Source: Isurus oxyrinchus
Taxonomy: Eukaryota
DNA length: 64,000 nucleotides
Assembly (NCBI GenBank): GCA_026770705.1
Contig: JANJGN010000031.1
Location: 1,302,001-1,366,000 of the forward strand
Direction of reading: 5' to 3'
This document shows, in pieces, positions 1 through 64,000 of the stretch (the stretch's first letter is position 1; every line of letters begins with the position of its first letter). The notes under the pieces are model-generated. The model saw only the letters and a list, made by a program, of their open reading frames with translations. It was not told where the DNA came from and did not search any database. Position numbers and translations under genes: made by a program.

Positions 1-344
1 GATTCTCTGAAATACCACTGTGTTTCTCACGCGTCGGTGCAGACTCGATGGGCCGAAGGGCCTCTTCTGCACTTTGTGATTCAGTGGTTCTGTGATTCAC
101 TCAATTCAAGAGAAATTAGGAATAGGCAACAAATGCTGGCTCTGCCAGCGATGCCCAAGTCCCACGAGCGAATATGTACATAAAATACCCTGAATCTTTC
201 TGGTGAACCGGTTTTGCAAACTCTCAGAGCCTGATAGATCCTTGCTGGTGCGCACTGCCCAGATTGAGCGGACTCTTTCAGTTTCTGCCCAGAGTTCTGT
301 AACACCTTAAGCAGGACATCACCTATTTGTTGTTATATTTCACT

Positions 345-1060
345 GGAACAATGGAGCAGGCCAAGGACGGATGTGTGGGCATGACAGCAGGGTGGAGTGT
401 TGAAATGGCAAGCGACAGGGAGGTCTGGGTCAAGCTTGCGGACAGTTCCAATGAAACACAACGCCACTGGAGGAACAGCACCTCATCTTCCGACTAGGCA
501 CTTTACAGCCTTCCAGACTGAATTTTGAGTTCAACAATTTTAGATCATAAACTCTCTCCTCCATCCCCACCCCCTTTCTGATTCCCCTTTTTTCCAATAA
601 TTTATATAGATTTTTCTCTTCCCGCCTATTTCCATTATTTTTAAATGTATTTCCATCCATTGTTTTATCTCTGCCTTTTAGCCTATTTCGATCCTTTCCC
701 CCCCACACCACCCCCACTAGGGCTATTTATACCTTGCTCGCCCTGCTTTCCACCCTTAATGTCACCTATGATCACATTCCTTAGATAATATCATCACCTT
801 CAACACCTCTTTGTCCTTTTGTCTATGACATCTTTTGGTTATCTCCACCTATCACTGGCCCTCTATTGAGCTCTACCTGTCCCACCCCCCTTAAACCAGC
901 TTATATTTCACCTCTTTTCTATTTTTCCTTAGTTCTGTTGAAGAGTCATACGGACTCGAAACGTGTACCTCTCCGCATATGCTGTCAGACCTGCTGAGTT
1001 TTTCCAGGTATTTTTGTTTTTGTTTTGGATTTCCAGCATCCGCCATATTTTTGCTTATAT
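345..1060. mobile_element. Penelope-like element fragment
   Basis: GAGGAACAGCACCTCATCTTCCGA segment and terminal repeat shared with other copies in the window; hammerhead-like motif at 935-961. Boundaries approximate. Confidence 0.65.
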
Positions 1061-2804
1061 ATTCGACATAATCTTGTCGACCAAACATGTTCTTGACTAT
1101 AAAAATAGTAGGGTTAGAACGGAAGTGAGCAATTAAGTTGAGAAGCATGGGAAAGGTCTAAGGGTCAGTTAACAAGGATATTTCCAGGACTGAGAGATTT
1201 TAACTGTCAGAACAGACTAAAAATGTTTCTTTCTATTGAAACGTGAAGGTGAAGAGGGGGCACTGATAGAGAGCTTTGAAAATCTGAAAGCAGTTTTAAG
1301 GGATAGTTGACTAGGCCAGCATTTATTCCCCATACCTAATTGCTCTCGTTCAGAGTCACTTTGCTGAAGGACCAAATAAATAAAAAGTAGTCACTCATAC
1401 AGTTAACTGGGATTTCGGGAGAAACTGCTTTACCCAGAGAGTGAGATGTGCACCTCGCAGCTACAGAAATTGGGTTGAGGTGAATAACGAACTTGAATTT
1501 AAGGGAGAAGCTGCATAAAAACACCGGCCAGAAAAAGAATAGAATGAAATGACGATGGGGTAGAACTTCAATCCATCCTGTTGCTGAGGTACCGAGTAAA
1601 TTCAGTCAGCGGGTGGCACTGGCTTCCAGGTGTAGGCGAACTTGGCAAAGTAAATACTTGTGGAAACCATGACAGACATAAGGAAGTAATGCAGCTATTA
1701 TCGGAGAGATTTCCATACTTTCCCTATCGCTTATGTGATGACGTTTTGTTTAAGTTCTTCCTTGGGATATGGGCGTCACTGGCAAAGCCAGCAATTGTTG
1801 CCCAGCCGTAATTGCCCTTGAACTACTTGACTTGCTAGGCCATTTCAGAAGACAGCTAAGAGTCAACCACATTGCTGGTGTCTGGAGTCAGACCAGGTAA
1901 GGATGGCAGGTTCCCTACCCTAAGGGACATTAGTGAACCAGATAGGTTTTAACGACATTTTTACGATGATAGTTTCATGGTCACCATCACTGTGATAAGC
2001 TTTCAATTCCATACTTATTAATTTATTAACGGTCTTTGACCGGATTATTGCACGATGGGGAATAATACTGCTCTTTCTTCATTATCAAATATTAAAACAG
2101 TCAACGAATTCACTCCTCAATTTCTATGCTCAACGGAGTGCAGAGAACCTTTTGCAAACTGTCCTCATGATTTAATTCTTAAAGCCTCAGAATCATTCTT
2201 CTCATTCCACTCTGCCCTCCCACTGAGCCTAATACCTCCTTGCTGAATGCGCTGCGCAAAACTGAACCTTGTGTTCCAGCTGGAGTCTGCCCAGGGTTCT
2301 GTAACAACTCAAGCGGAACTTCATCCATTTTGTGTTTCAGTTCCCTGGATATAAAGGTTAACTTTCGATGAGTCTTCACGATTGGATTTTGCACCTGCCT
2401 GCTGGTTTTTATTGATCTGTGGAGCTGGACAAATAGTTTACTTAGCTGCTCCGGAATTCCTCGTTTCCCAGAAGTTAGAAAATTTCTACTCTGGATACCC
2501 TGAAGCTGGATAAACACACGAGGAATAAAAGGAATGCAAGAGTTTGTTGATGGAGTGGGACGAAATTATAGTGGGAAAAGATTGGTGCAGAGAGTATGGA
2601 GCTGTCAGGCCTAATGGCCTCTTTTCTATGATGTAAATTCCGTGCAGTTAAAGCGAACAGCAGCAGTAAAAATAATGTTGGAATAATCTTTGGATTTGGG
2701 GAACTGAGTCCTGGTGAGGGAGAGATAAACAGGACAAAACGGGTTTGTGCCCCTTTCCTCTGTTTTCATTGGCGGGCAATTCAAGCGAGGTCCTGAAGTT
2801 ACAT

Positions 2805-3860
2805 AGAAGGCGAAAAACAGAATATTGCGAATGCTGAACATCTGAAATGAAACCGCAAAGTGCTGGAAATAGTCAGCAATTCGGATAGCATCTCACTCAA
2901 GCAATCAATTCAAGCTGTCCATTCGGAAATTCATTGAGGGTAGAAATATTCCACCTCGCCATAACGCAGCATTATTTAAGGCCTTATGTAACGAACTAAT
3001 CTGTGGAGATAGAAACAGAGGTAACTTTTCAGGTCTTGACCTGAAAAGGTCATCAGAACTCGGAAAAGTTTAAGATGTAATAGGCTTTGAAGAAGAGGTA
3101 GATGGGAGAAGGGGCAAAAAAGGGAGGCCCGAGATTGAGTGAAAGACACATGAGGTTACATGACAGAAGTGTTTGTCTTCCAGGGCCAAAGGGAAAGTCG
3201 ATGGGACAAGAAAATAAACAACGAAACAGGAGGTTTGCAAAGAGCGGCACTGCTGCTGAGAGAAACAAACAAGAGGAAATCTGAAGCAACATTTATTCTA
3301 GTGAAGTTCACAGTAAGCTCGAGAGCAACACCTCATCTTCCCAACAGTCACTCTACATCCTTACAGACTTGGTACTGACATCAACAATCAGTTCTGTTGA
3401 AGGGTCATGAGGACTCGAAACGTCAACTCTTTTATTCTCTGCCGATGCTGCCAGACCTGCTGAGTTTTTCCAGGTAATTCTGTTTTTGTTTCAGACTGGA
3501 ATCTGTGACCTTTTGTTTCCATTTTTTGCCTGTTTCTGCTTTTCTCCCAGTTTTGCTTTCCGTCAGCAGCAGAGCCCCTCTAGGTACACCTCTGTTTCTT
3601 CGTGGCTTTTCTTGCGCCATCACCAATCCCTTCGGCCCTGAAAGGCCAACTCCTCTGTTATATAATCTCTTCCACCCAATCACAGAGCTTCCTTTCTCTC
3701 CCCGACTCCGTCCCTCAACCCATTCCTGGCACGAACCTATTACATTTCGAACTTTTCCCAGTTCTGATGAAAGGCCAATGCTCTGAACCATTAACTCGGT
3801 TTCTCTCTCCTCAGACGCTCCCGGAATTGCTGAGTATTTCCAGCATTTTCTGCTTTTATG
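2805..3860. mobile_element. Nested and inverted Penelope-like terminal repeats
   Basis: Opposed copies of the same repeat, with a younger insert at about 3388-3492. Confidence 0.6.
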
Positions 3861-4536
3861 TCCCTTAGAAGACCTTTTGTGTGGGACGACGAACGTGTTA
3901 GAAATTCTACAAACAAACTTTTCGTTACACACGAGATGGACAAAAGTAGCAGATTAAGCAGGAAGGAAAGATGAGAAGAAATAATGGAAAGGTGAAAGAA
4001 GGAATCAAGGAAGGAATGGAAAATGAAAAGAATGGGAGAATATAATAAGACTTGGTTTTCATCCACTGATAAAGTTTTCTTTGTCCGCAGGCAGCGCTTG
4101 GATCAGAGAAGATATCAGTGCCTGAAACATGTTTAGATGCATCCCGAGAGGGGCCTGCTACATAGGAACAGGAGGAACCAATTTAGACCTTCCCGAAACT
4201 GTTACAAAACAGAAGGTAATTAAAAGTCTCTCCAGCCTGTTACACAACAGCAGTATATTCATCCCCTGGAACTGGTTACATACCCCTCCGAGCCTGTTCC
4301 ATATGAACGAGAGGAAAAGATTCAGATTTGACTAAATTGGTAAATGCAATTGCGGCTAAACACAGTGGCAAATGCAATAAGAATAAATGGGAAAGTGACA
4401 ATCCTTTTACTTCTGATTGGCTGGCAGGGATGTGTCCACACGTTCTTATGTCCCTCAGGCTTTCATCGGTGATTTGAAGAGAGCGGGTTGGCTCCACATA
4501 AGACTCAGCCCTTCTGTTTTCGCTCCTTCCCTTATT

Positions 4537-4585
4537 AGGAAGCAGAAGGTATAGCTTGTCTTGGGCTTGGTGATTTTGTTTCACA
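4537..4585 (+). pseudogene. Leader exon of the inverted Vbeta, defective
   Basis: 49-nt phase-1 exon RKQKV*LVLGLVILFH with donor A|gtaagg; presumed ATG reads AGG; internal TAG. Confidence 0.6.
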
Positions 4586-4776
4586 GTAAGGAAATTTATT
4601 CAAAATTTCGCGCTTTCTTTTTCTTCCCCACCCCTCATTTTCTCCCTTTTTCTCTGCCCCCACCCCCTTCTCTTTCTTTATTTCCGCTCGCTTTTTTCTT
4701 TCATTATTTCGTTTGCTCTCTCCACTACCGGAATGTCGCTGTTTATTGACCTCCTCTCGCTCTGTATTCTTCCTCG

Positions 4777-5064
4777 GCGTGAACGCACAGATGATCCTCC
4801 AGTTTCCCGCTGCTGTCTCCAAATCTCTTGGGCAGGGAGTAGTTCTGAACTTCATCCTGCAGGGCACCAGTACTGGCCGTAGGCTCTGGTACAGGCTGTA
4901 CGCGAGGACGGAGCTCAAGTTAAAGTTTTACTCCCAAAATACACAAAGTGTGAGTCCCGGTGGACGGTTTCACCGGCCGGAGACCGAGTGGCTCCGATTT
5001 CAAGCTGGAGACCCCCAGCCTGCGGGCGAATCACTCGGCCGTGTATTACTGCGCCTGGAGTTTT
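4777..5064 (+). pseudogene. TRBV: Inverted Vbeta pseudogene 3' of Cbeta (TRBV30/Vbeta14-like)
   Basis: AQMILQFPAAVSKSLGQGVVLNFILQGTSTGRRLWYR...LKFYS, frameshift near 4958, then VDGFTGRRPSGSDFKLETPSLRANHSAVYYCAWS. First Cys is Phe (TTC 4851); acceptor AG reads CG. Confidence 0.93.
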
Positions 5065-5102
5065 CACAGTGACTCAGAGAGATGGGCAACTCAACAAAAA
5101 CC
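5065..5102 (+). other. RSS of the inverted Vbeta (23-type, 22-nt spacer)
   Basis: CACAGTG, ACTCAGAGAGATGGGCAACTCA (22 nt), ACAAAAACC. Confidence 0.93.
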
Positions 5103-5705
5103 TCAAAGGCGGCAGGAAACAGCTGTATATGAAATAGAAACAAACAGCCACCGTGTCAGTACGGGTTTGTTTTGCGGATTGCATCAATTTCTGAGAATAA
5201 GAGACTAAAATGATAGATGAAAACAGGAGAGATTGAAAGAACTAAGCAGTGCGGGGAAGAATGGAGTACACATTGAATGCAGAGGCGAAGAAGAGATAGA
5301 GTGTAAGAACCAAGGAAGAAATGATCGAAAGAGTGGAAGCGTACAGAAGAAGGGTTCCAGAATAGTACCAGTGATGTCAGTTAACTGGGCAGACACGAAA
5401 AGATGCAATTGTTCTCCTTAATGCAAGAGCAGATTTATCAGAATGGTACCAGGATTAAGCATCTTCAGTTACATAGACAGACTAGAGAAACTGGGATTCG
5501 GCAATATATGGAAGACACATGGGAGTTTTATGAGAGTTACTTACAATTATGCAAGGTTTCTTTAGGCGAGGGACTGTTTTGTTGCAGAACCCACTGCTTG
5601 ATATTTGTAGTGACATTTACAATTGAATCAGCTACTTTCCAGAAAATGAACAAGGGAGAATAGATAACTCGGGGACGATGGGCCGCATGGCCTCCATCTT
5701 GTACT

Positions 5706-5910
5706 AATATAGAACTCAAAACTGTATTAAAATCATCCGGCACCAGCCACATTTCCAATTAGATGTCCGAATCCTTTCAATCTTAGGGGGCTAACGATGC
5801 CCAATTGAGCATGGAGCTCAACAGAACCCCCCAGTGGCACACCACTGATTACTTCTGCGCCGGCAGTGATGCACAGCATGTGGAAATACCGTTTCTCTGT
5901 TATAGAAGTC
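5706..5910 (+). pseudogene. TRBV: Second inverted Vbeta relic (3' half) with 23-RSS
   Basis: NIELKTVLKSSGTSHISN*MSESFQS*GANDAQLSMELNRTPQWHTTDYFCAGSD, then CACAGCA-23-ATAGAAGTC (5872-5910). The 5' half is replaced by a LINE tail. Confidence 0.7.
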
Positions 5911-6309
5911 CCAAAACCTAACACAGAGCCCCAAGGTAGATGAAAAATTCTGCAGATGCTGGATATCTGAAACAAAAACAGAAACTGCTGGAAAAGCTTA
6001 ACTGGTCTAACAGATCTGTGGGGAGAAAGACAGAGTTAATGATTCGAGTCCGCATTTCTTCTTTGGAGCTAAAGAGAAGCAAAAATGTGATGAAATGTAT
6101 ACTGTTTGTGGGGAATGGAGCAGGTGACGCTGGATAGAAGGCCAGCAATAGGTGGGGGTAAAGAGCAGATCAGCAAAGGTGTCTTGAACAAAATGACAAG
6201 GAGGTGTTAGTGGTAGAGGTACTGCGTGTGGAACATCTTCAGTCTGTCCGCAAGCATGACCAAGGCCTCCCTGCTGCTTGCTATTTCAACACCTCATTCT
6301 GATGCTCCC

Positions 6310-6965
6310 GTGTCCTCCTTTTCTGAATTGTAAACTGCTTCCAATCCTCAGGTCTGTTGTTTTTCTGGATAATTTGTACGCCTTGTTCATTGGATCTAAT
6401 GCTATCTCTAATTCTCTTTGTAAGCCATGGTTTAGCCACCTTTCCTGGTTTAATTTTGCACCAGACAGGAATAAACAATTGTTACAGTTCTCCCATGCGT
6501 TCTCTGAATGTTTGCCATTGCCTATCCACGGTCATCCCTTTAAATAACGTTTCCCAATCTATCATAGACAACTCGCGCCTCATACAATCGTAGTTTCCTT
6601 TATCATTAAGACTTGGGGCCCTAGGCTCAGAATCAACTACGTCACTCTACATCTTGATGCGGAATTCTATCATATTATGGTCGCTCATCTCCAAGGGTCT
6701 TCGCACAACTAGACTGCCAATTATTCCTTTCACATTACACAATACCCAGCCAAGGATGACCTATTCTGTAGTTGTATCCTCAACGTATTAGTCCACAAAA
6801 ACATCCCGTATACACTCCATGAATTCCTCCTTTATGGTTTTCCAATAATTTGATTTGCCCAATCAATATGCATTTTAAAGTCACCCATAATTACAGATGT
6901 TCTTTTATTGCATACATCTCTAGTTTCCTGTTTAATGCCATTCCTAACATCATGACTACAGTTTC
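6310..6965 (-). mobile_element. CR1-type LINE ORF2 fragment
   Basis: KPWLTKRIRDSIR..NRPEDWKQF..KRRT resembles the CR1 endonuclease-RT linker. Confidence 0.7.
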
Positions 6966-6994
6966 CTCACCTTTATGTACTTATGCTTATGTAT

Positions 6995-7904
6995 CGCTAT
7001 GACACAGTCGATGGCAAATGCTGAGTTGTTCAAAACCCAAAGAGAAACTTGAAACAGCTGCCACAACTTGTTTTTCTGTTTGTATAAATTTCGAGATGCG
7101 TGCCTTGAATTCACTAGTAATAAGACCATCAAGTCTTATAGGTTTTACAAAACCAGGTTAAACATTTATTAATACAAGAAATTACTTTAACTATATAGAT
7201 AGATCTACAAATTACTACTATGATAACCTTTCAATCCCCTAATCAATCTAACTCCCAGTTACACTTTCGTTAAGGCAATCATAATGCACATAGATTTTAA
7301 AAGGCCCAGGCAACGAAACATGGTACCCTGAACAAATCGAATTTAAAGTGAGTTTTCTTAACTTCAGCCCTTTGAAGACAGCAGCTTGAGGCTTAGATGC
7401 TGAAGGCTTTTCTCACTTGTAAATCTTAAAATGCCTACCCTTACATACATCCTTCACTACTTAATATATATCTTCCCCTTTGAATACAAATATCCATTGT
7501 TTCACTATGTTTTGGGCATTATTTTCCTGATAATAAAAGTGACACATAGCACTATGTTTTACCAATAATCTTTAGGAAAAATAAATACACTCTTTCTAAA
7601 CTTCACCTGGCTAGGTGACATATTACACTCCTCCTTTTGAAGACAATCTCATCTGGTTTATTTAAAATACAAATGTTCCGTTGACACCTATGTTTCTAAA
7701 CTTCCCCATGTTTACAGAATTAACATTTCAAGCTAACTCTTCTTCTTACATCAAAACATCCAGACTGTAATTCAAGTAAATCTCACCCACACACAGAGAC
7801 CGCTATAGCACACAGACATATGTAGGCACATTGATATGTCCTACTATTACTCAATATTACACTAAATTCCAATAACATTTTGAGAATTATTATATCTCTC
7901 TGGC
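6995..7904. mobile_element. Solo LTR, older copy
   Basis: Similar along its length to 54125-55450; termini decayed. Confidence 0.55.
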
Positions 7905-8017
7905 AGTGTTCCCTGCGTTCTCCAGTTTCTAAAAGCTGAGTTCCCTCTCAAAAGGTCTGTTGTCTCCACTAGATTAATGTTCCCTCGGATCAATCACATG
8001 TTTTATCACCTGTCCTA

Positions 8018-8335
8018 ATGTGGGTCAATTTGTGGTTGTCTTACATTCATGGGAAGCATATCGGATGTAAATGCAGTTGTTGCTGTGACTCAGCTTACCT
8101 GCAACAAGTTGTGTTTTGGGGCCTTTGTGTCTGCCTTTCAGTGTAGCGGGTACAGAAGAAGCAGGTATCACAAACAACCTCTACTTTATGCTTCTCTAGG
8201 GAATTTCTTCACCATCCAGTGCCGAAGATGAGGTTATAAGGCATATCCAAAGGCTTTGCTCAAATCAACGCCATTCCTTTGTTCCCAAAGGCAAAATCTC
8301 TCCAGGTGTTCAGGCCCTAATTAGAATTGACTGTG
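8018..8335 (+). pseudogene. Possible third inverted Vbeta relic (leader and FR1)
   Basis: Acceptor tttcag at 8141; EAGIT then QPLLYASLGNFFTIQCRR* resembles V FR1 up to the first Cys; leader-like MWVNLWLSYIH upstream; no YxC or RSS. Confidence 0.4.
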
Positions 8336-8399
8336 AATCCAGGCATGGGGCCCCTGCAGTCCTTCATTAGGGGTCTCTTAATTTCTTCCATCCCCAAAT

Positions 8400-9010
8400 G
8401 TGGAACAGAGTATGAGGGATAAATGTAGGGAGAGTCAGATGGGGAGAAAGAGCATAGATAGATGGAGAGAAAGAGAGAAATTGAGGGAGAGAGAATAAAA
8501 AAAGAGGTGGTGATAGAGACCAAAAAACAGAAATACCACGAGAGACAAAGAGAGAAAGAGAGAAGAACAAATAGAGAGAAAGAGAAACAAAGAGAGGCAA
8601 TGACCGAAAGTGAGCAAGAGAGAGAGAAAGAGAGAGCACTGCATAGACAGAAAGAAGCGCGGATAGGAAAAGTGAGAGGGAGGGGCTAAGAGAGTGGCTG
8701 AAAGAAAGAGATAGAAAGAAAGATGTAGGACGAGGGATAAGGAGACAAACAGAGAGAACAAGCGAGAAGTAATGAGAAAGGAAAACACAGAAATAGAAAC
8801 AAAGGAAAATAAAGAGGGAGTGACAAATAAAGAAACAAAAAAAGAAATAGTGCTGGTAAGTAGGGAAGGAGCATTAAGGCCAAAGGGACAGAAAGAGAGT
8901 GCAAGAGAGGCAGAGAGTGTGAAAGAGAGGGAGAGGGAGGAAGAGAGATGGAAAACAAATGGCAGGCAAAAGAGAGGGAGAGAGAGAAGCGCAGAGACAG
9001 AGAGCTGGAA
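8400..9010. repeat. Polypurine (GA-rich) low-complexity tract
   Basis: Almost only A/G on the plus strand; similar tracts at about 3930-4050, 16800-17070 and 17690-18420. Confidence 0.85.
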
Positions 9011-9514
9011 TGGTGAACTGTACTCAATAATATGATCCTAGTTAAAAGGTGGCATTCTACATTGCACAACATTCCCTCAGTTCTTCCTCCTGCTGCGTCC
9101 TGACAAACCTGTTAAACTTCCTGCATTCAAATCAATATTAAAATCCCTCTAAAAGTTCTTATTGAGTCTGCTTTCTCCATCCTTCAAGGCAGCACGGACC
9201 AGATCATACCTGGCTGCATCAAAATATTTCTTCCTATTGCCCCTTATTATTTTTAACTAGGTATCTTAAAACTGCTTTTTCTTGTTACAAAGTGTCCTCG
9301 TGCAATGCTTAAAAATATTCAATTGCTGACCCAATCATTTTCCTTCAGTTGTTCTTTCCATAAAAGTTTTCAGGGAATTTGGTGCAAGTATTATTTTTTA
9401 ACTGATGTTGGGGCCAGTGCATCAGCAAAATGACATTCTTAACAACAAATGCTGCAAAATAAAAATGTGAGGCGAAGAGCAGGCAATTGAGACACATCTG
9501 TATATGTTATTACA

Positions 9515-12500
9515 TATAATAATGCAGCAAGACCTGGACAACATCCAGGCTTAGGCTGACAAGTGGCAAGTAACATTCACACCAGACAAATGACCAATCT
9601 CCAATAACCATTTCCAACATGAGAAAACCCAACCCTTGACGTTCATTGGCATTATCATCACTGAATTCCCCCAGTATCAACACCTTGAATGTTACCATTG
9701 AGCAGAAACTGAACTGGGCTATCCAGGTAAACGCTATGGCTACAAGAGCTGATCAGATGCTCTGAATCCTGCGACGACTATCACACCACCTGACTCCCCA
9801 ATGCCTGTCCACCATATACAAGGCACAAGTCAGGAGTATGATGGAATATTCTCCACTTGCCTGGATGAGTACAGCTTGCACACAAGAAGGCAGCTCACCA
9901 TCACCTTCTGAAGGACAACTAGGGATGGATAGTAAATGTTGGCTCAGCCAGCGAAGACCACACCCCGTGGATGAATAAAAAGAATCCTATTTGTTATTGG
10001 TAGATTTACAACTTGAAGAACTGTGCACAGGAATGGTAATTTCAACAAGATATGCTCTAACCGTCCCCCACGACGTTCACTGGCATGACCATTATTGAAT
10101 GTCCAACCATTAAGAACGGCCACGTTGCCATTACAGGAAACCTAATTGAACCAGCCATATAAAGATCGTGCCTACAGGAGCGGGTCAGAGGCTAGAAATC
10201 GTGTGCCAAATAATTCAGCTCCCAAAGCCTGTCCACCACCTACAACGTGCATGCAGTGTTCGACATGGAGGAGTACCGATTCATCAGCTGAGGTTGGGGG
10301 GTGGCGGCAGTGCTGGGAGTTGCCCTGGGAGTCCTCAACATTCACCATTCACTCTGGATCCCATGAAGTCTCATGGCATCAGGTGAAACATGGACAAGGA
10401 AACATCCTCCTGATTACCATCTCCCACATCCCCTTTGTTGATGAATTATTACTCCTCTATGTTGAGCACCAGATGGAGGAAGCACTGAGCATGACAAGTG
10501 CGTAGAATGCATTCTGGGTGGGGAAATTCAATATCCCTTACCAAGGATGGATCGGTACCATCACTACTGTCTGAGCTTGCCGAGTCCTAAATGGCATAGC
10601 TACTCGACTGGGTCTGCAACAGGTGGCGAGGGAACCAAGAAAAGGGGAAAACCCACTTGACCTGGTCTTCACCAATTTACCTATCGCAGGTGCATCCATT
10701 CATGTCAGTATCGGTAGGCGTGACTACCGCCCACACCTGTGAGAATGAAATCCCATCTTCACATTGAGGATAACCTCCTTCATGTTGTGTGGTGCTATCA
10801 ACATGCTAAATGGAATAGATTTTGAACAGATCTAGCACCTCAAAACTAAGTATCCAAAAAGTGATATGGTCCACCAGCAGCAGAATTGTCCACAGCTACA
10901 ATTTGTAACCTCATGACCCCCACCCTACCATTGGCATCAAGCTGCAGGATCAACCCTGGTTCAATGAACAGTGCCGGAGGGCATGCCAGGAGCAGCACGA
11001 GGCATACCTAAAAATGAGGTGTCAACCTGAGGAAGCTAAAACGCAGGACTACTTGCATAAAAAACAGCAGAGGAGTGCACAATAGACAGACCTAAGCGAT
11101 GCCACAACCAACGGATCAGATCCAAGCTCTGCAGCCCTGCCACATCCGGTCATGGATGTTGGTAGACAATTAAACAACTCACTTGAGGAGGAAACCGCAC
11201 TAATATCTCCATCCTCAATGATTGGGGAGTCTAACACATAAGTGCAAAAGATTAGAATGAAGCCTTTACAACAATATTCAACCAGAAATGCCGAGTTGTT
11301 GATCCCAGCATCACAAATGCCAGTCTTCAGCCAATTCCTTACAATCATCACGATATCAAGAAGCAGCTGTGGGCACTAGATACTGAAATAGTCATGAACC
11401 CTGACAACATTCCAGCAATGTTACTGAAGATATGTGTTCCAGAGCTATCTGCACTCTGAGACAAGCTGCCCCAGTACAGCTGCAATACCAGCAAAACTCC
11501 CCAGATATATCTTGTCCACAAGAAGCAAGAAAAATCCAACCTGGCCAATTACTGCCTCATCAGTCTACTCTCGATCATCAGAAAAAATGATATAAATTGT
11601 TGGCGACAGTGCTATCAAATGGCACATACTCTACTTTAACATGCTCACTGATGTTCAGCTTGGGTTCCGCCAGGGCCACTCTGCTCCTGACTTCATTATA
11701 GCCTGATTCCATGCACGAAAGAGCTGAACTCAAGAGGTGAGGTAAGAGTGACTGCCCTTGACATAAATGCAGCATTTGAACGAGTGTGGTATCAAGGAGC
11801 CCTAGCAAAACTGGAGTCAATGCGAATCATGGGGAACACTGTCCACTGGTCAGAGTCAATCTAGCACAAAGGAAGATGGTTGTGGTTGTTGGAGGTCAGT
11901 CAACTCAGCTCCAGGGCATCACTGCAGGAGTTCCTCAGGTAGTGTCCTCATGCCAAACATCTGCAGCTGCTTCATCAATGGTCTTACTTGCTTCATAATG
12001 TCAGAATGTGGGGTGTTCGTTGATAATGGCACAACGGTCAGCACCATTCATGACTACTCAGATACTGGAGCAACCCATGCCCATATGCAGCAAACCTGGA
12101 CAAGATCAAGGCTTGGGCTGACAAGGGGCAAGCAACATTCACGCCACACAAATGCCAGGCAATGACCTTTTCAACAAGAGAGAACCCAGCCATCTTCCCT
12201 TGACATTCAATGGCATTACCATCACTGAATCACCCGCTATCAGCATCCTGCAGATTTCAGTTGACCAGAAGCTGAACTTGACTGGCCATATAAATATTGT
12301 GAATACATATGCAGTTCAGAGGCTAGGAATCCTGCGGCCAGTAACTCACCTTCTGACTCCCAGGACCTGCGCACCATCTACAAAGGACAAGTCAGGGGTG
12401 TGATCAAATATTCCATAATGGCATGGATGAGTGCAGCTCCAACATCACTCAAGAAGCTCGACACCATCCAGGACAAAGCAGCCCATTTGATTGGCACCAC

Positions 12501-13390
12501 ATCCACAAATATCCCTCCCTCCACCACCGATGCACAATAGCAGCAGCGTGTACTATCTACACGATGCACTGCAGGCTCCTTAGGCAGCACCTTTCAAACC
12601 CACGACCACTGCCATCTAGAAGGAAAAGAGCAGTAGATATATAGAAACACCACCACCTGCAAGTTCCCCTCCAAGTCACTGGCCATCATGATTTGGAATT
12701 ATATCGCCGTTCCTTCACTGTCACTGGGTCAAAATCCTGGAATTGTCTCCCTAAACAGCACTGTGGATGTACCTATACTACATGACCTGCAGTGGTTGAA
12801 GAAGTCAGCTCACCACAATCTTCTCAAGGGCAATTAGGAAAGGACAATAAATGCTGCCCTAGCCAGTGACACCCAAATCCCGTGAAAGAATAAAGAAAGT
12901 CAGGAGTGTAATGGAATGCTCTACATTTGCCTGACTGTTTGCAGCTCCAACAACACTCAAGGAACTCGCCACCAACTAGGACATAACAGCCTGCTTGATC
13001 TGCACCTCAACCACCTCCTGAATCATTAACTCCTTCCACCTCTGTCTCACAGTGGAAGCAGTGTGTATGATCCACAATAAGGATTGGCAGTAATTCGCCA
13101 AGGCTCCTTGGATAACAGCTGTCCAACCTTCCACCACCAGCAGCTAGAAAGGCAAGGGTAAGATGTGCATGGGAACCCGACCAACGAAACTTCCTCTTCA
13201 AGTCTTCCACCATCCCAATTAGAAGCTACATCGTCGTTCATTCACTCCCACGGGATCAGAAAGCCGCAATTCCCTTCCTAGCAGCACTGTGGGTGTGTCT
13301 ACTCCACTTGAACTGCAACACTTTAGAATGGCAACTCACTACCCACTTGTCAAGAGCAATTAAGCATGGGCAATAATTGCCACATTAACA
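9515..13390 (+). mobile_element. Cluster of CR1/L2-superfamily LINE copies; longest about 10320-12895, degenerate endonuclease and RT
   Basis: RT-type motifs (ITAGVPQ, VDQKLN..HIN) and repeated 3' tails GGGCAATTAGG..AATAAATGCTG. Confidence 0.8.
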
Positions 13391-13425
13391 GTGACATTTA
13401 GCGAGTTAAGATCCCTCCTTTCTTT

Positions 13426-14117
13426 GTAAAAACTCAGCAGGTCTGGCAGCATCACCGGAGAAGAAAAGAGTTGAAGTTTCGAGTCCTCATGACCCTTCAA
13501 CAGAACTAGGTGAATACAAGGAAGGGGTGAAATATAAGCTGGTTTAAGGTATGTGTGTGTGGGGGGGGGGGGGGTGTTGGGTGGGGGGAGAGAGTGGAGG
13601 GGGGTGGTGTGGTTGTAGGGACAAACAAGCAGTGATAGAAGCAGATCATCAAAAGATGTCACAGACAACAGAACAAAACACATAGGTGTTGAAGTTGGTG
13701 ATATTATCTAAACGAATGTGCTAATTAAGAATGGATGTAAGGCACCATCCATTCTTAATTAGCACATTCGTTTAAATAATATGACCAACTTCAACACCTA
13801 TGTGTTCTTTTGTTCCGTTGTCTGTGACATCTTTTGATGATCTGCTTCTATCACTGCTTGTTTGTCCCTACAATCACACCACCCCACTCCACTTCTCTCC
13901 TCCCACCCAACCCCCACCCCCCACCCCCACATACACACACCTTAAACCAGATTATATTTCACCCCTTCCTTGGATTCACCTAGTTCTGTTGAAGGGTCAT
14001 GAGGACTCGAAATGTCAACTCTTTCCTTCTCCGCCGATGCTGCCAGACCTGCTGAGTTTTTCCAGGTAATCTGTTTTTGTTTTGGATTTCCAGCATCCGC
14101 AGGTTTTTTTTGTTTTT
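13426..14117. mobile_element. Fold-back Penelope-like insertion with 15-bp target-site duplication
   Basis: Arms about 13428-13737 and 13746-14061 are near-identical inverted copies; ATCCCTCCTTTCTTT at 13411-13425 and 14118-14132. Confidence 0.85.
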
Positions 14118-17094
14118 ATCCCTCCTTTCTTTACCCATTTAAGCCGACATCATTTTTTCTATTTCTTTATCCTTCACTCATCCAGGCACCACTTCTTTCC
14201 CTTGTAACTCGGCATCGAACATTTTAATAAGTGATCTATTCTAATGATGCTTTGTATTTTCAATCATTAATTGTCTTTACAAAACATTGCAGTTCGCTGC
14301 CTCAGTGCACGGCATATACAATGAAATAGGGTCTACCTGGGAAAGCACGGCTGCCGGAAATACACGAAAGGTGCAGGGTCGAAAGACAACGCACAGCACA
14401 GGGAAAACACAGCAGAACCGGGACTTAAATGTACTAGAAATTGTAGGAAATATATCCAGAGTCGAAAGGGGAAACGAGGAACTACAGGATATTCACAATA
14501 AATGAGAGTCTGAAGTCCGCCAAAAGAGCATTGCAACACGCAAGATGCACATAGACTAAAGAAAGATTTATTTAATTATCTATTATGGTGGGATTGGAAC
14601 TCATATCTCCAGGTGCTTCACTCAGGATTGTTAGGCTAGTCATATAACAGCACTGTTATCTCGCACTTTAACCTGTTTTCATGCCTCAGCCATGCTAGTG
14701 GAAAATGAAGTGTCCGTGGTTCCCTGCAGGTGATGTGTGATGCTCTGACTCTCATGTCTTTAAACACAAACACCAGGCTGTTATCTTTCTTGGTGCATAT
14801 TTTGTCCTATTTAAAAATTGGCAGCTACACCCTGATAACCGCACACCCTGACTGTTTTCTGTCTCTTTATCTCTGCACTATTTAATAATGCTTCTGCAGT
14901 TTTTGACAATTTTTTTCCACAAGAGCATCGAAACAAAATGTGCAGCTATTTGAGGCGATTGATTGAATTAGACAGTGTAGATAGGAGAATGGCCCTACGA
15001 AGGAGCAGGCACTGAATCGCCAAATGACCTCCGTCTGTGCTGTAACATTTTGTGGTTCTATGACATCTACCCGGAAATGTGCTCTGATGCGAGTGTCTGA
15101 AAATATTTCCAACAAAATTTACAATCAAAAATTATAGAGGGAAGAAGATATAGCGCCCAAATCACTTTCATTCCCAGTTTTCTATTCCGTCGAGGGCAGA
15201 AGATTTAGGAGAGATCAAATCGAGGTATTAGAAATGATTAAATTGTTTGATAAGGTAGACAGAGACAAAAACTCTTTCTCTGTTAGGGACATCCAGAACA
15301 ATGGGATCTACCCTTAGAATTCAATCTAGGCTGCCCAGCGGTACTGTCAGGAGGCACCCGACACAAAGGTGATTGGAAATCTGGAACTCACTTCCATCAA
15401 CAAGCTGTTGAGGCTGGCGTGCGTGCGGGGTGCGGGTGAGGTTGATGGTGTTGGTGTCTACACCAATGTTAAAACCAATATTGTGATTTTTTTTTGTGAG
15501 GGAAAATATTAAGCCGCATGGTCGGAGACACGTAGATGGAGTTAGATGGAGATTAACCATGATGTCATTGAATGGCTGAAGACACTCAAGGGGCCGTTGC
15601 CTGTTTGTATGTGGCTTTGCCTTTCGGTGATGATGTTGTTAGCTGATTGACAGTTTGAAAGCCTAACAATGTAATAATAAAGTTACCTTGTTTGCAGGCT
15701 TGTGCATAAGCTGGATCATAACATTCGATGACTGGTCCCTAAATGCCAAAGGTTGATTAACCATAAGAAATCAAATCTCACCAAACCCTAATTATTGCTT
15801 TAGACGCGAATAGCAAGTGTAACACAACTCTTGTTTCTTTCTAACCTTCCAACAATCACAGATTATTTCAGCACGGAACAGAAGGCAGTCACTAGGCCCG
15901 TCGTACATGTGTTTTCTCTTTGAAAGTGTTACTCCATTAGTCCCACTTCCCCATCGCCTGCTGTTAACACATAAGTCTACAAATATTTTCCCTTTTAAGT
16001 AAATACCAAATGCCCTTTTTAAAGTGACTATTCAAACTACTACTGACAACCTTCCAGGAAATGCATCCAGATAACGACGTCTCGCTATGTAATTTCTGTA
16101 TGTCGCCTCTCATTATTTTGGCAAAGACATTAACTATGGGCCCTCTTGTTACCCATCTGTATGTCTATCTATCTACCTACCTGATCTCAGGGACTGTGCC
16201 TATAACATAACAGGGAGCAGTCAGCACCAGAGTTCACATTGAATCATCAACACAAAATACGACAGATACTGGAGATCTGAAATAAAAAAAAAACCCTGGA
16301 AAAACTGGCAACATCTGTGGCGAGAGAAACAGAGTTAATGTGTCAAATCCAAAATTATTTTTCAGAACTTTCGAAGAACACTCATGCCTGACTGGAAATC
16401 TTAACTCTATTAACCTGGTCTGTTCATCTTGAGCTGCAGTAGGAAAGGAGGGATTAAAGAATGACAGATTGAACTAAAGCGAGTTTGTTTGAATAAAGGG
16501 AAGAGGCGGTGGTGTAATTCTAACGCCACTAGACTAGTGATGCAGACACCCAAGGAGACAGGGTAGAGGCAGCAGCTGGTGGAATTCAAATTCAATAAAT
16601 AAATCTGGAATAAACAGGGACGATATAACTATCATCAGTTGTTGTAAAATACCATCTGGCTCATTTCTTCCTCTTTAGGGGGGGACAATTGTTGTTGATA
16701 GATGTGAGCCAGGCCCAAGGTAATGTGCCTAACTCTTAACTACCCTATGAAATGGCTCAGCCAGCCACTCAGCTGAAGGGCAATTAGTAATGGGTAAGTG
16801 AGGGGGAAAGGAAGAGCGCAAGAAAAAAATAGGAATAAGTAAGAAAGAAAAGTGGAAAGAACGGCAGAATGGAAAGAAGAAAGTAATGAATGAGAGAGAA
16901 AGAAAGGATAACAGGAATGAAAAAATAAAAAAGGATGAGAGAAGCAAAGAAATATAGAAAGAAGGCGAGCTTGATTGCACGAAAGGAAGACTGAAAGAAT
17001 CAGAAAGGAAAGCGTTGACAATGAAAGTGAGAAAGGTAAATGGAAGCAAAGAGCTGAAGACAGGAAGCACAATTACATGAAAACAAAATGCTAA

Positions 17095-17450
17095 AGTGCG
17101 GAAGTTCAGTTACGACGTGTCCAGCAGCCACGTTCGTTTGCAAAGGGGCGGCAGGTGCAGGCGTTCAGAGAGAATTTATCACCCAGGAGGAAATGAGAGG
17201 GCAACATCTCAGCCAGCCATCCTCCAAACTCAAGAGTACCTTGGCTACAGGTGCCACGTTCCGTTAAACCGCAGAGTGAAACTCGGGCCCACGACCTACT
17301 TTGGAAATCCTGTGCCACGTCTGTTAGCTCAAAGCTGCATCCCACCACTTCCGTTTGATATTTTTCCGTGCAGCTGCTGTTTTTCTACCCAGTTCGTGTC
17401 TTGGTTTGAGTCAGTACTTTCCAGTCTGATCAACCGACGGAAATAACAAT
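17095..17450. promoter_or_regulatory. Candidate TCR beta enhancer (Ebeta-like)
   Basis: Non-repetitive, CpG-rich block between Cbeta and the inverted Vs. ETS CGGAAGT (17099) and ACTTCCG (17347), RUNX AACCGCA (17267), E-boxes CAGGTG (17152, 17248) and CAGCTG (17371), AP-1 TGAGTCA (17407), three GCCACGT. Confidence 0.55.
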
Positions 17451-18689
17451 AGACATGGATTTTAAAGTCAACTTACATTATTGCTTTCTCGTCTGCTTTT
17501 GCACTCATGCAGCTGAATCCTTTAATAAAACTAAAATTCAATTTTCGCCACATTATAAGATATAGTAAACTCCTGATCAAGTCTGCCTTCCCGCGTTGAT
17601 TTCTTCTATTGCAACTGTTCGCATTTTTGCATGCCGTGTGCTCGTTGAAGTAAATAATCGGTTTGGGGTGTGTAACAGTGTTGGAAAAGAGGAAGGGGGA
17701 GATGCGAGATCGAATTCGGCGAGAGTGAAAGCGTGAAAGGGAGAGAGAAAGATAAAGGTATAAAGACAGAGGAGAAAGAAAAAGAGTGGGAAAGGCCGAA
17801 AGCCACAAAGTCAAAGGCAGAAAGACGGGTGAGAGAGAGACAGAAAGAGGCAGAGAGAGAAAGCAAGAGCCGGGGAAGGAAAGGTGGTAGAGAGCTAGGT
17901 AATTGGCAACAAGGGCAAGAAATGGAGAGAGGCAGAAAGACAGACAAACATACAGAATTAGAGTGAGCGAGGCAGAAGGAGAATGTGAGAGAGGGAGAGT
18001 TAAATAGATATGGACAGGGTTTAGGAAGACGAAGTAAAAGTCAAAAAGTCAGAGGGAACTGCAGAGAAGCATGGAGAAAGAAGGAGAATTGAACAGTAGG
18101 CAGGTAGAGAAAAATGAGAAAGGCTGGGACAGACGAGAAAGATAGGAAGAGAGATGGCACAATCGATATATAGGCACATGGAGAGAGAGAAGAGAGACAA
18201 AGCGCAAGAAAAAACAAAGAGAGGATATGGCCAGGAAGCGACATAAGTGAATGTAGGGTGGATAGAAAAGCAGTAAGGAGTAGGTCTTAGGAAAAGAGAG
18301 CATGGAGGTTTATAGGGACAGAGAACTTGTGGGAAAGTGAGGAAAGGAATTGGAACAAGGGCAGATGGAGCCAAGCAAAGAAAGAAACATTGGAATAGAA
18401 GGACAGAAGGAGATACTGTCCATGACAAATTGTACCGAGTTTCCTAAACATGCTGTGCTTGCAACTTTACCAAACTGGTTTAAAGAATATACTGATGTAT
18501 ATGTGCATCACTCAGTGTGATAACAAACGTCTCTCTCAATGTCTGCATCTCATGAAAATCTCTTTATATTTCATAGGTGTCTGGCTCTATCCCTCCCCCA
18601 ACAGCATGGCTCAGCACTCCCATGGGGCAAAAGGTGGACACCAGCTGCCCTGACATTCGTAATCTCCTACTTAGACACTCACAGAATAA

Positions 18690-21525
18690 CAGAATCAAAC
18701 TGTGCAGAAGAGGCCCTTGAGCCCATCGAGCCTGCATCGACACGTGGGAAACACCTGACCTACATGCCAAATCCCATTTACCAGCACTTGGCTAATAGCC
18801 TGGAATGTTATGACGTGCCAAGCGCTCATCTAGTTCCTTTTGAAAGGATGTGAGGCAACCGGCCACCACCATCCACCCAAGCAGTGCATCCCAGACCGGC
18901 ACCACCCTCTAGGTAAAAAAATGTTTCCTCACATCCCCCCTATACCTCCTTCCCCTCACCTTGAAATTGTGTCCCATCGTGACTGACCCTTCAATTAAGG
19001 GGAACAGCTGCTCCCTATCCAGTCCATGACCCTCACAATCTTGTACACCTCGATCAGGTCGCCCCCCAGTCTCCTCTGCTCGAACAAAAACAATCCAGGT
19101 CTATCCAACCTCTCTTTTTAGCTTAAACGTTTCATCCCCAGCAATGTTCTGGTTAATCTCCTCTGCACCTCCTCCAGTACAATCACGTCCTTCCTATAAT
19201 GTGGCGACCAGAACTCCACACAGTACTCCAGCTGTGGCCTCAATAAGGTTCTATACAAATCCAACAAGACTTGTCTCCTTTTGTAATCTATTCCTCGATT
19301 TAGAAAGGCAAGTGCTAATATGTCATTTTCATCACCTTACTAAATGCCCCTCCGCCTTCAAAGATCTATGGATACACAGGCCAAGTTCCCATTGTTCCTC
19401 AGAACTTCCTAATGTCATGCCGTTCATTGAATATTCCCCTGTCAAATTACTCCTTCCAAAGTGTATCACCTCACACTTTTCACTGTTAAATTCCATCTGC
19501 CACTTACCTGCCCATTTCACCATCCCGTCTACATCTTCCTGTAGCCCAAGACATTCAATCTCACTCTGAACCACCCGGCCAATCTTTGTGTCATCCTCAA
19601 ATTTACTAATCCTACCCCCCACATAGTCATCTATGTCGTTTATATAAACAACGAATAATAGGGGACCCAGCACAGATCCCTGTGGTACGCCACTGGACAC
19701 TGGATTCCAGATACAAAATCAACCTTCTGTCCTCATCATCTGTCTCCTACAACTAAGCCAATTTTGAATCCATCTTATTAAATTGCACTGTATCCCATGT
19801 GCATTTGCCTTCTTTATAAGTCTCCCATGTGGGACATTGTCAAAGGCTTTGCTGAAATCCATATAAACTATTTCAACTACACTACCATCATCTATATATC
19901 TAGTCACCTCCTCAAACAATTCACTCAAATTTGTTAGGCATGACCTCCCTCTAAAAAAGCCATGCTGACTATCGCTGATCAAACCTTGCCTCTCCAATTA
20001 GAGATAGATTCTCTCGTTCAAGTTTTTCTCCAATAGCTTCATTACCACTGACGTGAGACTCACTGGCCTGTAGTTCCATGGCTTCTCTCTACTGTGCTAC
20101 TGTGCTGCACTTTTCTTTGTTTTATGTTATTTGACCCTTCTTAAATAGCAGAACCACATTCGCTGTTCTCCAGTCCTTGAGTCCTCCCTCGTGGCCAGAG
20201 AGGAATTAAAAATTTGGGTCAGAGCCCGTGCGATGTCCTCCCTTCCCTTCCTCAGCAGTCCAGGACACAAATCCTCCAGACCTAGTGTTTTGTCAACTTT
20301 TAAGCCTGCCAACACCTCCAATACCTTGTCACTCCCTACATTAATTTGCTTAAGAATCCTTCAGTCTCTCTCCCCGAGTTCCATACATTCATCCTCATTC
20401 TCTTGAAGATGGATAGAAGTATTCGTTCAACACTCTACCGATGTCCTCTGGCTCCACCCATGGATTGCCATCTTGGTCCCGAATGGGCCCTACTCCTTCC
20501 CTGGTTATCCTTTTCCCATTGATATACTTATAGATTACCTTGGGGTTTTCCTTACTTTTACCAGCCAGAACTCTCTCATCTCCCCTTTTTGCTCTTCTTA
20601 TTGCTTTCTTAAGCTCTACCCTGCACTTTTTGTACTCCACTAATGACTCTACTGATTTGCGCCCCTTGTACCTGCTAAAAGACTCTCTTTTCTTTCTCAT
20701 TGTGTCCTGAATATCTCTGATAATCTATTGTTGTCTAGGCTTATTACTCCTTCCTATCACGCAAGAGGGAACATATTGAGCCTGTGCCCTGTCCATTTCC
20801 TCTTTGAACGGCCCCCACTGCTCCTCTGTAGATTTTCCCACAAATATCAGTTCCCAGTCTACCTTGGCCAGATCCTGCCTTATTTTACTAGAATCCGCAC
20901 TCCCCCAATTCAAAACATTTTTTTTTTGCAACTTGTCTATTTATTTGCCCATGGAAAGCGTAAATTGCACCACATTGTGTTCACTATTACTAAAACGTTC
21001 CCCACCACCTCCCCAGCCACCTGCCTGGCTTCATTCCCCAGAATTAGATCCAACACTGCACCTCCCCTTGTTAGACACTTTTCATATTGACCTACGAAGT
21101 TCCCTTGTACACATATTACGAAATCTACTCCATTCAATCCTTTAACATTATGCCTATCCCAATTAATGTTTGGAGAGTTGAAATCACCCTATTGTTATTG
21201 TTTTACACACCTCCGCGAATTGTGCACATATTTGCTCCTCAATTTCCCGATGACTGTCTAGAAGTCTATATTAAACACCTAACAATGTGGCTGCCTCTTT
21301 TTTATTCCTAAATTCTACCCACAAAGCTTCATTCCATGTCCCCTCCAAGATATTATATCACCTTACTACAATCACTGACTCCTTAACTAATAATGTGATA
21401 ACTCCTCCTCTTTTGCGCCCTCCCCTGTTTCGCCTGAAGGTTCTATATCCCGGAATATTGAGCTTCCAATCCTGTCAATCCTTCAACCACGTCTCCGTGA
21501 TGGCTACCATATCACAATTCCCTTA
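18690..21525 (-). mobile_element. CR1 LINE, 5'-truncated, about 2.8 kb
   Basis: SQHGF..GRSCLTNL, VYMDFSKAFD.VPH, SGVPQGSVLGPLLFVVYIND, KFEDDTKIG. Confidence 0.92.
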
Positions 21526-22528
21526 GTGACTGTAAGCGCAACTGCCGGTTTGCAGCAAATCATTTACAAGGAAGCGGTGTTTTGACATTTATGCCAAATC
21601 TGAGAATGAAATTGTCCAAACCAGGAACCGACAGAGAAGATTCTTGGTGAAATTGAATGTGAGGACCATCGTAGAAGCGTTCTAGGAGTGGCCTTGGGCC
21701 AAAAGTCCAGAGATATAAATTCAACTCCTATTACAGCAGCTGGAGAACTTAAATTAAGCCTGAGAACATGGAATAAAATCTATCATCACTAATGGTGACT
21801 TTTAATCTACTGGCTAATTGCAAAATCCAATCTGGCTGGGAGGGATTATATCATCTTTACGCAGTCTGCCTTCCATGTGACTCCAGGCCCACAATTTTGC
21901 GGTTGACGCATAATTGCCCTGTGAAATAGCCTAGCAGACCATTCGGTTGTATTCAAGTAGGTGAGGGCAATTAGGAATACGTATAGTATGCTGGCCTTGC
22001 CAGCTTTCCGCACATCCCATGATTTAATTTAAAGAAAATTCCCGCCCAAAGGTAGTAGTCCAATGGTTGGCACCCAGAATCATATACTGCAACACAAAGA
22101 AAACGAGAGGACGACTCGAACCGGTCACAGAACTTGGAATCTACTCAGCCCACTATGCCTACTGGATAAGATTGCCGGGAGGCCCTACAGCCCACAAGAA
22201 TTGTTGCTCTGGACGTGGAGTTCTTTCAACATTCTCGAGTCTGTTGTATAGTGACAGGAGGAGAAGATATATCCCTCTGGTGCATATTACATAGGAACAC
22301 GATGATGCAATTAAATACCCAGCACCTGCTCCGACATTGAATTAGACAGTGGCTGATCTGCTTCTTAACCCCATTCCCCACCTTTGTTGGATATCCCTTG
22401 ATAGCCATACTAAACAAACACCTATAAAATGTCTATGTACAAATTTTTGTCTTTACAAAAGCATGGCGTTTGGGGGAAAAGCTGAAATAACGATGAAAAG
22501 AAACGGGTTTCTTTGTAGAAATATTCTA

Positions 22529-22534
22529 TTTATT
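22529..22534 (-). terminator. Candidate polyadenylation signal of TRBC
   Basis: AATAAA on the minus strand about 750 nt after the stop, followed by T-rich sequence. Confidence 0.5.
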
Positions 22535-23277
22535 TCTTAAACAATGAACAAATAGAAAGAAATGTAAAAAGAACAGAAGTCACCTGTCCATACAGGATGC
22601 ACTGAGAAGCCCATGACAAATAATGGACAAGTGTGAGCCCAGTCTCCATCCACAATATTTGAACTGAATTCTAAAACTAACAATAAGAGTTGTGCATTAA
22701 TCTACAAGAGTAAATACGTTGATATGCGCACCAAACAGAATTTTAGTTACAGTGTACCTTCTGCTGCTTAGCAATATGCACAGCTTTACTAGACTGGCAA
22801 AGGAGATTTTGTTTCATGGGGAGATTAAAGAGGATGTAATTGTTCACCTTGGGATAAAGTGGAACAAATGGCTGACTTTTTTTCAAACAGCAAGCATTTG
22901 CACAATGGGACAAATGGCATCCTTTAGTGCTGATAGATCCTATACTTCTTTATAAAGAGTCAAAGGACACAGAATAACAATGAATAAGCAAATAATCTAG
23001 AAAAAATGTTGTGAATTTCTCAAAACGTAACCTGTTCAGGCAGCAGGAATTTATAGCAATCTCAAGATTATGAACGGATTCATTCCAAGCGAAAAGCTAA
23101 AATTTCATTTCGTACATTTCATCCATTAATTTCACACAACAACAGTGCGCCTATGTTTACACCGGTGTGGCGGGAGTTGATCGGCAAAATTCACCCCCTA
23201 GATATTCACAGTAGTCATATTTTCTCTTCTCCTTCTCTCGTGTTTTCCACCGTTTATCTGTTCAACGCTTGTGATGG

Positions 23278-23304
23278 TCAATCAAATCTTTTGCTGTAAG
23301 ATGT
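23278..23304 (-). CDS. TRBC: TCR beta constant exon 4 coding part (cytoplasmic tail and stop)
   Basis: T-rich tract then gcacag|ACA TCT TAC AGC AAA AGA TTT GAT TGA = TSYSKRFD*; phase 0 matches the exon 3 donor. Confidence 0.85.
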   Translation of the reverse strand, partial: TSYSKRFD

Positions 23305-23799
23305 CTGTGCACAATGAAAAAAATACAGTCTGCCTTTTAATCATTTTAAAACCAGAATCATACAGCACAGAAGAAGGCCAACCTCCTGGCATTTCTAAAG
23401 GGATAGCCAATTAATCCCAATTCCCAGCTGTCTTCCCATAGCCCTTATCCAGATCGCAACACTTATACATCCAGCGTCATTTTGAAAGTTACTATTGAAT
23501 CTGTTTCTATTGCCCTTTCTGGCTGTCAGTTCCAAATCAGGACAACTCGCTGCATAAACCGCCACCACCACCATCCCCCCACCCCCATCTCCCCCCACCC
23601 CCCCACCACCCCCCCCCCCCCCCAGCTCCTCCTTTGGTTTTTTTGGTCAGTTATTTTATACTTCTGCGCTCTGCTTACCAATCCACCTACCACTGGACTC
23701 AGTGTCCCATTACTTACACAAGGCTCTCAATTGTGTCTGAGCCATTTCTGCACTCTTCCCTTCCCCACCCCACCCAGAACCTCTTTTTCCACCCCGCCA

Positions 23800-24730
23800 G
23801 CTTCCGCATTCAATGTATTATCTTCACCAACTCCAGCAGTGTGCCACCACTAGACACACCCTCTCCTTTACTTTAAGCATTCTGAAGGACTATTCCCTCT
23901 GGCCCACTCTTCTATCAAGCCCAACACCACATCCTTTCCCATGGCAACGTCCCATGCAATCACCGGAGGTGTAACACCTGGCCAGTTACTTTCTCCCTCC
24001 TCACTCCTTTAAGGTCAAGCAACGATTTACTTGTGCTTCTTTCAATCTAGTCTATTGTATTCGCTGCTCACAGTGTGATCTTCTTGGCACTGGGGAGACA
24101 AGTCGCCGACTGGATGAGCATTTTATGCAGCACCTTAGCTCAATTCTCCAGCACGACCCTGACCGCCAGATCTCTTGCCATTTCAATTCACCGTTTTGCT
24201 CTCATGCTCTCATTCTTGTCATTGGCCTGTTGCAATGTAAAACCCAATGCAAGCTTGAGGAACAACACCCCATCTTCCGATTAGGCAATTTACAGACTTC
24301 CAGACTCAACATTCAGTACAACAACTTCAGACCATGAATTGTGTCCTCCATTTTGTAGTTTCCCCGAGTGCCAACCTGTATCTTGGTTCTAATGCCTTGC
24401 TTTCAGGTAGCTCTGACCTTTATTCTCTAGACCAATGCTTTGTTCCTTTACTATACCATTACCACCCTCTTTGCCTTTGTTCCATGACATAGCTGTCATT
24501 CGCTTTCCCCCGCATTCTAACCTTCTGACCTTCCCATTTTCTCCAGCTGACTCTCTCCCTTTTCAATAGCTTAAAACGGATCACATCCTTACTTCTCTTC
24601 CATTCCAAAGAAGAGTCATATTGGAGTCGAACGGTTAACTGTCTGTCTCTCTTCAGAGTTGCTCCCTGAGTTTTTCCAACATTTTCTGCTTTATTTAAGA
24701 TCTCCAGCATCAACAGTATTTTGCTTTTAT
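23800..24730 (+). mobile_element. Penelope-like element with GIY-YIG endonuclease remnant, in Cbeta intron 3
   Basis: RFTCASFNLVYCIRCSQC..GETSRRL.EHF.QHL at about 24022-24136. Confidence 0.8.
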
Positions 24731-25664
24731 CTCACCATTTACACCACTGACTCTGTTCATGATTTTCGAACACTTCTGTGAAATATCCCCTTACACTTCC
24801 CTGCTGTAAGGAGCACAATCCACTTTTCATGCAATAACAGACGTGATGCATCCCTGATACCATTCAAGGAAATCTCTTCATGCTGTGCAATGACTTGACA
24901 TCACTGCCCTGACAAAATCAGTAATAGTCGTTATGACTCATACTATCCTGGTCATGCTTTCTTGATCTTAAACCCAAAGCGTTGTTAAAAAGCAGAAAAC
25001 TGTGTTTATTTGTAAAAGAAAATCATGAATCACAACAGAATAAAATATATTCAATTCTGGTTTTTTACATAGTGTCATGGGCAATTTGAGTGAAATGGAA
25101 GTTTTTTTTTCATTCGAATAATGTAGAATAAAAATCAACAATAGGAGCCTCTAACATGAGATATGCACTGGCACATCCAACAGTGAATTCAACGGAAACA
25201 TATTTTTACCCAGGGACCAGTTAAAATGTGGAACTTGCCACCATTTACAGTTATTGAGGCGAATAGTAAAGATGCTGCCATGGCAGAAGGTAGATAAGCA
25301 AATAGATGTACGCAGTAACAGAAGGTCATGGTGCTAAGGTCAGATTAAGTGAGGTTGGGCTAGTATGATGCGTAAACAGTGGCAGGCACAATTAGGGCTG
25401 AAAGGGCTATTTCTGTCCTATAAGTGTAATTCTATGAATGAATAGATGGATTTCTTCATTGACATCATTTAAAATCATGTAAAACCGTTAGCATGAACGT
25501 GGAGTGCAATTTTGCTGCAGAAAATCTGTAGCATGAGATTCGGTCAAAGTATAGGGACCCAACGACTGAAGGAACAACATTTTTGTTCCTGCTTGGGCAC
25601 CATAAAGAACCCAGCTTCACTTTTGGAATGCATATTTTAATACATTTAGTTAGTTTAATCTGAC

Positions 25665-25771
25665 CTTGGTTTTCCAAGCAAGTATTGAGACGAATAGTCC
25701 ATAAAAGATGCTTTTGCAGATCAGGGTCAGGTACGTCAATTTTGCTGCTCCCATGCTTTGCATTTTCGCTT
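25665..25771 (-). CDS. TRBC: TCR beta constant exon 3 (transmembrane)
   Basis: cacag|AA...AAG|gtcaga; 107 nt; EAKMQSMGAAKLTYLTLICKSIFYGLFVSILAWKTK with the intramembrane Lys and the Y..L..K...Y pattern of TCR beta TM. Confidence 0.95.
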
Positions 25772-27423
25772 CTGTGAAGTAAATATAAGGAACAATTTGG
25801 AATTCCTGTTCTCTAGAAGTAAGGAATTCTATTGTTAGGAAATGAAACCTATCTTAATCTCATGATCCCAGCCTAAGAGTTGAGTTGTAAAAAGATAATG
25901 TTCGCCTTTGATGCGAGAAGTTGCTCTACGCCCTACCCCACTACAGTAAGCCTACTTCAATGACGTCCCATATCCAATTATGAACACTGCTATCTCCTGT
26001 GGGGATCATGCTAACATTTCCACCGCCAACCCTCAAAGACGAAGCAATATCTTAATTGGTAGCTCAGGAGTGTATGGGTGGAAGCTTGTTAAACCATAAC
26101 TCCGTGGGGAGATTTCTCCCTTCGGGGCCAAAAGATCATGCCCCACTCCAGAGCCCCATAATCCATATCAAAAGTCCCAGTGTCAGTAGAGCCGAAACAT
26201 TGCACGATTGGACCAACCATTTTTCAGACAGGGCCTTAGATCGATGAGCTGATGCCCTCTCTGGCGAATGTAAATGAATCGGCAGCAGCATTGTGATCTC
26301 CAGTATGCCTGTTCCTTAACCGACGTCACAAATAACAGATTATCTGGTCATATATCTCCTTGTTTTTTGTGGGATGTTGCTACGTGCAAATTAGTTTCTG
26401 CAACCCCTACGTTATAGTACTGATTTAAATTTCAAAGTACTTCATTGGCTACAAAGAGTTTCGGGATGTAATTCGGTCCTGAAAGGCACTACATAAAACT
26501 CCCCTTCTCCAAAGAGCGGAACTTCACTTCTTGTTTCTGCGCTACATTCAAACTATGATCTCACAGGAGGAACTTTAAGTTTTAAGACAGATGGACTCCC
26601 TCCATCCACCGCCAGGCCTTTCTTTTCCCTCATCACAGCGAACGTTCATTTCTATGAATTGAGTCCAGGAGACCTCGATACTAATTCAGTGGGCCATCAT
26701 TGTCTGGAAAGCCTAGCTACATTTCTCTCCCGACATGAATTTTCTAATAAACTCTGTGGCAAACGCAGTTTTGTTTTTAATGGAAAGCAAGTGTTTCCAA
26801 ATGTTGAAATGACTGTATGCACGCAATATCCGATACGGTACTAATTGCAGAATTACAATTTATCGCTCTGACTATTTAAAATCATAGCCTTATTATGGCA
26901 TAACAGAAGGCCATTTGGCTCGTCCAGCCTATGCCGTCTCTGTAGAGCTGTTCCGTTAACTCCATTCCCCTACTCTATCTCTGTAGCCCTGCAACTTTTT
27001 TTCTTTCAACTATCCATCTAATTTTCTTTTGAAATCATTGGTTACCATCGCTTCCAACACAATCATGGCCATTTCAGATCATTGCCTTTCTCTGTATGCA
27101 AAGAAAAGCTCTTTGTTGCATTACTCCTACATCTCGTACCCAAAACATTAAAGCTGTGCCCCCTTGTCCTTGTGCCATCAGGTAATGGGACAGTGTTTCT
27201 TTGTCTACATTATCTAAATCTATCATAATCTTGTACACCTGCATCAAATCTTCCCTCACTCCTCCTTTCTTCCAAGGAGAGCAATCCCAGCTTTCACAAC
27301 CTTATAGCTAAAAGCCCCATCCCTGGAAACATTTTGGTAAGTCTCCTTGGCGCCCTCTTAACGACCGTCTATTCTTCCCAAAGCGCGTTGCCCAGAAGCA
27401 GATAGAAGGATATGGAGGCTTAC

Positions 27424-27444
27424 CTTTACTTACACCGCAGGTTG
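27424..27444 (-). CDS. TRBC: TCR beta constant exon 2 (connecting peptide with interchain Cys)
   Basis: ttttgtttcag|CA ACC TGC GGT GTA AGT AAA G|gtaagc: 21 nt, phase 1/1, reads ATCGVSK, comparable to mammalian DCGFTS. Confidence 0.9.
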
Positions 27445-27765
27445 CTGAAACAAAATCAAAATAAAAGCAACGAGTTAGCACCAGATGCTTTATGAAATCA
27501 GTGTATATTTGCAGATGATCACCGTTGTAAGACACACTCAGCCTGATACATTATGACAGTCGTGTTAATATAGTTTTGAATATTGTTTCCGAGTACATTT
27601 ACATGTTCTATGTGTTTTTTGAATGATTTATTTAGTCATTTATTGATTTACAGATTCATCTACGTGTTACTCATTCATTGTGAAGGGCACGGGCACTACG
27701 TAAGTGCAAGATATTGCTTCCTTTGAAGCTAAAATGCAATGGCATGGGCCATTTTTATGACCTAC

Positions 27766-28116
27766 CAGTTTTGATGTGTAGCGTGTAATTAGATTCATGA
27801 AAATCTGATACTCCAATATAATGCTTCACTGCGCACGTAATTGTCTTAACCCAGATCCAATCTTGGGCATCGAGCCTCAGGCGACTGCTGATGCTGAAGG
27901 ATTTGTTCCCTTCACTTGGGATGGAATTGAGGTCGGTCTGAATGCTTGGGTCGTTGGCCTTCTTCACCATGTCATCGACGAACCACTTGATCTCGATGTT
28001 GTCGGGGTAGAAATCAGTTACAAGGCAAACCACAGTCGCTTTCCCCTTCACCTTAATTTCTTCAGGGGAGGGTTCAAAGATAGAAACGTTGGCGTTCCTA
28101 ATTTTGTCATTCTTAT
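27766..28116 (-). CDS. TRBC: TCR beta constant region exon 1 (Ig C1-set domain)
   Basis: Translates (D)KNDKIRNANVSIFEPSPEEIKVKGKATVVCLVTDFYPDNIEIKWFVD...SFSISSRLRL...ITCAVKH...IKT. The FEPS..EI..KAT.VCL..FYPD and SSRLR motifs are Cbeta hallmarks. Acceptor cag at 28119-28117, phase-1 donor G|gtagg at 27765; 351 nt, open. Confidence 0.97.
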
Positions 28117-29284
28117 CTGCGTGGGAATTAAACAAAACTAAATGGAGAGAACATGGATGAGGATGAAAACAGTCCGAGGAGTTTAAACAATATAACGTTT
28201 CAATCTTAGGACAATTAACTTAATGCTAAGTTCAGAACAAACCTACTTCCTAACAACCATGCCACCCGTTACAATAAATCACCGAATCAGTTTGCAAGAT
28301 GTGGGTGTTTTATATGTTTTGACCAGAAATGATGTGACTTGGTAATTAGATCACTAAGTGAAATGTAACTCTGCATCAAGCACAAGATATTTTCCTGTCA
28401 ATCTAAAAATGTGATCTGCATTATGGACCAATTTGTCATCAATTCACTGGACTATCATTTAGTCTGTCCCTGAAAAGTCCTTTCCAATTCTACGCATGCC
28501 TACCTCCCCTCACGTGATCAACAATGTAATTATTGCAATCATAAACTGATATGGTAAATAAGGAGGCTGTTCAGCCCAACGTGTAACTGCAGGGACTTTG
28601 CTGGAGGTATCAAGTTAGTCCCACTTCCTCCGCCTTGCCCTTCTCTCATCGCGCAGTAATCTGCTATCAAGTTGGTCTCCTCAAGTTTCCTCCATTTGCT
28701 TTGTATAAATTGCTGCTGAGTCTGCTTCCATCATCATGTCAGGTAGTGCATTCCGGATTAAACACCTAGGTCTGAAAAATATCAGCATCTCCCCTCTGCC
28801 TTTTTATTTGCCAATCGTCTTAAATCAGTAAATTTCAGTTTCAATTAAATATATTTCATTTTGAAATATTAAAGTGTCTGGGTTTGCAGTCAATTACCTG
28901 CGAGGCTGCCTGAATATTAGACAGGGATTTTATTCGATTAAAATGATAGAATCAACAACACAGCAAATGATTCCCAATCTTGTTGAATTTTTTGGTCTGA
29001 ATGTTGAACCAATGATCAGTTGAAGTAATTATATTGAAACGGCTGGAGCTCTTTTCTTTAGAAAATGGTGGAGTGAGCGCTGAATGAATAGAATGCTTAA
29101 GATGCTGAAAGGTTTGAAAGGACAGGCTTGAAAAATATCTTCCTACTCGCGTATGTGTCTGGCTATGTATATATGTGAGTGTGGTGTGTGTGTGCGTGTG
29201 TGTTCGGGAGGGGTGGGGGTTGGGTGGGAGGTGGACTAGGGTGATATTTAACACGAATGTAACTTAAATGTAAGATAGTCAGAA

Positions 29285-32210
29285 AGAACACAAGAACACG
29301 AGAAATAGGAGTAGGAGTAGACCATATGGGACATCAAGCTTTCTCTACTATTCAGTACGATCACAGCTGGTCTTCGGATTCAAATCCATTTTGCCAGCTG
29401 CTCCCCATATCCCTTAATTCCCTGAGAGATCAACAATCTGTTTATCCCAGCCTTAAATCCGCTGGGATAGAAAATTCCAAACATTAACAGCCGTTTGGGT
29501 GAAGTGATTTTCTCGAATCTCAGTCTCAGATGATTGGCCCCTTGCCCTGAGACTGTGCCCATATCCTATTGACTCCCCAACCGGCGGGAAAAAGAATCTC
29601 TCAGCATCCACCCTATCAAACCCCTTCATAATTTTGGTAAGTTTCAATGAGATCGCTTCTCATTCTTCTGACCTCCAGATAATATAAGCACAATGTACTT
29701 TGGCTGAATACAAAGTGCAGGCCCTTCTTCCCAGGGATCAATCTAGAGAACCTTCGCTTCACTGCCGTCAATGCAAATAAATCCTTTACTTAAATGTGGG
29801 GACTAAAACTGCACATAACTCCGGATGTGGTCTCACCAAAACCCTGCACAATTGTAGCAAGGTTTCTTTATTCTACTATTCCCATCTCCTTACGATAAAA
29901 GCCAACATGCTAGTTGCCTCCTTAATTTCTTGCTGTACCTGCATGCTAGCTTTTTGAGTTCTTTCGACCCTTTGAACATGAAGACTTACAAGTTTCATAC
30001 CTTATAAATGATATTCTACTTCTCTATTCTTACGACCAAAGAGAATAATTTCACACTATCCTATATTATACTGAGTCTCCCATCCGGTCACACACTCACT
30101 TAACCTGTCTATATCACTTTGCAGCCTTTTTGTGTCCTCCTTGCAGCTTACCAACCGACTTAAATTGGTATCATAACCAAACTTTGATACATTACTCTTC
30201 ATCCCTTCATCAAAGTCATTAACGTAGATTGCAAAAAGCAGAGGCTTCAGCACTGATCCGTGTTGCACTCCACAATTCACTGCCTGCCAACTTGATAAAG
30301 CTCCATTTAGGCCCACTCTCTGCTTTCTACCCGTTAGCCAATCCTCTACCCATGCTAAAACACTACCCCAAATTCCACGAGCCTTTATCTTGCCTATTAA
30401 CCATGAATTGTGGCACCTTTTCGACTGCCTATTGGAAATCTGGGTATATGCCGTCTACTGATCCCACTTTATCTACCCTACTAGTTACATCCTAAAAACA
30501 TCTAAGTTTTTTTAAATTTGTTTATGGGCTGTGAGCCAGCATTTATCGTCCATCCAAAGTTGCCCTTGAGAAGGTGGTGGGTGAGCCGCCTTCTTGAACC
30601 GCTGCAGTCCATGTGGTGCAGGTACACTTACAGTGCTGTTAGGGAGTGGGTTCCAGGTCTTGACCCAGTGACAGCGAAGGAACAGCCATATATTTCCAAG
30701 TCAGGGTGCACAGTCACTTGAAATGGAGCCTCCAGGTGGTGATGTTGCCATCTCCCTGTTGTCCTTGTCTTTCTGGATGGCAGTGGTCGTGGTTTAGAAA
30801 GTGTTGTCTAAGAAGCCTTTGTTTGAGTTTCTGCAGTGCATCTTGTAGATGGTACACACTGTGTCACTGTGCCTCGGTGGTAGAGGGAGTGAATGTTTGT
30901 GAAAGTGTTACCGTTCAAGCAGAATGATTTGTGCTGGACGGTGTCAAGTTCCTGAGTGCAGTGGGAGCTGCACTCATCCAGGCAAGTAGGGAGTATCCCT
31001 TCACACTCCTGACTTGTGCCTTGTAGATGACAGACAGGCTTTGGAGAGCCAGGAGGTGAGTTAATTGCCGTAGGATTCCTAGCCCACTTCCGACCTTATG
31101 ATGGAAGGTAGGTCATTGATGAAGCAGTTGGAGATGGTTGGGCCGACGACACTCCCCTCAGTAACTCCTGCAGTGATGTCGTGGAACTGAGATGATTGAC
31201 CTCCAGCAACCACAACCATCTTCCTTTTTGTTATGAATGAGTCCAACCAGCGGAGTGTTTTTTTTTCCTTACTCCCATTCACTCCAGTTTTGCTCGAGCT
31301 CCTTGATATCACTCTCTGCTAAAGGCTGCATTCATGTCAAGGGCAGTCACTCTGAACTCACGTCTGACGTTCAGCTCTTTTATCATTTTTGAACCAAGGT
31401 TGTAATGATGCTAGGAGCTGGATGGTGGAAACTATACTGAGAGTCAGCTGTCAAACAGAAGTTCCCCTTAGTAAAACCATGTTGGCTTGTTCTGATCGTA
31501 CTCTTCTTTTCTGGGTTCATTGTTAAGACTTCCAAACAATTAAATTCCAGCATTTTTTCCTACAGCTGATGCTAGGCTAAATGGCCTAATTCACTGATTT
31601 TTTCTCTCTCTCCCTCTCTGTTCTTGAAAGGTGGTGCAACATTTGGCAACTGCAAACCTAATGGGACCGTTCCTGAATCTGCAAAGTTTTGGAAAATCAT
31701 AGCTAGCACATCCACTAACTCTACATCTATCTCTTTCAGAAACTTAGGATGTAGGTCATCAGATCCCAGGGAGTTATCAGATTTTAGTTCTTCCAGTTTC
31801 GCCAAATATTTTTCTCTGATTATGTTAATTTCCTTAATTTCCTCACTCTCTTTAGCACCTAAGTTGTCGTCTATTTCCTGTATGAAACATGTTTCTTCTA
31901 ATATGGAGACAGACACGACATATTTGTTCAATGTCTCTATTTCCTCATTCTTCATGATAATTTCTCCATTGTTTCTAATGGGACAACATTTACTTCAGCT
32001 ATCCTCTTCCCCTTCATATACTTATAAAAGCTCTTACAATCGTATTTATTTAATATTCCTGGCTTGTTTACTCTCAGATTCTATGTTTTCCCCTTTTTAT
32101 CAAAATTGTGATAGCTCTCTGCTGGCTTCTGAATTATTCCTAACTCTCAGGCTTGCTACTTTTTTTTTAAAACGATGCAAGCCTCTTCTTTTAATCCAAT
32201 ATGATCATTA
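29285..32210 (-). mobile_element. CR1 LINE interrupted by a second LINE (about 30518-31445)
   Basis: GVQHGSVLKPLLFAIYVND, KFGYDT, LHPKFLKEI; the insert carries ITAGVTEGSVVGPT. Confidence 0.85.
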
Positions 32211-32756
32211 ATTTATTGCGAGGAATTTTACAGCCCCTCCCGGCGGTGTGATTTTCCACCGAAGTCAATGGATTTTAAATGGCTAGCCGCATTTGATAGC
32301 CCCGCCCCTTAAAGGTTTCGCTCCTTGTTTATATCAATGGAATAATTTCTTATTTTGAAGATTTTGAGTTATTTCGTTCTATGTTTCCCATTGTCCATTT
32401 AGCTCATATCTTTTAGACTATTTCCCTTAACCAATAACCACCTCCCCCGCCCCCACCCCCACCCACACCCCCCTCACCCACCCCCCCCCCCCCCCCCCCC
32501 CCGCCCCCCAATGTAATTTGCTTTGTTTGAGTTTAAGATTCTTCTTTATAATTGGAGTATGTCTTTTATTACTTTACATGGAATTGAATAGTATTATGAT
32601 CACAATAAATCCATTAGAGATTTCAGGGGAAATGGACCAGTGAGTGATGAGAATGTAGAACTCACTACAAGAGGGTTAGAAGTATCGATGCATTCATGTG
32701 GGAAGCTGGATCAAGATATCATTGCGAAAGAAATAGGAAGACGTGATCTCGGATGA

Positions 32757-33370
32757 GACCATAAGACATAGGAGCAGAAATTAGGCCAATCGGCCAATCG
32801 AGTCTGCTCTGCCATTCAATCATGGCTGATAAATTTCTTAACCCCATTCTCCCGCCCCCTCCCCGTAACCTTTGGTCCGCTTACCAATCAGGAACCTATC
32901 TATCTCGTTCTTAAATACACTCAATGAACTGGCCTCCACAGCCTTCTGTGGCAATGAATTCTATAGATTCATCACTCTCTGGCTAAGGAAGTTTCTCCTC
33001 ATCTTCCCTTTTCTTTGAGGCTGTGCCCTCGGGTCCTAGTCTCTCCTACCAATGGAAACATCTTCCCCACGTCCACTCTATCCAGGCCTTTCAGTATTCT
33101 CTAAGTATCAATCACATCCCCGCTCATCCTTCTAAACTCCATCAAGTATAGACCCTGAGTCCTCAAACGTTCCTCATGTGTTAAGCCTTTCATTCCTGGG
33201 ATCGTTCTCGAGAACCTCCTCTGGACCCTCTCCAGGGCCAGCACATCCTTCCTGAGATACGGAGCCCAAAATTGCTCACAATATTCTAAATGTGGTCTGA
33301 CCAGAGCCTTATAAAGCTTCAGCAGCACATCCCTGCTTTTATATTCTAGTCCGCTCGAAATAAATATCAA
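32757..33370 (-). mobile_element. Young CR1 LINE 3' end
   Basis: LLKLYKALVRPHLEYCEQFWAPYLRKDVLALERVQRRF. Confidence 0.9.
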
Positions 33371-36141
33371 TGATGAGGAGGGATGGGAGGAGGTTCGGGT
33401 GGTGCATGATTGGGCCGACTGGCCTATTTATAGGCTAAAATTCTATGTAATTAATACGTATGCACCTTTAACAAGCAGGCGGGCATCTTCTACCATTCCT
33501 GGTACTCAAGACGCTTTCAACTGATTGGCCGCAAATTACACACAACATTTATAATACCATTATAAATGGAACGACATCATCAATCCCCCCTTCAGCTTCG
33601 CTGCCCTAAGGAGAATAAATGTAGCTACACTCGCCCCTCCACATAATCGAAACGCTGCAGCCCTGGTACCAATCTCATGAACCTCCTACGCAGCCTCGCT
33701 AATGCCTTGATATCCTTCTTAAGGCATGGTGGCCAAGAATTGGATATAACACTCAAGCCGAAGCCCAACCAGTGCTTAATTTATTTTGCACCACTGTTGC
33801 AGTACAAAACCTTCGAAGGTGCTCAGTAGAAGAGCAACTCGGACAAATAATTGAAGTCGAGCCATATAAGATGCATAAGGCCAAAATATGATAAATTATG
33901 TGGCTTATGAGAAGCTTCTTAATAGATGAGAGAAATGAGGGAGCAGAGGGAGAACGAGAGTTTCAAGGAGAGAAGTTCGGAGATTAGGGTGGAGGCAGCT
34001 GAAGAAAAGAACAGCCAATGATACAGAGAATGGAATGGGGAACTGACGAAGAAGCCAGAATAGGATGAGTGCAGAAACCTTGTAAATTCACAATATTCAG
34101 TCTCTGATGAACTACAAACCTAAGGTTTGAAATCATTATCCGCCCTCACCTCTTGACAACTCTAACATTTTGAAGCATTCCTAAAACTCTATAGTTGGCT
34201 AATCGCTTAGCGCCAGAAATGTCAGTTTCAAAAAGCAGCAAATAACCAGTGTGACATTATAATAACCAGCTGGCACTGAAAGCTTAGCTTCATCTCAATA
34301 AAAATAATTTGCGTTATTGCAACACAGTTAACAGTCGCTGCATTACGACTATGAATCAATTCATTTCTTTCAACTCATATATGTTTATATGTGGGGGAAG
34401 TAACTACCGGAATGCCGTTTCTGGTGTTTAAATCATCTAATTGGAAATAACTTAGCTAGAGAATTATTTCCAAATCTGGGTAGCTCCCTTGGTAAAGGAT
34501 GTCAAGGCACTGGAGAGGGCTCCGAGCAAATCTAACAGGACAGTACGAGGGATAAAGGTCTTCCATCATTGTGGACAGACTGGAGAAGCTGGCGTTGTTC
34601 TCCTCAGAACAGAGAAGGTTAAGTGGAGATTTAATAGACGCGTTCAAAAATGTGAAGAATTTTCATCGAGTAAAAACGTATAAGTTGCTTTTACTGGCAG
34701 ATGAGTTGATGACCACAGGAGACACGAGCATTACCAAAATACAGGGGTGAGGAGGTGACTTTTATTTTTATGAACGAATAGGTATTACTGGAAATGTTTC
34801 ATGGCAGAAGCAGGTTTAACAATAACTTTCAAACCGATTGCACCTATTTTGACAAAGTAAAATGTTGAAAACTGATGCTGAAAGCTTGCAGATAACACTA
34901 ATTGGATAACTCTTCCAGTGAACTGACAGAGATATTATGGGCTGAATGAAAGCCTTCTGCGCTGAAGTTGTTGGGCTGTCATTAACAACACAATTGGTTC
35001 ATTAATCTGTTTTATGGATGGAAACCTGACATCCCTACTCAGTCCTCACTTATTTGTGAGTCCAATTCAAACCAACGTGCTTGATTCATAACTATTATCT
35101 GAAGAAGCCATTCACTTGTGTCTAAACCAGCTACCAGTGTTTCAAAGAGTATGCCCAGTAAACCTCCTCGGGGCAAAGTGAGGATGAGAAATAAATGCCA
35201 GTGATTTCCATAATCCTAGAATATAACTCACCCTCTTTATTAATTTAGAATAGAGAGTGAAATTGTTAAGCTATTTGGTTCTTGCTACTGATCTCTGGCT
35301 TGAAATCAAAGCATTAAATTATGGTTCATCAGAGGTTTAACACCAAATCCTTGATTATTCAATGCAATTCTTTTCATGAAGCGAGACAAGGGGTGGTTTC
35401 TCTCCAATATCTTATATTTTAAATCCTTGATTAATATTTGATTATTGCACACAATGCTTTTGTTGGGTAAGAGCATTAATGGTAACAGAAACAAACATGG
35501 CTAGATGGAGCTAAACTTCAGATCAGCTCTGATCTAACTGAATGACAGAACAGGGCCAGGGGGTGAATTGTCACCTCCTGGTCATCTGCTTGTTATAGTT
35601 GATGAGAGCAGACAATCGGGGATTCTGGCTCTTTTTGAAAATTGTTGACAAGGGTTTCCATCTATTGTCAACTCGACAGCAGCCCTTCATTGCTGAGTTT
35701 ATTTTATTTTAAATAATGAGTACTAGTTGAACATTGCCTCCCTGTTGACAAATTAACAAAAGTAAATGCGGTGTGACTGACTATTGGAAGAGTAAATTAT
35801 TCAATTTTACATGTGTAATTCGGACGTGGTGACCTATTGGGTGTGTCCCTCGACTGGTAATCCAGTGGCCCAGAATAATGCTCTAGGGACATGGATTCAA
35901 ATCCTCCCATGGCAGCTGGTGGAATTTAAATTCAATTAATAAACCTGGAGCATAAAGTTACTCTCAGCAATGGTGACCATGAAGCTATCATCGACTGTTG
36001 TAAAAACCCATCTCCTACACTAATATCCATTATGGAAGAAATCTGCCTAGCAAGCCTCTCAGTTCAACGGAAATATGGGATGGGAACAAATGCTGGCCGT
36101 GACAGCGATGACCATACCACTTGAAAGTATAAAAATAATAC

Positions 36142-36189
36142 CCAAGTACGGTGCTTTGCTAACGCTGAAATAGAGAGGTAAGTTTGATC
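36142..36189 (-). pseudogene. Degenerate Jbeta, most C-proximal found
   Basis: SNLPLYFSVSKAPYL G|gtatta; FGxG decayed to FSVS; RSS-like CAGAGTA-11/12-TCAAAATTG. Confidence 0.55.
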
Positions 36190-36760
36190 CAGAGTAAAAT
36201 AGTAATATCAAAATTGCTGGGGCCATATCATTGCAGAATATGTTTTTATCTGGCTCCACTGAACACATTTATTTGACTAACAGCAATGCCTAGATTCATC
36301 TGGCCTTCCCTAGCCTATTCAATTCCAAAGGGAGGGCAATTGATAGCAGTGAAATTATTCTAAACTTTTATAGTATCTTCTCTAGACTTGCAGCACAGAT
36401 ATATGGACACTAGAACTGTGCACAATGCTTCAAATATAAAATTACTCAAATATATGAACACCAAAAACTGATCCCAGTTCTGGTCTCCTTGTATATTTCT
36501 ATTTATCTTGACTGAGGGCAACCTGATAAAGGTGGTTACAATGATGAAAGGTGAATTAGAAGAGGTGCATGTTGAGAAATCTTATAACCTGCCTATTTAA
36601 CAACATTGTCATTGTAAATTCTTCATCTTGCAATTCAACTTTACTCCAAGTTACCCAGCCTTTGTTTCTTTTTGTGAGCTTTCAACCAATTATGAAACAA
36701 GGAATGAACACTTGTAACAAATTAAAGGTTAAACACTAAGATACATTCTTGTTCACCCGT

Positions 36761-36816
36761 CTGGAATTGACAGCTGAGTCCCAGGGCCAAAGGAATAAAT
36801 CGAGCTCTCAGATGAA
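36761..36816 (-). pseudogene. TRBJ: Jbeta with good RSS but no in-phase splice donor
   Basis: SSESSIYSFGPGTQLSIP; RSS CACAATG-12-GGTAGAACT (36817-36844). Expected G|GT reads G|AC; next GT (36756) is phase 2 and an in-frame TGA follows. Confidence 0.85.
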
Positions 36817-36847
36817 CACAATGCTGCAGGCCAGTGGTAGAACTCAT

Positions 36848-36900
36848 TTGGGCCTCAGTTGGAGTCTTGTGCCAATTTCTAAATACGAGACTTTCAGAAA
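36848..36900 (-). pseudogene. Degenerate Jbeta relic
   Basis: SYLEIGTRLQLRP followed by ATGAGT (decayed GTGAGT donor); it abuts the nonamer of the next J RSS. Confidence 0.4.
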
Positions 36901-37975
36901 GGTGGCAAGGCATTGGATAGTGTGTAAATGAGATTTACTAAAATAGTGGATGGGGGAGTTCAGTAATGTAAAGGGGCCGGAGACTATAAGGTTGTTTTCC
37001 AGGAGGAGCTTAAGGGGAGAATTATTGAACTCATTCAAAGCCATGGAGGGTTTTGCTGGAGTAGATTATGGAGAAGATATTTCCACCAGCCAGAGATTTT
37101 GCAACCAGAGGACATAGATTGAATTTAATTGATAAAAGAGTGGAAGCTTTGATGAGGAGTTATTTCTTTAAACAGCCAGTTGTTCTGATATGGAATGTGT
37201 AACCTGAAAAGGTACTGGAAACAGTTAAATGTTAACAGTTAAAGGTTAAATGTTAAATTTCAACAGAGGATTGGATGATTCTCAAAGAGGAGAAAATTAC
37301 ACAGGTATGTGGAAAGAACAGGATGAGTTCGACTAAATGGATAACTCTTTCAAAGAGCCGGCTCCAATAAAATGGCCGAAAGCCTTTTTTTTGCATGCAG
37401 TAAGATTCTATTATCTAACAGCGCATTGGTCTATTTATTTTCTAACAAGAACAACTAGGCCTTGCAATTTTCTGCAATTAATAACAATGGACATTCACTT
37501 TAGGAGATCTCAGTATCAGGATTTTAATATTATCAAACTTCACAACTTTGTTCATGAATGGGATTGCTCAATATAGAATAAAAACAGATGCATATTTGTC
37601 TGGTTCTGGTCAGAAGACCATAAAGTGTGGCTTGAGAATAGACAATTATGTTCACTCCTTACAGCCTCCTCTATCCTAGATTCTACTTTAAGCAATAATT
37701 CTCTACAGGAATAATTCTCAGAAATATCCCCAAATTTCAAAACAATAAGCCAAACACAAGACGACATGTCTACCATAATGTCTCTTTTAAACTTGGCAGT
37801 GCATTTCCCTGTTGGTCTGACGCCATTTGAATGTTTTATAAATCTTGCAAGGCTTTATGAGATTTAAGATATTTTCATTGATAAGTGGGACATGGGAAAG
37901 AAACTAGCTTTTGAAGAATATAAGCAATTGTGTATCAAATGGTTTAAACCAACAATGTATTTTACATTTACCCAC

Positions 37976-38028
37976 CCAAAATTGTAACTTTGGCCCCTTG
38001 AGCAAAATATCATGGATTTTTGTTTGTG
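37976..38028 (-). pseudogene. TRBJ: Jbeta pseudogene
   Basis: TNKNP*YFAQGAKVTIL G|gtgggt; in-frame TGA, FAQG in place of FGxG, degenerate RSS. Confidence 0.75.
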
Positions 38029-38549
38029 CAGCCCCATGCTGCTCAACGTTGCAAAACTGTTAACTAAAGCAGCCTATTGAACCAAGCAGGGGGGTATTCA
38101 GACTCTCCAGCCTGCTCCACTATTCTCCATATTCCTTGATACTCTCACCCATCATAAATCTATCCGTCTCAAACTTGAAAGTTCCACTTGACCCTGAGCA
38201 CCAACTGTCTTTTTGCGGGGTGGTAGGGCGACTGTGGAGTGATTTCTATCTACATTTCTGTGAAAACGTGTTTCCAGATTTCACTTCCAAATGGCCTAAA
38301 ACTAATTTAAAAATGTTGTCCTCTTAGTATGAATTTTTCCACTGGATGTGAAATCAGCTAAAATCCACAAGGACTTCACATTCTGATACCCTACGTTAGA
38401 TATCCCAGGGCATTTTTCTGTTTATTAGACTTGAAATATATCGCTATACTTTTCAAAGTACATAGCGATTTATGATATTCCCATTGATGATTGGAATATT
38501 GGGGAGTATTAGGCCATTGCATTAGGCTATCAAATGGTTTAAACCAACA

Positions 38550-38587
38550 CTGATGCCACACCGAACATAATGGTATGTCTATAATAA
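38550..38587 (-). pseudogene. Possible 3'-truncated Jbeta relic
   Basis: YRHTIMFG followed by GTGGC (frameshifted FGxG), next to CAAAGTG (38588-38594); no donor. Confidence 0.3.
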
Positions 38588-40284
38588 CAAAGTGTTTACC
38601 GTTTTAATGACCTGACAATACTTAACACAATGATAATCAATCCCGCTGGCCCAGAAATGTAACAATTATTAAGAACGATATTTCATTACTACATGTGGTA
38701 AATTGTTCTTGGAGGTGTTAATAAGATGACTTTTTAAATATTTACATTTTTCATTGCTTTTTCTTTCTGTCTCTTCTCTCTATCTCTCTCTCTCCCTCTC
38801 TATCTCTCTGTATCTCTCTCTCTCTTTCTCGCTCTCTCCATCTCTCCCCCTCAGCACAATCTTTCTTTCCTTTGCATTATGTCTCTTTCTGTACCTGACA
38901 TCACTCGATTTCACCCTGCCTCTCAATCATCATTGCTTATTGGCTTTCGTAGGAGTGCAGCTGATTTCCCAGATCACATCTGGAATTCAATAGATGTACC
39001 ATGAGGAAAGTTTAAAGGAAATGGGGTTTTATTAATTGGAATTTAGAAAGTTTAGGGGTTTCTTTCAAAATACTGTGGGGAACTGATAGGGGAGATGGAG
39101 AAAAACTGTTTCCCACATTGTGTACCCTGTTACTCGGGGGCATTGTCTAACAAAGAGAGACGGACCTTTCAGGAATGAAATTGGAAACACTTCTACAAGC
39201 AAAGGATAGAATAAGTTCGGATCTCCCTTCCGCAAAAGACCGTTGATCCATTACCAGTTGGCATCTTCAATCTGAGGTTGTTTATTTTTGTAAATATAAG
39301 TTATTCAGGAATGTGGGGCAAAGGCGGGTATTGGGACTTAGAGCGGAAATCAGCCATGATCCTTCTGAATGGTGGAATAGACTCGAGGGGTTAAATCCAG
39401 CTCTCGTGTTCCTATGATTCTAAGTTCGTACAAATCGCACTCGAACCTATTCATAGAGTCAGTTTTCAACTCCTCTTCAGATAAAGTTCCCCAAAATTCT
39501 CGCAACTCTGAGTTCAAAAGGATCTAATTTTCAATTTCCCAAAGCTTTTACATATATTACCATAGGCAACTGACCTGCTCGCGAGAGAAAATCGTTTCCC
39601 TTCAAGCATTTCACCAATTATGCCTTTTTCCATTCTTTAACAACTTCTCGGCTTCGCTGGCTAGCCCAACAATTATTGCCCGTCCCTACTTGCCTCTGAG
39701 ACGGTGGTAATGAGCTGCCTTCTTGAACAGCTGCAGTCCATGTGGCTTAGATAAACTGATAATGCTCGTAGAGAGCGAGTTCCAGGATTGTGAACAAGCG
39801 ACAGTAAAGGCATGGCAATATATTTCCAATGACCTAAAATGTGACGCCTTTGGTTGCAGACCCTCCTGCCAATGGAAGCAGTTCTGATTGTTTTATCTAC
39901 CCAACACATTCGTTATTTCCGAGGCCTCGGTCAAAACATCCCTTATCCTATTCTGTTCTAAGGAATACAGTTCCAGCTTTTCCAGTTTCGATATCCTTTG
40001 CATGTGGAAGTGTTTGCCAATTTCACTCCTGGTGAAGGTCTGGCTCCAGGTTTTCGAGCAGCCCCCCGAGTCGTCGAATACCCAATCAATGGAAATAGTT
40101 TCTCTCTATCTACCCATTTCCCCTAAATATCTCGAAATTGCCCCTTAACCATCTAAATTCCAATAATTAAAATACAATTTTTGTGATCTTTTTCCGTAAT
40201 CATCCTGTTTTATAAATCCTCTTGCAATTATTCTCTCTGACACCACTTTCATCATAAGTGCCAAATCAACTCAATAGAACTTAC

Positions 40285-40336
40285 CCAAAATCATGAGTTT
40301 TGAACCATCGCCAAATGTATAATCATAGCTTCCTAA
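40285..40336 (-). CDS. TRBJ: Jbeta segment; open, non-canonical RSS
   Basis: LGSYDYTFGDGSKLMIL G|gtaagt; RSS CATTATG-12-AAGAAAATT (40337-40364), CAT in place of CAC. Confidence 0.9.
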
Positions 40337-41192
40337 CATTATGTTAAACGGTTGTAAGAAAATTAGTGCCTCTTTAACTCTGTACAAGTTCGTTCATGAA
40401 TGCAATTTGATCATTTTGTATTGTGATATATTCCACCCTACTGCTCTTTTTCTTCTTCTTGGCTGTACATTTTCTTGTTGTCTTTAACCCCTACAGTTCT
40501 ATCTCTCTAATTTCCCATCCTCCCAGAGTGTTGGCTACATATTGCTCTGGATCTGGAGTTTGGAGAGATGAGAGGAGATTTTGATAAATCATAGACGGTT
40601 TGGATTAGGGCCTGACAGGGGCGAGGGTGAGAGGGTGTTTGTTCTCGTGTGGAATCTAGAACTCTGGGGAAATCGTTTCAGAATGAGCGGTTAGCCATTT
40701 GAAACATGAGAAGGAATTTATTTTCTTGCAGAGTCACGAATCTTTGTAATTTTCTATCTCAGAGAGCTTGGGAAGCTGGACCTATGAATACATTCAAGAC
40801 ATAGTTAGAGACATTTTGAACTATAAGGAAGTCAAGGGTTATAGGGAACACAGCGTAAGGTGGGATTGAGTCAAGATCAGGTCAGACATAATATTTCTCA
40901 TCAAGCTGGAGGGTCCGAATGGCTTTCTCCTGCTCTTATTCATTATGCTCTTACGTTGGTTCTATGTATATGGTTGCCAATTCCTCTCTCACTCTCCCTT
41001 CAACCACACCTATCTTTTTTTCTTATGTTCAGATAGTTACTGTATTTATTAATCCTTTAATACAACCTTCACTCTTTTTCCAAATTTCATATTGTGTCCC
41101 CTTTCTTTAAATTGATTAGAATAAATTAGTCGTATGTTTCAATGCTCATTGAGATAAAAACATTGATACTTCTTCATCCACAGCTCACTTAC

Positions 41193-41249
41193 CTAAAACA
41201 GTTAACTTAGTGCCATCTCCAAAGTGCAAGGGTTCATTGCCAACATTCA
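41193..41249 (-). CDS. TRBJ: Jbeta segment, likely functional
   Basis: NVGNEPLHFGDGTKLTVL G|gtaagt; RSS CACACCA-12-ACAAAAATT (41250-41277). Confidence 0.95.
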
Positions 41250-41649
41250 CACACCATCATGTCACTTCACAAAAATTATTCTCACTAGCGACCTGGCAAA
41301 ACCTGCTGCCTAACTCATTGATATTTGATAGCCACCTTTAGTTCACGAGATAACAACAAGATAAGGAAAACTCATGAGCTAACCAGGAGGTTTCCAATTA
41401 AAATTAAATGCATTCTCAATACTGCCTGTCCATCTATATTTGCCCCTGTATATCATGCTTTAAGGCCACACTCCTGACAGTGATACAAGATTTCCCCTTC
41501 ATTCCTCAATTAGGCATTTAACTCTGCTTCAAACATACGATTCTTACTTCATTAAAAAAGGAAATCGCACTCACATAAAATTGTTAACTTCGACCCTTCC
41601 CCAAAATTCAGAGGGTCGTATCCGCTTGCACTATACTAAACAACAATAC

Positions 41650-41795
41650 CAAAACACAGCGATGATAGACAGACGTTCAGACAAGCAGGTAAGTAGATAG
41701 ATAGATACACAGGCAGATAGATAGACAGACAAACAGACAGACAGGTAGCTAGGTAGATAAATAGACGGATAGGCAGACAGACAGATAGATATTTG
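41650..41795. repeat. GATA/GACA tetranucleotide microsatellite in the J cluster
   Basis: Runs of agat and agac. Confidence 0.85.
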
Positions 41796-41848
41796 ATAAA
41801 ACGATGCATTCACATATATATATTTATACTTATGTCAACGTAACTTAC

Positions 41849-41898
41849 CTGAAACAGTCACTTTGGTCCCAGCTCCAAAATAATAGATGGCAGCAGAG
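41849..41898 (-). CDS. TRBJ: Jbeta segment, likely functional
   Basis: SAAIYYFGAGTKVTVS G|gtaagt; RSS CACAACG-12-TATAAAACA (41899-41926). Confidence 0.95.
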
Positions 41899-43432
41899 CA
41901 CAACGGTTAATGCCTGTTATAAAACATCTTACCTATCTGTAATTCGTGTTGCTATGGGATTATGTGTAACAACGGAACACAGAGGAACATAGGATCAGAG
42001 GAACATGGGAACATAGGAGTAATGGAATATGACCTTATTGAAACAAGAGGAGGCCGTTTAGTTGATGGAGTTTGTTCCAACATTAAATTAGATCATGGTT
42101 AACTGTACCCTAACGATGCCGATGCATAACCTTTAATATTCTTGCCTAACAACAAGCAATGAATCAGAAATTTGATTTTTTCAATTGATAACACCCTCCC
42201 CAATTCCTCCTGTCTTATCAACTTTCTGGTGGAGATTTGTAGAATTCCACTCGACTTCGTGTGAACAACAATGCTTCCTGACATCACTCCTGAACGGTCT
42301 GGCTCTAATTTAATGATTTCACCCCTTTATTCAGCACCCGCCACACCAGAGCAAATAGCTGATTGCTATCTACCTCCACTGAATCCGATAATCAACTTAA
42401 ACACAACAATTGGATCACCCCTTATTCACCGATACCTAATATACTACAAACCCGGCTTAAGGTGCCTATTCTCAACATGTGACTCTTTTAAGCACGGTAT
42501 CATTTTGTTTAAGGAGGAAAGTTCATTCAACTCTTGAACGCCTCAGGGTGCATAGATACAATAGCTCAACAACACTAGCGATTTCGATTAGTAACTTTAA
42601 AGTACATGGCCTCTAAATGGTATTGTTTCATTACCATTACAGGTCAATGGGGAATACGTGGAATCACGTCGAATTTCCATAAGGTTCTATTCCTTTCTCG
42701 CCCATGTCTTTATACAGTATCTCCTTTAAACGCATCCAAGCTATTCGCCTCAAACCTGTATTTCCCCACTCTCTGGGGAAAAACGTTTCTCCAGAATTTC
42801 AGATTGGATTTATTAAGGGCTATTTTACATTGATACCACCCCTCCACCTCTTGCCTCCCCGCACCCCCCCACCCCACCCCCCCATTCACCACCCCCGCCT
42901 TACCTCCGGTCTCCCCACAAGTGGAAACCTCTTCTCTGCATCTGCCCTATCGATACCCTTCTATCATTCTAATCTTTATCAGGTCAACCCTCAGCTCCAG
43001 ACCATTCAATCTCTCCCGATGGTTATAACTGCTCAGTTCTGCCATCAGCCTTGTTAATATTTCAACTGTATCTAATGCCTCTGCTGCTTACTTTATATTA
43101 GGTAGAATAGAACTGTGTAAAGAACAGTTGAATCTAACATTTTTAGCTTGATAGATGTGGCCTCTGTTTACTGTTCTGCTCCCATTGACCAAGCCATTCT
43201 GTTTACATCTATATTGTTGTTTGTTCTGCATACTTGAGAGGTCCCACTTTCTGTTCTTTCTCAGAGTCATTTCCCACAGTGAAGCGAATGCAACGGTGGC
43301 GAGTCTGTCTTAGTAAGCTGAAGTGTTGAAATTAATTCACCAATATTACCTATACTTTCACCCCCTCTCCCACCCGGCATGAATTGATGAATTGCAACAA
43401 CTTTCTCCAGTATTAGGAATGTGTTCGCTTAC

Positions 43433-43482
43433 CAAAAACGACCAGTTTTGTCCCACTTCCGAAATAAGCTTCATAAGCAGAA
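43433..43482 (-). CDS. TRBJ: Jbeta segment, likely functional
   Basis: SAYEAYFGSGTKLVVF G|gtaagc; RSS CACAATG (43483-43489), 12-13 nt spacer, GCAAAAATC. Confidence 0.95.
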
Positions 43483-44100
43483 CACAATGGTACAGGGCTA
43501 TAGCAAAAATCCCCCTGAAGCCAGCTATGTCATGTTTATTTTATTGGATCTTCTGCGATGTTAATGACCATTAAGGGATGTGGGAACAGGGGGACATTAG
43601 GCAGTTATTCAGCCCTTCAAACCTGTTCCATCATTCAATTATATAATGGCTGATCTGTATCTTAACCTCATCATCCAGTCTCGGTTCAGTAACCCTCAGT
43701 ACTTCTGCTTACCTACAATCTATCTATACAGAGTTGGAAGTTTTCAAACCCTAAATATTCTCAAAAGCTTTTTGGCGAGCAATTTTCTGATTCCCACCAG
43801 CTGCTTTATGAAGAGGAACTCTCCGACATAACACTTGAACGGTCTGGTTCTAATTTAAACGGTTCCGGGCTCCCCCCGGCCAGAGAAAGCAGCTCCCCTC
43901 AGCCCATTCAACCAACTTGTTTAACCGCCTTAAACGCCTCGATTATATTAAATACATCTTGTGTATTCAAAGGAAAGGAAAATCAGCTTATGTAACCAGC
44001 CCCGAGCTTTATATCTCTAATATCCAAACATAGGCCCTCGCCATTTTTAAATGTATATTGACATATATTTTGGTCAATAGAAGGAACAGAGTCGCCTTAC

Positions 44101-44146
44101 CCAAAACTATTAACTTTGTCCCGTCGCCGAAGTAAACTGCTCCCTG
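44101..44146 (-). CDS. TRBJ: Jbeta segment, likely functional
   Basis: QGAVYFGDGTKLIVL G|gtaagg; RSS CACAATG-12-TCATGAACA (44147-44174). Confidence 0.95.
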
Positions 44147-44821
44147 CACAATGCTGAATCCTGAGTCATGAACAGGCCTCGGGGTTGCCCCTTCCCAAGT
44201 GAGAGAGCTTGCGCCGTTAATAGGCAAATAATCACGCGGCAAGTGCACATGGTTCATGGGCACGATTTATAAAATTAAACATCTTATTCATCACTGCCTG
44301 GCAGATAAACTAGAAATAAAAAAGACGCTGGCTCACCCAGAACTGTTAGTTTGGTTCCTTGCCCGAAGTAATTCACATCTGCTGCACGGTGACACCTCAT
44401 CCCCTCAAAAAGCCTTTAAACGGCTATTGCTTTCCATTTGGCATGTATCCAATCTGCATGAATCCATTATCAACTGCATGGAGCCCATTCTAGTCTACAT
44501 GATTCCATGTTAACCTGTGAATGTTATGCCTACCCGTATGTTTTAGTTCTGGCCTATGGATTCTGTCTCGAACAGCAAGGTTAAATTCTGATCTCTATGG
44601 ATCATATTTTGATCTATAAATTCTACATCATCCTTTAAGAGTGCAATTATCAATTAATCACGGGCGATGTTTGTATTCTTTGTATGGTCGATTCACTACT
44701 CTTATATTGAACCAATTGGTGTAGCCATCTCCAAGTATTCTGACTACATAGAACGACTTATTATTGCTGGAGGATGAAACAGGATTCCTCCGATTCTAAA
44801 TAATGAGGAATATTAGCTCCA

Positions 44822-44864
44822 CCCCAGGGATTAACTATTGAACCAAAGCGCAAATAGATGCATT
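44822..44864 (-). pseudogene. Possible Jbeta relic
   Basis: CIYLRFGS next to heptamer-like CACAATA (44865-44871); rest of the motif and the nonamer are lost. Confidence 0.3.
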
Positions 44865-44993
44865 CACAATAGGCACGTTTCTCGCTGGTGATCTAACATG
44901 CGTCTGAATTTATAAACGTTCCTGACTGGCAGGAAGCCTGGAATACACATCGTTGTGCATGTACTTGGAGAAAAAATAAGTTTATTTTCTTAC

Positions 44994-45041
44994 CTAGTAC
45001 CGTTAGTTTGGTACCTCTCCCGAAGAAGGCTGTTGTCCCAG
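44994..45041 (-). CDS. TRBJ: Jbeta segment, D-proximal; open, non-canonical RSS heptamer
   Basis: GTTAFFGRGTKLTVL G|gtaaga. Best RSS is CAAATCA-12-ACATCAACA (45042-45069), which lacks the CAC. Confidence 0.9.
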
Positions 45042-45462
45042 CAAATCAGCAGGTCTGTTTACATCAACACCGTTGAAACATCGTCTCTTAGACATTAGTG
45101 CAGCGCCGATCAAGGCACCAGAACGTCCAAAGAAATATTGTTATCAAGTGATTACTATAGATAGACACAGGAGCCTAATTTCGCCAAGACATCGCATCAA
45201 AAGCAGTGTGATAAATGACCAGATCATTGTTTTATATTGGTTGAGAGATAAATAACGGCCAGGGCACTGAAGAGATGAGAGGTTGAAGAGTACCCGGTTT
45301 TTCCACAAATCACACAAAACAGTTCATTTTACATAAAAATGCCCTCGGCAGGCAGTCCCGATGCCCTTGACGATGCTTCCTCCATTGCCCCCATGAAATG
45401 TCCAAGCTTAAATTCCATTGTCGCCTCCTTTCTGCTGATCTTCCGACAGGTGTGTGCCTTGA

Positions 45463-45501
45463 GGTTTTTGTACAGAGACTGACTTGTATTTTATCACTGT
45501 G
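45463..45501 (-). other. Dbeta 3' 23-RSS
   Basis: CACAGTG, 23-nt spacer ATAAAATACAAGTCAGTCTCTGT, ACAAAAACC: consensus heptamer and nonamer. Confidence 0.97.
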
Positions 45502-45514
45502 TCCCCCCTGTCCC
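45502..45514 (-). other. TRBD: TCR beta diversity segment (Dbeta), GGGACAGGGGGGA
   Basis: Matches the conserved GGGACAGGGGG core of vertebrate TRBD1; open in all three frames (GTGG, GQGG, DRG); flanked by a 5' 12-RSS and a 3' 23-RSS. Confidence 0.97.
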
Positions 45515-45542
45515 CACGGTAATTTATACCCATACAAAAAGA
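45515..45542 (+). other. Dbeta 5' 12-RSS
   Basis: CACGGTA, 12-nt spacer ATTTATACCCAT, ACAAAAAGA. Confidence 0.93.
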
Positions 45543-45620
45543 GCTCAAACGGTGCAAGGCCCCACCTCCTCGTCCCGTAACGTGATTTGACATTGAGGTG
45601 ATTGAGGTTTTGAAGGTTGG
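45522..45620 (-). promoter_or_regulatory. Candidate Dbeta germline promoter (PDbeta-like)
   Basis: TATAAAT on the minus strand inside the 5' RSS spacer (45522-45528); CCCCACCTCC box about 35 nt upstream. Same TATA position as mouse PDbeta1. Confidence 0.55.
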
Positions 45621-45714
45621 TAAGATCTTTCGAATGCAGTAGAACGTTATGCAGCGCCTCGGGCTTCATACACAGGAATAACTGATGGCCAAACATCCCC
45701 TGGATCTTCTCGTG

Positions 45715-46080
45715 CAGGAGCAGGAAGAGGTCATTCAGCTCTTTACACCAGTTACATAGGAACAGAAGGAGCCCCATTAAGGCCACTCAGCCCTGTTACA
45801 AAGGAATTAGAGGAGGTCATTCAGTCCCTCGAGCCGGTTACACAGAAACAGAAAAAGGCCCATTCACCCCCTTGGACCTATTACACAGAAACAGCAAGAG
45901 GTTACTCAGACCTTTGCGGGCATGTTATATAGGAACCAGGGCAGGCCAGTCCACGTCTTGAGGCTCGAACATAGGAATAGCTGGCGGTTATTCAGCCTCT
46001 TAGCCCTCGTGGAAAGGATTAGGAGGCCATTTACCTCTTGAGTTGTTACATTGGAACAGGAAGCAGGTATCAGCCATGGA
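45715..46080. repeat. Degenerate tandem repeat, unit about 40 bp
   Basis: Repeated gttaca(c/t)aggaacaggaggaggccattcagccc; related array at about 4150-4320. Confidence 0.75.
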
Positions 46081-47309
46081 AACTTCCTCTCTTCGATTCA
46101 ACTTTTCTTTCTTTCTTTCTGACTGCCTCGATCCCTTTATCCCACCATTCTTCCGTCCCCTCCTTGTCCCCTCCGGCACTCTCTTCATCATACCTACAAC
46201 CTGTTGGATCTCAGTATGTAACAGCACCTTCCCGCAAACAGACACAAGTAGGTTATACAGTAAATCATGGATACTCTGTCACTCAGAATCCTATATCTGC
46301 AAAACTGAGAGCCCGCTGGTTGCCAGGGTATCCTGCTGATATGTGGCGCAGTTCTTATTTCTGTTCATTTCTCTTCAAGTCGTCCTGCTTCACAATGCAC
46401 TTGTCACTGAACTAAAATTTCGCAAGATCTGCCATTTCTATTGTTTAGCTGCTTAATGTGCAGCTAAACATAGCACGACATTTCGGGTTGAATAGGTTCC
46501 AAGAAGCATTCATCAAATAATGAAGACCTTGAATGAAGAAACGAAACCAAACTGTTTGGAAAGGAAGGTGAATGTGACCTCATTAAAGTAAGTGCTCTTT
46601 TGCTCTTTAGTGATTACAGCTCATAGTATGAATCTGTTGTTGCTTCCAATTGACCCCGGGCAAAATAAACTTATGAACACTTGTGTTAAACCTGCATGCC
46701 ATCTGGATCCACATTTAGAGTGATGTGGTCAATTATGGTATCAACTTTGCATGGAGATGTGGAGGGGGTGCTTGCAGTATTTAGAAGGAGATATTATGCT
46801 TATCAGGAGAAACAGAGCAGACCCGAACTCCCCAGAAAAGGGTTGTGAGCTAATAGAGTTATTTGTAATTATGTGGCTTTCGTATATGGTAGATGTATAG
46901 AAAATGCTTCCATTTGTGGCGGATCTAGGACTGTAAATATAAAATAGACGTCTATTATTGGAAGTGAAAATTCATTAGAAACTTGTCTACTCAATAGTGT
47001 TGATAATGTGCAACTCGCTACCACAAGGAATGATTAAGGTGAATAGCTTCGATGTATTTAAAGGGGAAGTTGAATAAAGACATGAGTGAGAAAGAGATTG
47101 AATGATTTGTTGAGGGAAAGAGGGAACGAAGGAGAGAGAATGAAGACCAGCGACTACTACTGGCTCAGAAAATCTGGCGGAACCCTCACCACCTCCCCTC
47201 TCCCCCCACCCCCGCCTCCTGCTTTCCGTCCAGCGTTGCCCTTGGGATTCATTATGTCCTAAACCGAAAACACAGACGCTGTAATGTGTTATCCGAAAGA
47301 AAGCAGCTC

Positions 47310-47680
47310 CGATAGTGCAGAGCTCCTTAGAACTGTCCCTCCAACAGTGGAGTGTTCCCTCAGTACTAACCCTCCGGCAGTGCAGCACTCCTTAGTACTG
47401 ATCCTTCTACAGTACAGCATTCCATTGGCACTGACCTTCTTACAATGCAGCGCTCCCTCAGAGGTGACAGTCTGACAGTGCAGCTCACCCCATGCATTGA
47501 CCCTCCGACAGTGCAGCATTCCCTTAGCACTGACCCTCCTACAGTGCAGTGCTCCTTCAGTACTGGCCCTCCTACAGTGCAGCACTCCCTCAGTACTGAC
47601 TCTCTGATAGTTCAGCACTCTCTCAGCATTCTCCCTACAAAAGAGCAGCGCTCCCTCAGCACTAAACATTCAACAGTGAA
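47310..47680. repeat. 33-bp minisatellite
   Basis: About 11 copies of cagtgcagcactccctcagtactgaccctcc(g/t)a. Confidence 0.9.
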
Positions 47681-48542
47681 AAGCCCCGTCCATACTGGCA
47701 CTAACTGGAGCGTTAACTGGATCTGGCAACATTTGACTAAAGGCGGTCGAACTACCAACTAACCTACAACTAATAATCTAATGGACACACCTCCCCTAAC
47801 GAGTGGAAGTTCTGGTTTATGGTGACCTGTTGAGCTACGTTTGCAGATGATTTGTCACGTTCGAAATGCGCAATTCGAGAATGGCAAGTCACTCACCATT
47901 CTGACTTGGAAATATATCGCCGTCCCTTCAATTTCGCTCGGTCAAAATCCTGGAACTCCCTCCCTAACAGCAATGTGGATGCAACTACACTACATGGACT
48001 GCAACGATTCAAGAAGGCAGCTCACTACCGCCCTCTCAAGGACGATTGGGGATAGGCAATAAATGCTAGCCTCGCCAACTACGTCCGCATTCCATGAGCG
48101 AATTACTATAAAACATCTAAGTTGCTTGCTTAAAGTTTACTGACATTTAATCAGGCCGCAGCTATGTAATGAAGTACATTTCCGAACCATAGGCCGTTAG
48201 TGGCGCTATTGCTTCAATAATATTTGTAGTTTCTTCATTTCCGACCTCTGCTTCCTCTGCCAGCAGCCTGAGTCCTCCAATCTCCTCCTGACAAGTCTCC
48301 ATCTCCCCATCCTCAATTAAGATCCTGCTCAAACTTTAGCAAGATTCGCATGATTAGTATTTACTCATGAGACGCGGTGTCCAGTATTGGCTGAATTACC
48401 CTCGTTGCGACGTTTTGACTACATACGTTCACAACGCAATATCAATGCAAGTTGTTGTTGTTTAATTTAGTTGGCCATAGGTCTGTGAATAAGAGCCCTG
48501 GTAGACTTGTAAAATTGAAGACGCGATGTGTTCAGCTCTATG

Positions 48543-48795
48543 AGACTGTTGGCAGCAGAATATTATGCTCACTGTCTTTTTCGCATTTAACGGGGATTTA
48601 GGTGAGATAAATGATGATGCCGTATTCCTCCTCAGAAATCGCGCTTGTGACAAGAAGGTCGAAACATATTTCAACAAGGGCCTAGGAACGCTGTCAAAAC
48701 GATGCCAGTAACGCTTGCGGTTATTTATTCGCAAATGGCACAGCAGCATAAGACGGTATAGAAATGTGCGATGAAATGCCGGTATCCATCAACTT
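48543..48795 (-). pseudogene. Highly degenerate Vbeta relic
   Basis: LMDTGIS, then LLCHLRINNRKRYWHR (C-to-W spacing of a V domain), and a decayed D-S..FC..NS end before CATAGAG. Confidence 0.5.
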
Positions 48796-49039
48796 TTTGC
48801 GCCAGCGATACAAAAGTAAAGCACCGCAGATACTGAAGTAAAAGCAGAAAATGCTGGGAATATTCAACAAATCAGGCAGCATCCGTGCAGAGAGAAACAG
48901 AGACAATGTTTGAGGTCAAATGAAAGTTTCTGATGAAAGGTCAAAGGCTTGGAAAATGTTAACTCTATTTTCTCCCTCCAAAGAGGTTTCCAGCATTTTC
49001 AGTTTTGATTCCGTTCGCTACACTCTCCCTGTTTCCTGT

Positions 49040-49860
49040 CACGCTGCCAATCGTCGTTCAGCTGCTCCCACTGTTCCTTTTAATCTGTGGGATTGAACTT
49101 TGATGACAAGGTTCATCTAACACCTTTTGGAAGTACAGAGTGTATTCAAAATAGGAGATCAATTGGTCAAGGTGGTGAGTTTTACAGACCAACAGGCCCT
49201 CGTGGCTAGTTTAGCAGATGATCTGCAGATAATAATGGATAAAATGAAAGAACTTGTGAAAGCTGGTGGAATGAAAATTAACATAAAATACGAACGTTAT
49301 GAGGTTTGAAGAAATAATTATGACAACGTAGAGGTCAAGATCAATGGTATCACAACGTAAGCACCTGGGAAGCATCTTTTCAGAAATAAATTGGAGCTGG
49401 TACAGCGATGACAAAGATTGCATTCTTCAAACATTTCTGCAGCATATCAATGGGTAGAGGTGTTAAGCAATGACTTATCATGATTGTGTTTTTCTGTGTC
49501 TTGCTGAACAGGGCTGAAATGTGAATCTTGAGAAAAGCGAGCTTCTAAGGGCTATAAACTGTGAAATGAGGCCCTAGAGCAAGATGGAGAATGTCAGTTA
49601 GAGAGAAACACACGAACAATGAAGAAGTTCCCAGCATGATAAAGCAAGAAGATTGTTAGTGAATATCATAATGAACAGTTAACAAGGTTGGACAGGCCAT
49701 ATTATAAGGTATGAGAACTTTCTGAAGAATGTTAGTAAATGAAGACTACAGGGCTTCAGACCAAGACGGGTCTTAGGTTATTTGAAATTTAAAGTGCTCC
49801 AGTGAGGAACCGCATAGATTACGCGCCAGTCATGGAGAAAAAAGCAAAGGGCCCGTCCTT
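49040..49860 (+). mobile_element. Old RTE-clade LINE RT fragment
   Basis: KIGDQLVKVVSFTDQQALVASLADDLQIIMDKM..GMKINIK resembles the RTE region around FADD. Confidence 0.7.
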
Positions 49861-50589
49861 AGATAGATCACTACCACTACTTTTAGAAGCCTATGTACAC
49901 TACATTAACCCCATTATCCTCTGATACTTCATCAAAAATTGGTTCCCCACTCGGTTTATTGGTTAGTCTGTATCATGCTGAGGGTGTCAAATGGAAATTA
50001 TAGGATTTACAATGCGAATATGAGAGCACCTCAATCCACCCTGTATGGCTGATCACAGGCTAAATTAGGAGTGTGATGGAATGCTTTTCACTTACTCGGG
50101 TGAGTGCAGCTCCAAAAACACTCATTCCAGAGCAAAGCAGCCCACTTGATTGGCCACCTTCAGCATTCACTCCCTCTACACCCGATGCACAGTAGCAACA
50201 GTGTGTACCTTCGACAAGATGCACTGCAACAACTAACCAAGGCTCATTCGTTGGCATCTTCCAAACTCGTGGCCTCTGCCACCTCGGAGGACAAGGGCCG
50301 CAGAAACATGGGAAACAACCGCCTGAAAATTCCTCTCCAAGCCACTCACCATCCTGAATTGGAACTATATGACCGTTCCTCCACTGTCACTGCGTCAACA
50401 TCCTGCAATCCCTCCCTAGCAGCACATGGACTGCAACTGTTCAAGAAGGCAGCTCATCACCGTTTTCTCAAGGACAATTAGGTATGGGCAATAAATGCTG
50501 GCCTAACCAACATGCCGTTAAAGAATATATTTTAAAAATATGTTTGGTGTGCATCACACTAGAGGTGGCGACAATGGTGGAAAATTATG

Positions 50590-64000: not shown

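What the first reader, a model, noticed from the sequence alone, without database searches (positions are those of the whole stretch)
4537..8335. A cluster of inverted Vbeta relics rather than a single one
Beyond the CAWS V there is a second plus-strand V 3' half with its own 23-spaced RSS (5706-5910) and a probable third leader/FR1 relic (8018-8335). Mammals have one inverted V. This may be an inverted V array, or the edge of a second, oppositely oriented TRB unit. Intact members could lie left of the window.
Basis: partly seen in the sequence, partly recalled or inferred. Interest (0 to 1): 0.7.

Follow-up and report, generated by a model that had tools for sequence, protein, structure and literature searches.

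The report
Shark T-cell receptor locus doubled tail-to-tail
These broken gene pieces are the inner edge of a row of dead, backwards-facing T-cell receptor beta variable genes in a shark whose whole beta-chain unit exists twice, as mirror images facing each other, likely from one old inverted duplication; this layout was not found described for sharks in the papers searched.

Summary
The window holds a shark TCR-beta D-J-C unit on the minus strand. The CAWS V (4777-5102) and the half V at 5712-5910 are real plus-strand Vbeta pseudogenes; the proposed third relic (8018-8335) shows no V similarity in any test. Three more plus-strand Vs lie 3-12 kb left of the window, all broken. A second complete D-J-C unit lies on the plus strand about 100-120 kb left. 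It is an inverted copy of the window's unit (38 collinear blocks, 87.8 kb, 81% identity) with its own array of eight 3'-inverted Vs that mirrors this one. Of the 13 Vs between the two C genes, one has an open frame and good RSS, and no leader was found for it. Spliced C transcripts of each unit appear in public contigs (left type in organism A, right type in relative B). Inverted V arrays (tuatara, newt) and opposed TRB pairs (salmonids, head-to-head) are known; I found no description of a tail-to-tail shark TRB in nine searches. New variant of a known kind.

The parts
4547..4585 (+). Leader-exon remnant of the CAWS Vbeta pseudogene; start codon lost, GT donor at 4586
   Evidence: Alignment with intact family members
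4777..5064 (+). CAWS Vbeta pseudogene exon, 3'-inverted relative to the window's C: splice acceptor lost, first Cys replaced by Phe, 8-nt deletion near 4953 with frameshift; same clade as the TRBV30-like family
   Evidence: (E 2e-51); family-to-Mel5/TRBV30 link
5065..5102 (+). RSS of the CAWS V: consensus heptamer and nonamer, 22-base spacer
5712..5871 (+). 3' half of a second inverted Vbeta pseudogene (two stops, ends YFCAGSD); no alignable 5' half, repeat-derived DNA upstream
5872..5910 (+). Decayed 23-spacer RSS of the half V (2+4 mismatches)
7960..8380 (.).
6317..56197 (-). Window's part of the right arm of the inverted duplication, collinear with C31:1220301 down to 1162633 at about 82% identity
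25662..28116 (-). Cbeta gene of the window's unit: C1-set exon 27766-28116, hinge exon near 27425-27443, transmembrane exon 25662-25772; open frames and GT/AG sites
   Evidence: (C1-set E 5.8e-18)
36760..45080 (-). Nine Jbeta segments (FGXG motifs at 36791, 40315, 41223, 41605, 41879, 43463, 44131, 44367, 45024)
45463..45542 (-). Dbeta (45502-45514) with 3' 23-RSS (consensus) and 5' 12-RSS
55578..55850 (-). Broken Vbeta, proximal end of the 5' array
60327..60605 (-). Broken Vbeta, 5' array

Best explanation
The two real relics are the innermost members of a dead five-gene array of 3'-inverted Vbeta segments belonging to one of two mirror-image shark TCR-beta units, which likely arose by an old inverted duplication of a cassette made of 5' V array, D, nine J, C and 3'-inverted V array. 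Shown: both D-J-C units are intact and face each other tail-to-tail, with 8 minus-strand and 5 plus-strand Vs between the C genes. Inferred from RSS orientation and the known behaviour of mammalian TRBV30: an inverted V would join its own unit's DJ by inversion, whereas joining the other unit's DJ would put the coding joint on an excised circle; outer Vs would join the near unit by deletion and could join the far unit by inversion. The window's relics cannot give a protein and are decaying; the repertoire likely comes from the outer arrays.
For: Second D, nine matching J and a C (91% aa) on the plus strand at C31:1182586-1202764. Inverted collinear chain of 38 blocks, 87.8 kb, 81.1% identity, including introns and flanks; no N in the 864 kb checked. 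Mirror pairs in the V tree: 1249819 with 1289979 (97/92), 1243590 with 1298633 (99/99), 1247462 and 1292351 in one clade (98/95); outer arrays pair as well (67 of about 109 V hits used). Relic status. Organism B holds the CAWS V (7-11 differences, no gaps over 372-390 bases in 3 of 4 runs, so the frameshift is shared) and the half V region (20-23 differences over about 870-890 bases in 3 of 4 runs). Transcripts: a spliced C contig in X20 (organism A) has 8 differences where the left unit has 9; a spliced J1-C contig in X17 (organism B) has 11 differences where the left unit has 34 and keeps the codon that the left C lacks. A named relative's gene model P0001 is of the left type.
Against: The CAWS V and the half V have no mirror partner in the left array, and five left-array Vs have none in the right; the chain breaks between window positions 19 and 6317, so later losses or gains must be assumed. 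The join and orientation of the arms rest on one assembly; no long read or second assembly was examined. Both units were not shown in one other species: B is shown for the right unit, P0001 for the left. RNA status of the runs is a guess, the C contig of X16 is a left/right mosaic, and no V(D)J junction was seen. The open-frame inverted V has no leader that I could find within about 940 bases.
Confidence: 0.85

Rival explanations
1. The plus-strand relics are the leftover 5' V array of a further D-J-C unit that once faced the window's unit and was lost, not Vs that ever rearranged by inversion.
For: The inverted arrays repeat the family order of the main 5' arrays in miniature, and the locus holds C pseudogenes without D or J at C31:911995 and 1099265.
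Against: No D, J or C remnant lies between the relics and the window's C, or at the mirror place in the left unit. The same arrangement (plus-strand Vs, the 8-kb element, then a minus-strand C) recurs beside both C pseudogenes, which fits a cassette built this way from the start.
Confidence: 0.1
2. The mirror unit is an assembly artefact: two haplotypes or a misjoin placed in inverted order.
For: Only one assembly was seen; parts of the locus carry near-identical tandem copies where misassembly is common.
Against: The arms differ by about 19% with arm-specific insertions, far beyond allelic difference; both types occur among organism A's contigs; no gap lies in the 864 kb checked.
Confidence: 0.04
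3. The element at 8018-8335 is a very old V pseudogene of a family that no longer has an intact member, making the window's cluster three genes.
For: It occurs only in this locus (3 copies genome-wide at first look, 5 with a finer local search), in V orientation at the C-proximal end of the inverted arrays, and short stretches read like FR1.
Against: No test beat its shuffles for any of the five copies; start, splice and Cys positions are not kept; no RSS follows it. A duplicated flank or a regulatory element 3' of C fits equally.
Confidence: 0.15

Closest known systems
3'-inverted TRBV of amniotes (human TRBV30, duck Vbeta4; five in tuatara; PMC11754216 and PMC5278385, passages seen)
   Same: V segments 3' of Cbeta in opposite orientation with 23-RSS. 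The outermost left inverted V and an intact member of its family have Mel5 beta (TRBV30 per PMC5887915) and 5xov as best single-domain PDB hits (E 3.5e-18 and 7.4e-20).
   Different: Here the arrays hold several families, 12 of 13 members are broken, and the TRBV30-like family is also expanded in the forward 5' array.
Salmonid and pike paired TRB loci (PMC10464911, passages seen)
   Same: Two complete V-D-J-C units side by side in opposite orientation, one D and about ten J each.
   Different: Those are head-to-head with the main V pool in the middle. The shark pair is tail-to-tail, with main arrays outside and inverted arrays inside.
Newt and axolotl TRB (PMC12698447, PMC12529555, passages seen)
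   Same: Several D-J-C units and clusters of inverted Vs; in the newt these are used by inversion.
   Different: Their D-J-C units are in tandem, in one orientation, with trypsinogen genes inside. No Eph receptor or trypsinogen hit lies at this shark locus; a C1s-like exon flanks it.
Multiple TCR-beta C genes in horned shark (Hawke, Rast and Litman 1996; recalled, paper not seen)
   Same: More than one Cbeta; gene models with near-identical C lie on four different contigs of H. francisci.
   Different: Orientation and inverted arrays in that species were not examined here.

Membership tests
TCR-beta (TRB) locus | C1-set constant exon closest to TCR-beta chains, with hinge and transmembrane exons | tested here: met
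   C1-set E 5.8e-18; 19 hits, several named TCR beta chain of sharks; exons
TCR-beta (TRB) locus | D with 5' 12-RSS and 3' 23-RSS, J segments with FGXG, V with 23-RSS | tested here: met
   D core matches the conserved TRBD quoted in PMC11754216 over its first 11 bases
Vbeta pseudogene (5712-5910) | Significant similarity to TRBV and an RSS after the last Cys motif | tested here: met
   RSS decayed
Vbeta pseudogene (8018-8335) | Significant similarity to a V exon or V leader | tested here: not met
Functional 3'-inverted TRBV | Intact leader, splice sites, frame, Cys-Trp-Cys and RSS | tested here: not met
   0 of 5 plus-strand Vs; 1 of 8 minus-strand Vs has an open exon and RSS but no leader found
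Functional 3'-inverted TRBV | Rearranged by inversion in T-cell cDNA | not tested
   No reads were laid on the open-frame inverted V; V and J lie too far apart for one call
Amniote inverted-TRBV clade (TRBV30) | Groups with TRBV30 in a tree of vertebrate TRBV | tested here: inconclusive
   Best single-domain PDB hits only; no cross-species tree was built
Salmonid-type paired TRB | Head-to-head units with the V pool between them | tested here: not met
   Units are tail-to-tail
Tetrapod TRB synteny | Trypsinogen cluster and Eph receptor gene beside the locus | tested here: not met
   0 of 14 Eph hits on C31; the only C31 trypsin-family hit among the best 150 is C1s-like

The most novel reading that the evidence does not exclude
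The ancestral jawed-vertebrate TCR-beta unit had V arrays on both sides of D-J-C, the 3' one inverted and ending in a TRBV30-like gene, so that mammalian TRBV30 is the last survivor of that array. This shark lineage multiplied the cassette in the manner of Ig clusters (two live units facing each other, two C pseudogene cassettes, and a third intact divergent D-J-C on another contig), and outer Vs are shared between the facing units by deletion or by long inversion.
Probability: 0.3. Interest if true: 0.72.

Novelty: new variant of a known kind. Interest (0 to 1): 0.5.

Why it matters
Reviews state that shark TCR genes are single translocons (PMC6795676; PMC12227049 for alpha/delta). Two facing beta units per chromosome, plus a third divergent unit, raise the question of how a shark T cell keeps to one beta chain, and the unit-specific J and C differences listed here make this testable by repertoire sequencing. 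An inverted TRBV30-like V in a cartilaginous fish also bears on when the conserved 3' inversion arose; published evidence seen here reaches amphibians and salmonids (PMC11754216). The relics themselves are dead pseudogenes.

Tried and rejected
Third relic as V: Pfam, PDB (left copy), local DNA and protein profiles, BLOSUM against 42 shark Vbeta, a five-copy DNA profile, a profile of 11 named shark V regions and DNA alignment with 17 leader-plus-V regions: nothing beyond shuffles. Organism B contigs barely cover 7984-8385 in 4 of 4 runs; runs were read 48-100%, so this is no evidence of absence. No RNA holder is on record for the C region; RNA status of X16-X20 is a guess. No V(D)J junction was visible, where repeats filled the joint and loose-end tables. 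Genome-wide Pfam V-set search listed no C31 hit among the best 150. Flanking-gene search: 84 of 161 non-repeat ORFs scanned, giving only reverse-transcriptase, ZCCHC3-type and the protease hit. C2826 holds D, six J and C but no V and no copy of the 8-kb element. Literature: nine searches on shark TRB organisation found no description of a shark TRB germline layout; two key papers were not held, subscription journals are mostly missing, and the elephant shark supplement gave 0 hits, so absence from print is not established. Earlier scan notes: nothing near, in relatives or by sequence; two unrelated shark notes.

Full report
Setting. The window is G000 C31:1302001-1366000. It carries a TCR-beta unit on the minus strand: D at 45502-45514 with 12- and 23-spaced signals, nine J motifs between 36791 and 45024, and a C gene with exon 1 at 27766-28116 and a transmembrane exon at 25662-25772. 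The C exon is a C1-set domain. All 19 database relatives are from sharks, and the best is a Carcharodon gene model at 92%.

The observation. The CAWS V is real and dead. Against intact family members it has lost the start codon and the splice acceptor, has Phe for the first Cys, and has an 8-base deletion that shifts the frame, though its RSS is near perfect. The segment at 5706-5871 is a real V 3' half: DNA profile E 4.9e-6 against E 8.1 for the best control hit, BLOSUM 73 against a shuffle maximum of 45, 64-66% identity through the RSS to pseudogenes at C31:1428153-1428377 and 1134694-1134918, and a clade with them at 99/92 (its branch is long). Pfam and the PDB alone do not detect it. Its RSS has six mismatches. 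The third candidate fails. It has five copies in the locus, but none of the five beats its shuffles in BLOSUM, profile or DNA tests, while three decayed control Vs beat all 100 shuffles. The supposed start, splice sites and Cys are not kept among the copies. I treat it as an unidentified duplicated element and leave about 15% for a very old V.

What lies beside the window. I took 1.02 Mb of C31 (742001-1766000) and contig C2826. Three more plus-strand Vs lie at window-relative -12021, -9649 and -3367; each has a stop, a frameshift or a lost RSS. A second D, nine matching J (76-89 of about 91 bases identical per pair), one extra J upstream of D, and an intact C lie on the plus strand at C31:1182154-1202764. 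The region 1125424-1253449 is an inverted copy of 1286779-1436795: 38 collinear blocks (37 of them within these bounds), 87.8 kb aligned, 81.1% identity, with insertions private to each arm. The two units therefore face each other tail-to-tail. Between the C genes lie 8 minus-strand Vs (7 at profile E below 1e-3, the eighth at E 0.003 and above all 60 shuffles) and 5 plus-strand Vs. The three outermost Vs of each array are mirror partners by flank alignment and by tree; the inner members, including both window relics, have no partner. One of the 13, at C31:1235481-1235762, has an open exon and a good RSS and a catshark relative at 68%, but I found no leader for it. A profile census gave 109 V hits from 844684 to 1601410 (hits can be split, so this is approximate); 35 had open frames with Cys, Trp, Cys and an RSS in the 864 kb scanned. 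Further left are two C pseudogenes without D or J (911995, 1099265), each with plus-strand Vs and a copy of the 8-kb element on its 3' side. A third intact, divergent D-J-C (56% aa) lies on C2826. The 33-kb spacer is largely an inverted copy of the locus's left flank and includes a broken copy of a C1s-like protease exon.

Independent data. Relative B holds the CAWS V at about 97-98% without gaps in 3 of 4 runs, so the frameshift is shared; B has the Cys codon at 4851-4853. B holds the half V in 3 of 4 runs, where its end reads closer to the family motif. The two relics were thus already broken in the common ancestor (inferred; not all differences were listed for the half V). In contigs guessed to be RNA, organism A gives a spliced left-type C (X20) and unspliced pieces of both types; B gives a spliced germline J1-C of the right type (X17). 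X16's C contig is a mosaic of both types. P0001 is of the left type, with the extra J and the missing codon. Both units are thus transcribed, but this was not shown within one species by spliced reads, and no rearranged junction was seen.

How it works. Shown: layout, intactness, pseudogene status. Inferred from the 12/23 rule: a V 3' of C and inverted joins its own DJ by inversion, as described for mammalian TRBV (PMC10464911) and the newt (PMC12698447). The same V lies downstream of the other unit in the same orientation, so joining there would excise the coding joint. Outer Vs can join the near unit by deletion and, in principle, the far unit by inversion. The simplest history is a cassette with Vs on both sides of D-J-C, duplicated with inversion, followed by decay of nearly all inner Vs. 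C exon 1 is more alike between arms (335 of 351 positions) than the arm average, which fits selection or gene conversion.

Comparison with what is known (all papers seen as passages unless stated). Multiple inverted TRBV are known from tuatara (five; PMC11754216) and newt, and are stated for alligator and axolotl (PMC12698447). Opposed TRB pairs are known from salmonids and pike, but head-to-head (PMC10464911). Reviews give shark TCR as translocon (PMC6795676). The CAWS family's best single-domain structural-database hits are Mel5 beta and 5xov, and Mel5 uses TRBV30 (PMC5887915); this is a best-hit relation, not a tree. Nine searches found no account of a shark TRB germline layout, but two key shark papers were not held, and an older report of several horned shark Cbeta genes is recalled, not seen.

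Verdict. Two of three relics are real, and both are dead. The array and the second unit are real. The architecture is a new variant of known arrangements, in a lineage where it appears undescribed. Interest 0.5.

Noticed in passing
G000 C2826:19078-35465 (L098-L100): Third, apparently intact TCR-beta D-J-C unit (D, six J, C 56% identical to the window's C) on a 58.5-kb unplaced contig with no V on it.
   Followed up: partly
G000 C31:911995-912280 and 1099265-1099462 (L059/L060, L041): Two Cbeta pseudogenes without D or J, each about 4 kb from a V of a family (starting EHQISQ) seen only there; the V at 1103440-1103724 has an open frame and RSS.
   Followed up: partly
G000 C31:1182154 (L012): An extra J segment upstream of the left unit's D, a copy of its third J region; also present in gene model P0001.
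   Followed up: no
G000 C31:815464-816162 (L089) and 1275933-1276626 (L003): Complement C1s-like protease exon flanking the locus, with a broken copy in the spacer between the two arms.
   Followed up: partly
G000 C31:1447947-1601411 (L029-L064): Recent tandem expansion (period about 22 kb) of the TRBV30-like CAWS family in the right 5' array, with several identical copies; some members end CPR instead of CAW.
   Followed up: no
window 27837 and 27988 (C exon 1): Organism B's right-type transcript shares two residues with the left-type model P0001 that neither copy in this genome has, a hint of gene conversion between the two C exons.
   Followed up: partly
G000 C31:964074-984016 and 1052613-1072323: An approximately 88-kb tandem duplication with near-identical V genes; a recent duplication or an assembly effect.
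   Followed up: no
G000 C33:7206774 and C34:18.4-19.7 Mb: A divergent Eph receptor exon and a large multi-exon trypsin-family cluster lie on other contigs than TRB, unlike tetrapod synteny.
   Followed up: no
window 25662-25667: The donor after the window's transmembrane exon reads GTCAGA where the left unit has GTAAGA; effect on splicing unknown.
   Followed up: no

What the first reader, a model, noticed from the sequence alone, without database searches (positions are those of the whole stretch)
4537..5102. Inverted, CAWS-ending Vbeta 3' of Cbeta in a probable shark: the TRBV30/Vbeta14 architecture
Seen: a V gene on the strand opposite to D-J-C, about 18 kb past the Cbeta stop, ending YYCAWS with a consensus heptamer and nonamer. 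Known: mammalian TRB loci end with one inverted V (human TRBV30, mouse Trbv31/Vbeta14) that ends in CAWS and joins by inversion. The FR1/FR2 here (ILQFPA..LG..V.LN.ILQGTS...WYR..LKFYS) resembles it by eye. Inference: both the layout and this V lineage may date to the jawed-vertebrate ancestor.
Basis: partly seen in the sequence, partly recalled or inferred. Interest (0 to 1): 0.85.

Follow-up and report, generated by a model that had tools for sequence, protein, structure and literature searches.

The report
Dead inverted V-beta after shark C-beta
A T-cell receptor beta V segment does lie backwards about 18 kb behind the C-beta gene of an elasmobranch, as human TRBV30 does, but it is a broken copy of a large shark V family that resembles TRBV30 as a whole, so it does not show that the arrangement is ancestral.

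Summary
A V-beta exon lies on the + strand (4733-5064) and ends YYCAWS. It carries a perfect heptamer and nonamer (5065-5102). It sits 18.2 kb past the stop of a minus-strand D, nine J and C-beta cluster, with the two signals placed for joining by inversion.

The V is a pseudogene:
- The leader is one base out of frame.
- There is an 8-nt deficit at the CDR2/FR3 border.
- Cys23 is replaced by Phe.
- The spacer is 22 nt; family paralogs have 23.

Contigs of a sister species, from two studies, share both frame breaks but keep Cys23. Divergence across the V equals that of its flanks.

The TRBV30 resemblance is real but family-wide. Elasmobranch CAWS V segments occur in arrays in at least seven species. 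A profile built from them picks TRBV30 chains as the only single-V T-cell receptor chains among its top PDB matches. The window's V nests among bamboo-shark members and is less TRBV30-like (34% identity) than most of them (31-43%).

Orthology of position to TRBV30 is therefore untested. Other readers of this scan noted CAWS V clusters right beside this window and near another C-beta in the same genome; I could not check those notes.

Verdict: a new lineage for a known layout, of moderate interest.

The parts
4733..4790 (+). Leader-like coding stretch. It starts at ATG and reads MSLFIDLLSLCI in the frame of 4733, then FLGVNAQ in the frame of the V exon. It runs straight into the V exon with no leader intron, and it is one base out of frame with it.
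   Evidence: Translations. The FIDL...VN(S/A) leader is homologous to the one in Chiloscyllium punctatum protein P0005. No AG acceptor is present at the usual position.
4785..4955 (+). FR1, CDR1, FR2 and CDR2 of the V exon, including the WYR motif.
   Evidence: phmmer hits to elasmobranch V arrays have E 6e-10 to 4e-8. The best PDB matches are TRBV30 chains.
4851..4853 (+). TTC (Phe) at the position of the first conserved cysteine (Cys23).
   Evidence: Sister-species contigs from two studies read G at 4852, which gives TGC (Cys). The source organism's own runs gave no depth at this base, so the Phe rests on the window's assembly alone.
4947..4959 (+). Frame break at the CDR2/FR3 border. The window has 25 nt between FYS and VDGF where family members have 33.
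   Evidence: family alignment; frames. No gap in sister-species contigs across 4691-5046.
4957..5064 (+). FR3, ending ...LRANHSAVYYCAWS.
   Evidence: Pfam V-set E 0.0022, below the curated cut-off. It is 57-71% identical to the FR3 of other elasmobranch members.
5065..5102 (+). Recombination signal: CACAGTG, a 22-nt spacer, then ACAAAAACC.
   Evidence: Most paralog contigs carry one extra A after 5085, which gives a 23-nt spacer.
23278..23310 (-). Last C-beta exon (AQTSYSKRFD) and the stop codon.
   Evidence: tblastn with S. torazame protein P0001 and the translations.
25662..25772 (-). C-beta transmembrane exon.
   Evidence: 68% identity to P0001.
27755..28135 (-). C-beta exon 1 (coordinates are those of the open reading frame).
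   Evidence: Pfam C1-set E 7.5e-18. 61% identity to S. torazame P0001.
36760..45060 (-). Nine J-beta segments. Their FGXG motifs start at 45024, 44367, 44131, 43463, 41879, 41605, 41223, 40315 and 36791.
45463..45542 (-). D-beta core GGGACAGGGGGGA (45514-45502). Its 5' signal is TCTTTTTGT, a 12-nt spacer, TACCGTG. Its 3' signal is CACAGTG, a 23-nt spacer, ACAAAAACC.

Best explanation
This is a pseudogene of the expanded elasmobranch 'CAWS' V-beta family. It lies in the opposite orientation to a complete D, nine J and C-beta cluster, 18.2 kb beyond that cluster's last exon.

Geometry (shown). On the + strand, both the V signal and the 5' signal of D read coding end, heptamer, nonamer in the same direction. 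RAG-mediated joining of the two would therefore invert the roughly 40.4 kb between them, which carries C, the J segments and D. It would not delete that stretch. Human TRBV30 and mouse Trbv31 are known to join this way.

State of the copy (shown). It can no longer encode a chain. The leader is one base out of frame. An 8-nt deficit breaks the frame at the CDR2/FR3 border. Cys23 is Phe in this species. The spacer is 22 nt against 23 in the paralogs. Both frame breaks predate the split from a sister species, and the V has since diverged at the rate of its flanks.

Inferred. The signal is still close to consensus, so the copy could still be cut and give non-productive inversions. The copy is probably the C-proximal edge of a larger V cluster on the 3' side of C-beta.

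Family level (shown, moderate strength). The family as a whole is the elasmobranch counterpart of the TRBV30-like lineage of bony vertebrates.

Not shown. Whether the inverted position is inherited from the jawed-vertebrate ancestor or arose within cartilaginous fishes.
For: - Frames, signal and orientation.
- Pseudogene lesions located against intact family members.
- Sister-species contigs from two independent studies cover 4691-5046 with 7 substitutions and no gap, and carry TGC at the Cys23 codon.
- Divergence is about 2.0% in the V against 2.4-2.5% in its flanks (table 8).
- 6-9 paralog contigs per run match 4957-5126 at about 87%, most with a 23-nt spacer.
- The only hits in 1.8 billion representative proteins are multi-V gene models: four from elasmobranchs (Chiloscyllium punctatum twice, Mobula, Hypanus), whose complete V domains end CAWS, and one from the teleost Coilia.
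- A profile search added Chiloscyllium plagiosum, Heterodontus, Scyliorhinus, a human chain carrying the same V as the PDB TRBV30 chains, and a fox protein named 'T cell receptor beta variable 30'.
- In the maximum-likelihood tree, the window's V sits with Chiloscyllium members (support 92/84) inside the elasmobranch clade (81/73).
- With an elasmobranch-only profile, the TRBV30 chains 5xov_J, 3hg1_E and 4jfd_E are the only single-V T-cell receptor chains in the PDB top 60.
Against: - I could not read the DNA outside the window, so the position and orientation of the paralogs are unknown. The only evidence for a neighbouring cluster is unchecked notes by other readers.
- The source organism's own runs gave no depth at 4852, so the Phe in this species rests on the assembly alone.
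- No expression or rearrangement data were obtained.
- The tree has 98 columns and contains no mammalian TRBV family other than TRBV30, so 'TRBV30-like' rests mainly on PDB ranking.
- One CAWS subfamily (query Scyliorhinus P0017) did not bring TRBV30 into its PDB top 60.
Confidence: 0.75

Rival explanations
1. Both the inverted position 3' of C-beta and the CAWS V lineage are inherited from the common ancestor of jawed vertebrates, and this V is the decayed shark orthologue of TRBV30/Trbv31.
For: The layout is identical in kind. TRBV30 chains are the best PDB match to this V and to the elasmobranch family profile. The two V relics upstream of D, in the conventional orientation, are closest to a different, non-CAWS shark V family, so within this window the CAWS type is found only on the 3' inverted side. 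Morrissey et al. 2025 (PMC11754216) report that 3' inverted TRBV form one clade in amniotes and suggest the inversion is older. The AU test does not reject a clade of this V with mammalian TRBV30 (p 0.054).
Against: The V nests among members of multi-copy arrays of other elasmobranchs. It is less like human TRBV30 (34%) than most of them (up to 43%). Same-genome paralogs at about 87% identity through FR3, the signal and 25 nt of flank point to a duplication far younger than the ancestor of jawed vertebrates, unless gene conversion has homogenised them.
Confidence: 0.22
2. The V does not belong to this D-J-C unit. It is the edge of a large V array that serves another D-J-C unit, in a multi-unit locus like that of newts, axolotl or pike and salmonids. 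Its position 'behind' this C-beta would then be incidental.
For: Notes by other readers, which I could not check, report a 55-kb CAWS V cluster in both orientations ending 3 kb before the window, and another C-beta about 390 kb away with inverted CAWS V segments. Newt, axolotl and salmonid loci show such arrangements (PMC12698447; PMC10464911).
Against: On the + strand, the first recombination partner to the right of this V is the inverted D at 45.5 kb. No + strand D-J-C is present in the remaining 59 kb of the window. A conventional partner would have to lie beyond 64 kb, across this whole unit.
Confidence: 0.25
3. The inversion is an assembly error, and the V really lies upstream of D in the conventional orientation.
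For: Orientation across the 18 kb between C and V was not tested. That interval holds a reverse-transcriptase-bearing repeat, and the flanks of the V hold very high-copy repeats that break short-read contigs.
Against: The window has no gap. Sister-species contigs follow the window's order locally across 3830-5971, with short uncovered gaps. Other readers noted the same arrangement at a second C-beta in this genome, which I could not check.
Confidence: 0.05

Closest known systems
Human TRBV30 and mouse Trbv31 (V-beta 14): the single inverted V 3' of the last TRBC
   Same: It lies 3' of C-beta on the opposite strand, with a 23-type signal oriented so that joining to D inverts the D-J-C region. 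It ends in CAWS. Its framework aligns to TRBV30 without gaps across FR1-CDR2.
   Different: It is a pseudogene: two frame breaks, loss of Cys23 and a 22-nt spacer. It is 18 kb from C. It is one of a multi-copy family rather than a single-member subgroup. It is only 34% identical to TRBV30, less than most other family members. Flanking synteny with EPHB6 could not be examined.
Multiple inverted TRBV segments 3' of, or between, TRBC units in tuatara, Chinese alligator, axolotl and the newt Pleurodeles
   Same: Inverted V segments are associated with D-J-C units in non-mammalian vertebrates. In those species they form clusters rather than a single gene (PMC11754216; PMC12698447). If the unchecked neighbouring notes are right, this shark locus is of that kind.
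   Different: Those V segments are expressed and rearranged in the published data. Here the only copy I could read is dead. No cartilaginous fish locus is described in the papers I found.
Elasmobranch CAWS V-beta family (gene models in Chiloscyllium punctatum and C. plagiosum, Heterodontus francisci, Scyliorhinus torazame, Mobula birostris, Hypanus sabinus)
   Same: Shared framework motifs (WYR, FYS, VDGFTxxRP, SAVYYCAWS), similar V-domain length apart from the 8-nt deficit, and a leader with the FIDL...VN motif shared with P0005. Identity is 37-51% overall and 57-71% in FR3. The window's V nests in this clade.
   Different: The window's copy has frame breaks, lacks Cys23, has the shorter spacer, and has a long terminal branch (0.6 against 0.2-0.4).

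Membership tests
Germline TRBV gene segment | V-set framework landmarks: Cys23, Trp41 (WYR) and Cys104 (YYC) | tested here: inconclusive
   WYR and YYC are present. Cys23 is Phe (TTC) in the window but TGC in sister-species contigs. Pfam V-set matches only FR3, below the cut-off. phmmer E 6e-10 to elasmobranch V arrays.
Germline TRBV gene segment | A 3' recombination signal with a consensus heptamer, a 23-nt spacer and a nonamer | tested here: inconclusive
   The heptamer and nonamer are perfect. The spacer is 22 nt, one short of the paralogs' 23.
Germline TRBV gene segment | An open reading frame from the leader to the end of the V (a functional gene) | tested here: not met
   The leader is one base out of frame, and an 8-nt deficit breaks the frame at the CDR2/FR3 border. 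Both states are shared with the sister species.
3' inverted TRBV layout (TRBV30 type) | The V lies 3' of TRBC on the opposite strand, with its signal parallel to the 5' signal of D, so that joining inverts the interval | tested here: met
   The V is on the + strand at 4733-5102. C, the J segments and D are on the minus strand at 23278-45542. Both signals read coding end, heptamer, nonamer left to right.
3' inverted TRBV layout (TRBV30 type) | The V is rearranged and expressed in the beta-chain repertoire | not tested
The copy cannot be productive.
TRBV30 orthology group | Closer to TRBV30 than to any other TRBV family | tested here: inconclusive
   TRBV30 chains are the best PDB matches to the V (E 0.002) and to the elasmobranch family profile. 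The margin is modest, other mammalian TRBV families were not in the tree, and one CAWS subfamily did not bring TRBV30 into its top 60.
TRBV30 orthology group | This copy groups with TRBV30 to the exclusion of other V segments of cartilaginous fishes | tested here: not met
   The best tree nests it among Chiloscyllium members. Its identity to human TRBV30 is 34% against 31-43% for the others. The AU test on a forced clade gives p 0.054, so that clade is not formally rejected.
TRBV30 orthology group | Conserved flanking genes beyond the inverted V (EPHB6, TRPV6) | not testable with these tools

The most novel reading that the evidence does not exclude
TRBV30-like V segments placed backwards directly behind C-beta were already present in the last common ancestor of jawed vertebrates. 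Sharks kept and expanded the arrangement, and this window shows its C-proximal, decayed member.
Probability: 0.22. Interest if true: 0.7.

Novelty: new member of a known kind. Interest (0 to 1): 0.45.

Why it matters
In the papers I could search, inverted V segments 3' of TRBC are described for amniotes and salamanders and mentioned for salmonids. Their authors suspect that the inversion is old (PMC11754216). I found no description of a cartilaginous fish locus. A shark example moves the question to the base of the jawed vertebrates, and it can now be tested directly by annotating chondrichthyan TRB loci.

The wider by-product may matter more. The main elasmobranch V-beta family, a teleost family and mammalian TRBV30 look like one lineage spanning jawed vertebrates. 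That would make TRBV30 the surviving mammalian member of a very old V-beta type.

This particular copy adds little on its own. It is dead, it is one of many, and it cannot show that the position is ancestral.

Tried and rejected
- The search for homologous proteins on the V reading frame (residues 25-86) found no candidate sharing three words.
- Whole multi-V gene models sent to the PDB were swamped by two-domain scFv constructs and told nothing about TRBV type. The single-V protein P0017 had the same problem.
- Pfam found no V-set match in the 5' piece of the V, in the two upstream relics, or in the 5.8-kb motif.
- tblastn of 39 V domains against the window found nothing V-like between 5.1 and 8.4 kb. 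The 'cluster of relics' noted by another reader is therefore not supported beyond a YFCAGS motif next to a heptamer-like CACAGCA.
- AU tests that force this V together with TRBV30 were inconclusive (p 0.054 and 0.108).
- The reads tool could not test orientation across the 18 kb between C and V, and it gave no depth from the source organism at the Cys23 codon.
- Paper searches found nothing on the TRB locus map of any shark.
- A functional gene rescued by an intron was rejected. There is no AG acceptor near the leader/V border, and the 58-nt leader stretch is too short to hold an intron.
- No repaired or joined protein was sent to any search tool. The two pieces of the V were searched apart. 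In local scripts they were joined only with an X at the break.

Full report
**What is there.** On the + strand, 4733-5064 encodes a V-domain exon. An ATG at 4733 opens a hydrophobic leader (MSLFIDLLSLCI). One base out of register, the frame of 4785 continues with FLGVNA and then QMILQFPAAVSKSLGQGVVLNFILQGTSTGRRLWYRLYARTELKLKFYSQNTQSVS. After a second break, the frame of 4957 gives PVDGFTGRRPSGSDFKLETPSLRANHSAVYYCAWS. Directly after it come CACAGTG (5065-5071), 22 nt of spacer and ACAAAAACC (5094-5102). A scan of both strands finds only one other perfect heptamer-plus-nonamer site in the 64 kb, and that is the 3' signal of a D segment. The window has no N.

**The partner cluster.** All of it lies on the minus strand.
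- The D core GGGACAGGGGGGA is at 45514-45502. On its 5' side the signal is TCTTTTTGT, a 12-nt spacer, TACCGTG. On its 3' side it is CACAGTG, a 23-nt spacer, ACAAAAACC.
- Nine J segments with FGXG motifs, most with a clear GT splice donor just after the coding end, lie between 45024 and 36791.
- C-beta exon 1 is at 28135-27755 (Pfam C1-set, E 7.5e-18).
- A transmembrane exon is at 25772-25662. The last exon ends ...SYSKRFD, with the stop at 23280-23278.

The closest protein to C-beta exon 1 is from the catshark Scyliorhinus torazame, at 61% identity, so the organism is an elasmobranch. The V signal is 18.2 kb from the C-beta stop. Read on the + strand, the V signal and the 5' signal of D both run coding end, heptamer, nonamer in the same direction. 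By the established rules of V(D)J recombination, joining these two would invert the roughly 40.4 kb between them rather than delete it. Two details need correcting: there is no evidence for an exon at 4537, and the spacer is 22 nt.

**It is a pseudogene.** I aligned the V with intact family members. Between the FYS of FR2/CDR2 and the VDGF of FR3, the window has 25 nt where the family has 33. That 8-nt deficit shifts the frame. The leader is homologous to the FIDL...VN leader seen in Chiloscyllium punctatum protein P0005, but it is one base out of frame with the V. No AG acceptor is present where a leader intron would end, so leader and V are contiguous here. The codon for the first conserved cysteine is TTC (Phe).

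I laid Logan contigs and raw reads on 3200-8200. Two runs of a sister species, from different studies, each give a contig covering the V (4691-5046 in one, 4672-5046 in the other). Each has 7 substitutions and no gap, so both frame breaks are real and older than the species split. Both contigs read G at 4852, which restores TGC (Cys), so the cysteine was lost later in the window's lineage. The source organism's own runs gave no depth at that base, so the Phe rests on the assembly alone. Divergence between the two species is about 2.0% in the V and 2.4-2.5% in the flanking contigs. That is what a neutral, dead sequence would show.

**It is one of many.** In every run, 6-9 further contigs match only 4957-5126, which is FR3, the signal and 25 nt beyond it. 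They match at about 87%, and most carry one extra A in the spacer. The genome therefore holds a family of close paralogs with canonical 23-nt spacers, and this copy has lost one base. The paralog matches start exactly after the CDR2 deficit. That is expected for local matches that stop at a hypervariable region and an indel.

**Who the relatives are.**
- A full HMMER pass over 1.8 billion representative proteins with the 5' piece gave only five hits (E 6e-10 to 4e-8). All are gene models that string several germline V exons together. They come from Chiloscyllium punctatum (two), Mobula birostris, Hypanus sabinus and the teleost Coilia. The complete elasmobranch V domains among them end in CAWS.
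- A profile of these five (A1) recovered more members from C. plagiosum, Heterodontus francisci, S. torazame and Mobula. It also recovered teleost relatives, a human beta chain, and a fox protein that NCBI names 'T cell receptor beta variable 30'.
- The V of that human chain is the same sequence as the V of PDB chains 5xov_J and 3hg1_E. From memory, 3hg1 is the MEL5 receptor, which uses TRBV30.

**How TRBV30-like is it.**
- The 5' piece of the window's V, searched against all PDB chains, has those two TRBV30 chains as its best matches. They align without gaps over residues 2-56, but weakly (E 0.002, 19 of 55 identical). The FR3 piece matches V domains in general.
- The same is true of the family. 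A profile built from elasmobranch proteins alone (A2) places 5xov_J (88 bits), 3hg1_E (86) and the MEL5 derivative 4jfd_E (78.5) as the only single-V T-cell receptor chains in the PDB top 60. Everything else there is a two-domain construct.
- Pairwise, the window's V is 34% identical to human TRBV30. Other elasmobranch members reach 43%, and the alpha-type and heavy-chain V domains used as outgroups give 21-28%.
- In a maximum-likelihood tree of 40 V domains, the window's V sits with three Chiloscyllium members (support 92/84) inside the elasmobranch CAWS clade (81/73). Mammalian TRBV30 and the teleost relatives form a neighbouring clade (94/79).
- Forcing the window's V together with mammalian TRBV30 costs 18 log-likelihood units (AU p 0.054). 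Forcing it with the mammalian and teleost clade gives p 0.108. That is suggestive against the forced clades, not decisive.

For this tree the two pieces were joined with an X in a local script.

**What the evidence supports.** The layout is of the TRBV30 kind. The V type is TRBV30-like at the level of a whole, expanded elasmobranch family. Nothing singles this copy out as a positional orthologue of TRBV30. The paralogs at 87% identity argue that it shares recent ancestry with other family members, unless gene conversion has acted.

The only other V relics in the window lie upstream of D on the minus strand, at 55784-55578 and 60608-60324. Both carry stop codons. Both are closest to a non-CAWS Heterodontus V (E 5e-7 and 4e-5). 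Within these 64 kb, then, the CAWS type is seen only on the inverted 3' side.

They also report a second C-beta about 390 kb away with inverted CAWS V segments. I could not check those notes.

**Literature.** Morrissey et al. 2025 (PMC11754216) describe 3' inverted TRBV segments as common to amniotes. They report that these form one weakly supported clade, and they propose an earlier origin. The newt paper (PMC12698447) reports inverted clusters in newt and axolotl that are in use; the axolotl paper (PMC12529555) was checked but says nothing on inverted TRBV. Salmonids have head-to-head duplicated loci (PMC10464911). I found no paper describing the TRB locus map of a cartilaginous fish. Subscription journals are not covered by the library, so this is not proof that none exists.

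**Limits.**
- Orientation across the 18 kb between C and V was not tested with long reads.
- No RNA evidence was obtained.
- Mammalian TRBV families other than TRBV30 entered the comparison only through PDB ranking.

Noticed in passing
window 55578-55784 (-) and 60324-60608 (-): Two more V-beta relics lie 10 and 15 kb upstream of D, in the same orientation as D-J-C. Both carry stop codons (WCRQ in place of WYRQ, and LYY* in place of the second cysteine). They are closest to a non-CAWS Heterodontus V (tblastn E 5e-7 and 4e-5). Pfam does not detect them.
   Followed up: partly
window 5787-5900 (+): A short ...TTDYFCAGSD motif is followed by a heptamer-like CACAGCA. No nonamer lies at 12 or 23 nt, and the stretch shows no similarity to any of 39 V domains. 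Support for a second inverted relic is weak, and nothing V-like was found between 5.1 and 8.4 kb.
   Followed up: partly
window 4852: The sister species keeps TGC (Cys23) where the window has TTC (Phe). The cysteine was therefore lost after the frame breaks, in an already dead gene.
   Followed up: yes
window 4733-4790: The leader runs straight into the V exon with no leader intron. Gene model P0005 of Chiloscyllium punctatum also reads a homologous leader and its V in one uninterrupted stretch. A missing leader intron may therefore be a trait of this family.
   Followed up: no
window 19332-19997 (-): Reverse-transcriptase fragments (Pfam RVT_1, E 5e-10 and 2e-9) of a retroelement lie between C-beta and the inverted V. 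Part of the 18-kb interval is therefore inserted repeat.
   Followed up: partly
window 3367-3533, 3701-3867 and 5872-8042: Very high-copy repeats flank the V (summed contig depth from about 1e4 to over 1e6, falling to a few thousand near 8.0 kb, against about 20-30 for unique sequence). They break all short-read contigs around it.
   Followed up: no
window 45502-45514 (-): The D-beta core GGGACAGGGGGGA is almost the same as the GGGACAGGGGGC core that PMC11754216 reports as identical across lizards and snakes. The D-beta core is thus very strongly conserved across jawed vertebrates.
   Followed up: no
proteins P0002, P0014, P0015, P0020 and P0023 (teleosts): These teleost V segments share SNPNLYWYR, FYSV.IG and F(K/T)ASRP motifs with human TRBV30 (up to 44% identity) and form a clade with it (support 94/79). 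A TRBV30-like lineage is therefore at least as old as the bony vertebrates.
   Followed up: partly

Follow-up and report, generated by a model that had tools for sequence, protein, structure and literature searches.

The stretch of DNA analysed here, referred to as the window, comprises 64,000 bases of a shark contig (C31:1302001-1366000; genome searched, 4.98 Gb) and contains one TCR-beta D-J-C unit on the minus strand (Table 1). The stop codon of the constant gene occupies 23278-23280 (minus strand) and its poly(A) signal is at 22534; a protein search with its C exon gave three hits among 62 candidates, namely a white-shark protein at 91% identity and two Pristiophorus proteins named "TCR beta chain-like". 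In a search of solved structures, 60 of the 60 matches listed were Ig chains, with no isotype named there. The nine J-like segments found span 36.8 to 45.0 kb, and the D segment (heptamer at 45501) has a core with 11 bases identical to the TRBD given in the available part of PMC11754216. On the other side of C-beta, the nearest V segment is inverted, and its heptamer and nonamer are perfect, yet the spacer between them has 22 bases. V-like hits as a whole span at least 0.89 to 1.57 Mb of C31.

Between C-beta and this inverted V lies a non-coding block that had been proposed, from its motifs and its place in the locus, as an ancestral form of the mammalian E-beta enhancer. The position given in that original prediction, about 5.8 kb 3' of the C-beta stop and before the inverted V, was confirmed (5,828 bases from the stop to the block end at 17450, the inverted V RSS being at 5065). 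The equivalent position claimed for mammalian E-beta agrees with the mouse layout, in which the distances from E-beta are 5.9 kb to C-beta2 and 2.9 kb to V-beta14, itself an inverted V, according to the available part of PMC2193263. The likeness of 5.8 to 5.9 kb was set aside as a coincidence, since the other copies of the block, described below, stand about 1.7, 1.7, 6.2 and 7.9 kb beyond the respective stop codons, and a multi-copy repeat makes up some 2 kb of the gap in the window.

Table 1. Features of the window and homologues of the block. Positions are those of the window unless a contig is named; live copies lie behind intact C-beta genes and dead copies behind broken ones.
Feature	Position	Strand	Basis or remark
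Candidate TCR-beta 3' enhancer, conserved non-coding block	17095..17450		Motif cluster; homologues 3' of other C-beta exons
Block homologues	C31:1211228-1211696 (paralogue); C31:1095297-1095732; C31:907995-908432; C2826:~9040-9400		Genome search and local alignment
Presumed target TCR-beta constant gene, 4 exons	23278..28115	-	Exons about 28115-27765, 27443-27424, 25771-25665, 23304-23278
Presumed target J cluster and D segment	36750..45560	-	Nine J-like segments; D with 12-RSS and 23-RSS
Inverted V, 3' of C-beta	4735..5102	+	RSS at 5065, 22-base spacer
ETS consensus match	17099..17105	+	CGGATGT in paralogue, CGGAAAT in C2826; lost in both dead copies
E-box CAGGTG	17152..17157	+	Kept in paralogue; 6 columns off in C2826; lost in dead copies
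ETS/NFAT-like match AGGAAAT	17188..17194	+	Kept in paralogue only
Conserved footprint CTCCAAAC	17222..17229	+	Identical in 5/5 copies
E-box CAGGTG	17248..17253	+	Kept in paralogue; lost in C2826, which has instead an adjacent second RUNX match (ACCACA)
Core composite, MYB match and RUNX match (predicted)	17259..17276	-	MYB 17261-17266, one base from RUNX 17268-17273
Footprint like ROR/nuclear-receptor half-site	17293..17301	-	Nine bases identical in 5/5 copies
ETS:RUNX-like composite CGGAAGTGGT	17344..17353	-	E-beta spacing; paralogue has CGGAAGCGGT
E-box CAGCTG within GTGCAGCTG	17368..17376	+	Identical in 5/5 copies
AP-1 site TGAGTCA (17407-17413)	17405..17413	+	Identical in three live copies
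ETS consensus match	17438..17444	+	Kept in paralogue; C2826 ETS match 6 columns off; lost in dead copies

As had been stated, the block is rich in CpG (18 in 356 bases, o/e 0.78, compared with window means of 7.6 and 0.49), though it is not the richest part of the window: ranked by CpG count, the tile at 17101 comes within the first 16 of 637, and values as high or higher are seen in J, V and other regions. The four motif classes named were also found, with four ETS, three E2A-type E-box, one RUNX and one AP-1 match, by consensus strings that we take to represent these factors and that were fixed only after a first alignment had been seen. These nine matches compare with 1.5 in dinucleotide shuffles, none of 3000 shuffles reaching nine. 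Across 456 kb of the locus, three windows hold nine matches, namely the block, its paralogue and one with eight ETS and one RUNX, and all four classes are combined in the block and the paralogue only; when TCF, GATA and CRE motifs are added, the block loses its first rank and GATA satellites dominate. Scattering the 250 matches of the 64 kb gave a probability of 0.016 (47 of 3000 trials) that any 356-base window reaches nine by chance, a value that is not negligible over many windows. It thereby lends something to the explanation that the block is neutral DNA within segmental duplications, its cluster and its retention being products of chance aided by slow shark evolution, gene conversion and post hoc choice of motifs, an explanation that is judged very unlikely on the comparisons given below.

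Some other roles were tried and rejected. A coding role is contradicted by the paralogue, in which the 121-codon open frame across the block is broken in all three frames, and a structured RNA by the search of Rfam, in which no family reached its gathering score and the best match, of 19 bases, fell far below it. A multicopy mobile repeat, a possibility raised with the original prediction, is not what the block is, given single-copy depth in two organisms (adjoining repeats exceed 10^4), two genome hits and a local copy number of two. It is also quite unlikely that the block is a promoter from which some unannotated transcript, non-coding or germline, starts 3' of C-beta: the CpG richness and the several ETS sites would suit a promoter, but the block contains no TATA box and one GC box, no V-like segment lies within 11 kb of it, neither a conserved ORF nor an Rfam family was found, and it accompanies five C-beta copies at distances of 1.7-7.9 kb.

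The genome search with the block returned two matches, the second copy being 107 kb away on the opposite strand, and sensitive local alignment added three further homologues, each behind another C-beta, so that the word "unique" used in the original prediction has to be given up. The C exon itself has 127 matches, five of which were taken further, four on C31 and the third-ranked on contig C2826, while the remaining 122 (29-48% identity, on other contigs) were left out as presumed Ig domains; a block homologue stands 3' of all five C-beta-like exons followed. The 107-kb copy, hereafter the paralogue, is part of an inverted duplication, roughly 50 kb long, in which the entire D-J-C unit is repeated together with its 3' flank (window 6317-56197 against C31:1220301-1162633; 85.4% identity over 42,181 aligned bases), and the C genes are open in both units. 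Salmonid and pike TRB loci likewise have a pair of oppositely oriented D-J-C units on one chromosome; as described in the available part of PMC10464911, they are head to head with the V genes in the middle, whereas the shark units are tail to tail, with the V arrays outside, about 12 inverted V-like segments between them and an enhancer-like copy in each. Neither a shark TCR-beta enhancer nor this duplicated layout is described in the mainly open literature searched, including the available parts of PMC11754216, PMC10464911 and PMC13337447.

Since the unusual motif cluster was itself the reason for selecting the block, independent tests were needed, and one of them is the comparison with the paralogue. 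Whole-block identity is not clearly raised (312 of 355 bases, or 87.9%, against the duplication mean of 85.4%; p=0.10), as would be expected of neutral DNA, and CpG retention is 11 of 18 against a background of 46% (p=0.24). The motifs, on the other hand, are all kept, 9/9 in the block compared with 66/160 elsewhere in the duplication (p=0.0005), and differences affect two of the 59 motif bases, both changes staying inside the consensus, compared with 41 of the 296 other block bases (p=0.014). Alternative motif definitions gave p=0.005-0.047 overall, among them 7/9 exact matches against 55/160 (p=0.013), 17/21 against 691/1263 (p=0.012) and, under a further definition, 12/14 against 249/520 (p=0.005). 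Tests of placement within the block were weaker with loose motif sets (p up to 0.10-0.17), the shift tests giving p=0.008, 0.10 and 0.039 and random placement 0.04, 0.17 and 0.05. The differences between block and paralogue are interleaved among the motifs, unlike those of a conversion tract, which counts against chance retention through gene conversion.

A more distant comparison is offered by C2826, where positions 17296-35500 hold an intact TCR-beta D-J-C unit comprising a D, six or more J segments and four exons with open frames. Its C exon is 50% identical to that of the window and 63% identical to the closest of 13 protein hits, without a close relative among them; against Heterodontus, Scyliorhinus, Mustelus, Heptranchias and Pristiophorus it scores 50-58%, and its placement in a tree was not resolved. 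Judged from these identities, C2826 and the window diverged at a depth comparable to the divergence of shark orders, and the unit may be either an ancient paralogue (a second beta isotype) or DNA from a different shark. C2826 carries a 616-base repeat that is 90% like copies on C31; this favours the old-paralogue reading without proving it, and under either origin the C2826 copy is a test of deep conservation.

Local alignment placed the block match at C2826:9167-9251 (69%, E 2.7e-6), and identity over the whole block is 58%. Other non-coding parts of the unit, both introns and flanks, also align to C2826, at 58-71%, as neutral DNA might; alignability therefore proves nothing, and the evidence is the pattern inside the block. 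There, 43 of 59 motif bases match compared with 142 of 260 other bases (p=0.007), so that motif bases are spared from substitution in two independent comparisons (p=0.014 with the paralogue), contrary to what neutrality predicts. Four of the nine motifs, plus the MYB site, are retained within 3 columns and six of nine within 6 columns, when simulation at 42% divergence expects 0.49 of nine (P of at least four, 0.0006; 0.013 at 33% divergence). A small empirical background is less decisive (4/9 against 3/20; p=0.11) and leaves more room for chance. Across the window copy, the paralogue and C2826, the three live copies, nine runs of at least five bases are identical.

The two remaining homologues lie behind broken C-beta exons (C31:1099271-1099540 and 911992-912277) situated among V genes, and remnants of the last exon, the 3' UTR and the block remain at both. 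The C exons upstream of these dead copies contain stops and frameshifts, and no J or transmembrane exon was found in the stretches covered around them. In local alignment the dead block copies match at 63% (E 3e-28 for C31:1095297-1095732 and 5e-26 for C31:907995-908432), and because they are 93% alike they were counted as one case. Overall they are nearer to the window (68-69%) than the C2826 copy is (58%), yet they keep two of nine motifs, the MYB site, all four ETS matches and the AP-1 site being lost, and their CpG o/e is 0.41 and 0.53 compared with 0.63-0.82 in the live copies. Neutral drift does not account well for farther live copies retaining more motifs than nearer dead ones. In the dead copies, motif bases have still changed slightly less than the other bases (p=0.09) and three footprints are intact, a pattern that fits what would be left by decay following a functional period. 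The claim that the block is a TCR-beta enhancer is well supported by this retention of motifs behind intact C-beta genes and their loss, for the most part, behind broken ones, whereas activity itself is predicted from these patterns. A search of sequencing runs gave 24, of DNA or of unstated kind, from the species itself and one close relative, organism B. In organism B, for which the comparison covers 17062-17355, the block has single-copy depth and 5 differences in 294 bases compared with 59 in 1,860 in the flanks (p=0.11), which is consistent with constraint and not significant.

The longest conserved stretch is the core at 17259-17276, in which the three live copies agree at 17 of 18 bases in spite of 58% identity overall, again at odds with neutrality. 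The 18-base core pattern has three matches in 4.98 Gb, exactly these three copies, and its reversed control has none; the MYB-RUNX arrangement occurs four times in 456 kb, two of them being the block and the paralogue. The block is ancient within sharks, since this core recurs in the C2826 unit, and the C exon there (50% identity) is about as remote from that of the window as are C exons from other shark orders. The run from CAGGTG to AACCGCA reported at 17248-17273 is present there, and its interpretation as E-box, RUNX, ETS, spacer and RUNX stood for the final RUNX site, while CCACG is lost in the paralogue and CAGGTG in C2826. Within it, TTCCG-TTA had been taken as an ETS site and fits better as a MYB site (CCGTTA) next to RUNX; the ETS core GGAA overlaps the MYB match, and its 3' flank is different in all three copies. 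The second RUNX site of the element is paired with MYB.

Outside the core, E-boxes bound by E-proteins are a feature of mammalian E-beta, and CASCTG matches number three in the window copy, four in the paralogue and four in C2826, one of them being invariant in all five copies; on one contig of organism B, the E-box at 17371 reads CAGATG, still CANNTG. Both dead copies have an altered AP-1 site, the affected bases differing from one copy to the other. The footprint at 17293-17301 resembles a ROR-type half-site and could tie the element to a nuclear receptor of thymocytes, the full RORE consensus being matched in the two dead copies only.

In its position 3' of C-beta and before an inverted V, as well as in its size, the block is similar to mammalian E-beta, whose mouse core has 560 bp, with elements betaE4 and betaE6 (available part of PMC5288706). 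In the sections of the sources at hand, E-beta has two RUNX-ETS composites and serves two tandem D-J-C clusters as one enhancer (PMC7696796), the composite being CAGGATGTGGT, in which A or T at the differing place supports co-occupancy (PMC2787013). The shark block also combines RUNX and ETS sites and has a composite in CAGGATGTGGT spacing, but there is one instead of two and it is imperfect: GGAAGYGGT is found once, in two copies, the C2826 version being split by an insertion with its ETS core staying in place, and GGAWGYGGT, with 31 occurrences in 456 kb, is weak alone. Moreover, each shark C-beta has its own copy of the block, unlike the single E-beta, and the best-kept shark RUNX site adjoins MYB. 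Since the block would work like E-beta but without two features that define E-beta, it is better regarded as a variant than as E-beta type proper. The idea of an ancestral E-beta keeps its force for antiquity within sharks and is weakened by the absence of paired ETS/RUNX composites and the coincidental 5.8-kb distance.

The adjacent RUNX and MYB sites, kept in all three copies behind intact C-beta, are instead a likeness to E-delta and E-gamma, which are marked in mammals by MYB-RUNX composites (available parts of PMC7696796, PMC2196263 and PMC2192427), the RUNX (CBF) and MYB sites of E-delta being adjacent in its deltaE3 element (PMC2196263). Likewise, one block copy per shark C-beta is comparable to the mouse arrangement of one E-gamma behind each C-gamma, as given in the available text of PMC7696796. 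E-delta and E-gamma combine RUNX, MYB and STAT5, according to the accessible part of PMC9437428. E-delta has GATA3 sites as well. In contrast, the five aligned shark copies (440-520 bases each) contain no STAT5 site (TTCN3GAA) and share no GATA match, and the block lies in the TRB locus, the adjoining gene being TCR-beta.

RUNX also acts in silencers, and in both C31 units the block is located between C-beta and the inverted V array, a place that would suit a silencer, a boundary separating the D-J-C unit from the inverted V genes, or an enhancer serving chiefly those V genes. Any of these is considered extremely unlikely: a crude test with a 13-base CTCF consensus and at most one mismatch found no match in the window; the motif set is that of activating TCR enhancers (available part of PMC7696796); and decay of the block tracks loss of C-beta. 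In mammalian E-beta, a CTCF site (site E) lies just downstream. The position, the five copies, the selective retention of motifs and the decay behind broken genes are direct observations, and they indicate, as far as DNA comparison can, that the block is probably a true 3' enhancer of TCR-beta and an old one among sharks. Whether it shares an ancestor with mammalian E-beta, judged from position and motif classes, is close to an even question that tips slightly toward the negative.

As an enhancer, the block would switch on its own D-J-C unit in developing T cells, with RUNX and MYB predicted to bind the adjoining core sites, and E-proteins, ETS factors and AP-1 the flanking ones. By analogy with mouse E-beta, as described in the available parts of PMC5288706 and PMC7696796, the complex would loop to the D-segment promoter about 28 kb away and open the D-J region for germline transcription and recombination, later driving the rearranged gene. 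Each unit would use its own block copy, the block having presumably been copied with each C-beta duplication, kept where C-beta is intact and left to decay where it is broken. A bolder proposal is doubtful; it holds that the RUNX-MYB module is the oldest part of the shark TCR-beta enhancer, that TCR enhancers began as a RUNX-MYB switch which each constant gene carried along when it was copied, that the stable double ETS-RUNX design of E-beta came later and that shark beta is timed more like gamma/delta. If real, the element would be a ready test fragment for how T-cell-specific control of V(D)J worked in the most ancient of the living lineages that have these receptors; its five natural versions, of which three accompany intact genes and two have decayed, single out the individual bases that may matter, and the MYB-RUNX core makes it testable whether the difference in design between beta and gamma/delta enhancers is ancient or later.

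Some other segments of the locus deserve mention. Two low-copy segments 3' of C-beta, at 7240-7440 and 14660-15090, have 91% paralogue identity over 200 bases, equal to the best of the block, and contain few motifs, the latter keeping an E-box, a RUNX and an ETS match. Across D, at 45484-45540, 57 bases are identical between the paralogues and include a TATA-like sequence inside the 12-RSS spacer, which makes this a likely D promoter, and a non-coding segment about 3.2 kb 5' of D (48690-49120) has 92% paralogue identity and 14 shared CpGs, the most in the duplication, and is a possible second regulatory element. CTCF-like matches occur at C31:1148148, 1156000 and 1177032, among V genes and 5.5 kb upstream of the D of the paralogous unit. 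The J segment at 36750-36800 has a splice donor apparently displaced relative to the paralogue and is possibly non-functional, and a 22-base spacer was also scored at C31:1227956, in the nearest-but-one V behind the paralogue.
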